From Dehalococcoidia bacterium (lineage in GTDB: Bacteria > Chloroflexota > Dehalococcoidia > Bin125), in contig OZ242281.1 in assembly GCA_965207365.1 (NCBI GenBank), positions 2,173,331 through 2,237,330 on the forward strand: a DNA stretch of 64,000 nt. Reading direction: 5' to 3'. Every line of letters starts with the position of its first letter. The stretch's first letter is position 1. The position numbers and the translations under genes were made by a program. Below are positions 1 through 64,000 of this stretch, piece after piece. Below the pieces are notes generated by a model. It was not told the DNA's origin. It was given only the letters and a program-made list of their open reading frames with translations, and ran no database searches.

Positions 1-507
1 GACGTGTCGCCACCAGGTCTGGCCCGCGGGCAGGGCCATACGGCCCTCTTCCTCGTCGCGCTTGGCGCTGTGACCGACGCCTTCGATGAGCTGGACGTAG
101 GGCAATCCGTACTGCGCTGCCAGCGGGGTGGCAAACTGCGACGCGCCCTTGGACACGTTGTGCGGGGAGCCGCCGGAGATCGTGAAGTCGTCGCCGCCGA
201 TGACGATGTTGCGGCCGTCGATCTGGCCCATACCCATGACGAACGCGCCGGGCGTGAAGTCGCGCAGGTTTTGGTCTTCGTCGTACTCGTAGCCGCCGAC
301 CAGGGGACCCGCCTCGAAGAACGAGTCTTCGTCGAGGAATTTATCGATCCGCTCGCGGATCGTGTAGCGCCCGCCTCGGTGTTGTCGGGCGACGCCGTAC
401 TCGCCGCCCATCTCTCGGCCGAGCTCTTTGATGTAGTTGATTTCCTCAATCGCGCCTTGCCAGTCCTGGCCCGGCTTCCACGATTCGCGAGTCTGATCTA
501 CGGGCAT
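1..507 (-). CDS. acyl-CoA carboxylase carboxyltransferase (beta) subunit, first 169 codons; remainder lies beyond the left edge
   Basis: Not in the ORF track because it is open at the edge. The reverse strand from ATG (507-505) reads MPVDQTRESWKPGQDW...TIRERIDKFLDEDSFFEAGPLVGG...GQIDGRNIVIGGDDFTISGGS, the typical N-terminal carboxyltransferase-domain pattern. It supersedes + ORF 4..573. Confidence 0.7.
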   Translation of the reverse strand, partial: MPVDQTRESWKPGQDWQGAIEEINYIKELGREMGGEYGVARQHRGGRYTIRERIDKFLDEDSFFEAGPLVGGYEYDEDQNLRDFTPGAFVMGMGQIDGRNIVIGGDDFTISGGSPHNVSKGASQFATPLAAQYGLPYVQLIEGVGHSAKRDEEEGRMALPAGQTWWRHV

Positions 508-607
508 TCGGAGCCTTTCGGTCACTGTTTCGGTCTGTCGGCAGTGTACCGCTGCTCACCTTGGAGGCCGTAACATCAGATAGCGTGGAGGACCGAGGAG
601 CGCGGCA

Positions 608-943
608 ATGGTCACGACCGATCCAAAGGCCAAGGTGGACGAGAGCCCGATCGTGATTTCGGAGATCGAGGTGGATGGGGTCCTCCTCGTGGCGAGGGAA
701 CCGGTGAGCTACGAGGTCACGTTTGTCGCTGATACCTCCGAGCCTTTCTATGAGATTGAGGGTCCACCCGACATCCTGCTGTTCGCAGAAACGCGGGAAC
801 TCTTGCTTGACGTCCTGGAGGATGACTTGCAGTTTCTGTGGCGACGCTTTGCGGTGGGCGACCAGTCCAATCTCGACGGTATGGCGCAACGAGTCGGCGC
901 AGAGATGCGGCGATTGTTCATTAGTGAATCAGATGCCCCGTAA
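608..943 (+). CDS. HicB-like antitoxin candidate (hypothetical, 111 aa)
   Basis: GAGGAG lies 7 nt upstream of the ATG. The ORF overlaps the downstream HicA-like ORF by 11 nt. FYEIEGPPDILLFAETRELLLDVLEDDLQFLW resembles the HicB N-terminal fold segment. No RHH/HTH tail is visible. Confidence 0.4.
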   Translation: MVTTDPKAKVDESPIVISEIEVDGVLLVAREPVSYEVTFVADTSEPFYEIEGPPDILLFAETRELLLDVLEDDLQFLWRRFAVGDQSNLDGMAQRVGAEMRRLFISESDAP

Positions 944-1226
944 GGCGCGACGGATCGAAGCAGCGCTCCTTGCGAAAGGCTTTCAACGGACCGATGCGAA
1001 GCATCGCAAGTTTGCCTACGTCAGCGTTCGTGGAATCGAATCCCGGATTCGCACACTGCTGTCTCATGGTGGAAACCGCGACATTGACGACCGTCTGCTC
1101 GCGACAATGGCGCGGCAATGTGGATTGTCTCGGCGGGAGTTCATGCAGTTGATCGATTGCTCGCTGTCGCAAGAGGAGTACGAGTCACTTCTTGTCGAAC
1201 GAGGAGCCATCGATCCTAGCTACTGA
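933..1226 (+). CDS. hicA: HicA-family toxin-like protein with C-terminal extension (97 aa)
   Basis: Starts at the internal ATG 933 of ORF 723..1226. KARRIEAALLAKGFQRTDAKHRKFAY and TLLSHGGNRDIDDRLLATMARQCGL fit the HicA pattern (K..e...L..GF......H..F ... H....l..g.l..i.kq.GL). An extra tail of about 35 aa follows. Confidence 0.45.
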   Translation: MPRKARRIEAALLAKGFQRTDAKHRKFAYVSVRGIESRIRTLLSHGGNRDIDDRLLATMARQCGLSRREFMQLIDCSLSQEEYESLLVERGAIDPSY

Positions 1227-1295
1227 GCGTCGGCCGTCCCCGTGACAATCACGTGAGACTGTCTCACTTGTTCCTCATCCCCTGCTTCTGCTCCT

Positions 1296-1443
1296 CTTCC
1301 CCCGCTTCACGCGGGGGTCTGCTCGGCGTTCGCGTCCAGACCACCGTCATTCCCGCGCAGGAGCGCGGGAATCTCGCCGACTTGGGCGTCAACTGTCGCG
1401 CGGAGAGGATCGAGATACCCGCGTCAAGCGCGGGTATGACGGA
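1296..1443. repeat. REP-like GC-rich palindromic unit cluster
   Basis: Three hairpins: cccccgc-ttca-cgcggggg (1299-1317), gtcattcccgcgc-agga-gcgcgggaatctcgc (1346-1377), gagatacccgcg-tcaa-gcgcgggtatgac (1412-1440). The first ~90 nt recur nearly verbatim at 5271-5355. Confidence 0.8.
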
Positions 1444-1486
1444 AAAAGGGCGCGAGAGGTCCGGCGTTCCGGCTTTTGAGACAACC

Positions 1487-2428
1487 TCACGTCTGCTCCG
1501 AAACGACGGGAATCACGTCGCTGCTGAAGGCCCGCAATGCGTCCCAGTCCCAGGGTGGGCGCAATGTGATGTTGACGCGATCGACGCCGGCCTCGGCGTA
1601 GGGTGCGAGGATGTCGATTGCCTCGGATGGCGTGCCGAGAATTGCGCCGCGCTGGCGGAACGTGTCTCCTGCCGGTCCGAACACTTCCTCAAAGTGTGCT
1701 TGCGCCTTTGGTCGGTCGGCCTCGGTGGCGGCGAGGTGGAACGAGAGATTGACGTCTCGTTGGATCTCGGCAGGGTCGCGACCGACACGGTCGCACCATT
1801 CGTCCAGCACTCCCGAAAGCCGGAGCCAATCATCGACGTTGAGATACGGGGCATTCCAGCCATGGGCGTATTGGGCGACGAGTTTCAAGGTGCGCCGCTC
1901 GCCGACGCCGCCGATCCAGATCGGGACTCGCTGCTGAAGCGGCTTCGGCTCGCAGAGCGCGTCGGTGAGCTGGAAGTACTGGCCCTCGAAGTTGGCCCGG
2001 GATTCTTCCCACAAAGCCTGCAGCACTTGAATGCCCTCTTCCAGGCGGTCCAACCTACGACCGATGCGCTCGAACGGAATTCCGTAAGCGTTGTACTCCT
2101 GCACGTTCCAGCCTGCCCCGAGTCCAGCGTCCAAGCGGCCACCTGAGAGATGATCGATCGTCGCCAGCGCGTTGGCCAGCACGGCGGGATGCCGGTAGTC
2201 CATGGCAAGCACGCAGGTGCCGACGCGCACGTGATCGGTGTCGGCGGCGAGCGCGGCCAGGCAGGCCAGACACTCGAGGTACGGCCCTTGCTTTTCGGTC
2301 ATGGGCGATTCGTAGAAGTGGTCGGAGACATCGACCCAGGTGAATCCGGCCGTGTCGGCCCAGCGCCAGAGTTCGCGGCACTCGTTGATTGTCGTGTTTT
2401 GCTGGACCAGGTGGACACCGAATTCCAT
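1487..2428 (-). CDS. LLM-class (luciferase-like) F420/flavin-dependent oxidoreductase
   Basis: MEFGVHLVQQ...TAGFTWVDVSDHF...GGRLDAGLGAGW..EY.AYGIPF is the classical LLM pattern. ATG at 2428 is preceded by GGAGAA; the track ORF starts 8 codons earlier. Confidence 0.8.
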   Translation of the reverse strand: MEFGVHLVQQNTTINECRELWRWADTAGFTWVDVSDHFYESPMTEKQGPYLECLACLAALAADTDHVRVGTCVLAMDYRHPAVLANALATIDHLSGGRLDAGLGAGWNVQEYNAYGIPFERIGRRLDRLEEGIQVLQALWEESRANFEGQYFQLTDALCEPKPLQQRVPIWIGGVGERRTLKLVAQYAHGWNAPYLNVDDWLRLSGVLDEWCDRVGRDPAEIQRDVNLSFHLAATEADRPKAQAHFEEVFGPAGDTFRQRGAILGTPSEAIDILAPYAEAGVDRVNITLRPPWDWDALRAFSSDVIPVVSEQT

Positions 2429-2508
2429 GCGGCTTCTCCAAGATCGTCCCACTGCTGGTTTCCTCTATGGTTGCAGCCAATCGAGTAGCTGCCTATCGGA
2501 GCGATGAC

Positions 2509-3048
2509 ATGACCTCTTCAAGAGACTCGGTGCTGGTGGAGGCGGAGTTCGATCGACAAGTCATGCCGTACGGTCGGCTCGCAGTCACGCTGCTCCTACT
2601 GATCACCGTGGCTGGTATTCCGCTGATTCCATTCTGGCTGTTCTGGAGCGTGTCCTATCTGCCCAGGGCATATGCCCGCTTCAGCGCGCGTCTAACGCCA
2701 ACCTCGTTGGAAGTGACGCGAGGCGTCTACTTCCGCTCCGACAGTACAATCCCGCTGGATCGGATCACCGACGTCCGCCTGCACGACGATCCGTTGATGC
2801 GCATGTACAGGTTGCAAGGACTCAAGGTCGAGACCGCCGGCGCCGCGGGCGGCAGCGCATCGGCGGAGGGCAACTTGATCGGTGTGGTCGATGCTCCGGC
2901 CTTCCGCGATGCCGTCCTGCGTCAGCGGGAGGTCTTGCAAGATGGTGGGTCGACGAGGTCCGTGACAACGTCATCTCCACCAAGCGAAGACAGTGAGCTA
3001 CTCGTTGAGATTCGAGACCTGCTCAGGAGTATTGATTCGAAGACCTAA
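2509..3048 (+). CDS. membrane-anchored bacterial PH-domain (bPH_2/YdbS-YdbT-like) protein
   Basis: Two TM segments (LAVTLLLLITVAGIPLIPFWLFW) are followed by LEVTRGVYFRSDSTIPLDRITDVRLHDDPLMRMYRLQGLKVETAG, the bPH_2 signature. Start taken at internal ATG 2509. Confidence 0.65.
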   Translation: MTSSRDSVLVEAEFDRQVMPYGRLAVTLLLLITVAGIPLIPFWLFWSVSYLPRAYARFSARLTPTSLEVTRGVYFRSDSTIPLDRITDVRLHDDPLMRMYRLQGLKVETAGAAGGSASAEGNLIGVVDAPAFRDAVLRQREVLQDGGSTRSVTTSSPPSEDSELLVEIRDLLRSIDSKT

Positions 3049-3063
3049 CCGATCAGCAAAGAC

Positions 3064-3080
3064 CTCCCCCAACGGGGGAG
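3064..3080. terminator. bidirectional hairpin between convergent genes
   Basis: ctccccc-aac-gggggag forms a 7-bp GC stem between the stops at 3048 (+) and 3096 (-). Confidence 0.45.
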
Positions 3081-3095
3081 CTCTTCGTGTTCCTG

Positions 3096-4670
3096 CTACT
3101 TGGTTAGGCCGAGCTTCTCGGCAAGTCCGATTCGTTGGATTTTGCCGGTGGCTCCCTTTGGGATTTCCTCGAGGATGACGACACGCCTTGGCGTCTTGAA
3201 GTCGGCGACTCGCTCTCCGACGAACTTGCGGATGGCTCGCTCGTCTGACTCCTCGCCTTCCCTGAGCACGACGGCGGCGGCGACTTCCTCGCCTAATCGA
3301 TCGTGAGGCATGGCGAAGGTGACGGCCTGGGCGACGGCTGGATGGAGCAGTAGGGCCTCGTCGACTTCGCGTGGCGAGATCTTCTCGCCGCCTCGATTGA
3401 TGATTTCTTTGAGCCGTCCGGTGATCGTGAGGTAGCCGTCGTTGTCGAGCACCCCCTGGTCTCCGGTCCGGAACCAGCCTCTGGTGTACGCAGTCGCGTT
3501 GGCTTCCGGGTTGTTGCGATAGCCGTCGGTGACGTTGTCGCCACGGATCACCACTTCGCCACGCTGACCCATCGCGAGCAGCGCTCCGTCTTCGTCCATG
3601 ATGGCGACTTCGGGGCCTGCTGGTAGCCCGACGCTGCCTGGCTTGCGCTCCTGGGGCGGCATCGGATTGGAGGTCATCTGGTGCGCGGCCTCGGTCATGC
3701 CGTAGGACTCGATCACCGGCGCGCCGAATGTCTCCTCGAGCTCGGCCATCACGGTCGGCGGCAGCGAGGACGAGGACGAGCGGATCATCCGGAGGTTGGT
3801 CTCGGCGAGCACATCGGCGTTGCGTCCGGCGCGAGTCAGGATGAGCTGATGCATCGTCGGGACAGCTGTGTACCAGGACGGCTTGGCCTCGCGCAGCCAG
3901 CCAAAGACCTGCATGGCGTTGAAGCCGGGCGAGCACCAGGTGCAACCGCCAGCGCCGACGCTGGCCAGGATGCCCGCCATCACGCCGTGAATGTGAAACA
4001 GCGGCATGATGTTCAGGCAGCGGTCCTCGGAGCTGAGATCGAGCGTCTCGCGGATGTTGTGCGCAGTCGCGGTCAGGTTGCGTTGCCTGAGCGGGACGAT
4101 CTTGGGTCGCGAGGTCGTGCCTGACGTGTGCAGCACGAGTCCGACATCGTCAGGACCAGCTTCGCCGGGACGCGCTGGCGTTCCGCTGATTGATGCCGCG
4201 AGATTGAATGCGCCGGCCGGTCCATCGGACTCCGGCTGCAGTTCGACCAATGGAACATTGAGGCGCTGGGCGACTCCGCGCACCGGTGAATCGACGCCTT
4301 CCTGGACGACCACGGCTTGCGCTTCGAGGTCCTGGAGGTAGAACTCGAACTCGTCGGCGCGGTATCCGGGGTTGAGCGGAGCTGCGGTCGCAGCGTTCGC
4401 AACTCCAAGAAATGCGGCGGCCATTTCTGCGCCGTTGGGCAGAACGATGGCGACGCCGTCCTCGCGTCCAAGCCCGAAGCTGTTGAGCTGTTCGCCGGTC
4501 TTGGCGATCTGTGCTCGGAGGCCGTTGAAGGTGAGTTCGAGGCGTCCCGGCGCACCGAGCGCGGGGGCGCTGCCATCGAGCGGGGCAAGCAGCTCGGAGA
4601 GTGTCCTGGCGTTGGAGTTGGGCTGAGTCACGGTGTCTCCCGAAGAATGGATGGGGTAGGACGGGCGCAT
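3096..4670 (-). CDS. AMP-dependent acyl-CoA synthetase/ligase (AAE3/oxalate-CoA-ligase-like)
   Basis: Carries the AMP-binding motif LHTSGTTSRPK, plus GYRNNPEAN..GWFRTGD and PKGATGKIQR at the C-terminus. An alternative start is GTG 4631, preceded by GGAG. Confidence 0.85.
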   Translation of the reverse strand: MRPSYPIHSSGDTVTQPNSNARTLSELLAPLDGSAPALGAPGRLELTFNGLRAQIAKTGEQLNSFGLGREDGVAIVLPNGAEMAAAFLGVANAATAAPLNPGYRADEFEFYLQDLEAQAVVVQEGVDSPVRGVAQRLNVPLVELQPESDGPAGAFNLAASISGTPARPGEAGPDDVGLVLHTSGTTSRPKIVPLRQRNLTATAHNIRETLDLSSEDRCLNIMPLFHIHGVMAGILASVGAGGCTWCSPGFNAMQVFGWLREAKPSWYTAVPTMHQLILTRAGRNADVLAETNLRMIRSSSSSLPPTVMAELEETFGAPVIESYGMTEAAHQMTSNPMPPQERKPGSVGLPAGPEVAIMDEDGALLAMGQRGEVVIRGDNVTDGYRNNPEANATAYTRGWFRTGDQGVLDNDGYLTITGRLKEIINRGGEKISPREVDEALLLHPAVAQAVTFAMPHDRLGEEVAAAVVLREGEESDERAIRKFVGERVADFKTPRRVVILEEIPKGATGKIQRIGLAEKLGLTK

Positions 4671-4743
4671 CGACTGGAGGTCATGTAGCGCAGCTTATTG
4701 GTGAAGGGCAACGGGGATGCAGAAGGACGCCCGCTGCCTGCGG

Positions 4744-4776
4744 CATCTCCCCCTGCGAGGGGGAGAGCGGAGTGAC
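4744..4776. repeat. solo arm fragment of the MITE-like family
   Basis: catctccccctgcgagggggagagcggagtgac matches the terminal arm (catctccccccgcaagggggggagagg) and core (actccgtgac, here as its reverse complement) of the elements at 14627, 29738 and 49343. Confidence 0.5.
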
Positions 4777-4794
4777 GCTGCGTATACTGATTTT

Positions 4795-4891
<97 letters not shown>

Positions 4892-4959
4892 CGACCTCGG
4901 CCAACCCGCATCACGTGGTGCGGGCCATGCCGCATGACGCGGCGTCGGCGGGGCAGCAC

Positions 4960-5049
4960 GGAGAGGTGCTGGAGTGGACGATCAGGCACGCCTGGAAAGC
5001 GTGTAGGGCTGCAAGGCCCTCGTGGGTTCGAATCCCACCCTCTCCGCCA
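4960..5049 (+). tRNA. tRNA-Ser (anticodon GGA)
   Basis: Acceptor GGAGAGG/CCTCTCC; anticodon stem CACGC/GCGTG with loop CTGGAAA; long variable arm; T-arm identical to the first tRNA-Ser; encoded CCA. Confidence 0.9.
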
Positions 5050-5084
5050 GCCTTTGCTCGTTTCAATAGCCAGTTCGAATACTC

Positions 5085-5416
5085 CGTCATACCCGCGCTT
5101 GTCGCGGCTATCTCGCAGCTCACTCCACCACTATTGAGTCGGGACTGTCAGGGCCCACGCGCCCGGTCTCTTCCTTTCTGGCAAACGTACAGTTGGCTTC
5201 GAGATTCCCGCGGCAAGCGCGGGAATGACGAATCTGGAGGCCCTTACGTGAGGCTGTCTCAAAAGTCTCTATCCCCCGCTTCACGCGGGGGTCTGCTCGG
5301 CGTACGCGTCCAGATACCCGTCATACCCGCGCTTGCCGCGGGTATCTCGCCGAGCCCAGCGGGAAGGTCGGTGCACGACGCAGCGAGATTGCCGCGACGG
5401 AGTCCGGCAATGACGG
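5085..5416. repeat. REP-like palindromic unit cluster (5 units, both orientations)
   Basis: Units at 5085-5118, 5201-5230, 5271-5292, 5319-5355 and 5386-5416. Consensus is GTCAT(A/T)CCCGCG-loop-CGCGGG(A/T)ATCTCGC or its reverse complement. Confidence 0.8.
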
Positions 5417-5427
5417 ACTACAGGGAC

Positions 5428-6330
5428 TCAGGTCAATCTGAGGAACTGACTGATCAGCGGCACGATGATTTCGGGCGCGTCTTCCTGGCAGAAGTGTCCG
5501 GCGTTGGGCAGGATGGTGACTGGCGCGTCCGGATAGAGTGCGCGGAACCCGTCGATGGCTCTCTCGGGGTCGATCGCGTGGTCCTGCATGCCTTCGACCA
5601 TCATTGCCGGCATCGAGGCCAGCTCCTGTACGTTGTTGATCTCTTCCATGACGAAATCGCGTGTGCGGCCCAGGTAGGCGTCGAGTGGGAACTCAATCCC
5701 GGCGATGCAGGACTCTTTGTCGGGGAAGGGCGCCGAGTATGCGCGGATCCAGGCGTCGTCGACTGCCGCCGAGTTCTCGAAGCCGATGATTTTCATCACG
5801 CTGAGCACATTGCTGCCCAGATGACCGAGCGTCTCTTGCAGTGTGCCTGCCTCGTGGTGCTTACCGATCCACTGGAACCACGGGGATACCGGCGCTCCCG
5901 GCGGCTCGCGTCGTGAGCCGGGAATGATCGTGTTGAGGACGCACATGCGCTTGACCCGATCAAGGTTTCTGACCGCAAACTGCGAGCCCATCGGCCCGCC
6001 CCAGTCCTGCATCACGAGTGTGATGTCGTGGAGGTCAAGCTCTTCGATCAAGGCGGTCAGGTTGCCGACGTGCGTCCTGAGCGTGTACTCGCGATCCTGC
6101 GGTGTTTCGCTCTTGCCGAAGCCCATGTGATCGGGCACCACTACTCGGTTCTTCTCGGAGAGTCCAGGGATGAAGTTGCGATATAGGTAACCCCACGTCG
6201 GCTCGCCGTGCAGCAAGACGACCGGCTCACCCTCGCCCTCATCGACGTAGTGCATCCGGAATCCCGGGGCATCGGTGAAGTGTGGCTCGAACGGGAAGGT
6301 ACCGTCAAAGGTCTCGTTGGCTGGGATCAT
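5428..6330 (-). CDS. haloalkane dehalogenase-family alpha/beta hydrolase
   Basis: FRMHYVDEGEGEPVVLLHGEPTWGYLYRNFIP, the nucleophile elbow VMQDWGGPMG, and C-terminal GHFCQEDAPE. ATG 6330 is preceded by GAGAGG; the track ORF starts at GTG 6357. Confidence 0.8.
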   Translation of the reverse strand: MIPANETFDGTFPFEPHFTDAPGFRMHYVDEGEGEPVVLLHGEPTWGYLYRNFIPGLSEKNRVVVPDHMGFGKSETPQDREYTLRTHVGNLTALIEELDLHDITLVMQDWGGPMGSQFAVRNLDRVKRMCVLNTIIPGSRREPPGAPVSPWFQWIGKHHEAGTLQETLGHLGSNVLSVMKIIGFENSAAVDDAWIRAYSAPFPDKESCIAGIEFPLDAYLGRTRDFVMEEINNVQELASMPAMMVEGMQDHAIDPERAIDGFRALYPDAPVTILPNAGHFCQEDAPEIIVPLISQFLRLT

Positions 6331-6360
6331 GATTGGCCCTCTCAGTTTTCGTGGCACAGG

Positions 6361-7158
6361 TCAGTCATCAAGTCGCTGGCTGTAGCGAGCTATCAAGTCG
6401 TCAGGTAGGTCGTCATGAGGAACCAGGCGGTAGTGCCTCTCGGCAGCGATACCGATGGCGACTCCATCGGTCAAGCGTTCGAACTCGAATAGTGCGATGC
6501 CGTCGTCATCGATGAATTGGGCGCCAAGCGGTCGAGGCGTTAGGTGAGGAAATCGTTGAGCGCACAGCTCGAACATGTTGTCTACCTGGACATAGCCGAT
6601 CACGTCTTTGGCAGACTTCACCTCCACTGGAATCACGTAGTGAGCTCCCTTCCGGTCAAGCCCAACATAAAGCTCATCCACTTCAATCTGACCGGGACCC
6701 TTCAGGCTGGTGCGCAAGTGGCTCTGAACCGAAAAGCAACTGAGCCTCGTAAAGACATCAATCAGGCGATTGTAACGAACGATCGCCAATAGAGCTTGCT
6801 CGTCTGACTGCTTGTACAAGTGAATCAGCGCTGGGGTGCTGTCCGGAATCGATGTCTCTGCAAGCTGGTGGTTCACTGCGAAAGAGGCATGAGGGATAAG
6901 GTCAAAGCGGTAGCGCCCTGTCGCTGTCGTGCGGATCACCCACTCCTTGTTGTCTGGTGCTTTGCTCCGAATCGATTCTGGCAGAAGCTTTCTTGAGCGA
7001 AAGGTGTAAAGAACGTCCCCCACATTGCTTACTTGGGTTAACTTTAAGCTCTCGGCCGCTTCGTTGATTTCCTTCCTGGAAAACTCGAAGCCGGTGGTTT
7101 CGCTGTCGAAGTGCTTGTCGAATATGTAGTTGATTATCCTCTCGTACTTAGTTGGCAT
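6361..7158 (-). CDS. type II restriction endonuclease candidate (PD-(D/E)XK)
   Basis: Lies immediately downstream of the MTase. YVGLDRKGAHYVIPVEVKSAKD fits D...(E)VK of the PD-(D/E)XK fold. Visibly lower GC: 28/60 at 7021-7080. An alternative start at 7176 overlaps the MTase stop. Confidence 0.55.
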   Translation of the reverse strand: MPTKYERIINYIFDKHFDSETTGFEFSRKEINEAAESLKLTQVSNVGDVLYTFRSRKLLPESIRSKAPDNKEWVIRTTATGRYRFDLIPHASFAVNHQLAETSIPDSTPALIHLYKQSDEQALLAIVRYNRLIDVFTRLSCFSVQSHLRTSLKGPGQIEVDELYVGLDRKGAHYVIPVEVKSAKDVIGYVQVDNMFELCAQRFPHLTPRPLGAQFIDDDGIALFEFERLTDGVAIGIAAERHYRLVPHDDLPDDLIARYSQRLDD

Positions 7159-7160
7159 GA

Positions 7161-8495
7161 TCACTCTCCCGGCCAACGCAACACCAGGACTTCTTCATTG
7201 ATTTGTTCTCGAGTGGCCGTCGCGGCTCTGGTCCTGAACAGAGCGCGGTCAAGTACCTCATAGCCCAGTCGCTCCGCGATCTGCCCGAGCAATTCGCCAG
7301 TCCGGATCATGATTCGGAAATACGAAGCTTGGTCGCCAACGACATAAGCGAGCTGCGCGCCCGGCTTTAGGACAGGCTTCAGTGTATCCAAATGCCTCGC
7401 CATACCGCCAAAATAGAGTCGAGTGACTCGGTGATACATTTTCTCGAACCCAGAGGTCTTGCCGAGTTCGATTCGTCGTGCCTCAATGCGGTCTGCAAGG
7501 TCCGTCACTTCAGTGAAGTTTGCTAACCACTGGTCGTCGTCATCGGCTTTGTAGACGCTTCGTGTGTTGGAGCGCACGAGCTCCCGTTTGGTAGCCCGAA
7601 GGGATTCTCGATCCTCAAGGAACCCCAGCAAGACTGATTCGAGTCGAACGGTTCTTGTGTAGTCCTTCTCGTTTGGATAGGGCGGCGAAGTGATTACCGC
7701 GTCAACGCTGGACGGAGTGAGCAAACTGCCAAGGGAACGGGCGTCGCCTTGAATCAATCTGGCCACGGGGCGATTGCGGCGATTCCATTGCTTGAGGTCG
7801 GATGCCATTCGCTCTACTTGTTTCTGCCATAGTTCCACTACGGGAGCGTCGTCCCTGATGCGTCCTAGTCCAATCTCGGGGCCAAAGCGGAGATTGCCGA
7901 TTTCAGTCGGTAGCTGTCGAGCAAGGGCGAGTAGTAAATGATCCTGGCGAGTGCCTCCGACGGCTCGAATCGTGTCGCGGAGGATCAGCGTCTGATGGAG
8001 CGGACTTGGACTAATCGAGTTCTTGAGAATCAGCTTGGCTTGAGTATCTGTCAGGGTCCGCGTGGGCTCGTCCAATGATCGTTCGATCTCTGCCTCGGCC
8101 GCAGAGGCCATCAATTCGGCATCCATCAGAAGATCGTCGGGCCGAACGTCCCAACTCAGTTTTGTCCTCGCGGCGAATGCGGACATTGGCACGGCTTCGA
8201 TGCCCACGGACTCGATGCTGAGCTTCTTGGCTTCCACCAACGTCGTACCGGTGCCGGAGAAAGGATCGAGAATGACAGCGCCTTGTTCAACACCGAATCG
8301 CTCCACGTACTCCCTAACGAGATGAGGCGGAAATGAAAGCACGAACCGATACCAGTCATGGATTGGTCGGTCTTCCGAGAAGATCTGGTTGCGCGACGGC
8401 CGTGTGTCGGCCAAGCCTGGGGGCAAGTCAGCAAACTGGGTCTGTTCCTCGACTTGAGTTTGGGAGACTTCAGAATCTATTCCTGGCGTGCTCAT
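7161..8495 (-). CDS. DNA methyltransferase (N4-cytosine or N6-adenine; SPPY motif)
   Basis: AdoMet motif I ILDPFSGTGTTLVEA lies ~190 aa before catalytic motif IV VITSPPYPNEKDY. Its ATG overlaps the upstream stop (ATGA). Confidence 0.75.
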   Translation of the reverse strand: MSTPGIDSEVSQTQVEEQTQFADLPPGLADTRPSRNQIFSEDRPIHDWYRFVLSFPPHLVREYVERFGVEQGAVILDPFSGTGTTLVEAKKLSIESVGIEAVPMSAFAARTKLSWDVRPDDLLMDAELMASAAEAEIERSLDEPTRTLTDTQAKLILKNSISPSPLHQTLILRDTIRAVGGTRQDHLLLALARQLPTEIGNLRFGPEIGLGRIRDDAPVVELWQKQVERMASDLKQWNRRNRPVARLIQGDARSLGSLLTPSSVDAVITSPPYPNEKDYTRTVRLESVLLGFLEDRESLRATKRELVRSNTRSVYKADDDDQWLANFTEVTDLADRIEARRIELGKTSGFEKMYHRVTRLYFGGMARHLDTLKPVLKPGAQLAYVVGDQASYFRIMIRTGELLGQIAERLGYEVLDRALFRTRAATATREQINEEVLVLRWPGE

Positions 8496-8701
8496 GAGCT
8501 TTCGTCGCTAGGTTGCTCGCCCCGACGGGTTCGTTTGAACTTTTCTCTTTGTTCGGCTTCGGTTTTGGCGGCGGCGATGTCTCCGGCGATTTTGGCTTGC
8601 TTCCACTGCGGGTTTTCTTTGTCCGAGCTGACGACTCGGCCGACCAGCGTTCCGATCACTCCCAGGACCAGGCCCCAGCGCAGGCCTCTCCAGAATCCCA
8701 T
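8492..8701 (-). CDS. small YtxH-like membrane protein
   Basis: N-terminal TM (WGLVLGVIGTLVG) followed by a charged helical tail. Lies 1 nt downstream of the DUF948-like gene. Confidence 0.5.
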   Translation of the reverse strand: MGFWRGLRWGLVLGVIGTLVGRVVSSDKENPQWKQAKIAGDIAAAKTEAEQREKFKRTRRGEQPSDESS

Positions 8702-8702
8702 G

Positions 8703-9026
8703 TCAACTGTCCCCTCGTTTGCCGCCGAGGACGTCGAACATTCTCTGGATTCTGGACGCTGTGGCGTAGGCGCGGATGACTGGTTCGGCAGCGGAGTCGC
8801 CGAGGAATTCGGCCGTGCCCTTGACGGTCTTGACCGTCTCCTGCGCGTTCTCGAGTAGCGGCGGGACGCCTTCCTGGAACGTCTTGCGGGCCGCTCGCAG
8901 CAGCCGGAAGGAGAGGAATCCGACGACGATGGTGGCGATGATCATCACGAACAGGGCGACCACGCCCAGCAATCCGGCCACGATGATCACGATGTCTCTG
9001 ATGTCGGTGATGGTGCTCAACGCCAT
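8703..9026 (-). CDS. DUF948-like membrane protein
   Basis: N-terminal TM (IVIIVAGLLGVVALFVMIIATIVVGFL) plus a helical soluble region. This is the typical partner of YtxH-like genes. Confidence 0.5.
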   Translation of the reverse strand: MALSTITDIRDIVIIVAGLLGVVALFVMIIATIVVGFLSFRLLRAARKTFQEGVPPLLENAQETVKTVKGTAEFLGDSAAEPVIRAYATASRIQRMFDVLGGKRGDS

Positions 9027-9040
9027 GCCGTGAGCCTACC

Positions 9041-10093
9041 TCAAGCAGTCGACTCCACTGTGCCGCCGCCGAGCACGCGGTCGCCGTCGTAGAACACCGC
9101 CGCCTGTCCCCGAGCGACGGCTCGGGCTGGTTGGTCGAGGTTCAGTACTGAGCCCTCCAGCCGGGCGCTGAGTGGACGGGCGCGATAGCGAATCTGTATA
9201 TCGAGCTCTTCCGTTGGCTCCGACAGCCAGTGAATGTCGGACAGTTCAATTCGGTTGACCAGCAGCTCGGCGGCGCTGCCGACGGTGACGACGTTCGACT
9301 CGGCGTCGATGCCGGTCACGAATTGGCGCTCTCCGCCACCGCCGGTCTGAAGGCCCTTACGCTGGCCGATGGTGAAGTGCTGGATGCCCTGGTGCTGGCC
9401 GATTTCGTTGCCCTCGACATCCAGCATTAGTCCGGGGCGGTCGGCGATCTTGGTGGCCACGACGGCTCGGTAGTCGCCGCCGGGGACGAAGCAGATGTCC
9501 GCGCTCTCGGGCTTGTCGGCGACGGCGAGCGCGTGCCGTTCGGCGACAGTCCTGACCTCGGACTTTTGCAGCCCTCCGACCGGGAATGTAGTCATGGCCA
9601 GAGCCTCCGGCGTCAGGGTGTAGAGGAAGTAGGACTGATCCTTGTCCTGGTCGACACCTCGCAGGAGTTGTGGTTCGCCGTTCGACCCAAACTGTGTGCG
9701 TGCGTAGTGACCCGTTGCAATCCAGTCAGCGCCGAGGGCGCGGGCGCGCTCGAGAAAGGCGTCGAACTTGATGAAGGTGTTGCAGTTGAGACAGGGATTC
9801 GGCGTGCGGCCGTTGGCGTACTCGTCGATGAACTGATCAACGACGAACTTGCGGAATGGGCGCTCGAGATTGAGTGTGTAGTGCGGGATGCCCAATCGCT
9901 GGGCGACCCGACGTGCGTCGCCGATGTCCTCGATTGCGCAGCACTGGCTGCGGCCGGTGTAATCCTCGGGACGCGCCTCGGTCCAGAGACGCATCGTGAT
10001 CCCGATCACCTCGTAGCCCTGCTCGACCAGCAGCGCTGCCGCGACGGACGAGTCCACGCCACCGCTCATGCCGACGACGACTCGCTCAGCCAT
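9041..10093 (-). CDS. mnmA: tRNA 2-thiouridine(34) synthase MnmA
   Basis: PP-loop VVVGMSGGVDSSVAAALL, plus NPCLNCN and ATGHYAR. Start taken at ATG 10093. Confidence 0.92.
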   Translation of the reverse strand: MAERVVVGMSGGVDSSVAAALLVEQGYEVIGITMRLWTEARPEDYTGRSQCCAIEDIGDARRVAQRLGIPHYTLNLERPFRKFVVDQFIDEYANGRTPNPCLNCNTFIKFDAFLERARALGADWIATGHYARTQFGSNGEPQLLRGVDQDKDQSYFLYTLTPEALAMTTFPVGGLQKSEVRTVAERHALAVADKPESADICFVPGGDYRAVVATKIADRPGLMLDVEGNEIGQHQGIQHFTIGQRKGLQTGGGGERQFVTGIDAESNVVTVGSAAELLVNRIELSDIHWLSEPTEELDIQIRYRARPLSARLEGSVLNLDQPARAVARGQAAVFYDGDRVLGGGTVESTA

Positions 10094-10136
10094 GCGCGAC
10101 TCCCCGATTGTCAACCTGAGCGTTATCATTGACCGC

Positions 10137-10532
10137 GTGACCACTCAAGCGACGGATCTCAAACCATCCGCTTCGGGCCACATCCGTAGCACAAAGGAAG
10201 ACGCGGAACGGCTTGCTCGCGCTGTCGTGGAACAGCTTGACGAGCGGCAGGCCGAAGCGATCGTCCTGCTTGATGTTGAACCGCACACCGACCTCGCCGA
10301 CTACTTCGTGATTGCCTCTGCGACCTCGCGCCGACAGTTCGGCGCGCTTGAGGATGCGCTGCGTCATGTGCCCGACACCGAACATCCGCGTCGGGAAGGT
10401 GGCTCCGAGGGTGGCTGGCTGCTGTGTGACTATGGCTCGGTCGTGGTGCATATCTTTGACCGCGAAACGCGCGAATACTACGACCTCGATGGACTCTGGT
10501 CGCAGGCGGACACCTTGCTGCGCGTCGAGTAG
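10137..10532 (+). CDS. rsfS: ribosome silencing factor RsfS
   Basis: IVLLDVEPHTDLADYFVIASATSRRQ...GGWLLCDYGSVVVHIFDRETREYYDLDGLW. In-frame GTG 10137 avoids overlap with mnmA. Confidence 0.85.
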   Translation: MTTQATDLKPSASGHIRSTKEDAERLARAVVEQLDERQAEAIVLLDVEPHTDLADYFVIASATSRRQFGALEDALRHVPDTEHPRREGGSEGGWLLCDYGSVVVHIFDRETREYYDLDGLWSQADTLLRVE

Positions 10533-10559
10533 CGACGCGCTTTCGGCGCCACTTCTAAG

Positions 10560-11015
10560 TTACTCGTAAATCCAGCCCTCGACGTCTCGAGACCAGTCGA
10601 CCAGCTCAGCAGCATCGAAGAAGAGCGCCAGTTCGCGCTCGCCTGACTCGGGCGAGTCGGAGCCGTGGATCACGTTGCGGCCCAGGTCGACGCCGAAGTC
10701 GGCGCGGATGCTGCCGGGCGCAGCGTCAACCGGGTTGGTTGCGCCCATCGTGTTGCGGACGAGTTGGACGGCATTCTGACCCTCGAAGGCGGCGGCGACC
10801 AGCGGTCCCGAGGTAATGAAGTCGCGCAGTCCTGGGAAGAACGGTTTCTCGACGTGCTCGGCGTAGTGCTGGTTGGCCAGCGATTCGTCCATCTGCATCA
10901 GCTTGAGGCCGATCAGTTTCAGTCCGCGGTGCTCGAGGCGGGACAGCACCTGGCCAATCAGGCCGCGCTGAACGCCGTCGGGCTTGACCAGGACGAGTGT
11001 GCGTTCGGTGGACAT
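10560..11015 (-). CDS. ndk: nucleoside-diphosphate kinase
   Basis: ERTLVLVKPDGVQRGLIG...NVIHGSDS. ATG 11015 is preceded by GGAG. Confidence 0.92.
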   Translation of the reverse strand: MSTERTLVLVKPDGVQRGLIGQVLSRLEHRGLKLIGLKLMQMDESLANQHYAEHVEKPFFPGLRDFITSGPLVAAAFEGQNAVQLVRNTMGATNPVDAAPGSIRADFGVDLGRNVIHGSDSPESGERELALFFDAAELVDWSRDVEGWIYE

Positions 11016-11134
11016 GGGACGCTCCAAGGAGTGGATTGTGGTGAATGTCGGATGATCGGAGTCAGCCTATGACGGCGTGGCGTATTGGTCGTTGTCGGAT
11101 GGATCAGATCAGTCCCTTGCGCGAGCCACCACTT

Positions 11135-11283
11135 CGTCATTGCCGCGCTCCGACGCGGCAATCTCGCAGGGTACAACTCCGACGTTTGTATCCGTGGAGC
11201 GTCGCCTGGCTCCCCCCCAGCCACCTTCTAACTAACGTGCAGCGCGCTGCGAGATACCCGCGCCGGAGTGCGGGTATGACGGA
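11135..11283. repeat. REP-like palindromic units (two, opposite orientation)
   Basis: cgtcattgccgcgctccgacgcggcaatctcgcag (11135-11169) and gcgagatacccgcgccggagtgcgggtatgacgg (11249-11283). Confidence 0.75.
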
Positions 11284-11313
11284 GGTTGAGGGTTGGCGTC
11301 TCAGAAGTGGACC

Positions 11314-12021
11314 CTATTGCGGAGGCTGCGGACCAATCGCCGGCTCGCGCAGGTAGAGCGGCTCGAGCGCCGCCGGCGGGACTCCTTGTCCGTCCTGCAG
11401 CCGGCGCCAGCCGAGTTCGGCGAGTATGCCGGCGCGGCGGACGTTGAGAGAGGCGGGCGAGCATGTCCAGCCGGCGTCGATGAGCGAGGCTATGGCGTCG
11501 CTCTCGATCCGGTCTGGTTCTCCGCAGATGACGCCGGCATTGCCGACGATCCGTCTGGCATCGCCCAGCGCTCGCAGGAGCTCGAATTCCTCGCCGGTTC
11601 TGGCAGGTCCAAGCTCAGTCCATTGATCCAGCGAGCCGGAAAACATCTGCCATGCCCAGGTTGATCGGGCGGCTCGATGGATGGCGGCAGCGAGGCCGCT
11701 GGCAGCGTGCTGATAGGCCTCAATCTCCAGCCGGCCGACGCCAACGCATTGCAGGTCGAGCGCGACGGCCAGACCTTCGGCCGCAGCCATGCCGGAGCGA
11801 ATGCCGCCGTAGGCGCCGGGACCGACATCCACGAAGACGGCCTCGAGCTCTTGCTTGACCACCCCCGTGTTGCCTGTCTGGCGGCAGACGAAGTCGATCA
11901 TGGGCGTCAGCGACGGCGTATGTCGTCGCCCGGAGCGCCAGTTGATCTCGGTCAGCACGTGTCCCTGTTCGCTGATGGCGACGCTGGACTGTTCGCCAAC
12001 GGTGTCTATCGAGAGTTCCAT
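11314..12021 (-). CDS. tsaB: tRNA t6A37 biosynthesis protein TsaB
   Basis: MELSIDTVGEQSSVAI...VDVGPGAYGGIRSGMAAAEGLAVAL. Overlaps the tsaE stop by 1 nt. Confidence 0.85.
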   Translation of the reverse strand: MELSIDTVGEQSSVAISEQGHVLTEINWRSGRRHTPSLTPMIDFVCRQTGNTGVVKQELEAVFVDVGPGAYGGIRSGMAAAEGLAVALDLQCVGVGRLEIEAYQHAASGLAAAIHRAARSTWAWQMFSGSLDQWTELGPARTGEEFELLRALGDARRIVGNAGVICGEPDRIESDAIASLIDAGWTCSPASLNVRRAGILAELGWRRLQDGQGVPPAALEPLYLREPAIGPQPPQ

Positions 12022-12557
12022 CAGACGGGCACCGATTGGAGCGTCTTGGCCAGTTCGGTCAGCAGCGTCGTCGCGCCATCGCCCTGTGCAGTCAGGACCA
12101 ACTCGCGTGGCGAGGAGTCGAGGGCCTCTTCGGAAATGTCTTCAGAGAGCGGCGCAAGATTGACGTGCAGATGGTCGGTTGGCAGTGCGCCGGACGCGCG
12201 TTCTGGCCACTCGACCAACAGGATGCCGCCATCTGCGGCCTGATCGAGGCCCAGTTCTGCGATCAAGTCGACGTCGTCGAGGCGGTAGAGATCGGCGTGC
12301 CGCATGGGCAGGCGTCCGCCGAGATGTTCATTCATCAGGACGAACGTGGGGGAATTGACGACCGTCGGCGCGTCGAGACCGCGTCCGACGCCTTGCGCAA
12401 ACACCGTCTTGCCCGCGCCCAAATCGCCCTGCAGCAGGACCACAGTCCCCGCTGGCGCGTGGCGTCCGACCGCAGCGCCGACCTCGCGAGTGGCCTCGGC
12501 GTCGACGCAGGTCAGGCGGAGTATCTGTCTCTCAGATGATGGTTTGGCGCGTGTCAT
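12021..12557 (-). CDS. tsaE: tRNA t6A37 biosynthesis ATPase TsaE
   Basis: P-loop LLQGDLGAGKTVFAQGVGRGL followed by SPTFVLMNEH. Confidence 0.88.
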   Translation of the reverse strand: MTRAKPSSERQILRLTCVDAEATREVGAAVGRHAPAGTVVLLQGDLGAGKTVFAQGVGRGLDAPTVVNSPTFVLMNEHLGGRLPMRHADLYRLDDVDLIAELGLDQAADGGILLVEWPERASGALPTDHLHVNLAPLSEDISEEALDSSPRELVLTAQGDGATTLLTELAKTLQSVPV

Positions 12558-12593
12558 AGGTCGAGTTTAACCCTGAGGACGTATTCTGAGCAC

Positions 12594-13616
12594 ATGGACA
12601 AGATTCATATCGCCAATTTCCTGCAGGTTCCAGAGTCTTCGCTCGATGTGATTCGCGCTGTCGATTCACGCATCGAAATTCACAATGTGTCGCACAATCT
12701 GGCCCGCTACATGCGAGAGCCGGACCATCCTCAGGTCGATGTGGGAGCAGCGATCGAGGAAGGCGTTGAGATCCAGCAGCGTGATCGGATCTGGTTCACG
12801 TTCTTCAGCGGCGACCTGGCCGGTGAGGCGTCGGCCTTGGAATGGATTGCCCTGGCGTCGGCTGGAGCGAATCAGATACTCGACCGGCCGATTGGCGAGG
12901 ACGTAGTAATCACCAAGATGCCCGGTCTGGCGGCTCGCGTCATCGGCGAGTGGGTGCTGACCTTTATGTTGATGGACGTGAAGCGAATGATCCGATTGAT
13001 CGAAGCGCATCGCGCAGGCACGTGGGCACGCTCGGATCCCGAGACGCTCGAGGGCGCCACGGTGGGAATCATTGGCTACGGCGCGATCGGCTCTGAGATC
13101 GCGCGATTCTGCGACGCCTTTGGCGCTCGCGTGGTTGGCATCAGACGACGAGCATCGGGCGATGGCACGCCGCCAGCGGATGCGCCCGATTCTGTGGCCT
13201 ATGTTTGGCCGCCAGAACGACTGCACGATGTACTCAGCGAGTCCGACTATGTGGTCCTCGCGGTTCCACTCACAGAAGACACCTACCACTTGATTGGAAA
13301 TCGGGAGTTGGCCGCGATGAAGCCTGGCGCGGCTCTGATCAACATCGCTCGCGGCGAAGTGGTTGACTGGGATGCTCAGGTCGCTGCACTCGAAAGCGGC
13401 GAGCTGCGAGCTTCGTACACGGACGTGACCACGCCTGAACCGCTTCCCGACGGGCACGAGTTGTGGAGCGTGCCGAGCCTGTTCATCACTCCTCACAACA
13501 GCGGTCTGCAGCCCAACTATTTCGGCAAGGCCGCCTATCGGTTCGCCGAGAACCTGCGTCGGTTCATCAACAACGAGCCCCTGCGCGACGTCGTGGACCG
13601 CCATGCCGGCTACTGA
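12594..13616 (+). CDS. D-isomer-specific 2-hydroxyacid dehydrogenase
   Basis: NAD fold GATVGIIGYGAIGSEIARFCDAFGARVVGIRR, plus INIARGEVVD and TPHNSG. Confidence 0.85.
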   Translation: MDKIHIANFLQVPESSLDVIRAVDSRIEIHNVSHNLARYMREPDHPQVDVGAAIEEGVEIQQRDRIWFTFFSGDLAGEASALEWIALASAGANQILDRPIGEDVVITKMPGLAARVIGEWVLTFMLMDVKRMIRLIEAHRAGTWARSDPETLEGATVGIIGYGAIGSEIARFCDAFGARVVGIRRRASGDGTPPADAPDSVAYVWPPERLHDVLSESDYVVLAVPLTEDTYHLIGNRELAAMKPGAALINIARGEVVDWDAQVAALESGELRASYTDVTTPEPLPDGHELWSVPSLFITPHNSGLQPNYFGKAAYRFAENLRRFINNEPLRDVVDRHAGY

Positions 13617-14568
13617 GTCCGACGCGCCTGTCGTAGCGGGGCCGAGCCTGCGTCGCCACGGCATCTACATGCCTCCACGCGGAACGTACGTGGAAGTGGG
13701 CCGGACTCGAGACATCTCGCGGATGCCCAATCCCGACATCCGCTTCGGCTTCTGCCGTTGGCCGTCCGAGCTGATTGCTTACCTGGAACCAGACGACGCT
13801 GTCACTGATGCGGCGGTGCGGCTGCGGCAACTTGGTCCGAAGCTGGTCCTGGCGTTACAAGCGATGCAACTGCCGCTGGAAGATCTGAAGAATCGAACCG
13901 TCGGCGCGATAGAGGAAGAACTCACACAGGAGATGGTCGAGCGTACGCCACTACAGGTCGATCTGGTGGCTCGCTATCTCGCCGAACTGCTTGATCACGT
14001 GGCCACCGTGATTCCGTTCTGTTACGACGACGATGGCGCCGCGCTGCTGGATCGGCGAGGCAGTCTGAGGCGGATGGCACACGGTCCATTGGCCGACGTT
14101 GACCCGCTACTCGCCGAGATTGTCGCGCCAGGTGGAGACTTGCCGGTCTGGGCCGAGACTCTGGCGAGCACAACGATTGGCGCGGATTCCGACTTCTCAG
14201 CGCTGCCGCTGGCCAACGATCCGAACATCTACCTGATCACCAATCATCCCAACTTTGAAGCGGCCGATCCCGAGCAGAAGATTGAGGCGCTCAAGGCGTC
14301 AGCCCGTCAGACGATTGCCGCGGCTGAGGCGATCGATGCGTCGTTGACGGACATGTTCCTCTGGCTCGAGGCGCTGCTCGACCATCTGATCGACGTCGTC
14401 TGCGACCGCGTGGACGATGATGGTCGATTGCGACAGCGGTGGTCGACGGACGAGTGGACGGTGATCCAGCGACTGACGTTCTTCGACACCGACGCAGCGC
14501 TCGCGGTCACCCGGACGTTCCCAGCGATTTCGGATGGGCCACTGCTGCCGGGGACTGAGTCGGAGTAG
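13603..14568 (+). CDS. hypothetical protein with internal duplication
   Basis: Overlaps the upstream stop by 14 nt. Internal repeat: LAELLDHVATVIPFCYDDDGAALLDRRGS versus LEALLDHLIDVVCDRVDDDGRLRQRWST. No family recognised. Confidence 0.5.
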   Translation: MPATESDAPVVAGPSLRRHGIYMPPRGTYVEVGRTRDISRMPNPDIRFGFCRWPSELIAYLEPDDAVTDAAVRLRQLGPKLVLALQAMQLPLEDLKNRTVGAIEEELTQEMVERTPLQVDLVARYLAELLDHVATVIPFCYDDDGAALLDRRGSLRRMAHGPLADVDPLLAEIVAPGGDLPVWAETLASTTIGADSDFSALPLANDPNIYLITNHPNFEAADPEQKIEALKASARQTIAAAEAIDASLTDMFLWLEALLDHLIDVVCDRVDDDGRLRQRWSTDEWTVIQRLTFFDTDAALAVTRTFPAISDGPLLPGTESE

Positions 14569-14605
14569 TTGGGGTCGCATGGGAAATTCGAGCCACTTAC
14601 CAGTT

Positions 14606-14823
14606 CGTCATTCCAGCGGCAAGCGGAGGCCTTTGAAAAACTCCCCTTCTCCCCCCTTGCGGGGGAGATGCCGAAGGCAGAGGGGGGGGTCCGCTGTTCA
14701 GGAGCCCTATCTGGTCATCATCAGCCGTCCCCCCTCTGTCACTCCGTGACATCTCCCCCCGCAAGGGGGGGAGAGGGGATTCGGGAGTTTTGCAAAGGCC
14801 TCCGACAAGCGCGGGCATGACGG
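14606..14823. mobile_element. MITE-like palindromic element, copy 1 (core 14627-14801) inside a REP-like hairpin
   Basis: Imperfect terminal inverted arms of ~45-50 nt (aggcctttgaaaaactcccc..ccttgcgggggagatg / catctccccccgcaaggggggg..ttttgcaaaggcct). Near-identical copies at 29738-29931 and 49343-49515. Confidence 0.7.
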
Positions 14824-14860
14824 AATTCGGATCAGGTTCAGGTCGCCTCTGCTGACTGCC

Positions 14861-15991
14861 CTACTCCACGCAGGCAGCGGCCATCGTGCCGATTCTGGCG
14901 GTACGCTCTCGGATGTTCTCGTCCTGCTGGAAGCCGTTGGTCAGGAATCCCACTGAGAGGCCGGTCTCTGGGTCTCCCCAGGCGATCTGTCCTCCCGCTC
15001 CGGCGTGACCGAAGGCGCTTGGCGATGCGCCCTGGCCGAATCCACGCTCCTCGGTCAGACCGTCTTCCCCTGCGAGGACCACGGTCAGCGCGCGGTTGAC
15101 GTGGATGCCGGAAAGTGGGTCAGTGTGGCGATCGGGATTCGTGCCGACGGTTGTGCCCAGTTCGATCGCGCTCTTTCCGAGCGGGCCGTCTTCCGACGGC
15201 TTGATCAGATGCTGATAGAACATCGCCACATCGGCTGCGTTGGCGAACGCGCCGCCGCCGGGGCATCCCGCTCGGCGCTGGGAGGCGAGGTTGAAGTGCA
15301 GAATGGTCTGCGGGAAGACCTCGCCGCCGTCCACGGGCAGCGGCTCCTCGGTGTAGACGATCGATGCTGCGCGTTCGTGCTCCTCATTGGGCAGGCCGAC
15401 GAAGAGGTTGTCGAGTCCCATTGGGTCGAGCAGATTGGTTCGCAGCCAATCGCGGAAATCCTCACCCGTTTTCTGCTCGATGATTTCAGCCAGTACCCAG
15501 TGGGCTGAGGTCGCGTGGTACTCCCACTGCGAGTCCGGCGTCCAGTTGAGCCGCCAACCCATCATCCGACGCAGCCGCGCGTCTCGATCTTCCCAGAGTC
15601 GTGGGTTCATGGGCGCGTGCGGGAAGCCGCCCGTGTGCAGCATGACGTTGCGAACGGTGACATCGGCGTAGGCAATCTCGCCGTTGCCCTCGGCGCACCA
15701 GCCGGGAATGATGTCGACGACGCGCTCATCGAGATCGAGCAGTCCTTCGTCAAGCAGCTTCCAGACACCGACGCCGACGATCGCCTTGGTCGACGAGAAC
15801 ATGCAGAACAAGGTGTCGTCGCGCGCTGATGCGACCGATGCGCCCTGGTGCGCGACACCGAACGTTTTGAATCCTGCGATTTCGCCGTCGTGCCCGATGG
15901 CGATCTGCGCCGCGGGCACCTTTGCGTCAGTGACGATGCCTTCGACGTAATCGAAGAGATCGTTGAGTTTGTCCTGGTTGATTGAAGTCAT
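14861..15991 (-). CDS. beta-lactamase-family serine hydrolase
   Basis: SxxK motif in FSSTKAIVGVGVWKL, with the class-C/esterase-like pattern. ATG 15991 is preceded by GAGGTGGAG. Confidence 0.8.
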   Translation of the reverse strand: MTSINQDKLNDLFDYVEGIVTDAKVPAAQIAIGHDGEIAGFKTFGVAHQGASVASARDDTLFCMFSSTKAIVGVGVWKLLDEGLLDLDERVVDIIPGWCAEGNGEIAYADVTVRNVMLHTGGFPHAPMNPRLWEDRDARLRRMMGWRLNWTPDSQWEYHATSAHWVLAEIIEQKTGEDFRDWLRTNLLDPMGLDNLFVGLPNEEHERAASIVYTEEPLPVDGGEVFPQTILHFNLASQRRAGCPGGGAFANAADVAMFYQHLIKPSEDGPLGKSAIELGTTVGTNPDRHTDPLSGIHVNRALTVVLAGEDGLTEERGFGQGASPSAFGHAGAGGQIAWGDPETGLSVGFLTNGFQQDENIRERTARIGTMAAACVE

Positions 15992-16075
15992 TCGGCGCTC
16001 CACCTCTGCAAGCCTGTCACTCTGCGAGCCTGGCTAACGTGCGGCAAGTCTAGGCGGTCGCGTAGGCTGTCGCTC

Positions 16076-17011
16076 ATGCCGCCAGCGATCAGTATTCGTG
16101 GAGTCAGCAAACGCTACGGAGCCGTCACGGCTGTGGACGGTATCGATCTGGAGATTGAGTCGGGGCAGGTCTACGCGCTGCTGGGTCCGAATGGCGCCGG
16201 CAAGACGACGCTGATCGAGATCCTCGAGGGATATCGAGAGCGCGACGCTGGGGAAGTCTCGGTGCTCGGTTTCGATCCACAGCGTCAACGTGGAGAGCTC
16301 AACCGGCAGGTCGGCATCGTACTGCAGCGCAGCACTCCGATGGAGGGCCTGACGCCTCGCGAGATGCTCAACTTCACCGCGAAGTTGTATGACCATCCAA
16401 TGCCGACTGACGAAGTGCTCGAGCTGGTTGGCCTGACGGAGCACGCCGATCGTCGGGGCTCGAAACTCTCCGGTGGCCAGAAGCGTCGTGTCGACCTTGC
16501 GACCAGCGTGATTGGTAATCCGGACCTGATTTTCCTCGACGAACCAACCACAGGATTTGACGTCACGGCCCGTCGTCAAGCCTGGGAGGTCGTGCGTGGG
16601 CTCACCGAGCGGGGCGCAACGGTGATCCTGACCACTCATTACCTCGATGAGGCTGAGACCCTGGCGCAGCGCATTGGCCTGATCAAGGACGGCCGGATCA
16701 TGTTCGAAGGCGACATCAACGCCTTGCGTCGTGAGATGGAGACCGACACGCGGATCTCGTGGCACCCACCAATGGGATTCGATCTCTCTGACCTGTTGGA
16801 CGAGTGGAAGTCGGTCCGGATCGGTACCGACGGCCGCTTGTCGTTACCCACACAGGAGCCGACGCGCCACCTGTCGCGTCTGATTGATTGGGCGCGCAAT
16901 CGCGGCTTGGACGAGATTCCTGAGTTGCAAGTCGAACGGCCGGACCTGGAGGAGATGTACCTCGATCTGGTTGACGACAGCAGCGCGTTGGGATCGGTGG
17001 AGCGCTCGTGA
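16076..17011 (+). CDS. ABC transporter ATP-binding protein (ABC-2/DrrA-like exporter type)
   Basis: Walker A LLGPNGAGKTT, signature LSGGQKRR and Walker B LIFLDEPT. GTGA overlap with the downstream ABC-2 permease. Confidence 0.9.
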   Translation: MPPAISIRGVSKRYGAVTAVDGIDLEIESGQVYALLGPNGAGKTTLIEILEGYRERDAGEVSVLGFDPQRQRGELNRQVGIVLQRSTPMEGLTPREMLNFTAKLYDHPMPTDEVLELVGLTEHADRRGSKLSGGQKRRVDLATSVIGNPDLIFLDEPTTGFDVTARRQAWEVVRGLTERGATVILTTHYLDEAETLAQRIGLIKDGRIMFEGDINALRREMETDTRISWHPPMGFDLSDLLDEWKSVRIGTDGRLSLPTQEPTRHLSRLIDWARNRGLDEIPELQVERPDLEEMYLDLVDDSSALGSVERS

Positions 17012-17835
17012 GTACGGCTGCCGCTTGGAGGAGCGTCCGGCTGGGCTACGCCTATACGTTGCTCAGTCTGAAGATGGTCTATCGCGAACCCGCGGCCGTG
17101 TTCTTCATGGTGCTGTTTCCCGTTCTGTTCCTGGTCATCTTCTCGTCGCTGCTGACATTCGAAATCGGTGTGCCCGAAGGCGCCGAGGGCCAGGTGCCTG
17201 CCATCAAATTCAGTCAGTACTTCGTCGCCGGGATTCTTGGCGTCGCGATCTTCGGCACGTCGTTCAACCTGCTTGGTAACTCGCTGGCGATTCAGCAGTA
17301 CGACGGCACGCTCAAGCAACTGGCCGCAACTCCCCTGCCCAAGACGTCGTTCTTCATGGGGCTGGTTGGTACGGCACTCTTCTATACGCTGCTGCAGCTC
17401 GTTGTGATGATTGCGCTCGGCGTGCTGGCCTATGGAGTGGAGTTGCCCGATGCCAGCGGCTGGCTGACACTGATCTGGATCATCCTGCTCGGCGTGCCGG
17501 CCGGCTGTGTCATGGGAGTCGCGATTACGGCGATCATTCCTTCGGCCCGCGCAGCGCCGGCTGTCATCCAGGCCCCGTTCATCATCTTCCAGTTCATTTC
17601 GGGCGTGTTCTTTACGCTCTCCTCCCTGCCGACCTGGCTGCAATGGGTCGCAGGGGTGTTTCCACTGCGCTGGGTGGCGCAGGGACTGCGCTCGGTCTTC
17701 TTGCCCGACGCATACAAGTACGCCGAACCAGGCATGAATTGGCAACTCGACATCGCGGCGATCGTGCTCGCAGTCTGGATCGTGGTCGGTCTGGGATTGG
17801 CCGTGTTGACGTTCAAGTGGGATCGGTCGGGCTGA
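17008..17835 (+). CDS. ABC-2 type transporter permease
   Basis: Membrane protein with six TM segments, translationally coupled to the ATPase gene. Confidence 0.8.
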   Translation: MSTAAAWRSVRLGYAYTLLSLKMVYREPAAVFFMVLFPVLFLVIFSSLLTFEIGVPEGAEGQVPAIKFSQYFVAGILGVAIFGTSFNLLGNSLAIQQYDGTLKQLAATPLPKTSFFMGLVGTALFYTLLQLVVMIALGVLAYGVELPDASGWLTLIWIILLGVPAGCVMGVAITAIIPSARAAPAVIQAPFIIFQFISGVFFTLSSLPTWLQWVAGVFPLRWVAQGLRSVFLPDAYKYAEPGMNWQLDIAAIVLAVWIVVGLGLAVLTFKWDRSG

Positions 17836-17904
17836 ACCGTTGTCTGTGGTGGGTGTGTCGGCTCGATATGATCAATACTGAGTTCCCAAGCAGGGCGCAG
17901 AGCG

Positions 17905-18603
17905 ATGCTGCCAGCCATCATCACTGACCGCAAACGAGAGATAGATGAGCTTTGCCGTGCTCATCATGTGCGGCGGCTCGAGCTATTCGGCTCAGCAGCG
18001 ACGGGAGATTGGGATTCAGCCAACAGCGATCTTGACTTCCTGGTCAAGTTCGACGCCGAAGCGCCGTTCACGACGCACAGCGACCTTGAGGATGCGTTGC
18101 GGCGTCTTTTCCAGCGTGATGTCGACCTAATCTTTGACGGCAGTTTCAGCAACCCGTATCTCAGGCAAGCAGTCGAAGAGAGTCGGACCCACCTCTGGGG
18201 CGACCATCGTCCAGCCAGCCCCCGAAACGGAGTGCGTGTGAGCAAGAGCCGAGCACTGAAGTACCTCTGGGACGTCCAGCAAGAGGCTGACTACCTGACA
18301 AGACTCGCTTCCGATGTCTCGCTCAAAGAGATGATGGAGAGCGAGCACTTGGTCCGCAGTGTTCCCCAGAGCCTGACGACGATCGGTGAAGCGCTCAACA
18401 ATCTAGCTGAACATGACAAGGCAATGGCGGAACGGATTACCAGGCAGCGGGGCTACGTCGGCATGCGCAACATCCTTGTCCACCAATACATGCGAATAGA
18501 TTGGGACCGGGTCTGGCATACGGTCACCAAAGAAGTTCCCGTGCTGGTGCGCGAGGTAGACGAACTGATCGCCGAGCTGGATCCGCGGCAGGAAGACGCT
18601 TAG
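17905..18603 (+). CDS. fused MntA-like nucleotidyltransferase / HepT-like HEPN (DUF86) protein
   Basis: N-terminal half has LELFGSAATGDWDSANSDLDFLV (GSxxxG...DxD). C-terminal half has GMRNILVHQYMRIDWDRVW (Rx4HxY). Both lie in a single 232-aa ORF. Confidence 0.75.
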   Translation: MLPAIITDRKREIDELCRAHHVRRLELFGSAATGDWDSANSDLDFLVKFDAEAPFTTHSDLEDALRRLFQRDVDLIFDGSFSNPYLRQAVEESRTHLWGDHRPASPRNGVRVSKSRALKYLWDVQQEADYLTRLASDVSLKEMMESEHLVRSVPQSLTTIGEALNNLAEHDKAMAERITRQRGYVGMRNILVHQYMRIDWDRVWHTVTKEVPVLVREVDELIAELDPRQEDA

Positions 18604-18616
18604 TGTCCGACACTTC

Positions 18617-19075
18617 CTATGAACGCCGTCGACGCGCCCGCTCTGCCATCTGATCTTGCCGACGCTGGGCTTGCAGCATGGCCTCGTGGATGTCTTCTGA
18701 ACGATCTCCGCCGGCGGTCTCGACTTGTCGTTGTCCGCGCCTGAGTTCGGGATTGTCCGTGAGCTCGTTCGATCGCAAGGCATCGGCGTGGGTTGCTCCC
18801 GTTTCACGTCGCATTCGCTCGACGGTGTCGCCGGTTTTCGGCATCACGCTGGTTTGGTCGGTCAATCCTTCGGCGAGGAAGCCGGAGGCTTGTCCCGACT
18901 TCTCCAGTTCGTAGCGCATCTTGGATTCGGCGCCCATGATGTTCAGGTGATGCAGGATCCAGTTCTCGAAACGCAGGACGCCTCGACCGATGGATGTCTT
19001 CTGTCCCCCGACAATGAAGCGAACTGGCCGAAGCAGCAGCACGACGAGAATCTCGCCGAGGGCGATCATCATCAT
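18617..19075 (-). CDS. hypothetical membrane-anchored protein
   Basis: Starts 10 nt downstream of the SAM-MTase stop with TAGGAG upstream. GC-rich third codon positions, an N-terminal hydrophobic segment and a charged tail. Confidence 0.45.
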   Translation of the reverse strand: MMMIALGEILVVLLLRPVRFIVGGQKTSIGRGVLRFENWILHHLNIMGAESKMRYELEKSGQASGFLAEGLTDQTSVMPKTGDTVERMRRETGATHADALRSNELTDNPELRRGQRQVETAGGDRSEDIHEAMLQAQRRQDQMAERARRRRS

Positions 19076-19085
19076 GGCGAAACTC

Positions 19086-19913
19086 CTAACCGGGCCGTCG
19101 GAAGCGCATGGCGATGGCCATGGGGATCTCGGGCAGCACGTTCCACATCAATCGTGACTCTTCCATCACCTGTTGCGGCGCAGCCAGTTCTTCGAGGCCG
19201 TCGAGCGTCAGCCCGGAGGCGAACGCGTCGCTGAGCAACTCGCTCAGCGGTCGATGGAAATACACTTGCGGTTCCTTCTGGGCCGTGTTGGTCACCCCGT
19301 GGGTGACGTAGCGGGACAGATAACGCTGGATGGTGAGGCCGTGGGGCTCGTCGTCTTTCTCGGATTTCTGGAACTTGTAGCCGGAGGTTGCGAAGGCGGG
19401 GTGCAGGGTCACGACGACGAATGTGCCGCGAGGCTTGAGCACGCGCCAGGCGCCGCCGAACATCGGCTTGAGCAACGGCATCGACATGACGCCCATAATG
19501 CAGACCGCCGCATCAAACGGTCCGCCGCAATTGAGAATGGCGCGCTCGTCCGTCGCATCGACGGTCTGGTAGGAGACCTCGACGGCCTGGTCTGAGATCG
19601 TCTCGGTCCGTCGTTCCGCATGCGCTATCAGCGACGGGGAGAGGTCGGTAGCGACCACTCGCATCCCGGCACGCCCCAGGCGTCTGGCGAATCCTCCGTT
19701 GCCACAGGCGAACTCGATCACCGATGAACCGTGTTCCAGTCCCATCAGTCGCTCGGCAGCCGGTGCGAAGACGCCGTGATGGAACTCGTCGCCCTGGTCG
19801 CCCCATCGCTCGTCAAAGAAGTCCGCGCCTTTCTCCCAGCCGTCGAGCACCTGCTGTTTGAGCTGGGCGAGCATGGCGTCGGCTTCGGCGGGAGTTTCGG
19901 GTGGTTGTGTCAT
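19086..19913 (-). CDS. class I SAM-dependent methyltransferase
   Basis: Motif I VIEFACGNGGFARRL followed by the acidic loop VVATDLS. Confidence 0.8.
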   Translation of the reverse strand: MTQPPETPAEADAMLAQLKQQVLDGWEKGADFFDERWGDQGDEFHHGVFAPAAERLMGLEHGSSVIEFACGNGGFARRLGRAGMRVVATDLSPSLIAHAERRTETISDQAVEVSYQTVDATDERAILNCGGPFDAAVCIMGVMSMPLLKPMFGGAWRVLKPRGTFVVVTLHPAFATSGYKFQKSEKDDEPHGLTIQRYLSRYVTHGVTNTAQKEPQVYFHRPLSELLSDAFASGLTLDGLEELAAPQQVMEESRLMWNVLPEIPMAIAMRFRRPG

Positions 19914-20004
19914 GGGATCAGCCTATCTCTCCCGGATGGCAGACATGTCGAGTGGGTTTCCATCTGAACACCTATAGCCGCGCAACTTCCGATTGGAGCA
20001 CTCC

Positions 20005-20269
20005 ATGACGGAGCAGACGCAGTGGCGACAGCGACGCCGCCGGCTCAGTCGCCGCGAACTGTTGCAGGCATCGGTTCGTGCTGGAGTGGACACATCCGGA
20101 TCACGGGCTCGCCGACATCTCACCAACTCCCGGCGTGATGAACGGGATCGCGCCGTCAATCTGGTGGCCGTTCATCGATCGGGGCGAAGACACCTTGCAG
20201 TTCGCCCACTCCTCACATCGCATGGACGATACCTGTATCGACGTCACACATCCGGACTATCCCGCTTGA
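20005..20269 (+). pseudogene. internally deleted, frameshifted remnant of a family-5 SBP paralog
   Basis: Frame 1 gives MTEQTQWRQRRRRLSRRELLQASVRAGV (the Tat leader of the paralog family). This joins out of frame to ..THPDHGLADISPTPGVMNGIAPSIWWPFIDRGEDTLQFAHSSHRMDDTCIDVTHPDYPA, the last ~60 codons of the full-length SBPs. Confidence 0.75.
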
Positions 20270-20402
20270 TTGCCTGCGCCCACAGTGCGCGCTCCGTTTT
20301 GCTCGTTCAGCGATTGTTCTTGAGCTTCCTGCAGCGCTGTGATATACGCACTATCTTACCTGCATCCATAGTCAATCGGCATGGACGCAAGGAGACGCAC
20401 TA

Positions 20403-22358
20403 ATGACAGAACGAAACTACTGGCAGCGCATGCGACGTAAGCAGATGAGCAGGCGTGCGCTCCTGAGGGCGTCGGGACGCGCAGGAGTCGGCGCTGCCGG
20501 ATTGGCGTTGGTCGGCTGCGGCGACGACGACGATGACGATCAGCAGTCGGCGGCGCAGGCCTCTGCCCAGCAGCAGGCCGTGCAACAACAAGAGGCGACG
20601 GCAGAGTCCCAGGCTCAGCAAGCCGACCAACAGGAAGGGTCCGCTGACGGCGCCGAGGAAGATGCCGAGGATCAGGTGCAGGTGGCGGCGACCGACATTG
20701 TTCGCGGCGGCAATCTGACCTTCTCGACGCCTGCGGCGACGCACGACTACTTTGACCCTGGTCGCGGCGTATTCGGCCCGACGCAGTTCTGGATGGGGTT
20801 CTACATGAACTACCTCATCCGCTACCGCAACAAAGAGCAGGATGTGGTGGAGCCGGACATCGCTTCGCTGCCTGAGATTCCAGACGACGAGACCTACATT
20901 TTCAGCATCGATCAAGGGGCTCGGTTCTGGGATCAGTACCCCACCGAGGGCGGCCGGCTGGTGACGGCAGAAGATATTCGAGTCAACTACCAGCGCCAGA
21001 TCGACGGCGTCGACGCGACCGGCGCGGACGACGGAACCTATCTCGGCGCAGGCGCATTTCGCCGAACCTCGGCGATGGAGGTGCCCGACGAGACCACCTG
21101 GGTGGCCCGGACTGACGGCCCCGACGCGACCTGGATGGGTGTCCCGCTGCGCCCCTTCAGCTGGATCACCAGCCCTGAAGCAATCAGCGAGTTCGGCGAC
21201 CGCTGGCGCGACGAGGCCGGCAATGTCAAGCTCTCCTCGGGCACTGGAATGTTCATTCCACACAGCTATGACCCGGATATCGGCATCAGCATGTCGGCCA
21301 ACCCCAACTACTGGAAGATGGGTGAAGACGGCCAACCGTTGCCCTACTACGACGAGTTGACTCTGGCCAACATGGAGGACCCAACCACGATTGAAGCCGC
21401 CTACCGAGGCAGGGAGATCACCAACGGGCGCTTCCCGCTCTCGACGTTGCAGGCACAGGGCATCATCGAGGACTTTCCCGACCACAACAGTGGCGAGATT
21501 GCGTTCGGCTTCACGATTATCACCCTGGCCAACTACAACAACGACTGGCCCGGTGAGGATGGCCTGGGCAATCCCTGGGTCGACCGACGCTTCGCCCAGG
21601 CTCTGCATGTCGCCGTGGACCCGTACCTGATGATCGACACGGTCTACCTCGGTTCCGGAAAGCCGACCGGCCTGCACGACACTCCCTGGTACAGCTCCTA
21701 TTGGGCGATTCCGGAAGAAGAGTTGTTGCAAACACCCGGCTATCGGCCGGATCGCGAGACCGACATCGCCGAGGCGCGGGCGTTGCTGGACGCGTCGGGC
21801 TATGACAGGAGCCGCGGCCTGCGGATGATCGCGCCTGACATCTGGGAGGGCACCTATCCTGGCATCCTCGAAACCGAGATTGGGATGTACCGAGAGGCGC
21901 TTGACCTCGAAGTCGAGTTCGACGTACAGCCGTACACGGTGATCCTGCAGCGTTTCGTCGACGGCACCTATCCAGGCAGCGGGCCGCAATGGGGCAACCC
22001 ACCGGCCGAACTGGATCCGACCGCGCCGTACAACGACTTCTTCACCCCCGAAGGTTCGGTCAACACGCTCTACTACGACTACGAGCCGATGGCCGACATT
22101 GCGCGGACAATGCGCCGGACGCTGGACAAAGAGGAGCGGCTAGAGATGTCGCACACGGCCCAGCGGATCCTGTTAGGCACGCATCCCGATCACGGCCTGG
22201 ACGGGATCACCACGCTTCCCGGGGTGATGAACGGCATCTCGCCAGTGCTCTGGTGGCCCTTCGTGCATCACAGCGAGGACACCCTGCAGTTCGCACACGC
22301 CAGCCATCGCTACGACGAGACCTGGATCGACGTCAACCATCCGGACTATCCGGCCTGA
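20403..22358 (+). CDS. ABC substrate-binding protein, family 5 (peptide/opine/nickel type), Tat-lipoprotein, paralog 1
   Basis: Twin-arginine SRRALLR followed by lipobox LVGC, then an Asp/Gln-rich tether. Also NPNYWK and PYYDE. AAGGAG RBS. Confidence 0.88.
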   Translation: MTERNYWQRMRRKQMSRRALLRASGRAGVGAAGLALVGCGDDDDDDQQSAAQASAQQQAVQQQEATAESQAQQADQQEGSADGAEEDAEDQVQVAATDIVRGGNLTFSTPAATHDYFDPGRGVFGPTQFWMGFYMNYLIRYRNKEQDVVEPDIASLPEIPDDETYIFSIDQGARFWDQYPTEGGRLVTAEDIRVNYQRQIDGVDATGADDGTYLGAGAFRRTSAMEVPDETTWVARTDGPDATWMGVPLRPFSWITSPEAISEFGDRWRDEAGNVKLSSGTGMFIPHSYDPDIGISMSANPNYWKMGEDGQPLPYYDELTLANMEDPTTIEAAYRGREITNGRFPLSTLQAQGIIEDFPDHNSGEIAFGFTIITLANYNNDWPGEDGLGNPWVDRRFAQALHVAVDPYLMIDTVYLGSGKPTGLHDTPWYSSYWAIPEEELLQTPGYRPDRETDIAEARALLDASGYDRSRGLRMIAPDIWEGTYPGILETEIGMYREALDLEVEFDVQPYTVILQRFVDGTYPGSGPQWGNPPAELDPTAPYNDFFTPEGSVNTLYYDYEPMADIARTMRRTLDKEERLEMSHTAQRILLGTHPDHGLDGITTLPGVMNGISPVLWWPFVHHSEDTLQFAHASHRYDETWIDVNHPDYPA

Positions 22359-22410
22359 GTCGTCTCGGCCCCGTTCGGACTAACAGGCGGACCAACTGGT
22401 GGACCAACAA

Positions 22411-22440
22411 AGGGCGACTTCGGTCGCCCTCTGTTGTGTA
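22411..22440 (+). terminator. intrinsic terminator-like hairpin after SBP1
   Basis: agggcgac-ttcg-gtcgccct (8-bp stem) followed by ctgttgtgt. Confidence 0.55.
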
Positions 22441-22441
22441 G

Positions 22442-22472
22442 TTGGCGCAAAGTGCGTATTGACAGCTACACT
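22442..22472 (+). promoter_or_regulatory. candidate promoter of SBP2 (TTGGCG-N19-TACACT)
   Basis: The same TTGGCG / GCTACACT pair with identical 19-nt spacing occurs upstream of SBP3. A related pair with 26-nt spacing occurs upstream of SBP4. Confidence 0.3.
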
Positions 22473-22515
22473 CGATCAACCTCTCTCAAGAGGATGAGCG
22501 ACCAGGAGGAATCAG

Positions 22516-24552
22516 ATGACCGAGCGATTTGACGGCAGGAACTACTGGCAACGGATGAAGCGGAACCGCGTGAGCAGGCGTGCGCTCTTGCGTGCGTCGG
22601 GACGCGCCGGCGTAGGCGCGGCCGGTCTGGCGCTGGTCGGCTGTGGAGATGACGATGACGACAGCGTCGCACAGGTCGCCCAGCAGCAACAACAGCAGCA
22701 ACAAGCGATGCAGCAGCAGGGCGGGCAGCAACAGCAGCAGCAGGCCATGCAGCAAGAGCAACAGGAACAGGCTGCAGACCAGGCAGCGCAGCAGGCCGAT
22801 CAGCAGGAGCAGCAGGCGGTCGCCGACGCCCAGCAACAGCAACAGCAACAGGCGGCTGCGGCGGTTCCGGAGACGGGCATCCCCGTCCATGGCGGCGTCA
22901 TGCGGCGTGCCTCGACGATCGAGACGCATGACTACTGGGACCCGCACCGAGGCGTGTTCGGACCGACCCAGTTCATGCACTCGATGCTCTACAACAACTT
23001 GATCCGTTGGAAGAACAAGGAGAAGTCGGAGATGGAGGCGGACATCGCCTCCTTGCCGGAGAATCCCGACGCAGAGACCTACATTTTCAACATCAACCCG
23101 GCTGCGCGCTGGCACGACGCTTATCCGACCGAGGGCGGACGCAACATTACCGCTGAGGACATCGTGGTCAACGTCGACCGCAACACTGCCGGCGTTGACT
23201 CGACCGGTGCCGAAGATGGCTCGTTCCTCGGCCTCTCAAGTTGGCGCAAGGTCGCCAGCGTCGAAGCGGTGGATGAGCGCACTCTGCGCACGACATCGGA
23301 CGGCGTCGACTCGACCTATCTCTCAGCGACCTTCCTGCGGCCCTTCGGTTGGATGGCGGCGCCGGAAGGCATCCGCGAGTGGGGCACCGAATCGGATGTC
23401 TGGCGCGACGACCCGACCACCTTGCGTGTGGCCGGCTCTGGTCCGTTCATCGCGGAGAGCTACGAGCCGACCGAGGTGTTCGTCGCCAATCGCAACCCGG
23501 ACTACTGGAAGGAAGACGCCTGGGGTCAGCAGCTGCCCTACGTCGACCGCATGGAGTACTACAACCTGTTCGACGAGACGGCGATCGAGACCGCAGTGCG
23601 CTCCAAGGAGCTCGACGGCGCCTGGCTAAACATCAGTCGCGTCGAATCGCTGCTCAACGACTTCCCGCAGATGCAGCGCAACACCGTCGGCGGCGGATTC
23701 ACGATCATGATCCGCACCAACTACAACCCCGACTGGCCCGGTGAGGACGGCGAGGGCAATCCCTGGCTCGACCGTCGCGTGGCCGCCGCCTTCCACCTGG
23801 CGACAGACCGCTATCTGATGATCGACACGGTCTACCTGGGCTCGGCCAAGCCGTCGGTCCTGGAAGAGATTCCCTGGTTCTCAACATTCTGGTCACCGAG
23901 CCAGGAAGAGATGACGGAGATCCCAGGATTCCGCGCGGACCACGAGGCCGATATCCGCGAAGCAAACGAGTTGATGGACGCCAGCGGGTTCCGCGACTCC
24001 GGCCGCTCGATCTACCTCTTCGCCCCCGACGTCTGGGAGCAGCGCTACCCGGGCATCGTCGAAACCGCGAAGAACATGTACGAGTCGGCGCTCGGTGTCG
24101 GCATCGAGATCAGCATCGACCCGTACACGATCCTGCTCCAGCGCCTGGTCGACGGCACGTCCACCGGCCAGATTCCCTGCTGGACGAACCCGCCCTCCGA
24201 CCTCGACCCGACCAGCTACTGGCTCAATGGTCGCGTGCCGGGTGGATCGGCGAACTTCTACAGCTACGAGAACCCGCGTGTCACCGAGATCGCCGAGGAG
24301 ATGAAGGTCACGCTCGACTTCGAGGCGAAGGGTGAGCTCTCGCGCGAGATGGTGCAACTGCAGCTTGGCATCCACCCCGACTACGGTTGGGAATCGCTCT
24401 CGCCGGGTCTGGGCGTGATGAACCCGGTCTCGAACGAGGCGGCCTGGCCCTGGTACCACGTGATCCCGGATGGCTACCAGTTCGCCCACCAGGGCCACAA
24501 GATCGTCGAGGAGCTGTGGCTCGACACCGCCCACGAGGACTACCAGGCATAG
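22516..24552 (+). CDS. ABC substrate-binding protein, family 5, Tat-lipoprotein, paralog 2
   Basis: SRRALLRASGRAGVGAAGLALVGCGDDDDD followed by a poly-Gln tether, plus NPDYWK. GGAGGA RBS. Confidence 0.88.
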   Translation: MTERFDGRNYWQRMKRNRVSRRALLRASGRAGVGAAGLALVGCGDDDDDSVAQVAQQQQQQQQAMQQQGGQQQQQQAMQQEQQEQAADQAAQQADQQEQQAVADAQQQQQQQAAAAVPETGIPVHGGVMRRASTIETHDYWDPHRGVFGPTQFMHSMLYNNLIRWKNKEKSEMEADIASLPENPDAETYIFNINPAARWHDAYPTEGGRNITAEDIVVNVDRNTAGVDSTGAEDGSFLGLSSWRKVASVEAVDERTLRTTSDGVDSTYLSATFLRPFGWMAAPEGIREWGTESDVWRDDPTTLRVAGSGPFIAESYEPTEVFVANRNPDYWKEDAWGQQLPYVDRMEYYNLFDETAIETAVRSKELDGAWLNISRVESLLNDFPQMQRNTVGGGFTIMIRTNYNPDWPGEDGEGNPWLDRRVAAAFHLATDRYLMIDTVYLGSAKPSVLEEIPWFSTFWSPSQEEMTEIPGFRADHEADIREANELMDASGFRDSGRSIYLFAPDVWEQRYPGIVETAKNMYESALGVGIEISIDPYTILLQRLVDGTSTGQIPCWTNPPSDLDPTSYWLNGRVPGGSANFYSYENPRVTEIAEEMKVTLDFEAKGELSREMVQLQLGIHPDYGWESLSPGLGVMNPVSNEAAWPWYHVIPDGYQFAHQGHKIVEELWLDTAHEDYQA

Positions 24553-24666
24553 CCAATCTCTACGACCAATGGCTCGGCTGCTCACCACGCTCGCTGTTTC
24601 GGCAGCGTGCGAGGCGGGTGAGCAGTCGGGCGCTCGGCGCCGCATTCGACCGCTCGTGTGAAGCAG

Positions 24667-24697
24667 TTGGCGTGTCAGGCGTCGTTTCGCTTACACT
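24667..24697 (+). promoter_or_regulatory. candidate promoter of SBP3 (TTGGCG-N19-TACACT)
   Basis: See 22442-22472; the motifs and spacing are conserved. Confidence 0.3.
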
Positions 24698-24739
24698 CTG
24701 CCAATCTGCACCTCCAATGTCGGAGCAAGGAGCTTCTGT

Positions 24740-26752
24740 ATGACCGAACGGAACTACTGGCAACGAATCCGTCGAAACCGTCTGAGTCGTCGTGATTTGT
24801 TGCGTGCGTCGGGACGCGCCGGCGTAGGCGCAGCAGGGTTGGCCCTGGTCGGTTGCGGTGGCGATGACGACGACAGCATCGCGCAGGTTGAGCAACAACA
24901 GCAGCAGCAACAACAGGCGATGCAGCAGGGCCAGCAGCAACAGCAGCAGGCGATGCAGTCGCAGCAACAACAGCAGCAGTCGCAGCAGGGCCAATCTGCT
25001 GACCAGACCGCACAGCAGGCTGACCAGCAGGAGCAAACAGCCGACGATGCCGACGATCAGCAAGCGCAACAGGCTGCGGTCAGCCAGGTCGTGCGCGGAG
25101 GGGACCTGCGATTCTCCACGCCGGCGGCAACCCACGACTACTTCGATCCGCACCGCGCCGTGTTCGGGCCGACTCAGTTCTGGATGGGGTTCTACATGAA
25201 CTACCTCATCCGCTGGCGCAACAAGGAACAGGGCATCATGGAGGCGGACGTCGCCTCGCTCCCGGAGGTTCCCGACGCGGAGACCTACATCTTCCGCATC
25301 GATCAGGGCGCGCGCTTCTGGGACCTGTACCCGACCGAAGGAGGTCGACTCGTTGACGCCGAAGACATTCGCGTAAATTTCCAACGTCAGATCGAAGCCG
25401 TGGATGCGAACGGAGCCGAGGACGGCACGTTCCTCGGCGCTTCATCATTCCGCAAGACGGCATCCATGGACGTGCCCGACGAGACGACGTTCGTGGCTAA
25501 GACTGCTGGCCCCGATGCAACCTGGATGGGCGTGCCATTGCGCCCCTTCAGTTGGGTCACGAGCCCTGAGGCGATCAATGAGTTTGGCGACCGCTGGCGT
25601 GACGAAGCGGGCAATGTCGAACTCTCCTCGGGCACCGGCATGTTCATTCCGCAGCGCTTCGATCCCGACATTGGGATCGACATGGTCCGCAACGAGAACT
25701 ACTGGAAGATGGGCGTCGACGGGCAGCCGCTGCCGTACTACGACACGGTCACGCTGTCCAACATCACCGACGCAACCGCGGTTGAAGCCGCTTATCGCAG
25801 CAAGGAGATCTTCAACGGCCGCTTCCCGCTGTCGTCGCTCCAGGCGGAGGGCATTCTGAACGATTTCCCCGATCACGGGCAAGGCACGGTGGCCTTCGGA
25901 TTCACGATCATCACCGGCGGCGCGAACTTCAATGCCGACTATCCAGGTGAAGACGGCCTGGGCAATCCCTGGATCGACCGCCGCTTCACGCAAGCGATGC
26001 ATGTCGCCGTTGACCGATATCTGATGATCGACACGGTCTATCTCGGTTCCGGAAAGCCCTCAGGCATGGGTGAGACGCCGTGGTACAACGCCTATTGGGC
26101 CATCCCGGAAGACGAACTGCTACAAACGCCCGGCTTCCGTCCCGACCGGGCGGTTGACATCGCCGAAGCTCGGGCGCTGTTTGACGCATCGGGCTACGAC
26201 CGCAGTCGTGGTCTGACGCTGATCGCACCCGATATCTGGGAAGGCACCTACCCGGGCATACTCGAGACCGAAGTCGGAATGTATCGCGAAGCGCTCGATC
26301 TCGAAGTCAGCTTCGACGTGCAGCCCTACACCGTCATTCTCCAGCGCTGGATCGAGGGCACCTACCCGGGACAGGGCCCGCAGTGGACCAACCCGCCGTC
26401 GGACCTCGATCCAACCACCTCGTACAACAACAACTACATTCCCGGCGGCAGCACGAACAACCTGGCGTACGAACATCCACGAATGACCGAAATCGCCGAA
26501 ACGATGACGGTCACTCTGGATCAGGAACAGCGTCAAGAGTTGGCGCAGGAAGCCCAGCGCATCCTGCTCGGCACGCATCCCGATTACGGACTCGATGGCG
26601 TTGCCAACAGCCCAGGCGTGATGAACGGTATCTCGCCAGTGCTGTGGTGGCCGTTCGTCAATCACGGCGACGACACGCTCCAGTTCGCCCACTCCAGCCA
26701 TCGGTACGACGAGTCCTGGATCGATGTCAACCACCCGGATTACCCGGCGTAA
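24740..26752 (+). CDS. ABC substrate-binding protein, family 5, Tat-lipoprotein, paralog 3
   Basis: Closest to paralog 1 (RFSTPAATHDYFDPHRAVFGPTQFWMGFYMNYLIRWRNKEQ). Same leader and lipobox, with a poly-Gln tether. Confidence 0.88.
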   Translation: MTERNYWQRIRRNRLSRRDLLRASGRAGVGAAGLALVGCGGDDDDSIAQVEQQQQQQQQAMQQGQQQQQQAMQSQQQQQQSQQGQSADQTAQQADQQEQTADDADDQQAQQAAVSQVVRGGDLRFSTPAATHDYFDPHRAVFGPTQFWMGFYMNYLIRWRNKEQGIMEADVASLPEVPDAETYIFRIDQGARFWDLYPTEGGRLVDAEDIRVNFQRQIEAVDANGAEDGTFLGASSFRKTASMDVPDETTFVAKTAGPDATWMGVPLRPFSWVTSPEAINEFGDRWRDEAGNVELSSGTGMFIPQRFDPDIGIDMVRNENYWKMGVDGQPLPYYDTVTLSNITDATAVEAAYRSKEIFNGRFPLSSLQAEGILNDFPDHGQGTVAFGFTIITGGANFNADYPGEDGLGNPWIDRRFTQAMHVAVDRYLMIDTVYLGSGKPSGMGETPWYNAYWAIPEDELLQTPGFRPDRAVDIAEARALFDASGYDRSRGLTLIAPDIWEGTYPGILETEVGMYREALDLEVSFDVQPYTVILQRWIEGTYPGQGPQWTNPPSDLDPTTSYNNNYIPGGSTNNLAYEHPRMTEIAETMTVTLDQEQRQELAQEAQRILLGTHPDYGLDGVANSPGVMNGISPVLWWPFVNHGDDTLQFAHSSHRYDESWIDVNHPDYPA

Positions 26753-26808
26753 CGACCAACGACGTTCCAGCGTCTACTGGACCAGACGCCAACTGATCGG
26801 GAGCAGCG

Positions 26809-28434
26809 ATGCAGCGATACCTCATCCAACGCCTGATCCTTGTGATCCCGACCCTGTGGTTGGTGATCTCGCTCCTTTTCCTGGCGCTGCGCGCGCTGCC
26901 TGGCGACTTTGTCACACGGAAACTCTCGAACCTGGAGAATCAGGGCGCGGAACAGCGTGAATCGGAGATCGTTGGATACATCGAAGTCACCGACACGACG
27001 CATCGCGTGATCTCGGGCGACACGCTGGAGAAGATCGCGACCAACAACAACACGTCGGTGTCGGCGCTGCTTGCGCAGAATCCTGACTTGGACACCTCGG
27101 GCGAGCTGCGACCGGGTACGAGAGTCACGGTGATTCCCGGTCAGTTACTCGAGGCGATTTCAATTGGACAGAGCATTGCTTTGCCTGAAGAAGTCGAACA
27201 AGGAGTGCAACTCCTGATCGACCGCAACCCCGATGTCAACTTCCCGCTGTATCAGGGCAAGCCGTATGCCGAGGCGGGGTCGGTTCTGGTCATCCGCGAC
27301 AGCTTGACGCTCGATGAGTTAGCGCACGTCAATCGCATTGATGCGAGCGACATCCTGGCGGTGAATCCAACCGGTAGCGCCAGTAATCCCGACGGCAATC
27401 TATCGGCCGATACGCAATTGCTGCCAACGGCGCTAGTGGTCACCGATGAAGGTGACACCCTGGAGCAGATTGCCGTTGCCTACGGTCGCGATCTAGAAGA
27501 AATGACTACAGCGAACCGGGGCATTGATCCGGCTGAGCCACTAGAAGCCGGAGTCGCGATCCACGTCCCATCCGACCGGATCGTCACGCCAACCACCAAG
27601 ATTACCGAGGCCAACATCAGGCACCGCCTGGGCATCGATAAGGGGCTCGGCACCCAGTACATCGACTTCCTTTGGGAGACGGTGCGGTTGAAATTCCGTC
27701 CGTCGTTCCAGACCCAGGAGGGGTCGCTGGATATCTTCCTCCGAGCATTACCACGTACGTTGCATCTCAACGTGTACGCATTGATCGTGGCGCTGACCAT
27801 CGCGTTGCCGGTCGGCATCCTCTCGGCTATGCGTCAGGACCGCCCGCTGGACTATGCGCTGCGAGGGTTTGCCATCCTCGCACTGGCGGCGCCCTCCTTC
27901 TGGATCGCGACCATGATGATCTTCGTGGTCACGCCGGGCGGCATCTCGGATAGCGGGATCTGGTCGATCCCGCTGACCTCTGAGGAGGCGCGATCGGTGT
28001 TCACATCGTTCACCGGAGCGCTGGCGTTGTACACGATTCCTGCCGTCGCGGGCGGACTTGCCGCCGGCGCCGGTCTGATGCGGATTACGCGGTCCGAGTT
28101 GCTCGAAGTGCTGCGTCAGGACTACGTCCGCACCGCCTGGTCGAAGGGTCTGCGCGAGCGGACCGTGATCCGCCGACACGCGATGCGCAACGCCTTGGTC
28201 AATGTGATGAGCGTGCTCGGCTTGCAGGTGGCGGCCCTGGTTGGCGGCAACATCATCCTCGAGCTGCTATTCAACATTCCCGGCATCGGTTTGCTGCTGA
28301 TTCAGCGGATCAACCAGGCCGATCTGCCCGTCGTACAAACGATGGTCTTCTTCTTTGCGCTGTTCATCATCGTGGTGAACATCATCATCGACATTTCATA
28401 CGCGGTCATCGATCCGCGTATCCGCTTCGCCTAA
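26809..28434 (+). CDS. DppB/OppB-type ABC permease with LysM-like insert (B1)
   Basis: Canonical N-terminus and C-terminal half (EVLRQDYVRTAWSKGL EAA loop; DPRIRFA end). A ~260-aa insert after TM1 holds LysM-like segments. Confidence 0.85.
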   Translation: MQRYLIQRLILVIPTLWLVISLLFLALRALPGDFVTRKLSNLENQGAEQRESEIVGYIEVTDTTHRVISGDTLEKIATNNNTSVSALLAQNPDLDTSGELRPGTRVTVIPGQLLEAISIGQSIALPEEVEQGVQLLIDRNPDVNFPLYQGKPYAEAGSVLVIRDSLTLDELAHVNRIDASDILAVNPTGSASNPDGNLSADTQLLPTALVVTDEGDTLEQIAVAYGRDLEEMTTANRGIDPAEPLEAGVAIHVPSDRIVTPTTKITEANIRHRLGIDKGLGTQYIDFLWETVRLKFRPSFQTQEGSLDIFLRALPRTLHLNVYALIVALTIALPVGILSAMRQDRPLDYALRGFAILALAAPSFWIATMMIFVVTPGGISDSGIWSIPLTSEEARSVFTSFTGALALYTIPAVAGGLAAGAGLMRITRSELLEVLRQDYVRTAWSKGLRERTVIRRHAMRNALVNVMSVLGLQVAALVGGNIILELLFNIPGIGLLLIQRINQADLPVVQTMVFFFALFIIVVNIIIDISYAVIDPRIRFA

Positions 28435-28470
28435 CCGGGTGACTGCACCGGCTGACCGGGGAGGGGCAAC

Positions 28471-29709
28471 ATGAGTGATGACCGACAGTCTCAAACGCAA
28501 CTCGAGGAGTTCGCGCAGGCGCAGGGCCTGCGCGTTGAGGAACGCAGCTTTCTGCAGCTGCTTGGCCGCGCGTTGGTGTCATTTTTCCGGACTAAGCCAT
28601 TGGGCGCCGCTGGGCTGACGCTGGTTGTGGTCTGGTCGGTCATCGCCGTGGGGACGGTCGGTTCCGGCGGCGGTTGGTTGGGCTTGGGTCGTTACGACTC
28701 GCAGGATGTCTTCAAAGTCGCCAACGCCAACTTCGCCGACGACAAGATTGCCAACGAACTCGACGGCAAATCGGCTGATATCTCCGACAGCGAGCTTCGC
28801 GAGCTTCTGTTACAACCCGCCGTCTATGGCGATCTGGCTGAGCAGTCCGGTGTCCTTGACGACATGCTGGAGTACGTCGAAGGTCTGATCGCAAGCGGAA
28901 CGCTGCTGACTCACCTGGCGGAGTTCGACCCAGCCCAGATTGAGATCGTTGACGGCACGATCAACGATGTCGATGACTTGCTCGCGACCGGCACGAACAC
29001 GCCGCTGACAACGGCCTCGCTGCAAGGGCCCTCGGGCAAGCACTGGTTCGGCACCGACCGCGCGGGACACGACCTCTTCTCCCGGGTGACTGAAGGCGCG
29101 CGGTTGTCGCTCTACATTGGCTTCTTCGCCACGCTGATCGGTGTGGTCGCTGGAACAGCCATCGGACTCATTTCTGGCGCCCTGGGCGGCAACATCGACC
29201 TGGCGATCAACCGTCTGATGGACGCGCTGCTCTCCTTCCCGCCAATCGTGCTGTTGCTGTTGTTGCGCTCGGTGACGGAGCCATCTGCGCTGTGGGTGAC
29301 GTTGGCGCTCTCGGTGCTGGCTGTGGGGCCCGTCCAGCGGATTGTCCGCGGCGCGGTGATCGCACTGCGCGAGATGCCCTTTGTCGAGGCCGCCCGGACG
29401 GTCGGCGCGACGAACGCCCGAATCATGCTGATGCACATTCTGCCTAACATCGTTGCCCCGTTGATCGTGATCTTCTCGATCACCATCGGCGCGTTCATCC
29501 TCGCCGAGGCCGCGCTCAGCTTCCTCGGACTGGGCACGCTCGATGTCTCCTGGGGCAAGATGATCGCCGACGGTCGCCAGTTCATTGTGCAGTCGCCATG
29601 GACCTCGTTGTTCGCCGGCCTGGCGCTGACCAGCCTGGTGTTTGGCTTCAATGTCCTCGGCGATGCGCTGCGAGATGTCTTCGACCCGAGACTGCGTGGC
29701 AGCCGCTAG
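28471..29709 (+). CDS. DppC/OppC-type ABC permease with extended outside loop (C1)
   Basis: HWFGTDRAGHDLFSRV, EAA loop REMPFVEAARTVGATNARIM and GDALRDVFDPRLR. An insert of ~130-150 aa follows TM1. Confidence 0.85.
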   Translation: MSDDRQSQTQLEEFAQAQGLRVEERSFLQLLGRALVSFFRTKPLGAAGLTLVVVWSVIAVGTVGSGGGWLGLGRYDSQDVFKVANANFADDKIANELDGKSADISDSELRELLLQPAVYGDLAEQSGVLDDMLEYVEGLIASGTLLTHLAEFDPAQIEIVDGTINDVDDLLATGTNTPLTTASLQGPSGKHWFGTDRAGHDLFSRVTEGARLSLYIGFFATLIGVVAGTAIGLISGALGGNIDLAINRLMDALLSFPPIVLLLLLRSVTEPSALWVTLALSVLAVGPVQRIVRGAVIALREMPFVEAARTVGATNARIMLMHILPNIVAPLIVIFSITIGAFILAEAALSFLGLGTLDVSWGKMIADGRQFIVQSPWTSLFAGLALTSLVFGFNVLGDALRDVFDPRLRGSR

Positions 29710-29737
29710 CCGGATACCCGCTGGGCACCGCTCCAGG

Positions 29738-29931
29738 AGGCCTTTGAAGAACTCCCCTTCTCCCCCCTTGCGGGGGAGATACCGAAAGCCTGCCCCTGGC
29801 CTGAACAGGGGGCAGAGTGGGGTCCGCTGTTTGGCAGCCATATCTGGTCATCATCCGCCCCCCCTCTGTCACTCCGTGACATCTCCCCCCGCAAGGGGGG
29901 GAGAGGGGATTCGGGAGCTTTTCCAAGGTCT
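29738..29931. mobile_element. MITE-like palindromic element, copy 2
   Basis: Same arms and core as copy 1, bracketed by complementary REP-like arms (ggatacccgctggg ... cccagcgcgggtatc). Lies between C1 and SBP4. Confidence 0.7.
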
Positions 29932-29966
29932 CCCCAGCGCGGGTATCACCAAAACAACGGCGCCCC

Positions 29967-30004
29967 TTGGCGAATGTTCCACTGGACGCCTTGTACGCTA
30001 CACT
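29967..30004 (+). promoter_or_regulatory. candidate promoter of SBP4 (TTGGCG-N26-TACACT)
   Basis: Same two hexamers as upstream of SBP2 and SBP3 but with longer spacing, so weaker. Confidence 0.2.
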
Positions 30005-30054
30005 TTCACAACCATCGACGCGCGTCCGCCGCGCTTCTGAAGGAGCGAGAACTG

Positions 30055-32064
30055 ATGACCGAACGTAACTATTGGCAGCGCATGAAGCGCAATCGGCTTA
30101 GTCGCAGAGATCTGTTGCGAGCCTCAGGTCGGGCTGGCGTTGGAGCCGCCGGCCTGGCTCTGGTCGGTTGTGGTGACGATGACGACGATGCTCAGCCAGC
30201 GGCTGCTTCCCGTCAGCAGGACCAGCAGCAGGACCAGCAAGAGGTCATGCAGCAACAGCAGCAGGACCAGCAGCAACAGGCGATGCAGCAGCAGGATCAG
30301 CAGCAGCAAGCCGAGCAGACCGCTGCCGCTGCCGATCAACAGGACCAGCAGCAACAGCAGGCGATGCAGCAACAGCAGCAGCAATCCGGCGACCTCCGCT
30401 CGTACGGCGGCACGCTGCGCTTCTCAACTCCTGCCGCCACGCACGACTTCTTCGACCCGCACCGCGGCGTCTTCGGCCCCACCCAGTACTGGATGGGGTT
30501 CTACATGAACTACATGATCCGCTGGGCCTCGAAAGAGGGCGGGATCATGGAAGCGGACATCACATCTCTGCCCGAGACGCCCGATGCCGAGACGTACATC
30601 TTCAACGTCGACCGCGGCGCCCGCTACTGGGACCAATACCCGACCGAGGGCGGTCGTGATGTCACCGCCAGCGATATTGTGATCAACTTCGACCGCCAGA
30701 TCGCCGCGCTCGACGCCGAAGGCAACCCCGACGCGCGATTCCGCGGCCAGGACGCCTTCAAGAAAACCGCCTCGCACGAAGCGGTTGACGAGACGACCTT
30801 CGTCGCTAAGACTGCAGGTCCCGACGCGACCTATCTCGGTGGCACCATCCTGCGACCCTTCTCCTGGATCACCTCGCCGGAGGGCATCCAGGAGTTCGGT
30901 ACTCGCTGGCGCGACGAGACCGCAAACGTCGAACTCTCCTCCGGCACGGGCCCGTTCATCCCGCAGACCTTCGACCCGGATATCGGCATCTACCTGGAAC
31001 GCAACTCCAACTACTGGAAGGACGGTCCCGACGGCCAGCAGCTTCCCTACCCGGACGCCGTTGAGTTCGTCAACCTGACCGATGCGACCGCAGTCGACGC
31101 GGCATACCGCGGCAAGGGCATCGACATCGGCGGGTTCCCGCTGTCTTCGGTGCAGGTCGAAGAGCTGACCGGCGACTTCCCCGACCACCCGGTCGAGGAA
31201 GGCGCATTCGGCTTCACGATCGTCACCGTCATGGGCACATATGAGCCCGGCTGGGAAGGCTCGGACGGGCAGGGGAACCCATACCTCGACCGTCGTTTCG
31301 CCTACGCGATGCAGGTTGCGGTCGACCGCGACCTGTTGATCGACGCCGTCTACCTGGGCGCGGCCAAGCCGTCGGCGACCCACTTCTGTCCATGGTTCAG
31401 CCAGTACTGGACCGTTCCGCCCGAGGAGCTGCGCACGGTTCCGGGCTTCCGCCTCGACCGCGATGCCGACATCGCACTCTGCCGCGAACTGATCGAAGCC
31501 TCCGGCTTCGACAAGGACCGCACGGTGACGATCTACATCCCCGACCTCTGGGAGCAGACCTACCCGGGTATCACCGAGACCACGCGCAACATGTACGCCG
31601 AGGCGACCGGCATCAACGTCGAGCTGGACATCCAGCCCTACACCGTGATGCAGGACCGCTACGACAACAAGACGTTCCCCGGCCGGGCGCCGACCTGGAC
31701 CAACCCGCCGGCCGACCTCGACCCGACGGCGCAGTTCACCCTGTCGCTGAAGGTTGGTGGCGCGTCGAACCTGACGCAGTACAGCTACCAGCCGGTTGAG
31801 GACATCGTTGACACGATGTCAGTCACGCTTGACACCGAGCAGCGCCGCGACATGGCGCTGGAGGTGCAGCGGATCGGCCTTGGCGTTGACGAGGAACACG
31901 GCCTTGAAGGCATCTTCGGCTGGTTTGGCGTCATGAATGGCATCGCGCCAACCATCTGGTGGCCGTATGTCAACCGACCCGACGACACCTGGCAGTTCGC
32001 GCACGACTCGCACAACTGGGACACCGTTTGGATGGACAGCAGCCACCCGGACTTCCCGGCCTAG
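30055..32064 (+). CDS. ABC substrate-binding protein, family 5, Tat-lipoprotein, paralog 4
   Basis: Starts at internal ATG 30055 preceded by AAGGAG. Leader MTERNYWQRMKRNRLSRRDLLRASGRAGVGAAGLALVGCGDDDDD, with a Gln/Asp tether. Confidence 0.88.
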   Translation: MTERNYWQRMKRNRLSRRDLLRASGRAGVGAAGLALVGCGDDDDDAQPAAASRQQDQQQDQQEVMQQQQQDQQQQAMQQQDQQQQAEQTAAAADQQDQQQQQAMQQQQQQSGDLRSYGGTLRFSTPAATHDFFDPHRGVFGPTQYWMGFYMNYMIRWASKEGGIMEADITSLPETPDAETYIFNVDRGARYWDQYPTEGGRDVTASDIVINFDRQIAALDAEGNPDARFRGQDAFKKTASHEAVDETTFVAKTAGPDATYLGGTILRPFSWITSPEGIQEFGTRWRDETANVELSSGTGPFIPQTFDPDIGIYLERNSNYWKDGPDGQQLPYPDAVEFVNLTDATAVDAAYRGKGIDIGGFPLSSVQVEELTGDFPDHPVEEGAFGFTIVTVMGTYEPGWEGSDGQGNPYLDRRFAYAMQVAVDRDLLIDAVYLGAAKPSATHFCPWFSQYWTVPPEELRTVPGFRLDRDADIALCRELIEASGFDKDRTVTIYIPDLWEQTYPGITETTRNMYAEATGINVELDIQPYTVMQDRYDNKTFPGRAPTWTNPPADLDPTAQFTLSLKVGGASNLTQYSYQPVEDIVDTMSVTLDTEQRRDMALEVQRIGLGVDEEHGLEGIFGWFGVMNGIAPTIWWPYVNRPDDTWQFAHDSHNWDTVWMDSSHPDFPA

Positions 32065-32092
32065 ACCGGGTCCAGTAGACGATGAGTTCTCT

Positions 32093-32115
32093 GCTCCCCC
32101 CATCGCGGGGGGAGC
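32093..32115 (+). terminator. intercistronic GC hairpin between SBP4 and permease B2 (attenuator/mRNA-stabiliser candidate)
   Basis: gctcccccc-atcgc-ggggggagc: 9-bp stem, no U-tract. Confidence 0.4.
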
Positions 32116-32151
32116 GAGGCCTCAAGTGCGCTCACGGCGCAAGAGCAGGCA

Positions 32152-33633
32152 ATGCAGAAGTACCTGATCCGGCGCATCATATTGGTGATCCCGACGCTGT
32201 GGCTCGTGATCTCCATTCTGTTTCTGGTGCTCAACGCACTTCCTGGTGACTACGTCACGATCAAGCTCGCCAATCTCGAAGCGTCGGGCGCGACCAAGAT
32301 CGAGGCTGAGATTGTCGGCGAGGTTGAAGTTGAACGGACGCTACACCGCGTCGTCGGCGGCGACACGCTGGACACTCTTGCGTTGAAGTACGGTGTCGGT
32401 GTTGCGGATATCGTCGCCAACAACCGTAGCCTGGATGCCAACTCCGAGTTGAGACCCGGTTCGACGATTGTCATTATCGATGGCCAACTCTTGTCCTCGA
32501 TCTCAAGGACGGCGCGGTTGGCGCTGCCGGAAAACACAGAGGACGGCGTTGCGCTGCTCGCGGAACGCAATCCCGATGTTGAGTTCGGTACGTTCTCTGG
32601 TGAGCTGTTCGCGCCCGCGGGCGTCACGCTGACGTTGCGCGAAAGCACCACACTGCGCGAGCTAGCGGTGGTCAACCGGGTCAGCCCCGACGACTACATG
32701 AACGTCAACGAAGAGGGCACGCCGGCGAACGAAGATGGCTCGCTGACCGTTGACACACCGTTGTTGCCTGGTCAGAAGTTCATCTCGCCGACTCGGGAAA
32801 TCACCGAGGCCAGCATCAAGAACCAGCTCGGCATCGACAAGCCGCTCGGCACGCAATACCTCGAATATCTGTGGGACACGATCCGCTTCCAGTTCCGGCC
32901 CTCGTTCCAGACCAACGAACCGTCGATGGACATCTTCCTGCGTTCCCTGCCGCGTTCGCTGCATCTCACCGTGTACGCGCTGATCGTGGCCGTCGTGGTG
33001 GCGTTGCCGGTTGGCATTCTTTCGGCGATGCGCCAAGACCAATGGGTCGACTACGCCCTGCGCGGGTTCGCGATTCTGGCCCTGGCCGCACCGGCGTTCT
33101 GGATCGCAACGATGATGATCTTTGTCGTCTCGCCTGGAGGCATTTTTGAGGGCGGCTTATGGTCGATTCCATTGACCGAGGAGAGCGCGAGGAGCATTTT
33201 CACCTCTGTTGATGGGTTCTTTGCGCTCTACACGATCCCCGCTGTCGCGGGCGGCATCGCCGCCGGGGCCGGGCTGATGCGGATCACCCGCTCCGAATTA
33301 CTTGAAGTGTTGCGGCAGGACTACGTACGTACCGCCTGGTCCAAAGGACTGCGCGAGCGCTCGGTCATCCGCCGGCACGCCCTGCGTAACGCACTGGTGC
33401 CGGTCTTGAGCGTGTTCGGCCTACAGCTCGCAGCGCTGGTTGGCGGCAACATCATCCTCGAAATTCTCTTCAATATTCCCGGAATCGGCCTGATGCTGAT
33501 TCAACGGCTCTACCAGGCCGACATCCCGGTTATCCAGACTGCGGTGTTCTTCCTGGCGCTCTTCGTGATCATCGTCAACATCGTGATCGACATTAGCTAT
33601 GCGCTGATCGATCCACGCATCCGCTACGACTAG
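32152..33633 (+). CDS. DppB/OppB-type ABC permease with LysM-like insert (B2)
   Basis: MQKYLIRRIILVIPTLWLVISILFL; LysM-like HRVVGGDTLDTLALKYGVGVADIVANNRSLDANSELRPGSTIVII; intact EAA loop YVRTAWSKGL. Confidence 0.85.
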   Translation: MQKYLIRRIILVIPTLWLVISILFLVLNALPGDYVTIKLANLEASGATKIEAEIVGEVEVERTLHRVVGGDTLDTLALKYGVGVADIVANNRSLDANSELRPGSTIVIIDGQLLSSISRTARLALPENTEDGVALLAERNPDVEFGTFSGELFAPAGVTLTLRESTTLRELAVVNRVSPDDYMNVNEEGTPANEDGSLTVDTPLLPGQKFISPTREITEASIKNQLGIDKPLGTQYLEYLWDTIRFQFRPSFQTNEPSMDIFLRSLPRSLHLTVYALIVAVVVALPVGILSAMRQDQWVDYALRGFAILALAAPAFWIATMMIFVVSPGGIFEGGLWSIPLTEESARSIFTSVDGFFALYTIPAVAGGIAAGAGLMRITRSELLEVLRQDYVRTAWSKGLRERSVIRRHALRNALVPVLSVFGLQLAALVGGNIILEILFNIPGIGLMLIQRLYQADIPVIQTAVFFLALFVIIVNIVIDISYALIDPRIRYD

Positions 33634-33640
33634 GGCCGAT

Positions 33641-34891
33641 ATGAGTCAGCAACCAGGCGCTAGCCAGCAACCTGATCAGGGTCAGCAGCTTGACGAATTC
33701 GCTGCAGCGGAAGGGTTGCAGGTTGACCAGGCGACCGGCCTGCGGCGCTGGCTGGTTGGTTTCCGACAGTTCATGTCGTCCAAGCGTCTCGGGGCCGCCG
33801 GTGTTGTGATCGTGGTGCTCTGGAGTGTCATCGCGGTCGGCACAGTCGGTGATGATGGTGGTTGGCTGGGTATCGGGCGATACGACTCTCGAGACGTGTT
33901 CGAAATCGCATCGGTGAGCTATGCCGATGACAAACTCGCTAACGCTCTTGATGGAGTGAGCGCAGATGTTTCAGCTTCTGAACTGCGAGCCATTGTCAGC
34001 GATCCCGACATCTTCGAAGAGGCGGCGTGGAATGTCGGCGTCGAGCTTGAGATGGTCGAGTACGCGCTTGGACGGGTTGAAGCGGGTGATCTGATTGACT
34101 GGTTGGTCCGGGAGCAACAGATCGAGATTGACGACGGTGTGATCGCCGACCATGATCGATTGCTCGCTGCCGGAACCGACAATCCCTTGATCACGGCGTC
34201 GTTGCTGGGACCGTCCGGCAAGCACTGGTTCGGCACGGACCGGGCTGGTCACGATCTTTTCTCTCGCGTGACCGAAGGCGCTCGCCTCTCGCTCTACATC
34301 GGATTCTTCGCCACGCTGATTGGTGTGGCCGCCGGAACGGTGACGGGATTGGTTTCCGGATCCCTTGGCGGGTCTGTCGACCTGATCATCAACCGAATCC
34401 TCGACGCGGTGCAGAGCTTCCCGCCCATCGCATTCCTCCTGCTGATCGCCTCGATCACCGACCCCTCAGCGCTCTGGGTGACCTTGTCGCTGTCAGTGCT
34501 GGGTATCGCGCCAACCAATCGAATTGTGCGCGGTAGCGTGATCCAGATTCGTGAGATGCCCTACGTCGAGGCGGCTCGCACCATTGGCGCCACCTCTTCC
34601 CGAATCATGAGCTTTCACATTCTGCCAAACATCTTCGCGCCGCTGATCGTAATCTTCTCGATCACCATCGGTGCGTTCATCCTGGCCGAGGCGGCGCTGA
34701 GTTTCCTCGGTCTGGGCACGTTGGATGTCTCGTGGGGCAAGATGATCGCCGACGGACGCCAGTTCATCGTCTATTCGCCCTGGACATCGCTCTGGGCCGG
34801 CCTGGCGCTGACGTCGCTGGTGTTTGGATTCAACGTCCTCGGCGACGCCCTCCGCGATGTCCTCGACCCACGCCTGCGGGGCAGTCGCTAG
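33641..34891 (+). CDS. DppC/OppC-type ABC permease with extended outside loop (C2)
   Basis: Paralog of C1. HWFGTDRAGHDLFSRV and EAA loop REMPYVEAARTIGATSSRIM. Confidence 0.85.
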   Translation: MSQQPGASQQPDQGQQLDEFAAAEGLQVDQATGLRRWLVGFRQFMSSKRLGAAGVVIVVLWSVIAVGTVGDDGGWLGIGRYDSRDVFEIASVSYADDKLANALDGVSADVSASELRAIVSDPDIFEEAAWNVGVELEMVEYALGRVEAGDLIDWLVREQQIEIDDGVIADHDRLLAAGTDNPLITASLLGPSGKHWFGTDRAGHDLFSRVTEGARLSLYIGFFATLIGVAAGTVTGLVSGSLGGSVDLIINRILDAVQSFPPIAFLLLIASITDPSALWVTLSLSVLGIAPTNRIVRGSVIQIREMPYVEAARTIGATSSRIMSFHILPNIFAPLIVIFSITIGAFILAEAALSFLGLGTLDVSWGKMIADGRQFIVYSPWTSLWAGLALTSLVFGFNVLGDALRDVLDPRLRGSR

Positions 34892-34900
34892 CCTCACGAC

Positions 34901-36310
34901 ATGCGTGTTCCGCCGGAGTTGCGAAGCCGAATCGCTATGCGGTTCGTGTTGGCGTTGGTCTCCGTTTGGGTGGCCGTATCGATCATCTTTCTGCTGACCA
35001 CCGGGACGGTGGGCGATTTCGTTACGCAGAAGTTGACCAACCTGGAGAATCAAGGAGCTGAAACTCGCCTGACCGAGATCGCCGGCGAGATTGAGGTCGG
35101 CGTCACTAGAGTGCCTGCCGTCAACGGCCAGACTATCGCCGACATCGCCGCTGAGCGAGGCCTGTCACTGGCCGATCTGCTGACCCTCAACCGAGAGCGC
35201 GATCCTCAAGAATCGCTACCCCATGGCGCGCGAGTCACGGTGCTGGCGGGCGAATGGCTCTCCGATCTGGCAATCAAGTGGCGTGTCGTGCGTCCAGAAG
35301 ACGGCGATCACGGCGTCGCACTGTTGCGCGAACGGAACTCCGAGATCGACTTCGCGGTTTCTGAAGGACGCCTATACGCGCCGACGGGCGCCATCCTGAC
35401 TTTGCATCACGGCGTCAGCGTGGCTGAGCTCGCGGAGGTCCACCGGATCGCTGCCGCCGACATCCTGGAAGTCAATCCGGCGGGCAGCCCAGGCAATCCG
35501 GATGGAGCGCTCACCGAAGACTCGCTTCTGTATCACGGCGACCAGATTGCGTTGCCGATGTCGAAGATTACGTCAGCCACGATTCGGTATCGGCTGGGCG
35601 TCGACCGCTCACTAGCCGACCAATACGTGCAGTTTCTCTGGGATGTGGTCCGTTTCGACTACAGCGCCTCGTTCCAGACGCAGGAGAATTCGCTGGCCAT
35701 CGTCGCACGAGCGTTGCCGCGCACGGTTCAGCTCAATCTATTCGCGCTGATCATTGCGCTCGTGATCGGTGTACCGCTCGGTTGGTTGGCGAGCGGACGC
35801 ACTAGTCGGCTGGTTGCTCTCCCGGCGCGCAGCCTCGCCCTGTTGAGCCTGGCGGTGCCCTCGTTCTGGATCGCCACGTGGTTGATCGTTGCTGTCGATC
35901 CGGGCGGCATTCTCGAAGACGGGCTCTGGAACATTCCGTTCACGGATCCCGCCGCACGTGCGATCACAGATTCGCCTGTGCAGTTCTTTGCGCTCTATGG
36001 CATCCCGGCGTTTAGTGGTGGACTCCTCATGGCCGGCGTGATTGGGTTCGCTCTCCGTTGGGGTGTCACGTGGGAGGAGATCCTGCGTCGGCTCCGCGGC
36101 TGGATACCAGTGTTCGTCGGCCTGAATCTGGTGTTGGAGTTGCTGTTCAATATCCAGGGACTCGGCCTGCTGCTGATTCAACGGGTGAATCAGGCCGATT
36201 TGCCCGTGATCATTGCCGTCTGCGCAATCACCGCGCTCTTCATCGTCTGGTGTCTATTCGTGATCGACAGCGCCCGCGACGTGCTGCAGTGGAAGGAGCG
36301 GCGGACATGA
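34901..36310 (+). CDS. divergent DppB-like membrane protein with LysM-like insert, EAA loop missing (B3)
   Basis: Retains the TM1/GDFV/LysM/LELLFNIQGLGLLLIQRVNQADLPV blocks. The ~60-aa EAA region of B1 and B2 is replaced by ~30 unrelated residues. Confidence 0.75.
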   Translation: MRVPPELRSRIAMRFVLALVSVWVAVSIIFLLTTGTVGDFVTQKLTNLENQGAETRLTEIAGEIEVGVTRVPAVNGQTIADIAAERGLSLADLLTLNRERDPQESLPHGARVTVLAGEWLSDLAIKWRVVRPEDGDHGVALLRERNSEIDFAVSEGRLYAPTGAILTLHHGVSVAELAEVHRIAAADILEVNPAGSPGNPDGALTEDSLLYHGDQIALPMSKITSATIRYRLGVDRSLADQYVQFLWDVVRFDYSASFQTQENSLAIVARALPRTVQLNLFALIIALVIGVPLGWLASGRTSRLVALPARSLALLSLAVPSFWIATWLIVAVDPGGILEDGLWNIPFTDPAARAITDSPVQFFALYGIPAFSGGLLMAGVIGFALRWGVTWEEILRRLRGWIPVFVGLNLVLELLFNIQGLGLLLIQRVNQADLPVIIAVCAITALFIVWCLFVIDSARDVLQWKERRT

Positions 36311-37416
36311 ACACCCGCACGCTTGGCCGCTCCACCATCGCCGGACTCACGGCCGTCGGCCGACTGGTCCGGCGCGAACCCGTTGGTACGTTCGGATTCC
36401 TGATCCTGCTTGTCTGGAGCGTCGTCGCCCTGGGCGCTATCGGTTCAGGTGGCGGCTGGCTCGGCATCGGTCGCTACGACAGCAGTGAAGTATTCAGGAC
36501 GCTGAATATCGAGTTCGCGCATCTCAAGGCCGCCGCCGCTCTGGATGGGTCGCCCGCAGACCTCTCCCACCAGCAGATCCAGGAGCTATTGGCCTCGCCG
36601 GACGTATACGGTCCCTTTGCCGAAGCCACCGATGTACAAGGCGTGATTCAGCACTACTTGCAACCACTGATCGCTGAGGGAGAACTGATCCCGCTCCTCT
36701 CAGCCGGCAGATCGCCCCACATCGAGGTGACGGGTGGGGTGATTCACCAAGTGGGCCAAGGATTTTCCAGAGACGCAAATCGGCCTCTGGTCATCAACTC
36801 GCTGCAACCGCCCTCAGGGGCGCACTGGTTCGGTACCAACCAGACAGGCAACGACATCTACGCGGTGATTGTCGATCGCGCCTGGCGAGTCCTCTACATC
36901 GGCTTCCTCGCAGCGGTAACCGGAGTCGCCGCCGGCGTGCTCCTAGTGCTCGCCGCGCAGCCGCTGCGAGCCACACGGATCGGCCGCGCTCTCGCGGCGC
37001 TGATCGGTTCAGTGCTGGACGGCCTACTGGCGCTACCGCCGCTGATCCTGCTGCTCCTGGCTGTGTTTGGACACGGACCGCGGGATCTCGCACTAATCTT
37101 GCCGCTCGCCGCGTTCGCCCTCCCGTTCGTCTGGCGGACATTCAGCGAGTCCGATTCGGGCGTCGCGCCAGCGGCGCTGATCGTCGTCTTCCGAAATGTG
37201 ATGTTGATCGCCATCCTGTCCGAGGCAGCCCTGAGTTTCATCGGCCTCTCCTGGGGTTGGGGGCTGTTGGTCGCGCATGGTCGCCAGTACATTGTTCAGG
37301 CGCCCTGGCTGACTCTGTCTGCCGGACTGGCGATAACCTCAGTGCTGCTGGGTGTGTGCGCCCTGGGCTATGGACTCCGCAACCTGACCGAAACACGCAA
37401 AGGCGAGGCGCAATGA
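36307..37416 (+). CDS. divergent DppC-like membrane protein, EAA loop missing (C3)
   Basis: ATG 36307 overlaps the B3 stop (ATGA). Retains GGGWLGIGRYDS, HWFGTNQTGNDIY and SEAALSFIGL, but has no FVEAAR..G motif. Confidence 0.75.
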   Translation: MNTRTLGRSTIAGLTAVGRLVRREPVGTFGFLILLVWSVVALGAIGSGGGWLGIGRYDSSEVFRTLNIEFAHLKAAAALDGSPADLSHQQIQELLASPDVYGPFAEATDVQGVIQHYLQPLIAEGELIPLLSAGRSPHIEVTGGVIHQVGQGFSRDANRPLVINSLQPPSGAHWFGTNQTGNDIYAVIVDRAWRVLYIGFLAAVTGVAAGVLLVLAAQPLRATRIGRALAALIGSVLDGLLALPPLILLLLAVFGHGPRDLALILPLAAFALPFVWRTFSESDSGVAPAALIVVFRNVMLIAILSEAALSFIGLSWGWGLLVAHGRQYIVQAPWLTLSAGLAITSVLLGVCALGYGLRNLTETRKGEAQ

Positions 37417-38456
37417 CATCCTTTGACCACGCCACCGACGCTCCTGAACTCCCCGGTGGCATTCTTCGATTCACGCTGCCGATGCCTCCTCCGTTGGGCC
37501 ACGTGCATGTCTGGTTGATCTCGACCGGCAATGGCTGGGCCATGTTCGACGCCGGCTTCCCGTCACCGCAGGGCGTCGACAAACTCGAGCAAGAGATCCA
37601 GCCGCTGCTCACCGACGGCCGCCGGCTCGAGGCCGTCTTCATCAGTCACTACCACCCTGATCACACCGCGTTCGCCGGTCGGTTGCAACGTGCGTTCGAT
37701 TGCGATGTCTACGTCCACGAGGCCGACTGGGAACGCATGCAGATGATGAACGCCATGCGCCAGGCCGACGACGGCTCCGGCGAGGCATTCCGTCGCAGGT
37801 TCTCCAGCGGCTGGACGGAATCGCTTGACGACCATCAATTCGATGGAGAACAGTCGCAGGACGCCAGCGACAGCATGTTCTCGCGGATGCGCGACGCAAT
37901 GAAAGATATCGAGCTGCCGATGCCGGAACCGACCGTCCTGCAGGGCGGCGAAGTGATCGAGGTCGGCGGACGCAACCTGGAAGCAATCTGGACGCCCGGA
38001 CACACCGACGGTCACCTGTGCGTCCGCGAGCTCGACCAGGACGCGCTGTTCACCGGCGACCATCTGCTCGGCCGGATCACGCCGCACATCGGGATGTGGC
38101 CGGATCAGGAGCGGTCGCCGCTGCCAGACTTCGAAGAGTCACTCAAGCTGGTCCAGGAGTTGAACTCATCGATCGCGCTACCCGCTCACGAGGCGATCAT
38201 CGAGCATCCGGCCGAGCGTGCCGCTGAGATTCTGGAACACCATCAGGAGCGACGGGTGGAGATGCTCAATGCCGTCTCGGACGGCAATCACTCGGTCAAA
38301 GACATCGCAATCCAGACCTTCCCCAAGCGAGCCCACGACCGGATGCAGTTGACGATGGCAATGTCCGAAACCGTCGCCCATCTCGAAGCGCTGGTTGAGG
38401 AAGACAAGCTGACCCGCAGCGGCGGCGATGTCGAACGGCGTTACACGCTCGTCTGA
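37413..38456 (+). CDS. MBL-fold metallo-hydrolase
   Basis: ATG 37413 overlaps the C3 stop (ATGA). Carries the HxHxDH motif ISHYHPDHTAF and TPGHTDGH. Confidence 0.85.
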   Translation: MTSFDHATDAPELPGGILRFTLPMPPPLGHVHVWLISTGNGWAMFDAGFPSPQGVDKLEQEIQPLLTDGRRLEAVFISHYHPDHTAFAGRLQRAFDCDVYVHEADWERMQMMNAMRQADDGSGEAFRRRFSSGWTESLDDHQFDGEQSQDASDSMFSRMRDAMKDIELPMPEPTVLQGGEVIEVGGRNLEAIWTPGHTDGHLCVRELDQDALFTGDHLLGRITPHIGMWPDQERSPLPDFEESLKLVQELNSSIALPAHEAIIEHPAERAAEILEHHQERRVEMLNAVSDGNHSVKDIAIQTFPKRAHDRMQLTMAMSETVAHLEALVEEDKLTRSGGDVERRYTLV

Positions 38457-38525
38457 TCAGGTCAAGCGACCGCGATTCCTCTACCTTCTACCTCGACGTA
38501 GAGCACGACTCATGTGGAGGTTCGC

Positions 38526-39401
38526 ATGGCTGATCAGTCTGGCAAGGTCGCATTCATCACGGGAGCGGGTTCGGGAATCGGTCAGGGCACTGCCGTCCGG
38601 CTGGCGCGCGACGGCGCCGACGTTTGCATCGCCGAGATCGACCTGGACGGCGCAGCGGAGACTGCGTCGATGGTTCGCGAGTTCGGACGCTCAGCTCATG
38701 TCGTGCAATGCAATGTTGCGTCGCAGTCGCAGGTGCAAGCCGCGGCAGACGAATGTGTCAAGGAGCTGGGCGGTATCAACATCGCGGTCGCTAACGCAGG
38801 CATCGGACGCGGCGGTTCGGTCCTCGACATGCCGCTGAAGGACTGGCAAGACCAGGTCGACATCAACCTCACGGGCGTCTTTCTGACGGTTCAGGCCGCA
38901 GCGCAGCGGATGGTGGCGCAGGGCGACGGCGGACGGATCGTCTGCATCTCTTCATTGGCTGCGCTCAGCACCAGTCAGTGGATGTGGAGCTACTCCGCAA
39001 CAAAGGCCGGCGTGGCTATGATGGTCCGCGGCTGGGCCTCTGACCTCGGGCCACACGGGATCAACATCAACGCGATCGGTCCCGGCGTGATCGACACCCC
39101 GCTGGCGCATGGTCTCGCCGGAGACGAAGGCGGCCCAATTCGAACCGCATTGGAAGAGGCGACTCCGCTCGGTCGCTCAGGCGCACCATCCGATATCGCC
39201 GGCCTGATCTCGTTCCTGGTCGGCCATGACGCCGACTTCATGACCGGCAGCTACCTCGTCATGGACGGTGGCATACGCGACGCGCGCGGAGGGAATCTGC
39301 TCGAAGATCCTGAGACGCCGCTTGGTCAGGAGCGTGCACGTCACATGCACGCCTCTGAGGAGCGCAACGCACGAATGCAGCCGCTGATCGATCAGCGATA
39401 G
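38526..39401 (+). CDS. SDR-family oxidoreductase
   Basis: VAFITGAGSGIGQG, NAG, and YSATK (YxxxK). Confidence 0.88.
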   Translation: MADQSGKVAFITGAGSGIGQGTAVRLARDGADVCIAEIDLDGAAETASMVREFGRSAHVVQCNVASQSQVQAAADECVKELGGINIAVANAGIGRGGSVLDMPLKDWQDQVDINLTGVFLTVQAAAQRMVAQGDGGRIVCISSLAALSTSQWMWSYSATKAGVAMMVRGWASDLGPHGININAIGPGVIDTPLAHGLAGDEGGPIRTALEEATPLGRSGAPSDIAGLISFLVGHDADFMTGSYLVMDGGIRDARGGNLLEDPETPLGQERARHMHASEERNARMQPLIDQR

Positions 39402-39419
39402 AGCGATGGGGAGGTTCCA

Positions 39420-40520
39420 ATGGCCGCAATGCCCGATCTTCCCGACGCCGCGCGCGCCATGGTGCTGACCGGCGTGCGCCAACTGGAGATGCAGGAGTTT
39501 CCGATTCCCGACATCGGCCCCGACGACGGCCTGCTGCGCATGGAAGTCTGCGGTATCTGCGGATCGGACTATGAGCAGTTCAATGGCGAATTCTCTGTGC
39601 ACTTCCCGGTGATTCCGGGCCACGAACCGGTCGGACGGATTGCGGCACTGGGCGAGCGCGGGCAAGAGCGCTGGGGCGTTGAGGTTGGTGACCTCGTCTC
39701 CGTCGAGCCTGGAGTGCGTTGTGGTCGCTGCAAGCAATGTCTGGACGGTCGACAGTGCAGCGACGGCGCAGGCATTGGCTACACCTTGACAGATCGCGCG
39801 CCGGCTCTCTGGGGTGGCTACGCGGAGTACCTCTATCTGCATCCGGCAACCGTGATGCACCGGATGCCCAACGACATGCCGCCTCGACTGGCTGCCCTCT
39901 ACAACCCATTGGGCGCCGGCTTCGCCTGGGCGGTCAACGCGACCGACCTGCAAGTCGGACAGACGGTGGTGGTGCTCGGCGCAGGGCAACGCGGCATCTG
40001 CTCGGTCATTGCGGCGCGAGCCGCCGGCGCCGGCACGATCATCACCACCGGCCTGGGTCGCGACGAGCACAAACTCGCGCTGGCCAGGGAGTTCGGCGCC
40101 GACATGACCCTGGTCGCCGATAGCGATCCCGTCGTGGAGCGAGTGCTCGAAGCCACCGATGGTCGAGGGGCTGATGTCGTGATCGATGTCACACCCTACG
40201 CCACCGATCCCGTGTCGGATGCGATGAAGATGGCGCGTCGAGGCGGCACGGTCGTGCTTGCCGGACTCAAAGGCGGCCGTCGTGTGCCTGAGTTCAATTC
40301 CGACGACATCGTGACTCGCCAACTCACGGTTAAGGGAGTCTTCGGCGTCGATCATGAGTCGTTTGTCCAGGCAGTCGATACCATCCGATCAGGTCGCGTT
40401 CCACTGGACAAGTTGCACTCGCATGCATTTGCCTTGGAGGACGCTGCAACGGCAATCGACACGCTCGCTGGCGAGACTGGCGAGCCAGCCGTCAATGTCA
40501 CGATCGAGCCCTGGCTCTGA
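39420..40520 (+). CDS. zinc-dependent MDR alcohol dehydrogenase
   Basis: EVCGICGSDYE, GHEPVGRI and VVVLGAGQRG. Confidence 0.85.
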   Translation: MAAMPDLPDAARAMVLTGVRQLEMQEFPIPDIGPDDGLLRMEVCGICGSDYEQFNGEFSVHFPVIPGHEPVGRIAALGERGQERWGVEVGDLVSVEPGVRCGRCKQCLDGRQCSDGAGIGYTLTDRAPALWGGYAEYLYLHPATVMHRMPNDMPPRLAALYNPLGAGFAWAVNATDLQVGQTVVVLGAGQRGICSVIAARAAGAGTIITTGLGRDEHKLALAREFGADMTLVADSDPVVERVLEATDGRGADVVIDVTPYATDPVSDAMKMARRGGTVVLAGLKGGRRVPEFNSDDIVTRQLTVKGVFGVDHESFVQAVDTIRSGRVPLDKLHSHAFALEDAATAIDTLAGETGEPAVNVTIEPWL

Positions 40521-40627
40521 GTCGGCAGCGATGCACCATCGATACTGAGGGCCGCTAAAGGTCGGTTAGGATTGCTCTATCTGCAATACCGTCGGAGTCG
40601 GTGTCGAGGCATCGATAGAGCCACTAG

Positions 40628-41293
40628 ATGAAGGGAACAGTGATGCCCGAACTCTCTATCAGCGATCAGATCGTTCTGCTGGGCTTGGGTGAAGACGGCG
40701 TGCTCGACCGCCCGTACGACGGGCGGCTGGACTACGCCATCGCTGGGGCTTCCTTGCTTGATTTGTCATTCCTGAACCGAATCGACACTGACCCCAATCG
40801 GCTCTTTATCATCTCCGCCGACTCAACCGGCAATCCGCTGCTCGATAGCGTGCTGCACCAGATCAACTCTGGTCCTCCCAACCAGCCGATCTCGTACTGG
40901 ATATCTGAGATCGCCCGTTACTCGCTCGTTCTGCGACAACAGGTGATCGAGGACCTCCTCGAGCGCAACATCATCCACCGCGAGGCCGGCCGTCGGTTGA
41001 TCGTGCTGAAGTCGGAGAAGTTCCCGCCGACCGACCCACAGGTTGTGCGCGATGTGCAGCGCCGGTTGATCGACACGCTGCTCTCCGATGAGATCCCCGA
41101 GCCGGATGTCGTCGCGCTGATCGGCCTCGCCCGAGCCAGCCGCCTGCTTGAACTGCTGCTGCCCCGTGAGTACCTGGACCGCGTTGAAACCCGTGTCGAG
41201 CAGCTCGCTCGCATGGACCTGATCGGGATGAGCGTCAACCGGACGCTGGACGAGATTCAGGCCGCAGTCGCGCTTGCGGTGCCAGGACTGTAG
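40628..41293 (+). CDS. GPP34 (GOLPH3/VPS74-like) family protein
   Basis: IVLLGLGEDGVLDRPYDGRLDYAIAGASLLDLSFLNRI and the later helical pattern are typical of bacterial GPP34 proteins. Confidence 0.6.
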   Translation: MKGTVMPELSISDQIVLLGLGEDGVLDRPYDGRLDYAIAGASLLDLSFLNRIDTDPNRLFIISADSTGNPLLDSVLHQINSGPPNQPISYWISEIARYSLVLRQQVIEDLLERNIIHREAGRRLIVLKSEKFPPTDPQVVRDVQRRLIDTLLSDEIPEPDVVALIGLARASRLLELLLPREYLDRVETRVEQLARMDLIGMSVNRTLDEIQAAVALAVPGL

Positions 41294-41334
41294 GGCTACC
41301 TCGATCGAGCCTGAGTAGACGAGCGGAGGCGACT

Positions 41335-42543
41335 GTGGATTGGCGAGACACACCGGAACAGGCCGCCTTCCGCGACGAAGTCGCGACCCTGATCGACCAG
41401 CGCTTGCCCCAGCGCTATCGCGAGTTCGCTGCTCGCGGAGCGATGCCGGAACGAGCCTGGGAGAACGACCGCAAGTCGGACAATCCGGTTGCGCTTTCGG
41501 CCGCAGTCGACTGGCACGCTGCGCTCGCCGAGCGTCACTGGGTCGCGCCGCACTGGCCGTCCGAGTACGGCGGCGGCGGTCTCTCGCCGATGGAACAGTT
41601 CATTTTCAACCAGGAACTGGCCGAGTCGGGCGCTCCAGGCGTCGGAGGCTCGGGCGTAAACATGCTCGGACCGACCCTGATCGTCCACGGCTCGGACGAG
41701 CAGAAGGAACAGTACCTGCCGCCGATTCTCAACGGCGAAGTGACCTGGGCGCAGGGCTACAGCGAGCCGGGCTCCGGCTCCGACCTCGCCTCGCTCACGA
41801 CCCGCGCCGTGCGTGATGGCGACGACTTCATCATCAATGGGCAGAAGATCTGGACATCGGCCGCGCACACGGCCGACGCAATGTTCGCGTTGGTCCGCAC
41901 CGATCCCGACGCGCCCAAGCATCGCGGTATCTCCTTCGTCATGATCGACAGCATCAAGACGCCGGGCATCACCGTGCGACCGCTGATCAACATCAACGGA
42001 GACCACTACTTCAACGAGGTCTTTTTCGAGGATGTGCGAATCCCGGCCAGCAATCTCGTCGGTGAGCTGAATCGCGGCTGGTACGTGGGTATGACGCTGC
42101 TCGACTTCGAGCGTTCAAACATCGGTGGCGCGGTCGCGGCTCGACGGCAGTTGCGTCAGTTGATCACGCACATTCATCAGAATGACCAGGGCGCCCGAGA
42201 GCGAGTTACGCCTGAACTGCGTCAGGAAATCGTTGATCGCTGGGTGGAGACCGAGACGCTCTACCAGTTCAGCTTCCGCATCATCTCGATGCAGTCATCG
42301 GGACTTGTCCCGAACTACGAGGCGTCAACAGCCAAACTCTTCGCCTCGGAGCTGAGTCAGCGTCTCGCACAGACGGCAACCAAGGTCTTCGGCCTCCACG
42401 CCCAAACCTGGAGCGATGCACCACCGGCGAGCACGTTCACCAGAAACTACGTCGGCATGGTCCCGGCCACCATCCGAGGCGGAACCTCCGAAGTCCAGCG
42501 AAACGTGATAGCCACCAGGGGTCTGGGCCTGCCGCGGGCCTAG
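41335..42543 (+). CDS. acyl-CoA dehydrogenase
   Basis: GYSEPGSGSDLASLTTRA and C-terminal IRGGTSEVQRNVIATRGLGLPR. GTG start preceded by GGAGG. Confidence 0.88.
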   Translation: MDWRDTPEQAAFRDEVATLIDQRLPQRYREFAARGAMPERAWENDRKSDNPVALSAAVDWHAALAERHWVAPHWPSEYGGGGLSPMEQFIFNQELAESGAPGVGGSGVNMLGPTLIVHGSDEQKEQYLPPILNGEVTWAQGYSEPGSGSDLASLTTRAVRDGDDFIINGQKIWTSAAHTADAMFALVRTDPDAPKHRGISFVMIDSIKTPGITVRPLININGDHYFNEVFFEDVRIPASNLVGELNRGWYVGMTLLDFERSNIGGAVAARRQLRQLITHIHQNDQGARERVTPELRQEIVDRWVETETLYQFSFRIISMQSSGLVPNYEASTAKLFASELSQRLAQTATKVFGLHAQTWSDAPPASTFTRNYVGMVPATIRGGTSEVQRNVIATRGLGLPRA

Positions 42544-42567
42544 GTGACGAAACATGTTCATGTGGTT

Positions 42568-42697
42568 ATATCGCCTGCCATGCGCGATATGTCATGCATC
42601 GATATCTGAACCTTCCCAAATGCGCATGGCCCGTGCGATATATCGCTTGCTCCTTGTGATATATTCCCTTTCACATAGGGCATGTGCGAGATATCGC
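42568..42697. promoter_or_regulatory. cluster of GCGATAT/ATATCGC palindromic operator-like sites upstream of fic
   Basis: ATATCGC-N9-GCGATAT (42568-42590); perfect palindrome GCGATATATCGC (42635-42646); degenerate GTGATATATTCC (42656-42667); TGCGAGATATCGCA (42685-42698). The spacer is relatively AT-rich (30/60 GC at 42601-42660). Confidence 0.45.
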
Positions 42698-42715
42698 ATG
42701 GAGTAGGTCGATTTC

Positions 42716-43810
42716 ATGGCGTACGAGTTGAGGCTCTCCCATCACTCAGATGACGAGCGAACGCTGCGGGCCTTAGACGCAATAGAGCGAAGGCGCGAGA
42801 TTGCGCGAGCGCTCGTGCCAGCGGGTTATGAGGCGTATTTCCAGGATCAGGCACGATTTCTCAGCGCGCACACCACGGTGTCCATCGAAGGGAACCGCTT
42901 GGACTATCAGTCCGTGCAAGTAGCTCTGCTGCATGAGTCAACCGACCCCAACCGGCGAGAAGCGAAGAATGCGGTGGAAGCCTACGAATTCGCGGGCGAG
43001 ATGGCTCAGGATCCCAACCTGCACATCGATTCTGGACTGATGCGGACCTTCAACTCATTCTTGCTCAAAGGACTACCAGGCCGTGTCGGCAGTGAGCGAG
43101 GCCGCTATCGACCAGGTGGCGCCTTGATTCAGGACAGCGTCACCGGGCAGATCAACTACTACGCGCCACCGCCACAATGGGTGGCGGACCTTATACGCTC
43201 TCTCGAGCTTGGGATCAGTGAGTGGATGCAGACGGATCCTCCAGAAATTGCTGCTGCCAAGTCGCATTTCGGCTTGATCAGCATCCACCCGTTTTTCGAC
43301 GGCAACGGTCGCACAGCACGACTCATCGCCGACCTCGTTCTAAACATGACCAACCGCTCTGCTGAAGGCATGCTGTCGATCAGCGGGGTTCTGCTCAAGC
43401 GCCGAGCGGAATACTACGAAGCGCTTCGCACCTCGCAAGGTCCTGAGTTCACGGAGCACGTTGACGTCACCGAGTTTGTCCGATTCCACACAGAGTCGCT
43501 CGCAACTGCAGTTACTGAGCTGGAGGAGAGGACGAGAGTAATGGACATGAGGCGAATTGCATTAGAGCGGGCATACCTAGAGGTACTGAACCCACGCCGT
43601 CTCATTGGCCTGCTTTACCTCTTCGACATTGGCCCGCTGTCGACTTCAGCGTATGCGCGCTTTGCCGGCTGCTCTCAGCAAACCGCACTATCGGACCTGA
43701 ATGAACTCACCGAAGCCTCAGTGGTCGAGCGTCTCGGCAGAGCTTCGGCTACGCGATATGAGCTCACGCGCGCTGCGAAAGCACTGATCGAGGGCGTGGA
43801 CCGGGTCTGA
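42716..43810 (+). CDS. Fic-family AMPylase-type protein with N-terminal inhibitory motif and C-terminal wHTH-like region
   Basis: Active site HPFFDGNGRTARL. TVSIEGN fits the (S/T)xxxE(G/N) inhibitory helix. The C-terminus (TALSDLNELTEASVVERLGRASATRY) looks wHTH-like. Confidence 0.85.
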   Translation: MAYELRLSHHSDDERTLRALDAIERRREIARALVPAGYEAYFQDQARFLSAHTTVSIEGNRLDYQSVQVALLHESTDPNRREAKNAVEAYEFAGEMAQDPNLHIDSGLMRTFNSFLLKGLPGRVGSERGRYRPGGALIQDSVTGQINYYAPPPQWVADLIRSLELGISEWMQTDPPEIAAAKSHFGLISIHPFFDGNGRTARLIADLVLNMTNRSAEGMLSISGVLLKRRAEYYEALRTSQGPEFTEHVDVTEFVRFHTESLATAVTELEERTRVMDMRRIALERAYLEVLNPRRLIGLLYLFDIGPLSTSAYARFAGCSQQTALSDLNELTEASVVERLGRASATRYELTRAAKALIEGVDRV

Positions 43811-43855
43811 CCCCGGTGTGAGGTATCTGGCTGCTTTCTGAGACGAAACAAGGAC

Positions 43856-46492
43856 ATGATGACCAGCACTGACTCACATCTCCTCGACGGCGTTCGCGTG
43901 ATTGAGATTGGAGACGAAGTCTCCGCCTATGCCTGCAAGCTACTGGCCGGGCTTGGCGCTGACGTGATCAAGGTTGAACCGCCGGAAGGCTGCTCGACAC
44001 GCAACATCGGACCCTTCTACGAGGATGAGCCGGGTCCGGAACGGTCGCTGTATTGGTGGCACTACAGCATCGGCAAGCGCTCGGTCACGCTCGACTTCGA
44101 GTCGGAGGACGGTCGTTCGTCGCTGCTGACTCTGTTCAAGACGGCCGACCTCTTCCTCGATGCACGATCCAAGAACGACATCGACGCCTACGGCCCTGAT
44201 GAAGACGTCATTCGTCAAGCGAACCCGGATATCGTGATTGCTCGCATGTCACCCTTCGGTGATTCTGGACCGTGGGCTGAGTATCGAGGCTCGGACCTCG
44301 TGCACCTGGCGCTCGGTGGGCCGATGATGAACTGCGGCTACGACCCGCAGCCGGATGGCACCTACGACACTCCGCCAATCGCGCCGCAGATGTGGCAGGC
44401 GTACCACATCGCCGGCGAGCTGACCTGCATGAATGCCATCGCGGCACTGATTGATCGTCACCGATCGGGTCGCGCCCAAACGTTGCACACCGCCGTCCAC
44501 GACGCGGTAGCCAAGAACACCGAGCTCGATCTGATGAGCTGGGTCTACCGACGCGCCCGCTACTTCCGCCAGACTTGCCGACACGCCGCCGAGGTCGTCA
44601 CGCCGCTGCCGATGATCGGTCCGACCAAGGACGGACGCTGGGTCATGGCGCTGCCTCGCGGACGCTCGCAATCGCTGATCGACTTCCTCGACGACTACGA
44701 CATGTCCGCCGACCTCAAGGAAACGCCGCCAGAGACGGGCGGAGCCAGCACCAGGTCGAGAGGCGAAACAGCGGCGCATTTGCAAGAGGTCTCGCAACGC
44801 CTAATCCGCAAGTTCCGTTTCGAGGACGTGCCCTGGCGAGATGCGCAGGACCTCGGACACCTCTGGGCGCCGCTGCGCAAGCCGCACGAGAACGCCCTCG
44901 ATCCTCACTGGTGGGAACGAGGCAGTTTCGCCAAGGTTGAACATCCTGAACACGTAGTCGACGGCAAGCCAGCGGAATTCATCTATACCTCAAGCAAGTG
45001 GGTGTCGTCCGAGACCTCATGGAAGGTCGGCCCGCGCGCCCCGTTACTCGGCGAGCACAACGACGAAATCCTGGCAGATCTGAAACCAGATTCCCAGGCC
45101 GCTAGTTCTTCGCTCCCCCCCTTGCGGGGGGAGCTGCCGAAGGCTGAGGGGGGGTCCCTCTCCCGATGGGGAACCCCATTCCCCCTCGACGGTATCCGCA
45201 TCCTCGACTTCACCTGGTGGCTCGCTTCAGGCGGAGCTCCCCGATTCCTTTCCGCACTGGGTGCCGAGGACATCAAGGTCGAGTGGCATCAGAACATGGA
45301 CCTGCGCGTCGGCATGGCGCAGTTCCCGCAGGGCGGTCAGGCAGCTCGACAGGCGCTCGGCGTCAACGAGGGTCCGTTGCCGCCCGACAATTCCACAATC
45401 AACCGCTCCGGCCAGTTCAACGACTTCCACGCTGGACACCGCGGACTCTCGCTCAACCTGCGCGACCCGCGCGGCCTCGAGATCGCCAAGCAGCTCGTCG
45501 CAGTCAGCGACATCGTCGCCGAGGGCTTCTCGCCCGGCGTGATGGAGCGTTGGGGTCTCGGTTATGAGGTAATGAAGGAGATCAAGCCCGATATCATCTA
45601 CCTCTCGCAGTCGGGCATGGGACAGGTCGGCGTCTACGGTCGCTACCGCACCGTTGGACCGATTGCCGCCTCGTTCGCCGGGATCTCCGAGCTGTCCGGC
45701 CTGCCTGAACCCTACGCGCCCGCCGGCTGGGGCTACAGCTATCTCGACTGGTTCGGCGCCTACAACCTGGCCAATGCGATGATGGCCGCGCTCTACTACC
45801 GCTACCGCACCGGCAAAGGCCAGTGGATCGATTCTTCGCAGGTCGACGCGGGTATCTACCTGAACGGCACCTCGGTGCTCGAGTGGTCGGCCAACGGCAA
45901 GGTCTGGCAGCGCTACGGCAACCGCTCGCCTTACAAGCCGGCCGCGCCTCATGGCGCGTACCAGTGCCGCCACGACATCGAATCCAACGACCGCTGGATC
46001 GCCTTCGCCTGCTTCGACGAGCCCAACTGGCAGTCGCTGCGCCGGGTCATGGGAGACCCGGAATGGGCCGCCTCAGACCGCTTCGCCAGTCTCGCCGACC
46101 GTCTCCAACATCAGGACGAACTGGACCAGAGAATCGGCGAGTGGACCCGGCAGCACGACCGCTGGGACCTGATGCAGCGCCTGCAGGAAGCCGGAGTCGC
46201 CGCCGGAGTCTGCCAGGACGCGCAAGACCGATTCGAGGCCGACCCACAGCTCAGCCACCTCAACTGGCTGACCGAGGTCGAGCACTCAGAAATGGGTCCC
46301 TGGCCAACCAAGGAAGTCCCCGTCAAGTGGAGCGAAACCCCACCATTCATGGGAGGCCCCATCGATCGAGGATCCCCGCTCTACGGAGAAGACAATCACT
46401 ACGTCTTAGGGGAGCTGCTGGGAATGAGCACGTCAGAGATTTCGCGCTTGGCGGATGACGGCGTGATCGCTGAGGATCTCACATCGGTGTGA
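43856..46492 (+). CDS. tandem fusion of two family-III (CaiB/BaiF) CoA-transferase modules
   Basis: Module 1 begins LDGVRVIEIGDEVSAYACKLLAGLGADVIKVEPPEG. Module 2 begins LDGIRILDFTWWLASGGAPRFLSALGAEDIKVEW. Each module is ~400 aa. Confidence 0.85.
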   Translation: MMTSTDSHLLDGVRVIEIGDEVSAYACKLLAGLGADVIKVEPPEGCSTRNIGPFYEDEPGPERSLYWWHYSIGKRSVTLDFESEDGRSSLLTLFKTADLFLDARSKNDIDAYGPDEDVIRQANPDIVIARMSPFGDSGPWAEYRGSDLVHLALGGPMMNCGYDPQPDGTYDTPPIAPQMWQAYHIAGELTCMNAIAALIDRHRSGRAQTLHTAVHDAVAKNTELDLMSWVYRRARYFRQTCRHAAEVVTPLPMIGPTKDGRWVMALPRGRSQSLIDFLDDYDMSADLKETPPETGGASTRSRGETAAHLQEVSQRLIRKFRFEDVPWRDAQDLGHLWAPLRKPHENALDPHWWERGSFAKVEHPEHVVDGKPAEFIYTSSKWVSSETSWKVGPRAPLLGEHNDEILADLKPDSQAASSSLPPLRGELPKAEGGSLSRWGTPFPLDGIRILDFTWWLASGGAPRFLSALGAEDIKVEWHQNMDLRVGMAQFPQGGQAARQALGVNEGPLPPDNSTINRSGQFNDFHAGHRGLSLNLRDPRGLEIAKQLVAVSDIVAEGFSPGVMERWGLGYEVMKEIKPDIIYLSQSGMGQVGVYGRYRTVGPIAASFAGISELSGLPEPYAPAGWGYSYLDWFGAYNLANAMMAALYYRYRTGKGQWIDSSQVDAGIYLNGTSVLEWSANGKVWQRYGNRSPYKPAAPHGAYQCRHDIESNDRWIAFACFDEPNWQSLRRVMGDPEWAASDRFASLADRLQHQDELDQRIGEWTRQHDRWDLMQRLQEAGVAAGVCQDAQDRFEADPQLSHLNWLTEVEHSEMGPWPTKEVPVKWSETPPFMGGPIDRGSPLYGEDNHYVLGELLGMSTSEISRLADDGVIAEDLTSV
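45111..45160. repeat. MITE-family fragment embedded in-frame in the CoA-transferase linker
   Basis: ctcccccccttgcggggggagctgccgaaggctgagggggggtcc matches MITE copy 1 (ctccccccttgcgggggagatgccgaaggcagaggggggggtcc). It encodes SLPPLRGELPKAEGGS. Confidence 0.7.
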
Positions 46493-46498
46493 GTGCTG

Positions 46499-47194
46499 CT
46501 ACAGCTGAAGCGCCAACTGTTCAGGCTCCCGCTCGGAGCTTGTCTCCGCTAGCTCCAAGTGCACTTGGATCGCCTCGAGGAGCGCGGCTTCTGAGTCAAC
46601 GATGGTCACTAGTTCCTGCGACACAAACTGATCGAGATGTTGGCGGCCGATTTCAGGTTTCGACCAACCGATCACGACTGGCATCTGCCGCTTGACCGCC
46701 TTCTTGATCGCGTCGAGCGTGCCGCCCTTTTCGCCGGGATCGACCGCGACCAGGACGCGGCCAAGCGCGCAGATCGTATCGTTGCGCTGCATCGCTCGCC
46801 ATACGGTCCATCGGGCATTCGACTCGAACTGTGAGACCACAGTGAGATGGTCGCGAATGTCGTCCCATGGTTCTATGGCTGCCTGTAGTTCGCGCCGCGG
46901 TCTGAACTTGTCCGGAAGTCCCTCCGCCAGTACCGCGATTGTGTGTCCACCAGCGGCGACGCATGCCACATGGCCAGCCATATCGACTCCCCTAGCGTAT
47001 CCGCTGACGAGGGGCAGATTCAATTCGGCCGCGAAAGAGCCTGCTGCTCTTGCGAACTCAATGCCCCGCTCTCCAGCGGCGCGAGAGCCACACAGGGCTA
47101 TACCGGGATCGTTTAGACGCTCTATCTGACCGAAGACTGCCAGATTGCCAAGTGAGCCCGCACGGATTGAAGTAGTGGAATCTGTTGTGGTCAT
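46499..47194 (-). CDS. shosA: DprA/Smf-fold (SLOG) protein, ShosA-like antitoxin candidate
   Basis: LVSGYARGVDMAGHVACVAAGGHTIAVLAEGL...MQRNDTICALGRVLVAVDPGEKGGTLDAIKKAV matches the DprA Rossmann core. No SAM or DML1 domains. Lies 11 nt downstream of the PRTase gene. Confidence 0.6.
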   Translation of the reverse strand: MTTTDSTTSIRAGSLGNLAVFGQIERLNDPGIALCGSRAAGERGIEFARAAGSFAAELNLPLVSGYARGVDMAGHVACVAAGGHTIAVLAEGLPDKFRPRRELQAAIEPWDDIRDHLTVVSQFESNARWTVWRAMQRNDTICALGRVLVAVDPGEKGGTLDAIKKAVKRQMPVVIGWSKPEIGRQHLDQFVSQELVTIVDSEAALLEAIQVHLELAETSSEREPEQLALQL

Positions 47195-47205
47195 TGGACG
47201 GCCTG

Positions 47206-48099
47206 TCAGCAGAAGAGTAAGTCGTTGCGGTCATTTTCGGTGGATTCAGGATGCCAATCAGGCCAGTTGTCCACACTTGCGGGAAGTCCATTGCAGTGTT
47301 TGGCGGTCTTGGTAAGCGAAAGACAATGGACGGCAGTGGCTCCTGCACGTCGAAGTGTTTTGACACCTGCCATCATCGTGTCTCCGCTGCGATAGAGGTC
47401 GTCAACAAGCAGTAAACGTTTTCCGAACACGTCTCTGTCCGCGTTCATCATTGCACTAAGAGCGTTGACATTGCGTACGTTTGATTCCGCCCTACCCTTT
47501 TGTGGCGTCTGATTGCGTGAGCGCAACCAAGCCCGCTTCTTCCCGAATCTCAAGCAGATCGCATCTGCAATCGCAGCAGGCAGGTCGAAATTCTTGGCTT
47601 GAGTCCCTGGTATTGCTGCAACTGCATCGACGGATTGGATCGGAATGTAGCTTGTCAGCCAATCCAGACACGCGCGCCGCAGCTGGTCAACTGCCTGAGG
47701 CTCGGAAGGGTTGCCAAGACCGTAGTCCTTGGCCTGCTGTACGAGATCGCCCAAAATCGAACGCTCTTCAATGTCTGCAAACCGTTGAAGCCCCAGGGCG
47801 TGCGACGAGTCGGCCTCGTCGTCGATAGTCACGCTCTTGCCCAGCAACTCCAGAAATGCCCGCGTCGGTGCGTAGACGTCACCGCGACGCGCGGAGACAA
47901 CCACCGAGTGCGTAGTCACGCTCTGCCTCACCTCAACATCTATCGGCAGTGCCCGTTGAATGAGGGACTGGAAGCGACTGAGCATGCGCTCCGGCTGAAT
48001 TTTGGCAGCCAGTTGCCACCCACCAGGCACCTGGGCATAATCAACGCCTTTCACACGACCACAGTCTGGCATTTCTCCATGCTCCTCAGCAGGGAACAA
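47206..48099 (-). CDS. shosT: ComF-like phosphoribosyltransferase, ShosT-like toxin candidate
   Basis: PRPP loop KRLLLVDDLYRSGDTMMAG, preceded by NVRNVNALSAMM (ComF-like). No ComFC Cys4 zinc finger. An alternative start is ATG 48072. Lower GC: 31/60 at 47461-47520. Confidence 0.6.
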   Translation of the reverse strand: MFPAEEHGEMPDCGRVKGVDYAQVPGGWQLAAKIQPERMLSRFQSLIQRALPIDVEVRQSVTTHSVVVSARRGDVYAPTRAFLELLGKSVTIDDEADSSHALGLQRFADIEERSILGDLVQQAKDYGLGNPSEPQAVDQLRRACLDWLTSYIPIQSVDAVAAIPGTQAKNFDLPAAIADAICLRFGKKRAWLRSRNQTPQKGRAESNVRNVNALSAMMNADRDVFGKRLLLVDDLYRSGDTMMAGVKTLRRAGATAVHCLSLTKTAKHCNGLPASVDNWPDWHPESTENDRNDLLFC

Positions 48100-48142
48100 T
48101 ATAGCATGGATGGTCTATGTAAACCTAATGGGCGCAAATCGG

Positions 48143-49303
48143 CTACAACGACCCATAGATCGCGTCGATCAGCGCGGCTGCCCTGATATCGTGGGCGACT
48201 TCGGTGCCCATTCGGTTCATTACGTAGCCGAAGCCGATTCCGGCGTCGAGATCGGCGTAACCCAACGAACCTCCGGCACCGGGGTGGCCGAAGACTCTTG
48301 GGTTGGGGCCCCACGGCGTTGAATCTGCTGTCAGGGCCCAGCCGAGACCGAAGCGTGTGTTGATTCCAATGCAGGTGTCGGGTCCGTTGGTCTGCTCGGT
48401 GATGCCCTGCTCAATGGTCTCGGGGTTGAGCACGTGAATCCCGTCGATTTCACCGCCGTTGGCCGCGCCTCCGTAGATCCTTGCCAGCGCGCTCGCGGTG
48501 GCGTGTCCGTTGGCGGCGGGGATCTCCGCGGCTCGCCAGGCCCGTTGCGAGGCCACTGCGGGGCCTCCTGGATTGAACACCGGCGGGTTGATCACAGCGA
48601 CGATACCGACACTGTCCGGGTCGCCGAAGAGATCGCTGGTCGGAGGGAAGTCGGCTGCGATCTGTGGTTCGATCACCGTTGATATGCGGGCGTCAAACTC
48701 TGGGCCCGTGCCGATGTGCGCATCCAGTCCGAGCGGCGCCGCAAACTCTTCTCGGAAGTAGGCGCCGATCGAGCGCCCGTCAACTCGTCTCACCACTTCT
48801 CCGACGAGCCAGCCGAAGGTCATGGCGTGGTAACCGTGTTTTTCGCCCGGTGTCCACCACGGTTTCTGTGCAGCCAGGGCTTCGGTCATGGTCTCCCAGT
48901 CGTACATGTCTTCTTGCACGAGGGGCTTTGAGATCGCGGCCAAGCCCGCCTTGTGACAGAGCAGCCAGCGAACCGGGATCGATTCCTTACCGGCGGCGGC
49001 AAACTCCGGCCAGTATTCGGCGACCGGAACGTCGAGGTCGAGCTTGCCCTCCTCGACCAATCGATGCGCGCAGAAGGCGACCAGCCCCTTGGTTGACGAA
49101 TACACGTTGACCAGGGTGTTGCGGTCCCACTCGCGCTCCCGATCAGGCGCGTACCAACCGCCCCAGAGGTCGACGACCGGCTCGCCGTTGAGATAGACGG
49201 CGATGGCCGCGCCTACTTCGTCGCGCTCGGCGAAGTTGTTTTCGAAGGCCTCTCGAACGGCTTCGAATCGTGGGTCGTTCCAGCCGTGGATTGGGACTGC
49301 CAT
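48143..49303 (-). CDS. beta-lactamase-family serine hydrolase (paralog A)
   Basis: YSSTKGLVAFCAHRL (SxxK). AGGAGA RBS. Confidence 0.82.
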   Translation of the reverse strand: MAVPIHGWNDPRFEAVREAFENNFAERDEVGAAIAVYLNGEPVVDLWGGWYAPDREREWDRNTLVNVYSSTKGLVAFCAHRLVEEGKLDLDVPVAEYWPEFAAAGKESIPVRWLLCHKAGLAAISKPLVQEDMYDWETMTEALAAQKPWWTPGEKHGYHAMTFGWLVGEVVRRVDGRSIGAYFREEFAAPLGLDAHIGTGPEFDARISTVIEPQIAADFPPTSDLFGDPDSVGIVAVINPPVFNPGGPAVASQRAWRAAEIPAANGHATASALARIYGGAANGGEIDGIHVLNPETIEQGITEQTNGPDTCIGINTRFGLGWALTADSTPWGPNPRVFGHPGAGGSLGYADLDAGIGFGYVMNRMGTEVAHDIRAAALIDAIYGSL

Positions 49304-49342
49304 CAGAGTTCTCCTGATTGTGTCTCAGTCCCCGCTCTACGG

Positions 49343-49515
49343 AGACCTTCGAAAAACTTCCGAATCCCCTCTCCCCCCCCTTGCGGGGGGAGATGTCACG
49401 GAGTGACAGAGGGGGGGCGGCGGATGATGACCTGATAGGGCTCCCGAACAGCGGGCCCCCCCTCCGCCTTCGGCATCTCCCCCGCAAGGGAGGAGAAGGG
49501 GAGTTTTCAAAGGTC
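49343..49515. mobile_element. MITE-like palindromic element, copy 3 (inverted relative to copies 1 and 2)
   Basis: Reverse complement of the copy 1/2 sequence, bracketed by gtccccgct / agcggggac arms. Sits between two paralogous hydrolase genes. Confidence 0.7.
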
Positions 49516-49578
49516 TCCGCAAAGCGGGGACTGGAAAGCTCGATGTTTGAGCCACCCTCTCAAGTGCGCGTCTAGCTG

Positions 49579-50742
49579 CTACAGCGAGGCGTAGATCGCA
49601 TCGATCAGGCCGTTGACACGCGGGTCGCCGCTGAGATTTTGCTGCATCTGGTTCATCGTGTAGCCGAAGCCGATGCCGGCGTCGAGGTCGGCATAGCCGA
49701 GGGAGCCTCCGGCGCCGGGATGACCAAAGGCGCGAGGATTGGGTCCGAGCGGCATGAACTCGGAGGTCAGCATCCAGCCGAGGCCGAAGCGGGTCTCGAT
49801 CTGCAGACACGTGTCCGGGCCGAAGGACTGTTCGACCAGCGCGTTGTCTAGGGTCTCAGGATTGATCACATGGATGCCGTCGATGCTGCCGCCATTGGCC
49901 GCGCCTCCGTAGACGCGGGCCAGGGCTCGCGCAGTGGCGTGTCCGTTGGCTGCGGGGATTTCCGCGCCTCGCCAACCTCGGCTGGCGGTGATGTTCTGGT
50001 CGTCGGGGCCGCCGAGCGGGGGATTTGAGAACGCAGCCGCGCCGACGCTGTCGGGACCGCCGAACACATCGATGATGTTGGGAGCATCTGGATCGATAGG
50101 TGCGTCCATCAGCGTTGAGATTCGGCCATCGAATTCAGGTCCCGTGCCAATGTGCGCGTCGAGACCCAGCGGTCCTGCGAACTCTTCCCGCCAGTAGTTG
50201 CCGACTGAGCGTCCATCAATCCTGCGTACGACTTCGCCTACCAGCCAGCCGTAAGTCAGTGCGTGGTAGCCATGTTGCTCACCGGGCGTCCACCAGGGCT
50301 CCTGTTCGGCCAGTGCCTCGCACATGGTGTCCCAGTTGTACAGGTCTTCCATGACCAGCGGTCGGCGCACGGCGGCCATGCCGGCGCGGTGCGACATCAG
50401 CCAGCGGACGGGGATGTCACCCTTGCCGGCCTGGGCGAACTCGGGCCAGTACTCCGCCACCGGAGCGTCGAAGTCGAGCAGGCCCTGCTCAGCCAATCGG
50501 TGCGCGCAGAACGCGGCCAGACCCTTGGTCGTCGAGAAGACGTTGACCAGCGTGTTGCGATCCCACTCGCGCTCGTGGTCGGTGTCGTACCAGCCGCCCC
50601 AGAGGTCGACGACTGGCTCGCCATTCTGGTAGACCGCGACCGATGCTCCGACCTCGCCATGCTCGGCAAAGTTGGTAGCAAAGGCCTCGCGGACTGCGTC
50701 AAATTGTGGTTCGTTCCATCCACCAATCGGAGCGTCGGTCAT
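49579..50742 (-). CDS. beta-lactamase-family serine hydrolase (paralog B)
   Basis: FSTTKGLAAFCAHRL, collinear with paralog A. ATG 50742 is preceded by AAGGAA. Confidence 0.82.
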   Translation of the reverse strand: MTDAPIGGWNEPQFDAVREAFATNFAEHGEVGASVAVYQNGEPVVDLWGGWYDTDHEREWDRNTLVNVFSTTKGLAAFCAHRLAEQGLLDFDAPVAEYWPEFAQAGKGDIPVRWLMSHRAGMAAVRRPLVMEDLYNWDTMCEALAEQEPWWTPGEQHGYHALTYGWLVGEVVRRIDGRSVGNYWREEFAGPLGLDAHIGTGPEFDGRISTLMDAPIDPDAPNIIDVFGGPDSVGAAAFSNPPLGGPDDQNITASRGWRGAEIPAANGHATARALARVYGGAANGGSIDGIHVINPETLDNALVEQSFGPDTCLQIETRFGLGWMLTSEFMPLGPNPRAFGHPGAGGSLGYADLDAGIGFGYTMNQMQQNLSGDPRVNGLIDAIYASL

Positions 50743-50850
50743 GGTTGAATTCCTTGTGCTGATTGAGTGTTCGCCTGTCCGCAAGCAACGCTAACAGGTC
50801 AACCAACGAGTAGCCTGTCGGCGTCACAATGACCTTGAAAGGACTTCTGA

Positions 50851-51801
50851 ATGCCGAGTATCCCGACTGAAGCTGAAGTGATGGCAATGATGGACTCGCT
50901 CTCCAACTGGGGACGCTGGGGCGACGATGACCAGTTGGGCACGCTCAATCTGGTCACTCCCGAGGTGCGCAAGGCTGCAGCAGGGCTGGTCTCGGAAGGC
51001 GTTTCGGTCTCCTGCGCCTGGGACATTGAAAACACGCATCAACCGGACCATGCAATGGGTACTCCTCAACGGTTCATGGTCGCGACCGGCGAGTCGGCGG
51101 CGGCGATAGCCGAGGCTGGCGTCTCGCGCATGGGCGGTGCGATGGAGTTCTTCGGGCTGGTCTATCACGGATACGCAATCACGCACCTCGACGGCCTTTG
51201 CCACATCTTCTGGGACGGCAAGATGTACAACGGCCAGCCCGCGCGTTTGGTGAATGCAACCGGCGGAGCAACGAACCTGCCGATCACCGAGCTATGCGAT
51301 GGTATCGTCACGCGCGGCGTGCTGTTGGATGTCGCCGCAGCCAAGGGCGTCGACTGGATGGAGCCGGGCGAGGGTGTCTTCCCTGAGGATCTGGAAGCGG
51401 CTGAAGAGCGCCAGGGCGTTCGCGTCCGTGAGGGCGACGCCGTCCTGTTGCGCACCGGCTACGGCAAGCGCAAGCGCCAGGTCGGTCGCGAGGCGCTGCT
51501 GGAAACCGGCTTCCCCGGCTACCACGTGGCCTGCCTGCCCTGGCTCCACGAGCGTGGTGCAGCCGTGATCGGCGCCGACACCGCTACCGATGTCAACCCA
51601 TCGGGCTACGAAACGCTGGGCATTCCAATCCACGCGGTCGGGATCGTGCACATGGGGCTCTGGCTGATGGACAACATGCAGCTCGAGGATGTCGCTGAAG
51701 CGGCCAACCGCTACGGCCGCCACGAGTTCCAGTTCGTGCTGAGTCCGCTCAGGATCATCGGTGGCACTGGCAGTCCGGCGAATCCTCTGGCAATCTTCTG
51801 A
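50851..51801 (+). CDS. putative cyclase / arylformamidase-family hydrolase
   Basis: NWGRWGDDDQLGTLNLVTPE and HGYAITHLDGLCH (HxxxH-D-x-x-H-like metal motif). Confidence 0.7.
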   Translation: MPSIPTEAEVMAMMDSLSNWGRWGDDDQLGTLNLVTPEVRKAAAGLVSEGVSVSCAWDIENTHQPDHAMGTPQRFMVATGESAAAIAEAGVSRMGGAMEFFGLVYHGYAITHLDGLCHIFWDGKMYNGQPARLVNATGGATNLPITELCDGIVTRGVLLDVAAAKGVDWMEPGEGVFPEDLEAAEERQGVRVREGDAVLLRTGYGKRKRQVGREALLETGFPGYHVACLPWLHERGAAVIGADTATDVNPSGYETLGIPIHAVGIVHMGLWLMDNMQLEDVAEAANRYGRHEFQFVLSPLRIIGGTGSPANPLAIF

Positions 51802-51871
51802 CGCGTCACCGTCGCCGCAGCCAAGATCTCGATACGCTTGCGGATAGAACGACCACCCACGGAGAGCGGAA

Positions 51872-52210
51872 ATGAGCACGGAACGTCGAACAGTCACTGT
51901 AGAGCTCGAGGCCGAGATCGAGGGTCGAGCACAGATCGCTGCGGCGCGTCGCGGTATGAGCTTGAGTCGCTACTGTGAAGCAGCAATCGCGGGGGAGGTC
52001 GACCGCGATGAAACTGAGACGCTAAGGCCTCATTTCACCGGCGCCAAGATCATTGTCCGCACGAAGAAGCGCGGCAACCGGGAGGCGATTGAACGCTTGC
52101 GAGAGTCTCGCAACAAAATCTTCAAGGGCAGACCACTGCAAAGCGATTCCGTGGATATCGTCCGAGAGATGCGGGAGGAGCGTGACGCCCAGTTAGACGA
52201 GTGGAGATGA
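51872..52210 (+). CDS. vapB: RHH (CopG-like) antitoxin, VapB-type
   Basis: TVTVELEAEIEGRAQIAAARRGMSLSRYCEAAI. Its stop overlaps the PIN gene start (ATGA). Confidence 0.6.
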   Translation: MSTERRTVTVELEAEIEGRAQIAAARRGMSLSRYCEAAIAGEVDRDETETLRPHFTGAKIIVRTKKRGNREAIERLRESRNKIFKGRPLQSDSVDIVREMREERDAQLDEWR

Positions 52211-52647
52211 CAGAGCCAGTCGTCGTCGATTCGAATCTCGTGGTTAAGTGGTTAGTTCTTGAGGGAGACTCGCACTTGGCGGACGAGCTGCAGACGCATT
52301 GGGACAATCAAGGGATAGAGCTGCTGGCTCCGTCTCTGTTGTTTTTCGAGCTGACGAACGTCCTCCATAAGTATGTTCGACGAGGGGCGCTGTCCGATCT
52401 CTCCGCTATCGAGTTGCTCGATCGAATGAGAGCATTTGATATCACGCTGGTTCAAGACCTCTCGCTCCATCGCAGAGCACTGCAGCTCGCAAGCGAGCTC
52501 GGGCAGGGTGCCGTGTACGACTCCCACTACCTCGCCTTAGCCGAAAATGTCGACTGTGAGTTCTGGACCGCCGACGGTCGATTTTACCGAGCAGCATTAC
52601 CCCGTTTCGACCGTGTTCGTTGGCTGGGTGAGGTCGCCCTCAGATAG
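52207..52647 (+). CDS. vapC: PIN-domain toxin VapC
   Basis: VVVDSNLVVKWLV (first acidic residue), followed by YDSHYLALAE and FWTADGRF. Confidence 0.75.
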   Translation: MTEPVVVDSNLVVKWLVLEGDSHLADELQTHWDNQGIELLAPSLLFFELTNVLHKYVRRGALSDLSAIELLDRMRAFDITLVQDLSLHRRALQLASELGQGAVYDSHYLALAENVDCEFWTADGRFYRAALPRFDRVRWLGEVALR

Positions 52648-52661
52648 AGAAGGCCGACCCC

Positions 52662-53702
52662 TCACGCGTTCGGCGTGATGTGGACCTTGATTGACTTCGA
52701 CGACTTGTCGAGCGCAGTATCGAAGGCTTTGTTGACGTCGTCGAGACCGTAGCGGTGTGTTATCAGCGACCGCGCTTCCTCTGTGCATCCGGTGAGTACT
52801 TCCAGCGCCTGTTGATAGTCGGGCGCTCGGCCGCCGATGGCTCCGTAGGTGACTGCGCCGACCATGGTGATCTCTTTGCCGAGCAGCGTGAGCGGGTTGA
52901 AGCCGGCGTTGTCAATGGCGAAGACTCCGAGCACGATCACGCGTCCCAGCCGACGGACAACGTCTACCGATTGACGGATAGTGTCGGCGTGGCCACCGAC
53001 GCACTCGGCGACGACGTCGATGGCGTCGTCTCTGGTCAATTCTTCCAGTCGCTGTTGTCCGGCCTCGTCCTCGCCGATCACCTCGGCAGCGCCGAGTTGG
53101 CGCGCTGATTCTTGCTGATGTGGGTGTCGGGCGAGGACGATCACGTTGGCTCCGGCGGCCTGGGCGGCGAGCTGGGCAGTAAGTCCAATGGTTCCTGCGC
53201 CGATGACCAGCACGGTCTCGCCCTGTCCGAGCGTGGCCATGTTGTAACCGTGGACTCCGCAGGCCAGCGGTTCGGCCATAGCCGCGACTTCGCCGTCGAT
53301 ACCTTGAGGCGCTTTGAAGACCGCCGGCGCCGGCGCGAAGACGTCCTGGGCTATGCCGCCGTCGACCGCGATGCCGATGAGTCCGCCGGCGACCTGGCAC
53401 TGGTTGTAGTGACCGGAAATGCAGTGTCCGCACTCGCCGCAGCGCAGCAACGGCTCGACGCCGACAACATCGCCTTCCTTGACGTGATCGACGCCTGCAC
53501 CGACAGCCGAGACGATGCCACCGATTTCGTGACCTGGCGTTCGCAGTGAGGTTGGCTCGAAGTCGCCTCGGTACCAGTGCAAGTCGGAGCCGCAGATACC
53601 TGCATTGACGACCTGGACGCGGACTTCGCCCTCGCCGGGCGCTCGCTGGGGATCGTCGTGGACGCTCAGAGATCGGTCGGCATTCCAGGCAGCGCGTCGC
53701 AT
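52662..53702 (-). CDS. zinc-dependent MDR dehydrogenase (threonine/sorbitol dehydrogenase-like)
   Basis: GICGSDLHWYRG, GHEIGGIV, the CGECGHC structural-Zn loop, and VLVIGAGTIG. ATG 53702 is preceded by GGAG; the track ORF is 21 codons longer. Confidence 0.85.
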   Translation of the reverse strand: MRRAAWNADRSLSVHDDPQRAPGEGEVRVQVVNAGICGSDLHWYRGDFEPTSLRTPGHEIGGIVSAVGAGVDHVKEGDVVGVEPLLRCGECGHCISGHYNQCQVAGGLIGIAVDGGIAQDVFAPAPAVFKAPQGIDGEVAAMAEPLACGVHGYNMATLGQGETVLVIGAGTIGLTAQLAAQAAGANVIVLARHPHQQESARQLGAAEVIGEDEAGQQRLEELTRDDAIDVVAECVGGHADTIRQSVDVVRRLGRVIVLGVFAIDNAGFNPLTLLGKEITMVGAVTYGAIGGRAPDYQQALEVLTGCTEEARSLITHRYGLDDVNKAFDTALDKSSKSIKVHITPNA

Positions 53703-53855
53703 TGTGGGCTCCATTCGGCTGCGTTCCAGGATCGGCAAGTGCGTCGCAAGGCTAACAGTCGGCAAGGTGGTCCGAAGGGGGTGGTGCGAAGGCGTGGTCC
53801 GAAGGCGTGGTGCGAATGACTCTTGCCGATAGAGACTGATGAATAACCTCTCAAC

Positions 53856-53997
53856 CGCCCCCGCCCCCGAGCGGGGGCCCGCTCCTTCCCCGGCCCCGGC
53901 GCGGGGGCCATTCTTACGCCTCGTATCTGGTCATCCGTAGCCAGTCGGTGCTGCCGTGGACCAGCCAGAGCGGGTCCCCGCTCGGGGGCGGGGACGG
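53856..53997. repeat. variant palindromic element related to the MITE family
   Basis: Inverted arms of ~30 nt: ccgcccccgcccccgagcgggggcccgctc / gagcgggtccccgctcgggggcggggacgg. The centre, tatctggtcatc, is shared with the MITE core. Confidence 0.6.
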
Positions 53998-54037
53998 GAA
54001 TCTCAGTTGTGCATCAGTCTCCGATAGGCTGACTCCC

Positions 54038-56047
54038 ATGCGCCCAATTGTGATGCTCCTACTGGGATTGCTCTTCGCGGCATTGGTCGTCATGGGCTGC
54101 AGCGGGGACGAGGCCGGGGAACCATCTCTGGAGGAACAGGTCCAAACGGTTTCGGCTGAGCAGCAAGCAGACGCAGCAGAGCAAGAAACGCAATCGCCGG
54201 CGCCTGAGCAGCCGACGGGACAAGATCAAACTGAACAGGTCGCAGACACCTCTGATCGAGGGCAGCAGCAACATGCCGATCAAGCCGATCAAGCCGATCA
54301 GGTTGGTCAGGCTGATCAGGCCGAGCCGGCACAATCCGAGCAGCGAGACCAGCAGCAGGCAGAGCCTGGGGAAGCAAGCAAGCTTGTAATCGGTGGGGAC
54401 AGACCGGCGACGTTGCTGTTGCCCAAAGACGCTGATCGGGCGGACCCGCGACCGCTCATCGTCCTGCTCCACGGCTACGGAAGTAATGCAGCAGAGGCCG
54501 ATGGCTACTTCCGATTCTCAAGTGAGGTTGACAAGCGTGGATTTGGGTTGCTCCTGCCCTACGGCACCCAGGATCGCAACACCGCTCGCTTCTGGAACGG
54601 CACACCTGAGTGCTGCGACATCTACGGCGCTGAGACCGACGATGTTGGATACATCAAGTCCCTGATCGATGAGGCGCGAGCCATCGCTGTATTCGATCAG
54701 GTCTTCGCCGTCGGACACTCCAACGGCGGGTTCATGTCATATCGCCTGGCCTGCGAGGATGTTGCGGGCCTGACAGCCATCGTCAGTCTGGCCGGTGGCG
54801 CACACTCTGACGGGGCGGAATGTCGGGTACCGACGCCGCTCTCGGTGCTGCAGATTCACGGCACCGAGGACGCACTGGTCCTCTATGAAGGCGGACGGTT
54901 GCCAACGCATCCCAATCCTCATCGCATACCCGTGCCAAGCGCCAAAGGTTCGGTGCTGCGATGGGCAGAACGCGCCGGCTGCGACATCGAAGCCGCCGAG
55001 CAGCGATCGCCAATCGACACCGACTCGGCAGTTGAGGGCGACGAAACCGCGGTCTGGCGCTGGTCCAGCGAATGCGCGGATGGTGTGGTCACGGAGCTCT
55101 GGACGATTGAGGGCGGTGGCCACGTGCCGCTTGTCTGGGGTACGGATTTCACCCAGGGAATCCTAAAATGGCTCACCGAGCGTTATGAGGGTTTGGGTGC
55201 GACTGACGAGTCGCTATCAGAGATTGAGCAACGGAGCATCGGCGGAGAACGCATGGCATCGCTCATATTCCCCGCCGACCGTGCTGCAGAACCGATTCCG
55301 CTCGTCGTCTCGCTGCATGGATATGGCAGTGATGCGCAGGCGCATGACTGGTTCTTCGGATTGTCGGATCGGATCCTGCAGTATCACTTTGCGTTGATTA
55401 CACCTCAGGGCACGGTCGATCAGGCGGGCAACCAGTTCTGGAATGGGGCTGACGGCTGCTGCGACCTCTATGGCAGTGGAGTTGATGACTACGCCTGGAT
55501 CAGCAGCCTGGTCGCGGAGGCGCAGGAGACAGTCGAAATCTCAGGCGTGTACGTCGTCGGATACTCCAATGGCGGATTCATGGCCTATCGGCTCGCGTGC
55601 GACGGCCTGGATGGCTTGGTCGCGATCGCCAGCCTGGCCGGCTCGTCTTATGGCGATCCGGAGCGCTGCGCCGACGCCGCACCCGTCTCGGTACTGCAAA
55701 TCCATGGCACTGAAGACTTCAATGTTCCCTTTGCAGGAACGATGGAAGAGGATGGCGGCTATCCAGGCGCGTTCGAACTCGTGACCCGGTGGGCTGAACG
55801 AGCCGGATGCGACGTGGGCTCCGGCTACACACCCGACCACGCACCCGGCTACGCACTGCCCGATATCGATCTTGAGGTGACCATTCCTGGCGCCGAGACA
55901 TCGGTACAACGCATCCGAGACGGATGCGCCGACGGAATCGCGATTGAACTGTGGACGATTGATGGCGCCGAGCACTTCCCGCAATTCAAGGACTCTTGGC
56001 CTGACCACCTGCTCGACTGGCTGTTCAAAGAATCGCGGACGAGTTAA
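54038..56047 (+). CDS. lipoprotein with two tandem PHB-depolymerase/LpqC-like esterase domains
   Basis: Signal plus lipobox MRPIVMLLLGLLFAALVVMGC, then a Gln/Asp-rich tether. Two copies of the pattern LHGYGS...FWNG...CCD(I/L)YG...VGxSNGGFM.YRLAC...LQIHGTED. Confidence 0.8.
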   Translation: MRPIVMLLLGLLFAALVVMGCSGDEAGEPSLEEQVQTVSAEQQADAAEQETQSPAPEQPTGQDQTEQVADTSDRGQQQHADQADQADQVGQADQAEPAQSEQRDQQQAEPGEASKLVIGGDRPATLLLPKDADRADPRPLIVLLHGYGSNAAEADGYFRFSSEVDKRGFGLLLPYGTQDRNTARFWNGTPECCDIYGAETDDVGYIKSLIDEARAIAVFDQVFAVGHSNGGFMSYRLACEDVAGLTAIVSLAGGAHSDGAECRVPTPLSVLQIHGTEDALVLYEGGRLPTHPNPHRIPVPSAKGSVLRWAERAGCDIEAAEQRSPIDTDSAVEGDETAVWRWSSECADGVVTELWTIEGGGHVPLVWGTDFTQGILKWLTERYEGLGATDESLSEIEQRSIGGERMASLIFPADRAAEPIPLVVSLHGYGSDAQAHDWFFGLSDRILQYHFALITPQGTVDQAGNQFWNGADGCCDLYGSGVDDYAWISSLVAEAQETVEISGVYVVGYSNGGFMAYRLACDGLDGLVAIASLAGSSYGDPERCADAAPVSVLQIHGTEDFNVPFAGTMEEDGGYPGAFELVTRWAERAGCDVGSGYTPDHAPGYALPDIDLEVTIPGAETSVQRIRDGCADGIAIELWTIDGAEHFPQFKDSWPDHLLDWLFKESRTS

Positions 56048-56053
56048 CCGCCG

Positions 56054-56977
56054 ATGCTGCGCAAGCTGGGCATTCTCGGACTCGGTGTTCCGCTGATCGC
56101 AATTGTCGTCGCGCTGATCTACCTGTTCTTCTTCGGCGAGACCGAGCCGACGTTCGAGGATGCGACTCAACAGTTAGCGTCCGATCACACGGTCTACGGA
56201 CTCGATCTCGAAGGCCGTCGCGCCGCCGTCGTCGCACCCTTCGCTGCTGACCCTTCGCAAGAGCTTCCGATGATCATTGCCCTGCACGGTTATGGGTCGA
56301 ATGTCTGGGAGTTCTCGCAGTACCTGGGCCTGATCGAGCGAATCAATCTTGATCGTTTCCTGTTGTTGATGCCCAACGGCACGCGAGACAACGATGGCAA
56401 TCGCTTCTGGAACGCCACTGACTACTGTTGCGATTTCGAGGATTTGGAAGTAGACGACGTGCAGTACTTGCGCTCCCTGATCGACGAGGCGTCAGAGCTC
56501 GTGCGGGTCGGTTCAATCTTCGCGGTTGGGCATTCCAACGGAGGCTTCATGTCGTTTCGACTCGCTTGCGAACGCTTGCCGGGGCTGGCAGGTATCGTCT
56601 CGCTCGCCGGAACCACGTTCTCCGATGAGTCGCGTTGCGCCGACGCCGCGCCCGTCTCAATGCTGCAAATCCACGGTAACGCGGACGATGTCATCCTCTA
56701 CAACGGCGACGAATACCCCGGAGCTCCCGAAACCGTCATGCGTTGGGCGAGGCGACTGGGATGTGACTTCAACAACGCCGAAACGTTGGATGACATCGAC
56801 GTTGACGTCGCGATTCAGGGCGTTGACACAAGAATCGTTCGCTATCGTCAGGGTTGCGCTGAGGGCGTAACCATTGAGCATTGGCGCATTGTTGGTGGCG
56901 AACACACGCCCCAATTCGACTCCGAACTGATTGGCGAACGAATAGTCGGCTGGTTGCTGGAAGAGGCAGGTCGCTGA
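56054..56977 (+). CDS. PHB-depolymerase/LpqC-like esterase, membrane-anchored (third domain copy)
   Basis: N-terminal TM, then ALHGYGSN, RFWNATDYCCDFE, VGHSNGGFMSFRLACE and LQIHGNAD. Confidence 0.8.
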   Translation: MLRKLGILGLGVPLIAIVVALIYLFFFGETEPTFEDATQQLASDHTVYGLDLEGRRAAVVAPFAADPSQELPMIIALHGYGSNVWEFSQYLGLIERINLDRFLLLMPNGTRDNDGNRFWNATDYCCDFEDLEVDDVQYLRSLIDEASELVRVGSIFAVGHSNGGFMSFRLACERLPGLAGIVSLAGTTFSDESRCADAAPVSMLQIHGNADDVILYNGDEYPGAPETVMRWARRLGCDFNNAETLDDIDVDVAIQGVDTRIVRYRQGCAEGVTIEHWRIVGGEHTPQFDSELIGERIVGWLLEEAGR

Positions 56978-57441
56978 TGAGCGATGTGGAAGCAGCACTT
57001 GCGGCTCTTTCGGTCGAGTACGACGACTATGTGGCAGTCGCAGTCTCCGACCAACTCGCTCCGGAATTGGCTTCGAGACTCTTCTGGTTGATCAATGATC
57101 GATTGGATCAGGTCGGCGTTCCGCTGACTCAGCGGACATGGATTGTTGCAACCAGCGGCGATGACCCAGCAGCCGCGGGAATCGCTGCCGTCGTTTCCGA
57201 TGTCAGCGGCGCCGCGCGATTGATCGTCCACGATCCGCAAGAGCCGGACGATTTGATCTTTCAGCGGCGTATCCCTGGTCAGCGACGCGGCGGGATCTAC
57301 CTAAACGCTGCGTGGCAGTCGGCCAGCGTTCGAATCGGGTGTGGAGACGCAGATGACCTCGTGGTTGGCCTCGCCGCATGGTTCAACGCGCCTGGACAGG
57401 TCCAGCCCCAGGACCTACAGGCCAATCTGACTGTTGGTTGA
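56977..57441 (+). CDS. hypothetical protein (154 aa)
   Basis: ATG 56977 shares 1 nt with the esterase stop (TGATG). No family recognised. Confidence 0.45.
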   Translation: MSDVEAALAALSVEYDDYVAVAVSDQLAPELASRLFWLINDRLDQVGVPLTQRTWIVATSGDDPAAAGIAAVVSDVSGAARLIVHDPQEPDDLIFQRRIPGQRRGGIYLNAAWQSASVRIGCGDADDLVVGLAAWFNAPGQVQPQDLQANLTVG

Positions 57442-57464
57442 GCGGCGTGGCTGGGGCAAAGACT

Positions 57465-57902
57465 TCAATCGACGTAGCGGCGAAGCAACGGGGTGAATCC
57501 GGCACGAGTGAACTCCTGGTCGGCAGTAAGGATCGAGGTGATGCCGTACTCGCGCATAATCAGAATCGAAACGCAGTCCTGAAGGGAGAGTGAGGAGCTG
57601 GCGAATTCGCCTCTGTAGATGTCGAGGGCGTTCTCCATCAGAGGCTGCTGATGGGGCACGAAGCGGTAGAAGGGGTCGCGCTTCATGGCTTGAACGTGAT
57701 CGACAAGGTTGATTCGGAACTCCCGAGGCGCCCGCGAGAAGTGGGCAAGCGTCTCAAGAATGATGCCGTCGCTTAACACCATGGTGATATGGCTGGGGAC
57801 TTGGCGTTCGGCGGCGATGGCGGCCTTCCGCCAATCGTCGTTTGGTGAGAGGAGCGCGATCAGGTACACGCTATCCACGAAGATCGGACCGAGGTCCGGC
57901 AT
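57465..57902 (-). CDS. vapC: PIN-domain toxin (VapC-like)
   Basis: IFVDSVYLIALLSPNDDW near the start and ILTADQEF near the end. Its start shares 1 nt with the upstream antitoxin stop. Confidence 0.7.
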   Translation of the reverse strand: MPDLGPIFVDSVYLIALLSPNDDWRKAAIAAERQVPSHITMVLSDGIILETLAHFSRAPREFRINLVDHVQAMKRDPFYRFVPHQQPLMENALDIYRGEFASSSLSLQDCVSILIMREYGITSILTADQEFTRAGFTPLLRRYVD

Positions 57903-58117
57903 TAGTCCTCTCGAGCTACTTGGTACCGGTCGAGCTCGGCAACCATCTCGTCTCGCACATCGTCTGGCACGTCAGGGGGCGTGGTGCCGAATAAGTCGAC
58001 CAGGGATTGGCGCTTCATGCGACCGTCGCCTTCGATCGGCGCGATGGGTACGTACCAGTCAGGACGTTCTCGCGTAGCCCCTTGGTCGGCGCCGTTGCGG
58101 CTGGGATTGTGGGTCAT
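57902..58117 (-). CDS. putative antitoxin of the PIN toxin
   Basis: 71 aa, with GAGGAG 7 nt upstream of ATG 58117. Small and acidic at the C-terminus, and coupled to the PIN gene. Confidence 0.5.
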   Translation of the reverse strand: MTHNPSRNGADQGATRERPDWYVPIAPIEGDGRMKRQSLVDLFGTTPPDVPDDVRDEMVAELDRYQVARED

Positions 58118-58150
58118 TGGTGTCTCCTCGACCAATGGTACCCGTCTGAC

Positions 58151-59332
58151 TTACCCGCGCGGCAGGCCCAGACCGCGTGTCGCGATGATGTTTCGCTGGA
58201 TCTCGGAGGTTCCGCCCTCGATCGTGTTCGCGATGCTGCGGATGAAGGCGTATGCGTGTCGGCCTCTTCGCGGTGCGTCCTTGCCCTGGAGCTGACCGTG
58301 CAGACCCAGCACCTTGACGGCGGTGCTCTGGATGCGCTGGTTCAGTTCCATCGCGAACAACTTCGCCATCGATGCCTCGTGGTTCGGAATCAGACCCTGG
58401 TTCTGCATCGAGACGATTCGATACGAGATCATCCGCGCCGTCTGCGTTTCGATGTAGCGGTCGGTCAGGGCGAGCTGCGTCTCGCGCTTGTCAACGGTTG
58501 AGACGCCGCCTCGGTTGTCCTTGGCGTAGCGGATGATGTCCTCGACCGACTGTTGCATGCCGACGGCCGAGCCGATGCTCGAACGCTCGAAGTCGAGCGT
58601 GGTCACTGCGCCGTACCAACCGCGGTTGACCTCGCCCAGAACGTTGCGCTGCGGGATGCGGACATCCTCGAAGAAAACTTCATTGAACTCGTGTGTCCCA
58701 GCCATGTTGACCAGCGGTCGCGTTGAGACGCCCGCTGAATGCATGTCGAGGACGAAGTAGGTGATGCCTCGGTGCTTGGGCGCATCGGGATCGGTACGGG
58801 CGAGCAGGATCATCCAGTCCGACTTGTGTGCACCCGAGGTCCAGATTTTCTGTCCGTTGACGACGAAGTCGTCGCCGTCCTTGACGGCTCGAGTCTGCAG
58901 GGAGGCGAGGTCGGAGCCCGATCCCGGCTCTGAATAACCCTGGCACCAGATCGAGTCTCCATTGAGGATCGGCGGCAGGTGCTCTTCCTGCTGCTCGTCG
59001 GTACCGATCGTGATGATCGTCGGTCCAGCCATGCCAATGGCAATGCCGCCGGGACGCGGCGCCCGAGCTTCGGCCATTTCCTCGTTGAAGATGAATTGCT
59101 GCATGACCGAGAGGCCGGCGCCGCCGTACTGCTTCGGCCAGGCAGGAGCGATCCAGCCTCGTCCGGCGAGTTGCTTTTCCCACTCGCGCTGGGCCGGCGG
59201 GCGGTCAAACATCTGCGCCGCGCGAGCTTCCTCGCGCATCTTCTGGCGTCGCGGCTGGAATTCGTCGCTGATGAATGAGCGCACCTCGGTGCGAAATTCG
59301 GCTTCTTCGGTGTTGTCGTGGAAATCAACCAT
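58151..59332 (-). CDS. acyl-CoA dehydrogenase (paralog of 41335..42543)
   Basis: GYSEPGSGSDLASLQTRA and IEGGTSEIQRNIIATRGLGLPRG. Confidence 0.88.
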   Translation of the reverse strand: MVDFHDNTEEAEFRTEVRSFISDEFQPRRQKMREEARAAQMFDRPPAQREWEKQLAGRGWIAPAWPKQYGGAGLSVMQQFIFNEEMAEARAPRPGGIAIGMAGPTIITIGTDEQQEEHLPPILNGDSIWCQGYSEPGSGSDLASLQTRAVKDGDDFVVNGQKIWTSGAHKSDWMILLARTDPDAPKHRGITYFVLDMHSAGVSTRPLVNMAGTHEFNEVFFEDVRIPQRNVLGEVNRGWYGAVTTLDFERSSIGSAVGMQQSVEDIIRYAKDNRGGVSTVDKRETQLALTDRYIETQTARMISYRIVSMQNQGLIPNHEASMAKLFAMELNQRIQSTAVKVLGLHGQLQGKDAPRRGRHAYAFIRSIANTIEGGTSEIQRNIIATRGLGLPRG

Positions 59333-59404
59333 CGTTCGTCTCCATCTCGGGGCAGTTCACCGCAGCGTATCTCACTGGACGGGTCGAGCGGCTAGAATTG
59401 GTCA

Positions 59405-60142
59405 ATGGTTCGCAAACGCATGCTTGAGGAAGACGCCCGACGCATACTCGGCGGCTCGCCGGTCGCGCTGGTGAGCACGAATTGGCGCGGAGTCGGCAAT
59501 GCAGCGCCGATCGCCTATGTGATGCCGGTGTCGGTCAATCCGCCTCTGGTCGCGATCGCGGTGCATCCGTCTCGCCGAACTCACGACATGATCAAATTTG
59601 GGGAAGAGTTCGCCATCAACATTCCCTCCAAGGTGCTACTCAATCACACGCAGTGGCTGGGCATGGTTTCGAACACGATTGGCGACAAGATCGAGGCCTC
59701 TGGCGTGCCCACGTTCAAGGGCAAGGAGATCGATTCGCCGCTATTGGAAGGCTGCCTCGGCTGGATCGAATGTACGTTGCACGATTTCTACACCATGGGC
59801 GATCATACGTTGTTCATTGGCAAGGTGGTATCCGCCCAGGCTGACACCGATGGGTTCGACTTCAATACCGGCATGTGGTCGCTCGACGATGATGAGTACA
59901 AACCGCTGATGTACCTCGGAGGCCGCAGTTACAGCACGCTCGACGATGGGTTTGATTCCACCGTTGAGCAACGTCCAGTTGAGCAGATGATCGAGGAAGG
60001 TATCGGTCGTGAACTGGAAGAAGCTGAGGCTGAACGACGTATCAAGCGCGAGGAAGAAGCAGAGCGGCGGGAAGAAGCAGAACGGCGTGGAGAATCGGAG
60101 CCTGACTCCTCCAGCTTGCCTCGTGAGCTTCCGGATGCCTAG
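59405..60142 (+). CDS. flavin reductase-like domain protein with Glu/Arg-rich tail
   Basis: PVALVSTNWRGVGNAAPIAYVMPVSVNPPLVAIAV, plus GDHTLFIGKV. The tail is ELEEAEAERRIKREEEAERREEAERRGE. Confidence 0.75.
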   Translation: MVRKRMLEEDARRILGGSPVALVSTNWRGVGNAAPIAYVMPVSVNPPLVAIAVHPSRRTHDMIKFGEEFAINIPSKVLLNHTQWLGMVSNTIGDKIEASGVPTFKGKEIDSPLLEGCLGWIECTLHDFYTMGDHTLFIGKVVSAQADTDGFDFNTGMWSLDDDEYKPLMYLGGRSYSTLDDGFDSTVEQRPVEQMIEEGIGRELEEAEAERRIKREEEAERREEAERRGESEPDSSSLPRELPDA

Positions 60143-62354
60143 TACAGGCATCAGCAGAGGGACTGCCAGCGTGCTAGCGCTGGGGTTGCTAGGGATTGCG
60201 CTGTTGGTAGCGCTCTTGACGTTGCCTGGATCGGTCAAGCCCGGCGTTGCTCAGACTGGCGATGACGACCTGAGCGCACGCATCGTCGCTCGAGTGGTCG
60301 AAGGCGAGCGCAGCGAGTTTGGCCTGCGTATTGGCGACCGAACTTACTTGCCTGATCTGCGATACCTCCCACGAAACATAACAATGGCGAGCTGGCGAAC
60401 GAGTTCCGAGATCGTCATCGCCGATGGCCGGACACTGTTTGTCCGTGCGCGGCAACTGGCGGACGGGCGGACGGAGCTTGGGATCCGCGTTGAAGGTGTT
60501 GATGAGGATGTGCTGCCCAGGCTGAGATTTATTCCGGCCGATATTGATCACGGGCGCTGGCTGAGAAGCACTGCGGTGACGATTCCGAATCCCCCGAGCC
60601 TGCTAACTGTCGCAGTCAAGTCGCCCCAACTCCTTGGGCTCGGTAGCAGCCATAGTTGCGCAGTGATTGCCGATGGGACCATCGAATGTTGGGGATCGCA
60701 TGAGTTTGGTCAGAACGATCCGCCGGAGGGCAAGTTCCTCACATTGACTGCGGATGCAGGTCACAATTGCGCACTGAACGTTGGCGGTGGCATCGTTTGC
60801 TGGGGCGACAACAGCCTGGGTCAGCTGGATGCGCCCGTGGGACGATATGTGGCGGTCAGTATGGGCTCACTTCATGGTTGCGCCTTGGACCACGGCGGTT
60901 CGATCGATTGCTGGGGACTGGACATCTACGGACAGGCCTCGCCGCCGGACGGGACGTATGTGTCTCTGAGCTCTGGTCCGTACCACAGCTGCGCACTTTC
61001 AACATCTGGCGACGTGGAGTGTTGGGGCGACAATCCGTTTGGTCAAACCGATGCTCCCGATGGACGATTCGTTGCCCTTGATGTGGGCGGCGCCCATAGT
61101 TGCGCCCAGGACAGCGAAGGCGCGATCCACTGCTGGGGCTATGGCGGCGACGGTCAGCTGGACATTCCGCCCGGAGAGTACACGAGCTTTGTGGCAGGGG
61201 ACTGGCATACGTGCGCGATCGATAACGATGCCGAGCTCGGTTGTTGGGGCTGGGACGGTCATGGCCAGAGCAGCCCGCCGCCAGGGAGCTACTCAGCAGT
61301 AGGCGCCGGCAATGCGCATACCTGTGGATTTACGAGTGATGGCGCCGTTCGCTGTTGGGGATCGAACGGCAGCGGACAGACGGAGTCGCCGGGTGGTAGG
61401 TACAGCACGCTTGTCGCGGGAGCGTTGCACACCTGTGCGCTGGACGAAGACGGCAGCGCCTCTTGCTGGGGATCGAATGGCGATGGTCAGTCGAACGCAC
61501 CTGCCGGTTCGTTTGTCTCGATCGGTCCCGGCCTCTCGCACACTTGCGCAGTTGACCAGGAGAATGAGCTGGTCTGTTGGGGCTGGGACGGATACGGACA
61601 GACGGACGCGCCGGCCAGCGAGCTGCCCGAGGACGCATCAAGATTGACTCCATTCAGAATCGGCGAGAGTGACTGCGATCGCGATGAGTTTGGCGCCTTT
61701 AGTCGTGACACCTGTTGGGGCACGGGAGCGGGGTCGGCACTGAGCCCGCCCACCGTGAGTCATTATCGGATGGTCGGCAGCGGAGCCTCATTCTCCTGCG
61801 CGCTGACCCTCGAAGGAACAATCGACTGTTGGGGTACCGGGCGCAGCGGACAGCTTGAACCGCCAACAGGTCAATGGCAGAGCCTCAGCGTCGGTTATGC
61901 CCACTCCTGCGCTCTCAACGAAGCTGGCGAGGTCTCTTGTTGGGGTGCGAACGCCTACGGACAGTCAGAAGCGCCCGAAGGTCCGTTCGTGGCCATCTCG
62001 GCGGGATTCGCACATGCTTGCGCGTTGAACGACGCGGGCGAAATCACTTGCTGGGGCGACGATGAATACGGCAAGCTCGAAATCGGTGAGGGCGCATACG
62101 TCTCCGTCTCTTGCGGTGGAGAACACACATGCGCGATGACCGCGTCCGGAGAGATCTCTTGTTGGGGTCGCGACGTCTGGGGTCAGGCGAGTCCGCCGGA
62201 GGGCGTCTTTACGGCTCTATCGGTGGGCGCGGAGCACAGTTGCGCGTTGAACGAGGACGGCGAAGTCGTTTGCTGGGGCATCAACAAGTACGGCAACACC
62301 GATGTCCCCGAGGCACTGCAGCAACCAGGCGCGGTTGCCGTGGGGAACGAATAG
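60135..62354 (+). CDS. membrane-anchored protein with ~14 RCC1-like (short, ~37-aa) beta-propeller repeats
   Basis: ATG 60135 overlaps the flavin-reductase stop. N-terminal TM LALGLLGIALLVALL. Contains 15 CWG motifs, each within H(S/T)CA...G.(I/V).CWG...GQ...P.G.(Y/F). Confidence 0.8.
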   Translation: MPSTGISRGTASVLALGLLGIALLVALLTLPGSVKPGVAQTGDDDLSARIVARVVEGERSEFGLRIGDRTYLPDLRYLPRNITMASWRTSSEIVIADGRTLFVRARQLADGRTELGIRVEGVDEDVLPRLRFIPADIDHGRWLRSTAVTIPNPPSLLTVAVKSPQLLGLGSSHSCAVIADGTIECWGSHEFGQNDPPEGKFLTLTADAGHNCALNVGGGIVCWGDNSLGQLDAPVGRYVAVSMGSLHGCALDHGGSIDCWGLDIYGQASPPDGTYVSLSSGPYHSCALSTSGDVECWGDNPFGQTDAPDGRFVALDVGGAHSCAQDSEGAIHCWGYGGDGQLDIPPGEYTSFVAGDWHTCAIDNDAELGCWGWDGHGQSSPPPGSYSAVGAGNAHTCGFTSDGAVRCWGSNGSGQTESPGGRYSTLVAGALHTCALDEDGSASCWGSNGDGQSNAPAGSFVSIGPGLSHTCAVDQENELVCWGWDGYGQTDAPASELPEDASRLTPFRIGESDCDRDEFGAFSRDTCWGTGAGSALSPPTVSHYRMVGSGASFSCALTLEGTIDCWGTGRSGQLEPPTGQWQSLSVGYAHSCALNEAGEVSCWGANAYGQSEAPEGPFVAISAGFAHACALNDAGEITCWGDDEYGKLEIGEGAYVSVSCGGEHTCAMTASGEISCWGRDVWGQASPPEGVFTALSVGAEHSCALNEDGEVVCWGINKYGNTDVPEALQQPGAVAVGNE

Positions 62355-62366
62355 CGGATTGTCACT

Positions 62367-63206
62367 GTGCCCGCTGAGCGCGCCGGCCGGATTGTCGAAG
62401 GTGACAACCTCCCGATCCTGCAAGCGCTGCCCGGCGAGTGCGTGCAACTTGTCTACACCGACCCGCCATTCAACACGGGCAATGTGCGTACCTATCAGCG
62501 ATTGCGCACGACGCGGGACAACGACGGTGACCGCACTGGGTTCGGCGGTCGGCGATATCGGTCCGAAACAGCGTCATCGCTCTCTTATACGGATGCGTTC
62601 GAACAGTACATCGATTTTCTGAGGCCGCGACTGACTGAGATCTGGCGCGTTCTACGTGCAGATGGCACGTTGTACTTACATCTCGACGCTCGAGAAGTTC
62701 ACTATGTGAAGGTCCTGCTCGACAGCATCTTCGGTCGCGATTGCTTTCTCAATGAGATCATCTGGGCCTACGACTATGGCGGCCGCCCCAAACGGCGTTG
62801 GCCAGCCAAGCATGACAACATCCTGGTGTATGTCAAAGACAGAGAGCGATACATCTTCAACCGGAATGAGATCGATCGTATTCCCTACATGGCACCGGGA
62901 CTGGTTGGCAAAGAAAAGGCGGCGCGCGGCAAGCTACCCACAGACGTCTGGTGGCACACGATTGTCGGCACGAACGCCAAGGAGCGAACCGGATACCCCA
63001 CGCAGAAGCCGCTCGCGCTGGCAGAGCGCATCATTCGAGCGTCAAGCGATGAAGGGGAACTCGTACTGGATCCATTCGCGGGAAGCGGGACCGTGGGTGA
63101 AGCCTCCTTGGCGCTGGGCAGACGTTACCTGCTGATTGACAGCAACCCGGAGGCGATCGAAGTGATGGAGCGGCGCTTGCCCGACGCTGATGTCGTCAGA
63201 CAGTGA
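62367..63206 (+). CDS. beta-class DNA methyltransferase (N6-adenine/N4-cytosine), no cognate nuclease nearby
   Basis: Motif IV LVYTDPPFNTG precedes motif I VLDPFAGSGTVGEA. GYPTQKPLAL is also present. GTG start lies 12 nt after the RCC1 gene. Confidence 0.85.
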   Translation: MPAERAGRIVEGDNLPILQALPGECVQLVYTDPPFNTGNVRTYQRLRTTRDNDGDRTGFGGRRYRSETASSLSYTDAFEQYIDFLRPRLTEIWRVLRADGTLYLHLDAREVHYVKVLLDSIFGRDCFLNEIIWAYDYGGRPKRRWPAKHDNILVYVKDRERYIFNRNEIDRIPYMAPGLVGKEKAARGKLPTDVWWHTIVGTNAKERTGYPTQKPLALAERIIRASSDEGELVLDPFAGSGTVGEASLALGRRYLLIDSNPEAIEVMERRLPDADVVRQ

Positions 63207-64000
63207 TGTTGGGTGCGCATTCCTTCATGAACAGGCTCATCGACCTGGTCACCTGATCATTGGGGACCATCCCGCCCGCATTGCACCAGGTTAGGAAGTG
63301 CCCGACACCGTAGCGGGCGCCCAACTCCGTGAGCTTGACTGTGACTTCGTCGGGATTGCCGACTGCACACAGCGTGTCAATGACCTCTTCGTAGCTGGCG
63401 TTGCGATTTCGAGCCAGCAGTGGCGGTAGGTCATTAGGGTCGCCGCCGCGTTTGGTCCAGCCTCTGAAGCCGGTGTCGCTGACGACTTTCATGTAGCTTA
63501 TCAGGCTGGTCCTGAGCTCATCTTTGGCAGTTTCCGACGACTCGTGCACGTGCACAGGCAACAGGAGACCAGCGTCGCTGGCAGGGGCCTCGGGTCTTGC
63601 TTGCTGGTACATGGCGAAGCGGCGGTCGAGGTCGTCTTCGAAGGCGGTGATCGGACTGGCGAAGACACGCCACTGCTCGTTGCAGGCGCGGACGAATGAT
63701 TCATCGCTGTTGGCAGCCATCCGCAACGGTGGTCCCGGACGCTGGATCGGCTTGGGCACGACCTGCACGTTGCGGTAGCTGAAGTGGTCGCCTTCGAAGT
63801 TCACCGGGCCATCGCCCCAGGCCTGCTGGATCACGGCAAGCGCTTCATTGAATCGCCCGGCGCGATCACTCATGTTGACGTTGAAGCCGGCGAAGTGCTC
63901 GGCAATGCTCCCGCGACCCACGCCATACTCCAGCCGTCCGCCGGAGATGATGTCGACCGTGGCGGCGTCTTCGGCGGCGCGAATGGGGTCGGTCAGCGCG
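63196..64000 (-). CDS. LLM-class F420/flavin-dependent oxidoreductase, N-terminus beyond the right edge
   Basis: The reading frame continues upstream of the track start: ..DIISGGRLEYGVGRGSIAEHF.. is the LLM signature. Confidence 0.8.
   Translation of the reverse strand, partial: ALTDPIRAAEDAATVDIISGGRLEYGVGRGSIAEHFAGFNVNMSDRAGRFNEALAVIQQAWGDGPVNFEGDHFSYRNVQVVPKPIQRPGPPLRMAANSDESFVRACNEQWRVFASPITAFEDDLDRRFAMYQQARPEAPASDAGLLLPVHVHESSETAKDELRTSLISYMKVVSDTGFRGWTKRGGDPNDLPPLLARNRNASYEEVIDTLCAVGNPDEVTVKLTELGARYGVGHFLTWCNAGGMVPNDQVTRSMSLFMKECAPNITV

What the first reader, a model, noticed from the sequence alone, without database searches (positions are those of the whole stretch)
45111..45160. The interdomain linker of the CoA-transferase fusion is a fragment of the MITE family read in frame
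45113-45157 (ctcccccccttgcggggggagctgccgaaggctgagggggggtcc) is nearly identical to the left arm and core of MITE copy 1 (14651-14700). It is translated as ..SSSLPPLRGELPKAEGGSLSRW.. exactly where the stop, intergenic spacer and start of two adjacent genes would be expected.

This looks like gene fusion mediated by, or exaptation of, a mobile repeat. There is a caveat. The segment contains C7, G6 and G7 homopolymers, which are classic indel-error sites. They are also slippage-prone in vivo, so the fusion could be an artefact or could switch between fused and split states.
Basis: seen in the sequence. Interest (0 to 1): 0.66.

Follow-up and report, generated by a model that had tools for sequence, protein, structure and literature searches.

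The report
Mobile repeat translated in enzyme linker
A 45-base copy of a widespread hairpin repeat sits in frame in the floppy linker of an anciently fused two-domain CoA-transferase; the repeat did not create the fusion, related bacteria carry other repeats at the same spot, and the repeat family appears tied to a little-studied nuclease gene (DUF559).

Summary
Window 45113-45157 is an intact copy of a ~42-nt repeat unit that also forms both arms of three ~200-nt intergenic composites in the window. It is read in frame as LPPLRGELPKAEGGS in the linker of an 878-aa double family-III CoA-transferase.

- The fusion is ancient. Repeat-free fused homologues occur across phyla, so the repeat did not make it.
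- It is not an indel artefact. An independent assembly, 92% identical across the gene, has the same C7/G6/G7 runs.
- A split state is not viable.

New findings:
- At least 23 of 36 Dehalococcoidia orthologues carry repeat-derived linkers of at least four kinds and both orientations. These do not follow the gene tree.
- The unit has the anatomy of a class II intrastrand triplex motif (BoxC/PIT/TM type), with a mini-hairpin as its second loop.
- The unit occurs across phyla and sits in frame in MnmE, FtsY, an S9 peptidase, a terminase and a methyltransferase.
- Such motifs bracket DUF559 nuclease genes as inverted ends in 63 of 80 loci.

Most likely it is a tolerated passenger in a disordered linker. 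The link to DUF559 as a mobility gene is inferred, not shown.

The parts
43856..46492 (+). Gene for an 878-aa fusion of two family-III (CaiB/BaiF) CoA-transferase domains
   Evidence: ORF. Pfam PF02515 matches twice, E 8e-138. More than 100 full-length fused homologues. AlphaFold2 model has pTM 0.92.
45077..45166 (+). Interdomain linker, residues about 408-437, predicted disordered coil
   Evidence: DSSP shows coil for 408-434. Mean pLDDT is 49 for residues 411-420 and 56 for 421-430. This is the hypervariable column block in the alignment of 120 homologues.
45113..45157 (+). Solo repeat unit read in frame as LPPLRGELPKAEGGS (residues 420-434)
   Evidence: Identical in the independent assembly L069. 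Nearly identical to the left terminal unit of a DUF559 cassette in a related genome, L219.
45113..45121 (+). Pyrimidine arm CTCCCCCCC (Y domain), preceded by G at 45112, which pairs with C at 45134
45126..45133 (+). Purine arm GGGGGGAG (R domain), Watson-Crick partner of the Y arm, after loop TTGC (45122-45125)
   Evidence: DNA fold. Triplex-code detector.
45134..45145 (+). Second loop CTGCCGAAGGCT holding the mini-hairpin GCC-GAA-GGC
   Evidence: In the longer form of this hairpin, 100% of 140 cells are paired and 3 of 5 pairs show compensatory changes.
45146..45154 (+). Second purine run GAGGGGGGG, the mirror image of the R arm (candidate reverse-Hoogsteen domain)
   Evidence: Mirror relation and the N/x/y linkage. 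Compare Holder 2015.
14606..14822 (+). Intergenic composite copy 1: two inverted units (14645-14687 +, 14729-14776 -) inside outer inverted arms
   Evidence: (I15).
29735..29943 (+). Composite copy 2: left unit interrupted by an insert, right unit 29859-29906 (-)
49326..49533 (-). Intergenic composite copy 3: units at 49371-49416 (+) and 49456-49498 (-)
   Evidence: (I22).
4734..4767 (-). Solo degenerate unit next to the tRNA genes

Best explanation
The 45 bases are a solo copy of a short structured repeat unit. Its layout is pyrimidine run, loop, complementary purine run, mini-hairpin, then a mirror-image purine run.

The unit landed in the DNA that encodes the disordered linker of a CoA-transferase whose two halves were already fused. 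It may have arrived by insertion or by recombination.

It persists for two reasons. It has no stop codon in five of six frames, and the linker tolerates almost any sequence. The result is a harmless 15-residue passenger peptide.

The same linker has been colonised or overwritten repeatedly by related and unrelated repeats in sister lineages.

Shown: the identity of the unit, in-frame reading, the age of the fusion, confirmation in a second assembly, the turnover of linker states, and the predicted disorder of the linker.

Inferred: (i) that the peptide is neutral; (ii) that the unit folds on single-stranded DNA as a class II purine-motif intrastrand triplex, like E. coli BoxC/TM elements; (iii) that units of this architecture are the inverted ends of cassettes carrying a DUF559 (Vsr-like) nuclease gene, which may supply mobility, so that the ~200-nt composites and solo units would be non-autonomous derivatives.
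For: - Identity and significance of the unit.
- The fusion predates the repeat.
- Independent assembly with an identical unit while the gene is 92% identical.
- Linker DNA of 36 orthologues: 23 hit repeats elsewhere in at least two loci, 11 hit none. Linker states are listed.
- Linker states do not follow the gene tree or flank identity.
- The unit is open in 5 of 6 frames.
- The linker is a low-confidence coil.
- Other in-frame hosts: MnmE, an S9 peptidase and a terminase; a methyltransferase in a complete isolate genome; FtsY in a Rhizobium plasmid.
- Architecture: N/x/y linkage holds in 177 of 184 units; mirror variants; hairpin covariation; the published BoxC/TM triplex motif.
- DUF559 link: (63 of 80 loci; 119 units near gene ends against 29 elsewhere; p = 4e-49; orientation 50 and 45 against 13 and 11). 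The control gave 0.008 against 0.83 units per kb.
- L219, from the same clade, has the same subtype as both ends of a DUF559 gene.
- A deleted derivative lies next to a full copy in Haemophilus. E. coli ycjD shows a comparable arrangement.
- DUF559 genes are enriched among inversion targets.
- A homing-endonuclease relative is found in the PDB.
Against: - No empty-site/filled-site pair was recovered for the linker, so insertion was not separated from recombination, and no target-site duplication was seen.
- Neutrality of the peptide is assumed from disorder and variability; it was not measured.
- Between two genomes whose genes differ by 8%, the unit has zero differences. That could hint at constraint or gene conversion.
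- No DUF559 gene lies in the window. Most Dehalococcoidia units have none nearby.
- DUF559 has no demonstrated transposase or homing activity.
- A naive 6-mer test of mirror against direct repeats was not discriminating.
- Triplex formation has been shown only for the E. coli motif, which has 3-4-nt loops, not for this unit with its 12-nt second loop.
Confidence: 0.82

Rival explanations
1. The repeat created the fusion. It replaced the stop codon, spacer and start codon of two adjacent CoA-transferase genes.
For: The repeat sits exactly at the domain junction.
Against: Fused proteins of about 850-940 aa with unrelated, repeat-free linkers occur in many phyla at 46-63% identity. Within the clade, 11 orthologues have linkers with no repeat hit.
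Confidence: 0.03
2. The fusion or frame is an assembly or indel artefact at the C7/G6/G7 runs. The real locus would be two genes or a pseudogene.
For: Homopolymers are error-prone. One related MAG (L039) has Ns and odd homopolymers exactly at this point.
Against: An independent assembly has the same run lengths although the gene differs at 8% of sites. More than 30 orthologues are in frame across the linker. Any +1 or -1 change gives a truncated protein with no restart.
Confidence: 0.02
3. The homopolymer tracts make the gene phase-variable, switching between a fused enzyme and an off or split state.
For: Three G/C runs of 6-7 nt lie within 42 nt. TM-type motifs are associated with local genome instability.
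Against: Run lengths are identical in two diverged genomes. The tracts are shorter than typical contingency tracts (own knowledge). No viable split state exists. No frameshifted orthologue was seen.
Confidence: 0.03
4. The insert has been exapted. The structured G+C-rich DNA or mRNA, or the Pro/Gly/charged peptide, would be selected in this linker, for example to pause synthesis between the two interlocking domains or to set linker length.
For: Structured repeats recur in the same linker in most lineages. The unit is intact with zero substitutions against L069, and hairpin 1 is kept in L005 despite a changed loop. Linker length stays roughly constant in the single-unit state: 63 residues in the anchored span, as in repeat-free linkers.
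Against: Repeat-free linkers are common and appear ancestral. The inserted families, their orientations and the resulting peptides differ completely. The region is predicted disordered. Degenerate copies exist in L012, L013, L015 and L029.
Confidence: 0.1
5. The similarity to the repeat is convergent low complexity in a Pro/Gly-rich linker.
For: The sequence is rich in C and G runs.
Against: The non-repetitive core AGCTGCCGAAGGCTGA is shared. A 26-nt pattern gave more than 104 exact-match stretches, including other phyla. Alignment score is 62 against a maximum of 28 in 2000 shuffles. HMM score equals that of intergenic copies.
Confidence: 0.01

Closest known systems
Rickettsia palindromic elements (RPEs) and other repeats fused internally into genes (RUP, BRE, Coxiella QMITE)
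   Same: A short palindromic multi-copy element is inserted in frame in unrelated protein genes and adds a peptide at tolerated sites without destroying the protein. Here the hosts are the CoA-transferase linker, MnmE, FtsY, an S9 peptidase, a terminase and a methyltransferase.
   Different: The unit is much shorter (about 42 nt against about 105-150), has a different sequence and occurs across phyla. One and the same linker carries at least four different repeat states among close relatives. No sequence relationship to RPEs was tested or is expected.
BoxC / PIT / TM class II intrastrand triplex motifs (Hoyne et al. 2000; Holder et al. 2015, PMC4666352)
   Same: The domain order is the same: 5' pyrimidine run, complementary purine run, then a 3' purine run that mirrors it with G opposite G and A or T opposite A. 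The motifs are G+C-rich, multi-copy, often in inverted pairs, and sit at rearranged loci.
   Different: The stem sequence differs: CTCCCCCC/GGGGGGAG/GAGGGGGG here, against CCCTCTCCC/GGGAGAGGG/GGGTGAGGG. The second loop is a 12-18-nt mini-hairpin under its own structural constraint, outside the 1-6-nt loops searched by ITxF. Triplex formation of this unit is untested. In-frame genic copies and a DUF559 link do not appear in the passages of that paper that were searched (no hits for 'intragenic', 'within genes' or 'DUF559').
REPtrons / REPINs (REP sequences with their RAYT transposase gene)
   Same: A small gene is bracketed by inverted copies of a structured repeat that is far more numerous elsewhere in the genome, often as inverted doublets.
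   Different: The gene is DUF559 (Vsr-like PD-(D/E)xK fold), not a Y1 HUH transposase. The units lack the GTAG/CGTC tag. No activity is known.
RIME / BIME mosaic elements of rhizobia and enterobacteria
   Same: These are composites of several palindromic units in intergenic DNA. The same unit type, with mini-hairpin GCC-GGCA-GGC, is abundant on Rhizobiaceae replicons: 145 records and 436 places.
   Different: Whether this unit equals an annotated RIME, Sm-repeat or AB motif could not be checked because the original paper is not held.
MITEs
   Same: The ~200-nt composites are short, multi-copy, intergenic, built of inverted arms and lack a gene. In Haemophilus an internally deleted derivative sits beside a full DUF559 cassette.
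   Different: No target-site duplication and no canonical transposase were identified.

Membership tests
Family III CoA-transferase (CaiB/BaiF), fused two-domain form | Two CoA_transf_3 (PF02515) domains in one polypeptide | tested here: met
   (two stretches, E 8e-138). (full-length fused homologues). (pTM 0.92).
In-frame palindromic repeat of the RPE kind | The segment is a member of a multi-copy palindromic repeat family | tested here: met
In-frame palindromic repeat of the RPE kind | The reading frame of the host gene is kept, and the insert lies between or at the surface of domains | tested here: met
   Other hosts.
In-frame palindromic repeat of the RPE kind | Orthologues without the insert exist | tested here: met
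   (11 orthologous linkers with no repeat hit; all distant homologues).
Class II intrastrand triplex motif (BoxC/PIT/TM) | A 5' pyrimidine domain followed by a Watson-Crick complementary purine domain | tested here: met
   (CTCCCCCC / GGGGGGAG).
Class II intrastrand triplex motif (BoxC/PIT/TM) | A 3' domain that mirrors the purine domain under the code G*G-C, A*A-T or T*A-T | tested here: met
   (GAGGGGGG). Family-wide. Definition.
Class II intrastrand triplex motif (BoxC/PIT/TM) | Short loops (1-6 nt in ITxF; 0-10 nt in Hoyne et al.) | tested here: not met
   Loop 1 is 4 nt, but loop 2 is 12 nt (a mini-hairpin), and 14-18 nt in other copies. Criterion.
Class II intrastrand triplex motif (BoxC/PIT/TM) | Forms a triplex as single-stranded DNA (CD, NMR, footprinting) | not testable with these tools
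   Shown only for the E. coli motif. The nearest-neighbour fold predicts only the two hairpins.
MITE | Short, gene-less, multi-copy, with terminal inverted repeats | tested here: met
   for the ~200-nt composites. The linker holds only one arm.
MITE | Target-site duplication | not tested
   No filled-site/empty-site pair was available. Flanks inspected by eye showed none.
MITE | Shares its ends with an autonomous element that encodes a transposase | tested here: inconclusive
   The ends are shared with DUF559 cassettes, but DUF559 is not a known transposase.
REP / RAYT (REPtron) | A GTAG or CGTC tag at one end of the palindrome and a Y1 transposase partner | tested here: not met
   The unit carries no such tag. 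The partner gene is DUF559. Separate CGTC-tagged hairpins do exist in the window.

The most novel reading that the evidence does not exclude
The BoxC/PIT/TM-type triplex repeats of bacteria, including this unit, may be the terminal inverted repeats of a selfish cassette that encodes the DUF559 Vsr-like nuclease. They may also be gene-less derivatives of such cassettes. The origin and mode of spread of these repeats have been called unknown.

Under this reading, the nuclease (or host repair at the triplex-forming ends) spreads the units. The units can settle anywhere that tolerates them, including protein linkers. That would explain the recurrent colonisation of this CoA-transferase linker and the cross-phylum identity of the 26-nt core.
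Probability: 0.35. Interest if true: 0.82.

Novelty: new variant of a known kind. Interest (0 to 1): 0.6.

Why it matters
For this gene, the result settles that the fusion is real, old and not made by the repeat. The odd linker is a translated piece of selfish or structured DNA.

More broadly, it is a clean natural experiment. One disordered linker has been hit or overwritten by at least four repeat types in both orientations among genomes whose flanking domains are 80-93% identical. This shows how interdomain linkers absorb mobile DNA and gain new peptide sequence.

It also extends the BoxC/TM triplex-motif class in three ways: to a hairpin-looped variant that earlier searches could not see, to Chloroflexota symbionts, and to coding regions.

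Finally, it gives a concrete, testable candidate (DUF559) for the missing mobility or maintenance gene of these repeats. Holder et al. 2015 stated that no such gene had been found.

Tried and rejected
- Rfam: no family covers the unit, in the window at gathering threshold or in eight loci at E <= 1.
- Phage collection: no match.
- A census of proteins carrying the unit peptide failed. The queries were too short, and a 48-aa concatenate found one 72-aa protein.
- A literal sequence search of the paper library found nothing.
- The original RIME paper is not held, so identity with annotated rhizobial repeats is unresolved.
- A strict perfect-mirror detector under-called units.
- A naive 6-mer test of mirror against direct repeats around DUF559 genes was not discriminating: 28 mirror, 50 direct, 20 in the control. 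Tandem hairpins and symmetric runs explain this. It was replaced by detectors anchored on hairpin 2 and on the triplex code.
- The first MAFFT run timed out.
- Rejected: repeat-made fusion, artefact, a viable split state and low-complexity convergence (see the rival explanations).
- DUF559 is not generally adjacent to units in the Dehalococcoidia loci fetched by pattern; there was one extra hit. Most copies would therefore be non-autonomous.
Full report
**1. What is there**

Window 45113-45157 reads ctcccccccttgcggggggagctgccgaaggctgagggggggtcc. It lies inside a single ORF, 43856..46492 (+), of 878 aa. That ORF has two family-III CoA-transferase domains (PF02515, E 8e-138). The segment is translated as LPPLRGELPKAEGGS, residues 420-434.

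The window holds three ~200-nt composites, at 14606-14822, about 29735-29943 and 49326-49533. Each is built from two inverted copies of a ~42-nt unit. A solo degenerate unit lies at 4734-4767. Composites 1 and 3 lie between genes.

The linker segment aligns to the left unit of copy 1 with 39 of 43 identical columns. The score is 62, against 16.2 +/- 2.35 (maximum 28) in 2000 shuffles. A profile of 168 distinct units scores it at 40.1 bits, level with the best intergenic copy.

**2. The fusion is old and real**

The 120 best homologues are, with one exception, 847-941 aa long and cover 97-100% of the query. They include proteins named by their sources as Myxococcota, Burkholderiales, Phytohabitans, Desertimonas and Bathyarchaeia.

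A genome scan found 68 loci. They include full-length fused genes in Microbacterium, Streptomyces, Nocardia, Pseudonocardia, Reyranella and others, at 46-57% identity. In the alignment the two domains are well conserved and only the linker is hypervariable. Distant homologues have short repeat-free linkers. The repeat therefore did not make the fusion.

An independently assembled relative (L069, a 3.26-Mb contig) is 92.0% identical over the gene. It has exactly the same unit, including C7, G6 and G7. An indel artefact is therefore very unlikely.

A +1 slip in any of the runs stops translation at residue 430, at the TGA inside the unit. A -1 slip stops it at residue 561. The first in-frame ATG downstream is at 45296, beyond the conserved N-terminal motif of domain 2. 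A functional split state therefore does not exist.

AlphaFold2 models the protein as two well-packed domains (pTM 0.92, mean pLDDT 87.5). Residues 408-434 are coil. Mean pLDDT is 49 for residues 411-420 and 56 for 421-430.

**3. The linker is a recurrent landing pad**

I extracted the linker DNA of 36 Dehalococcoidia/Chloroflexota orthologues; many of the MAGs appear from their names to be sponge-derived. The linkers fall into the following states.

- A, repeat-free, of the type ..PPVLHSTNGTNG..ALSRWG: L008, L009, L016, L026, L032 and others.
- B, a single forward unit: the window, L069 and L005, with a degenerate copy in L029.
- C, a complete two-armed ~128-nt element in frame: L006 and L007. 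The left unit and its upstream bases tcttcg are the same as in the window.
- D, a different subtype read as PPLGEVSRSDGGG, followed by its inverted partner: L002-4, L028, L025, L017, L015 and L013.
- E, a unit in reverse orientation read as PPSAFGISPRGAGG: nine loci.
- F, an unrelated palindromic family read as VPAPERGPAP: L001 and L034. This family also occurs in the window at 53855-53997.
- G, a CGTC-type REP-like hairpin, judged by eye only: L030.

An objective check used BLAST of each linker against all other fetched DNA with the linkers masked. In that check, 23 of 36 linkers hit repeats in at least two other loci, 2 hit one locus and 11 hit none.

The states do not follow the gene tree. 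In the flanking domains the window is as close to L001 (91.6/92.8% nucleotide identity) as to L069 (91.3/93.0%). Yet L001 carries family F, while L005-7, at 84-86%, share the window's type.

At least four independent acquisitions or replacements are needed to explain this. Insertion and gene conversion or recombination could not be told apart.

**4. Anatomy of the unit**

The layout is N-[CTC(n)]-loop1-[G(n)AG]-x-T-[mini-hairpin]-y-[GAG(n)].

The mini-hairpin occurs in a short form (GCC-GAA-GGC, as in the linker) and in a 5-bp form. Among 28 distinct 5-bp forms, all 140 cells are paired and 3 of 5 pairs show compensatory double changes. None of 500 shuffles reached the observed values.

The bases N, x and y are tightly linked: T/A/A in 118 units, G/C/T in 48, C/G/G in 11 and other combinations in 7, out of 184. 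The same hairpin variants occur within each type.

The two purine runs are mirror images of each other, including in rare variants. In unrelated taxa the second run equals the mirror of the first, with G opposite G and A or T opposite A. Examples are GGGGAAGG to GGAAGGGG, GGGAGAGGG to GGGTGAGGG and GGGAGAAGG to GGATGAGGG.

This is the definition of a class II purine-motif intrastrand triplex. It was described for E. coli BoxC/PIT/TM elements such as CCCTCTCCC-tgt-GGGAGAGGG-ccgg-GGTGAGGGC, and shown to form in vitro by CD and NMR (Holder et al. 2015, PMC4666352).

The present unit differs in stem sequence. It also has a 12-18-nt structured second loop, outside the 1-6-nt loops of that paper's search. 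Ordinary DNA folding predicts the two hairpins, at -17.1 kcal/mol and z = -2.0. Triplex formation by this unit is inferred, not shown.

**5. Distribution, and other genes that read the unit**

Of these, 77 were in the same Dehalococcoidia/Chloroflexota group. The other 27 were in Pasteurellaceae, Dialister, Paludibacteraceae, Flavobacteriaceae, Lentimicrobiaceae, Saprospiraceae, Abditibacteriales and Clostridia. About 0.03 such matches would be expected by chance in the whole collection (my own estimate).

A variant is abundant on Rhizobiaceae replicons: 145 records and 436 places. Rfam has no family for it, and no held paper contains the sequence.

The unit is open in 5 of 6 frames in the subtype found here, and in 6 of 6 in the intergenic subtype. 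It is read in frame in the following genes.

- The GTPase domain of MnmE in a Flavobacteriaceae MAG.
- An S9 peptidase, between the propeller and the catalytic domain.
- A phage-type terminase.
- A methyltransferase, just after its NPPF motif, in the complete genome of Aequorivita nionensis.
- The acidic N-terminal region of an annotated FtsY in Rhizobium sp. NLR16a.

This is the behaviour known from Rickettsia palindromic elements and a few other repeats.

**6. The link to DUF559**

In Aggregatibacter and Haemophilus, a DUF559 gene (PF04480) has a forward unit just upstream of its start. Its 3' end runs into a reverse unit, giving the tail ..PLSLRQLPP*. In Haemophilus an internally deleted, gene-less derivative sits right next to the full copy.

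In a Dehalococcoidia genome of the same clade (L219, the genome that also supplied L004), a DUF559 gene is bracketed by inverted units of exactly the subtype found in the window's linker. Even the flanking bases TCGCTCCCC...GAGGGGGTCCC are shared.

I then fetched 80 DUF559 loci from many phyla. A triplex-code detector (stems of at least 7 nt with at least one T) found motifs within 200 nt of the gene ends in 63 of the 80.

- 119 units lay near gene ends and 29 elsewhere, where 23% near would be expected (binomial p = 4e-49).
- Orientation was forward on the 5' side (50) and reverse on the 3' side (45), against 13 and 11 the other way.
- Control loci from other phyla gave 2 units in 243 kb, against 148 in 178 kb around DUF559 genes.

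E. coli K-12 ycjD (DUF559) has a pyrimidine run at its stop codon. This is followed by a duplicated remnant of its own 3' end and then by TM no. 9 of Holder et al..

Three published observations bear on this.

- DUF559 genes are enriched (odds ratio 14.3) among targets of predicted programmed inversions.
- Relatives of known structure include a homing endonuclease of a mobile intron.
- Holder et al. state that they never found mobility functions near TMs and that the origin of the motif is unclear.

No held paper links DUF559 or ycjD to these repeats.

My reading is that DUF559 cassettes are the gene-bearing form of this repeat class. Composites and solo units would then be derivatives. This is inference: no enzymatic activity is known, no DUF559 gene lies in the window, and part of the enrichment reflects the fact that such motifs are intergenic.

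**7. Verdict**

The segment is an in-frame solo copy of a structured, probably mobile repeat unit, in the disordered linker of an anciently fused enzyme. Most likely it is a tolerated passenger. Exaptation is possible but unsupported. Artefact, repeat-made fusion and phase switching are rejected.

As a phenomenon it is a new variant of known kinds: in-frame palindromic repeats, and class II triplex motifs. The repeated colonisation of one linker and the DUF559 bracket are the parts worth following up.

Noticed in passing
window 49326-49533 and L069 15467-15692: The orthologous composite in the related genome has colinear flanks, but its inner ~140 nt match in the opposite orientation (86.8%). 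The core of the element has flipped between two strains. This fits recombination between its inverted arms.
   Followed up: partly
window 53855-53884 / 53968-53997; L001 and L034 linkers: A second, unrelated palindromic repeat family (CCGCCCCCGCCCCCGAGCGGGGGCCC..., I20) occurs in the window. It is read in frame as VPAPERGPAP in the CoA-transferase linker of two relatives.
   Followed up: partly
window 1389-1443, 5083-5137, 5200-5230, 5319-5349, 11135-11186, 14606-14645/14783-14822: These are REP-like hairpins of the CGTC-tagged type (CGTCATTCCCGCG...CGCGGGAATGACG, I5, I10, I11, I15, I17). They also form the outermost arms of composite copy 1. A similar sequence seems to sit in frame in the linker of L030; this was judged by eye only and had no BLAST support.
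   Followed up: no
L176-L255 (80 DUF559 loci); E. coli K-12 1351039-1351760 (L256): DUF559 genes across many phyla are bracketed by inverted class II triplex motifs: 63 of 80 loci, p = 4e-49, with a control. E. coli ycjD has a duplicated remnant of its 3' end followed by a BoxC/TM element.
   Followed up: yes
L095 (Haemophilus haemolyticus) about 4110-4330: Immediately downstream of a full DUF559 cassette lies a ~200-nt copy. It keeps both terminal units plus the first ~13 and last ~80 nt of the gene. This is an internally deleted, MITE-like derivative.
   Followed up: partly
plasmid collection, e.g. L174 (Rhizobium sp. NLR16a p3) 1501-1547; L175 (Shinella): The same unit type, with mini-hairpin GCC-GGCA-GGC, is abundant on Rhizobiaceae megaplasmids and chromids: 145 records and 436 places. 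It is read in frame in an annotated ftsY. Its relation to annotated RIME, Sm-repeat or AB motifs is unresolved.
   Followed up: partly
L079, L080, L100, L133 and L081, L121 (Dialister and Paludibacteraceae): Units in these gut-associated genomes from two phyla share conserved flanks beyond the unit, such as gtaagtttacacc...tagcggtatacttc. This suggests a larger shared element or a contamination issue.
   Followed up: no
window 4734-4767 (-) and tRNA genes 4795-4883, 4960-5046: A solo degenerate unit lies 28 nt upstream of two tRNA genes.
   Followed up: no
window about 20000-32100: Four paralogous solute-binding-protein genes each carry a CAG-rich (polyglutamine-like) stretch (D1-D8). They sit next to paralogous permease genes (D9-D12, D16, D20).
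   Followed up: no
L039 (RHO1_bin_20) about 4300-4540: The CoA-transferase gene of this MAG has Ns and aberrant homopolymers exactly in the linker. The repeat breaks short-read assembly there.
   Followed up: no
window 42716-43810 and 46499-47194; L069 gene table: The CoA-transferase gene is flanked by a Fic-domain gene upstream and a DprA-like (DNA_processg_A) gene downstream. Two beta-lactamase-family paralogues surround composite copy 3.
   Followed up: no

Follow-up and report, generated by a model that had tools for sequence, protein, structure and literature searches.

ShosTA is a type IV toxin-antitoxin (TA) and anti-phage system of E. coli APEC O1, for which structures are available (PDB 8ZVA-8ZVD, 9VZO; PMC11961720, PMC12961424). 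Its toxin, the 424-aa phosphoribosyltransferase (PRTase) ShosT, carries a PPase-like Rossmann N-terminal domain (residues 1-164, five-stranded parallel sheet), and mutation D331A/D332A abolishes its toxicity (PMC11961720, PMC12961424). The antitoxin ShosA is DprA-like, with an N-terminal SAM domain (residues 1-94) needed for stability; once deprived of SAM, ShosA loses both stability and activity in E. coli. An unstable C-terminus is a further trait of this antitoxin. No binding takes place between ShosT and ShosA. Residues R139 and R234 of ShosA are required for both ssDNA binding and antitoxicity (PMC12961424).

The PsyrTA/RqlHI systems were described from P. syringae and E. coli F11 (PMC4670107; Millman 2022 preprint). 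PsyrT has about 690 aa or more and includes an N-terminal RecQ-like helicase, while PsyrA/RqlI, of about 400 aa, is extended at its N-terminus and bears an HTH at the C-terminus. In RqlH, toxicity resides in the PRPP pocket of the PRTase domain and is abolished by mutation D663A; RqlH also interacts physically with RqlI (PMC4670107). Phage protection is conferred by both ShosTA and PsyrTA, and a PRTase is also used as effector by retron abortive-infection systems. To our knowledge, work on ShosTA and PsyrTA has been confined to their large forms, in E. coli and Pseudomonas.

The locus described here lies in a 64,000-nt window (the whole stretch of DNA analysed) of a Dehalococcoidia MAG, in agreement with the Chloroflexota host suggested by the first-pass annotation. 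It comprises a PRTase gene and, directly downstream on the minus strand, a DprA-like gene, as in ShosTA, where the PRTase toxin gene precedes the DprA-like antitoxin gene, and in PsyrTA/RqlHI. The pair is quite likely a compact two-gene TA/abortive-infection module of the PRTase plus DprA-like class represented by ShosTA and PsyrTA (RqlHI). In its putative function, it would be a stripped-down relative of these anti-phage TA systems. The predicted toxicity, neutralization, trigger, and anti-phage activity are all taken from homologues, namely E. coli systems with larger proteins of only remote similarity. The ShosTA match proposed in the first-pass annotation held for the domain pair, gene order, tight coupling, and PADLOC and Foldseek results, but the pair is compact, non-canonical, and scores nearer PsyrT/PsyrA. 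Since ShosT with its PPase domain and ShosA with its SAM domain are larger, the pair was considered a compact variant rather than a canonical ShosTA.

The coordinates of the two genes and their features are listed in the table. The ORF coordinates bore out the two minus-strand genes with an 11-nt spacer reported earlier, and all previously quoted peptide motifs are present in the sequences. The PRTase start was corrected. The longer ORF (47206..48099, minus strand) opens at the TTG at 48099 that had been chosen as the start, but nearly all full-length homologues consist of 288 aa and begin with MPxCGR, and a GGAG lies upstream of the ATG at 48072; translation was therefore assigned to this ATG. 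A gap of 70 nt, containing the promoter match, separates the upstream beta-lactamase-family gene from the PRTase start; no LexA-type box (GAAC-N4-GTTC) was seen by eye in this gap. A terminator scan at the locus found none. Judging from the sequence, co-transcription or translational coupling of the two genes is probable.

Features of the PRTase/DprA-like locus (positions in the 64,000-nt window)
Feature	Position	Strand	Basis or remark
Putative toxin gene, PRTase, 288 aa	47206..48072	-	ATG start; stop codon 47206-47208; ORF list
Inter-gene spacer, 11 nt	47195..47205	-	ORF coordinates
Putative antitoxin gene, DprA-like, 231 aa	46499..47194	-	ORF list
Sigma-70-like promoter match TTTACA-16-TATTGT	48096..48123	-	Consensus scan only; not taken as a sign of function
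PRTase N-terminus MPDCGRV	48052-48072	-	
N-terminal alpha/beta module of PRTase, residues 1-98	47779..48072	-	AF2 secondary structure; specific to short-form family
Conserved motif of N-module, SVTIDDEADSSHALG	47791-47835	-	
PRTase catalytic domain, residues ~99-266	47275..47778	-	Profile, Pfam, PDB-sequence, and fold matches
PPi-type loop IPGTQAKNFD	47584-47613	-	
Flexible loop TPQKGRAESNVRNVN	47464-47508	-	
PRPP-binding loop LLLVDDLYRSGDT, residues 220-232	47377..47415	-	D224-D225 invariant in 56 family members
Disordered acidic C-terminal tail of PRTase NWPDWHPESTENDRNDLLFC, residues 269-288	47209..47268	-	AF2; resembles host SSB tip
CGSRAAG motif of DprA-like protein, invariant R38	47072..47092	-	Equivalent to ShosA R139 and HpDprA R52; ssDNA binding
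MQRND motif of DprA-like protein, invariant R137	46778..46792	-	Equivalent to ShosA R234 and HpDprA R143; ssDNA binding

The PRTase was matched by the PADLOC models for PsyrT (9.4e-12, profile positions 554-686 of 689 only, i.e., the C-terminal PRTase) and ShosT (2.7e-5, positions 81-214 of 237). The ShosT match is weak (22 bits), so that sequence similarity to ShosTA is marginal, and a sequence search of PDB at E<=1 returned no ShosT chain. All 56 PRTase family members were recognized by the PsyrT model and 46 of the 56 by the ShosT model. The Pfam Pribosyltran score was 25.9, just below the 26.3 cut-off, and the ComF model TIGR00201 matched at 3.1e-6. In the AF2 model (pLDDT 91), the Foldseek check suggested earlier placed the ShosT PRTase domain (8zvc) first, with a TM-score of 0.47 over 221 columns, against 0.40 for ComF (7p0h) and about 0.32 for APRT. 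Residues P155 and K255 are invariant in the 56-sequence alignment, where K192 is conserved in at least 90% of sequences, being invariant in a 19-sequence subset. The Asp-Asp pair of the PRPP loop is intact, as in ShosT: D224/D225 correspond to ShosT D331/D332 and RqlH D663. The flexible loop carries ComF-like motifs. The reported lack of the ComFC-type zinc-finger cysteines was upheld, C4 being the sole Cys within the first 134 residues.

The unrelated N-terminal domain of the PRTase, previously put at about 190 aa, proved to be an overestimate: the module predicted by AF2 has about 98 aa, and the PRTase fold begins near residue 100, with PADLOC profiles matching from residue ~121-127. Its secondary structure consists of beta-hairpin/alpha repeats, and a Pfam search with the isolated 118 N-terminal residues found nothing at E<=10. 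The module differs from the ShosT N-terminal domain in secondary structure and has a conserved motif of its own, SVTIxDxADxSHALG, in which I83, D85, S90, and A92 are near-invariant in family alignments; the pyrophosphatase domain is absent, as is the helicase of PsyrT. This motif might form the site at which the acceptor substrate of the PRTase binds. In the family search, 653 representative clusters matched at E<=1e-3, the majority of them with 260-300 aa. The long forms of the PRTase family have 800-1029 aa and do not align to the N-module, the family alignment beginning at about residue 70. The PsyrT-type PRTase clade is also fused to other N-terminal parts, for example, HEAT/PD-DExK in P0240. 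Unlike these fusions and the retron effectors, the PRTase studied here stands almost alone: it has just a small N-module of its own and always a DprA-like partner. The compact short form is thus common yet not described in the ShosTA/PsyrTA literature surveyed.

The DprA-like protein was likewise matched by PADLOC defence models, PsyrA at 2.4e-32 and ShosA at 2.2e-26, PsyrTA thus being the top match for both proteins. By profile score, both appear somewhat nearer to PsyrT/PsyrA than to ShosT/ShosA. The 231-aa protein covers only positions 123-272 of the 398-position PsyrA profile, i.e., the DprA core alone. A PDB sequence search matched a ShosA chain at 7.7e-6. Its earlier description as a bare DprA domain was accurate: apart from a weak LDcluster4 match, Pfam found only DNA_processg_A (residues 20-175, 93.6 bits), and the AF2 model (pLDDT 90.6) contains a single Rossmann/SLOG domain spanning residues ~14-200. 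SAM and DML1 domains were found by neither Pfam nor AF2, and no HTH is present in the model. [quoted passage not shown] The 11-aa tail ends with hydrophobic residues (EQLALQL) and has similar counterparts in relatives. The best Foldseek matches were DprA and ShosA (3maj, 3uqz, 8zva), with TMq 0.67-0.69 (8zva, 0.69). The family profile gave 159 bits with competence DprA, more than the 123 bits obtained with ShosA. The ssDNA-binding arginines of the ShosTA type are conserved. The inactivity of SAM-less ShosA in E. coli counts against the proposed module, and an antitoxin that naturally lacks SAM must therefore act in a somewhat different way. The locus suggests what the minimum of the class may be: a PsyrT-type PRTase of about 190 aa, a small N-module, and a bare DprA Rossmann domain.

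The same folds could in principle serve nucleotide metabolism, with a salvage-type PRTase and a SLOG/LOG-like nucleotide-processing enzyme. Weak APRT-like sequence matches (3e-5) and weaker Foldseek matches to LOG, PpnN, and MoCo-carrier proteins, together with the LDcluster4 match, point this way. However, the DprA-specific GSR and RN arginines are invariant, the DprA and ShosA folds match far better than LOG, and a patchy occurrence at a hotspot, a foreign GC3, and shuffling of the cassette, all detailed below, are unexpected for housekeeping metabolism; this reading is highly improbable and was rejected.

Genome comparison placed the presumed TA module at a junction between a CoA-transferase gene and a beta-lactamase gene. 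The orthologous junction is empty in one sister species (G020) and carries other cargo in three more: N6_N4_Mtase and Mrr_cat genes in G003, a methylase with Eco29kI in G008, and a Schlafen/AlbA_2 gene in G034. No sequencing run of known RNA type was found; the runs in which the locus occurs are of unrecorded type, and their contigs included the pair, strain variants of it, and, in run X4, a metagenome relative having both flanks without the pair. The pair therefore sits in a variable defence hotspot with presence/absence polymorphism, which had been proposed as a check in relatives. It occurs in about 13 of the 37 species of the genus. Among 61 related genomes, 16 adjacent PRTase/DprA-like pairs and no orphan full-length toxin were found, in accordance with co-conservation of the two genes. 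A scan with a single protein revealed only three close loci, in Dehalococcoidia/Chloroflexota MAGs, and three more distant DprA-like homologues, all in unrelated contexts, each directly follow a gene of the PRTase family.

The lower local GC noted earlier was confirmed, with sliding-window values of 0.54-0.59 at the pair versus 0.63-0.66 in the flanks and 0.622 for the genome. The GC3 of the two genes is 0.59 and 0.64 versus 0.76-0.78 in the flanks, and the codon composition of both is foreign-looking. This atypical GC3 and the hotspot support the horizontal or accessory status assumed at first. The dS of the pair is 1.4-2.2 versus 0.6-0.9 for the flank, and purifying selection acts on both genes (dN/dS 0.14-0.24; 0.15-0.24 for the PRTase and 0.14-0.22 for the DprA-like gene). 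A 38-nt imperfect direct repeat (74%) with a spacing equal to the cassette length was examined as an insertion scar; it is probably coincidental, because each of the two copies codes for an amphipathic helix at a C-terminus.

Synteny of the pair extends across several species in which its proteins are only ~57-60% identical. Such synteny is more stable than that of typical mobile defence cargo and counts against the proposed abortive-infection module. In addition, tblastn of the PRTase against phage and plasmid collections gave no match at 1e-6, so that nothing points to known mobile elements as carriers. Both observations would suit a selfish addiction module that has no role in phage defence and persists by post-segregational killing or by stabilizing the variable region; it would also be favoured by orphan antitoxins, one of which was found in G036, and by the same TA evidence as the defence module. 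It is nevertheless unlikely, since sister species carry restriction-modification and Schlafen-type genes in the slot and both characterized relatives, ShosTA and PsyrTA, protect against phages.

In G002, the antitoxin is retained beside a 51-aa toxin remnant. TA systems, rather than cooperating partners, typically show this pattern, which bears on whether the two genes could instead be accessory and non-toxic, as paralogues of the competence genes for ComFC and DprA whose products act jointly on ssDNA in DNA uptake or recombination. Both ComFC and DprA function in competence, and they represent the same two folds, a type I PRTase with ComF-like flexible-loop motifs and a DprA Rossmann domain; the ComF similarity of the PRTase and the preference of the DprA-like profile for competence DprA agree with this. 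ComFC and DprA are probably the evolutionary source of the parts. However, the zinc finger, SAM, and DML1 domains are all absent, and the genome encodes a zinc-finger ComFC-like ORF with CxxC motifs and a canonical DprA (375-aa ORF, 255 bits, G000:C1:3099457-3100062) elsewhere. The patchy occurrence at a hotspot is also at variance with competence genes. Assignment to genuine competence genes, which the first-pass annotation had named as a refutation, was thus rejected, and a paralogous DNA-uptake pair is very unlikely.

Within the favoured TA/abortive-infection module, the toxin and antitoxin have been shuffled independently. The toxins of G018 and G007/G009 are 29-30% identical while their antitoxins are 80-85% identical; conversely, G000 and G033 have toxins with 91% and antitoxins with 72% identity. 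The occurrence in one slot of ~30%-identical toxins beside nearly identical antitoxins represents a natural experiment and argues for an antitoxin whose target is the damage rather than the toxin itself. Independent shuffling therefore fits a toxin-independent, indirect (type IV) antitoxin, as in ShosTA-style neutralization.

The following mechanism is suggested by analogy with the characterized systems. The 288-aa PRTase would bind PRPP via its intact loop (D224-D225...T232) and transfer the phosphoribosyl group onto an acceptor, which may perturb nucleotide or DNA metabolism, with damage to DNA or replication stress as the outcome. The DprA-like protein of 231 aa could counteract this indirectly by binding ssDNA through R38 and R137, probably promoting RecA-dependent repair rather than specifically binding the toxin. 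If a phage blocked host gene expression or flooded the cell with ssDNA or SSB intermediates, the antitoxin function would fail and the toxin could stop the infected cell.

The last residues of the disordered PRTase tail (278-288) have pLDDT <50 in the AF2 model. The tail ends with NDLLFC, while those of relatives end with DLPFC, DLPFK, or DLPFE, D-L-P-F-x being conserved in many of them. The host SSB terminates with GDLPFE, a genus-specific tip; the usual SSB tip is DDIPF. A tail of this kind has not been described for ShosT.

The conserved disordered NW...DLPF tail could be a docking peptide gripped by the DprA-like protein, which would then inhibit the PRTase by direct binding, as in a PsyrTA/RqlHI-like type II system. 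The physical interaction of RqlH with RqlI (PMC4670107) and the higher PsyrT/PsyrA scores of both proteins are consistent with such neutralization, and DprA has been reported to bind SSB, whose tip the tail resembles. Against it, toxin and antitoxin do not co-diverge, and this decoupling argues against specific binding of the kind found for RqlH-RqlI; type C toxins without the DLPF tail still keep a DprA-like partner, and ShosT and ShosA do not bind. Direct binding is therefore rather unlikely, and indirect neutralization is preferred.

The tail may, as a tentative and somewhat doubtful suggestion from its sequence, imitate the C-terminal tip of SSB in a form matched to the host. If so, it would connect the PRTase to the network of SSB interactions, or could alternatively serve as a handle by which the DprA-like partner or an SSB-tail-grabbing phage protein holds or releases the toxin. 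Such mimicry would tie this TA class physically and directly to ssDNA and SSB and could explain phage escape from ShosTA via mutations in SSB and primase-helicase genes. Provided that the resemblance is functional, it would suggest a way, open to testing, in which phage replication is sensed by such toxins.

The two adjoining genes encoding a PRTase (putative toxin) and a DprA-like protein (putative antitoxin) quite likely form a toxin-antitoxin/defence module of the class represented by the anti-phage systems ShosTA and PsyrTA/RqlHI. The PRTase stop codon and the start of the DprA-like gene are separated by 11 nt. The PRTase ORF covers 47206 to 48099 when the first TTG is taken as the start; since a length of 288 aa and an MPxCGR N-terminus are shared by nearly all full-length homologues found, and GGAG is located before the downstream ATG, the gene was assigned to start at this ATG. 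All peptide strings quoted in the first-pass annotation, which had proposed a ShosTA-like module, were found in the window proteins. The PRTase indeed lacks the ComFC zinc finger, since its first 134 residues contain one cysteine only, while the "unrelated N-terminal domain" of ~190 aa is actually a module of ~98 aa.

Coordinates of the module, its surroundings, and related loci (window positions unless a genome or locus is given)
Feature	Position	Strand	Remarks
DprA-like gene	46499-47194	minus	231 aa ORF
PRTase gene	47206-48072	minus	288 aa, ATG start at 48072
PRTase disordered tail	47209-47268	minus	NWPDWHPESTENDRNDLLFC
Sigma-70-like match TTTACA-16-TATTGT	70-nt gap upstream of PRTase gene		consensus match only
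Variable junction	about 46493-48142		
38-nt direct repeat	46552-46589 and 48142-48179		imperfect (74%), spacing 1590 nt
Fic-domain gene	42716-43810	plus	
112-aa ORF and PIN-domain gene	51872-52647		PIN-domain gene 52201-52647; both plus strand
Host SSB gene	G000:C1:1349688-1350158	minus	C-terminal end GGGPDAGDLPFE
Zinc-finger ComFC-like gene	G000:C1:1352998-1353552	minus	
PRTase-family partner of P0083	L067:3255-4004		
Extra SSB-like copies (examples)	G033:C1:2877616-2878473, G008:C1:2971871-2973232, G027:C10:142937-143780		

The PRTase matched the Pfam profile Pribosyltran with 25.9 bits, slightly below the threshold of 26.3, and the PADLOC defence models PsyrT (C-terminal PRTase part, 9.4e-12) and ShosT (2.7e-5). 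The AlphaFold2 model made from a 56-sequence alignment was confident (pLDDT 91, pTM 0.89) and predicted a ~98-residue N-terminal alpha/beta module with its own conserved motif SVTIxDxADxSHALG, a PRTase fold at residues ~100-266, and a disordered tail. By TM-score, the nearest solved structure was the PRTase domain of ShosT (8zvc, TMq 0.47 over 221 columns), followed by H. pylori ComF (0.40) and APRT (about 0.32). The PRPP loop is complete (LLLVDDLYRSGDT); D224, D225, P155, and K255 were invariant and K192 nearly invariant among 56 relatives. Acidic residues equivalent to the PRPP-loop pair are needed for the toxicity of ShosT (D331A/D332A; PMC11961720, PMC12961424), and an equivalent one for that of RqlH/PsyrT (D663A; PMC4670107).

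The DprA-like protein matched Pfam DNA_processg_A (93.6 bits) and the PADLOC models PsyrA (2.4e-32) and ShosA (2.2e-26). Its model (pLDDT 90.6) has one Rossmann domain followed by a C-terminal helix and ends in 11 disordered residues; it superposed equally well on competence DprA and ShosA (TMq 0.67-0.69). R38 (GSR motif) and R137 (RN motif), invariant among relatives, aligned to ShosA R139 and R234, which are required for ssDNA binding and antitoxin activity (PMC12961424), and R100 aligned to ShosA K200, a RecA-contacting residue. Assignment of the pair to competence genes was rejected, since the genome encodes elsewhere a canonical DprA (255 bits, 375-aa ORF) and, apart from the window PRTase, a ComF-family protein that has CxxC zinc-finger motifs and scores 68.5 bits versus 27.9 for that PRTase.

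The published ShosT has 424 aa with a pyrophosphatase-like N-domain of 164 aa, and the SAM domain of ShosA is needed for its stability (PMC11961720, PMC12961424); PsyrT has a RecQ-like helicase, and RqlI/PsyrA (~400 aa) carry a C-terminal HTH (PMC4670107). In contrast, neither the N-domain and SAM domain of ShosTA nor the helicase and HTH of PsyrTA/RqlHI are present in the window pair, where Pfam, PADLOC, and AlphaFold2 revealed no trace of them. Since the pair lacks architectural features that define ShosTA and PsyrTA, it is best classed as a compact variant within the wider class rather than as a member of either.

Among 1.84 billion representatives searched exhaustively, 653 matched the PRTase at E<=1e-3, most of them 260-300 aa long with the alignment beginning at about residue 70. 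A few long matches were PsyrT-type helicase fusions, and one (P0240, 415 aa, representative library) joins a HEAT/CxxC/PD-DExK-like N-terminal region to a PsyrT-type PRTase domain, a further architecture of the same toxin module. The clade of this PRTase is therefore modular, and the form encoded in the window is its abundant short one. No PRTase homologues were found in phage and plasmid collections (tblastn, 1e-6).

The host is an uncultured Dehalococcoidia MAG. Close full-length PRTase homologues (56-91% identical) were found in 8 of the 37 species of its genus, versions 30-39% identical in 5, and none in the remainder. The distribution of the DprA-like gene matches, and it adjoins a PRTase-family gene in all cases but two: in G002 (locus L019) only a remnant of 51 C-terminal residues is left of the toxin, next to an intact DprA-like gene, and in G036 (L020) the DprA-like gene is an orphan, before which lie a small membrane ORF and an ORF with a SocA_Panacea domain, possibly a TA pair of another kind. 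A third toxin type (L015 in G025, L016 in G012), 33-39% identical to that of the window, has its own DprA-like partner, lacks the DLPF tail, and is placed between cyclase and beta-lactamase-family genes, a second insertion point ~3 kb away from that in the window. In the class Dehalococcoidia, three other families also contain pairs (G037, G041, and G060), and three remoter DprA-like homologues lie directly downstream of 249-295-aa PRTase-family genes in unrelated contexts. P0083, a distant DprA-like homologue, has as its partner a clear-cut PRTase-family member (hhalign probability 99.6%) that has lost a PRPP-loop segment of roughly 30 residues; it is probably a catalytically dead PRTase retained in the pair.

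On one side of the pair is a conserved double CoA-transferase gene, on the other are beta-lactamase-family genes, and this junction is a variable hotspot (loci L019-L032 in related genomes). The site, which lies downstream of the CoA-transferase stop, is empty in G020, where about 40 nt separate the two stop codons, and a metagenome relative keeps both flanks with the pair absent. Other cargoes include an N6_N4 methylase with an Mrr nuclease domain (N6_N4_Mtase+Mrr_cat; G003), a methylase with Eco29kI endonuclease (G008), a Schlafen/AlbA_2 protein (G034), an LRR protein (G023, L032), and a membrane protein of unassigned function (G017 and G005). One copy of the 38-nt direct repeat lies within the DprA-like gene, in its 3' part, and the other at the 3' terminus of the beta-lactamase-family gene, a spacing close to the cassette length; the repeat could be an insertion scar or chance. 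Extra TA-like genes are located nearby: a Fic-domain gene with lower GC3 immediately past the CoA-transferase gene, and a PIN-domain gene overlapping an upstream 112-aa ORF without a Pfam match, a probable VapBC-like pair.

Both genes of the module are under purifying selection (dN/dS 0.14-0.24). Their dS (1.4-2.2) exceeds the 0.6-0.9 of the adjacent CoA-transferase two- to threefold, and their GC3 (0.59 and 0.64) is far under the 0.76-0.78 of the flanks. The toxin and the antitoxin evolve independently of each other: between G018 and G007 or G009 the toxins are 29-30% and the antitoxins 80-85% identical, whereas between the window's genome and G033 the toxins are 91% identical and the antitoxins only 72% (dS 0.17 versus 1.02). 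Such shuffling is difficult to square with an antitoxin binding its specific toxin and fits the indirect, type IV mode established for ShosA (PMC11961720, PMC12961424). The observations made in this analysis concern architecture, residue conservation, gene pairing, and the hotspot; analogy with the known systems further suggests that the PRTase would use PRPP to modify an acceptor, causing DNA damage, and that the DprA-like protein would rescue the cell by binding ssDNA and promoting RecA-dependent repair. Infection would take away or saturate the antitoxin, leading the cell to abort.

The disordered tail of the toxin resembles the genus-specific SSB tip. It ends with ...NDLLFC in the window and DLPFC/K/E in relatives, and D-L-P-F plus one residue ends many PRTase relatives, some only 31-35% identical. 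The host SSB was identified by Pfam (2.6e-43); of the 13 SSBs checked within the genus, 12 end with PDAGDLPFE and that of G018 with PDAGDMPFE. In a different family, the SSB end is the canonical DDLPF. A loose tail pattern was present in only 4 of 21,787 genome ORFs, namely the SSB, the PRTase, and two probable non-genes, and other PRTase-family tails are like the canonical SSB tip (e.g., ...SWDEDIPF). However, Ser replaces Phe in the tail of 7 of 17 close PRTase homologues, the window tail itself has LLF rather than LPF, and type C toxins are tailless. It is rather doubtful that the resemblance is meaningful; it merits testing because ShosTA escape mutations map to the primase-helicase and SSB genes of phages and binding of SSB by DprA has been reported. 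The canonical zinc-finger ComFC-like gene is located only ~3 kb from the SSB gene. Genomes of this genus contain up to eight SSB-like matches (eight in G003, seven in G033), the extra copies sharing 38-46% identity with the main SSB and being often arranged in tandem pairs or triplets.
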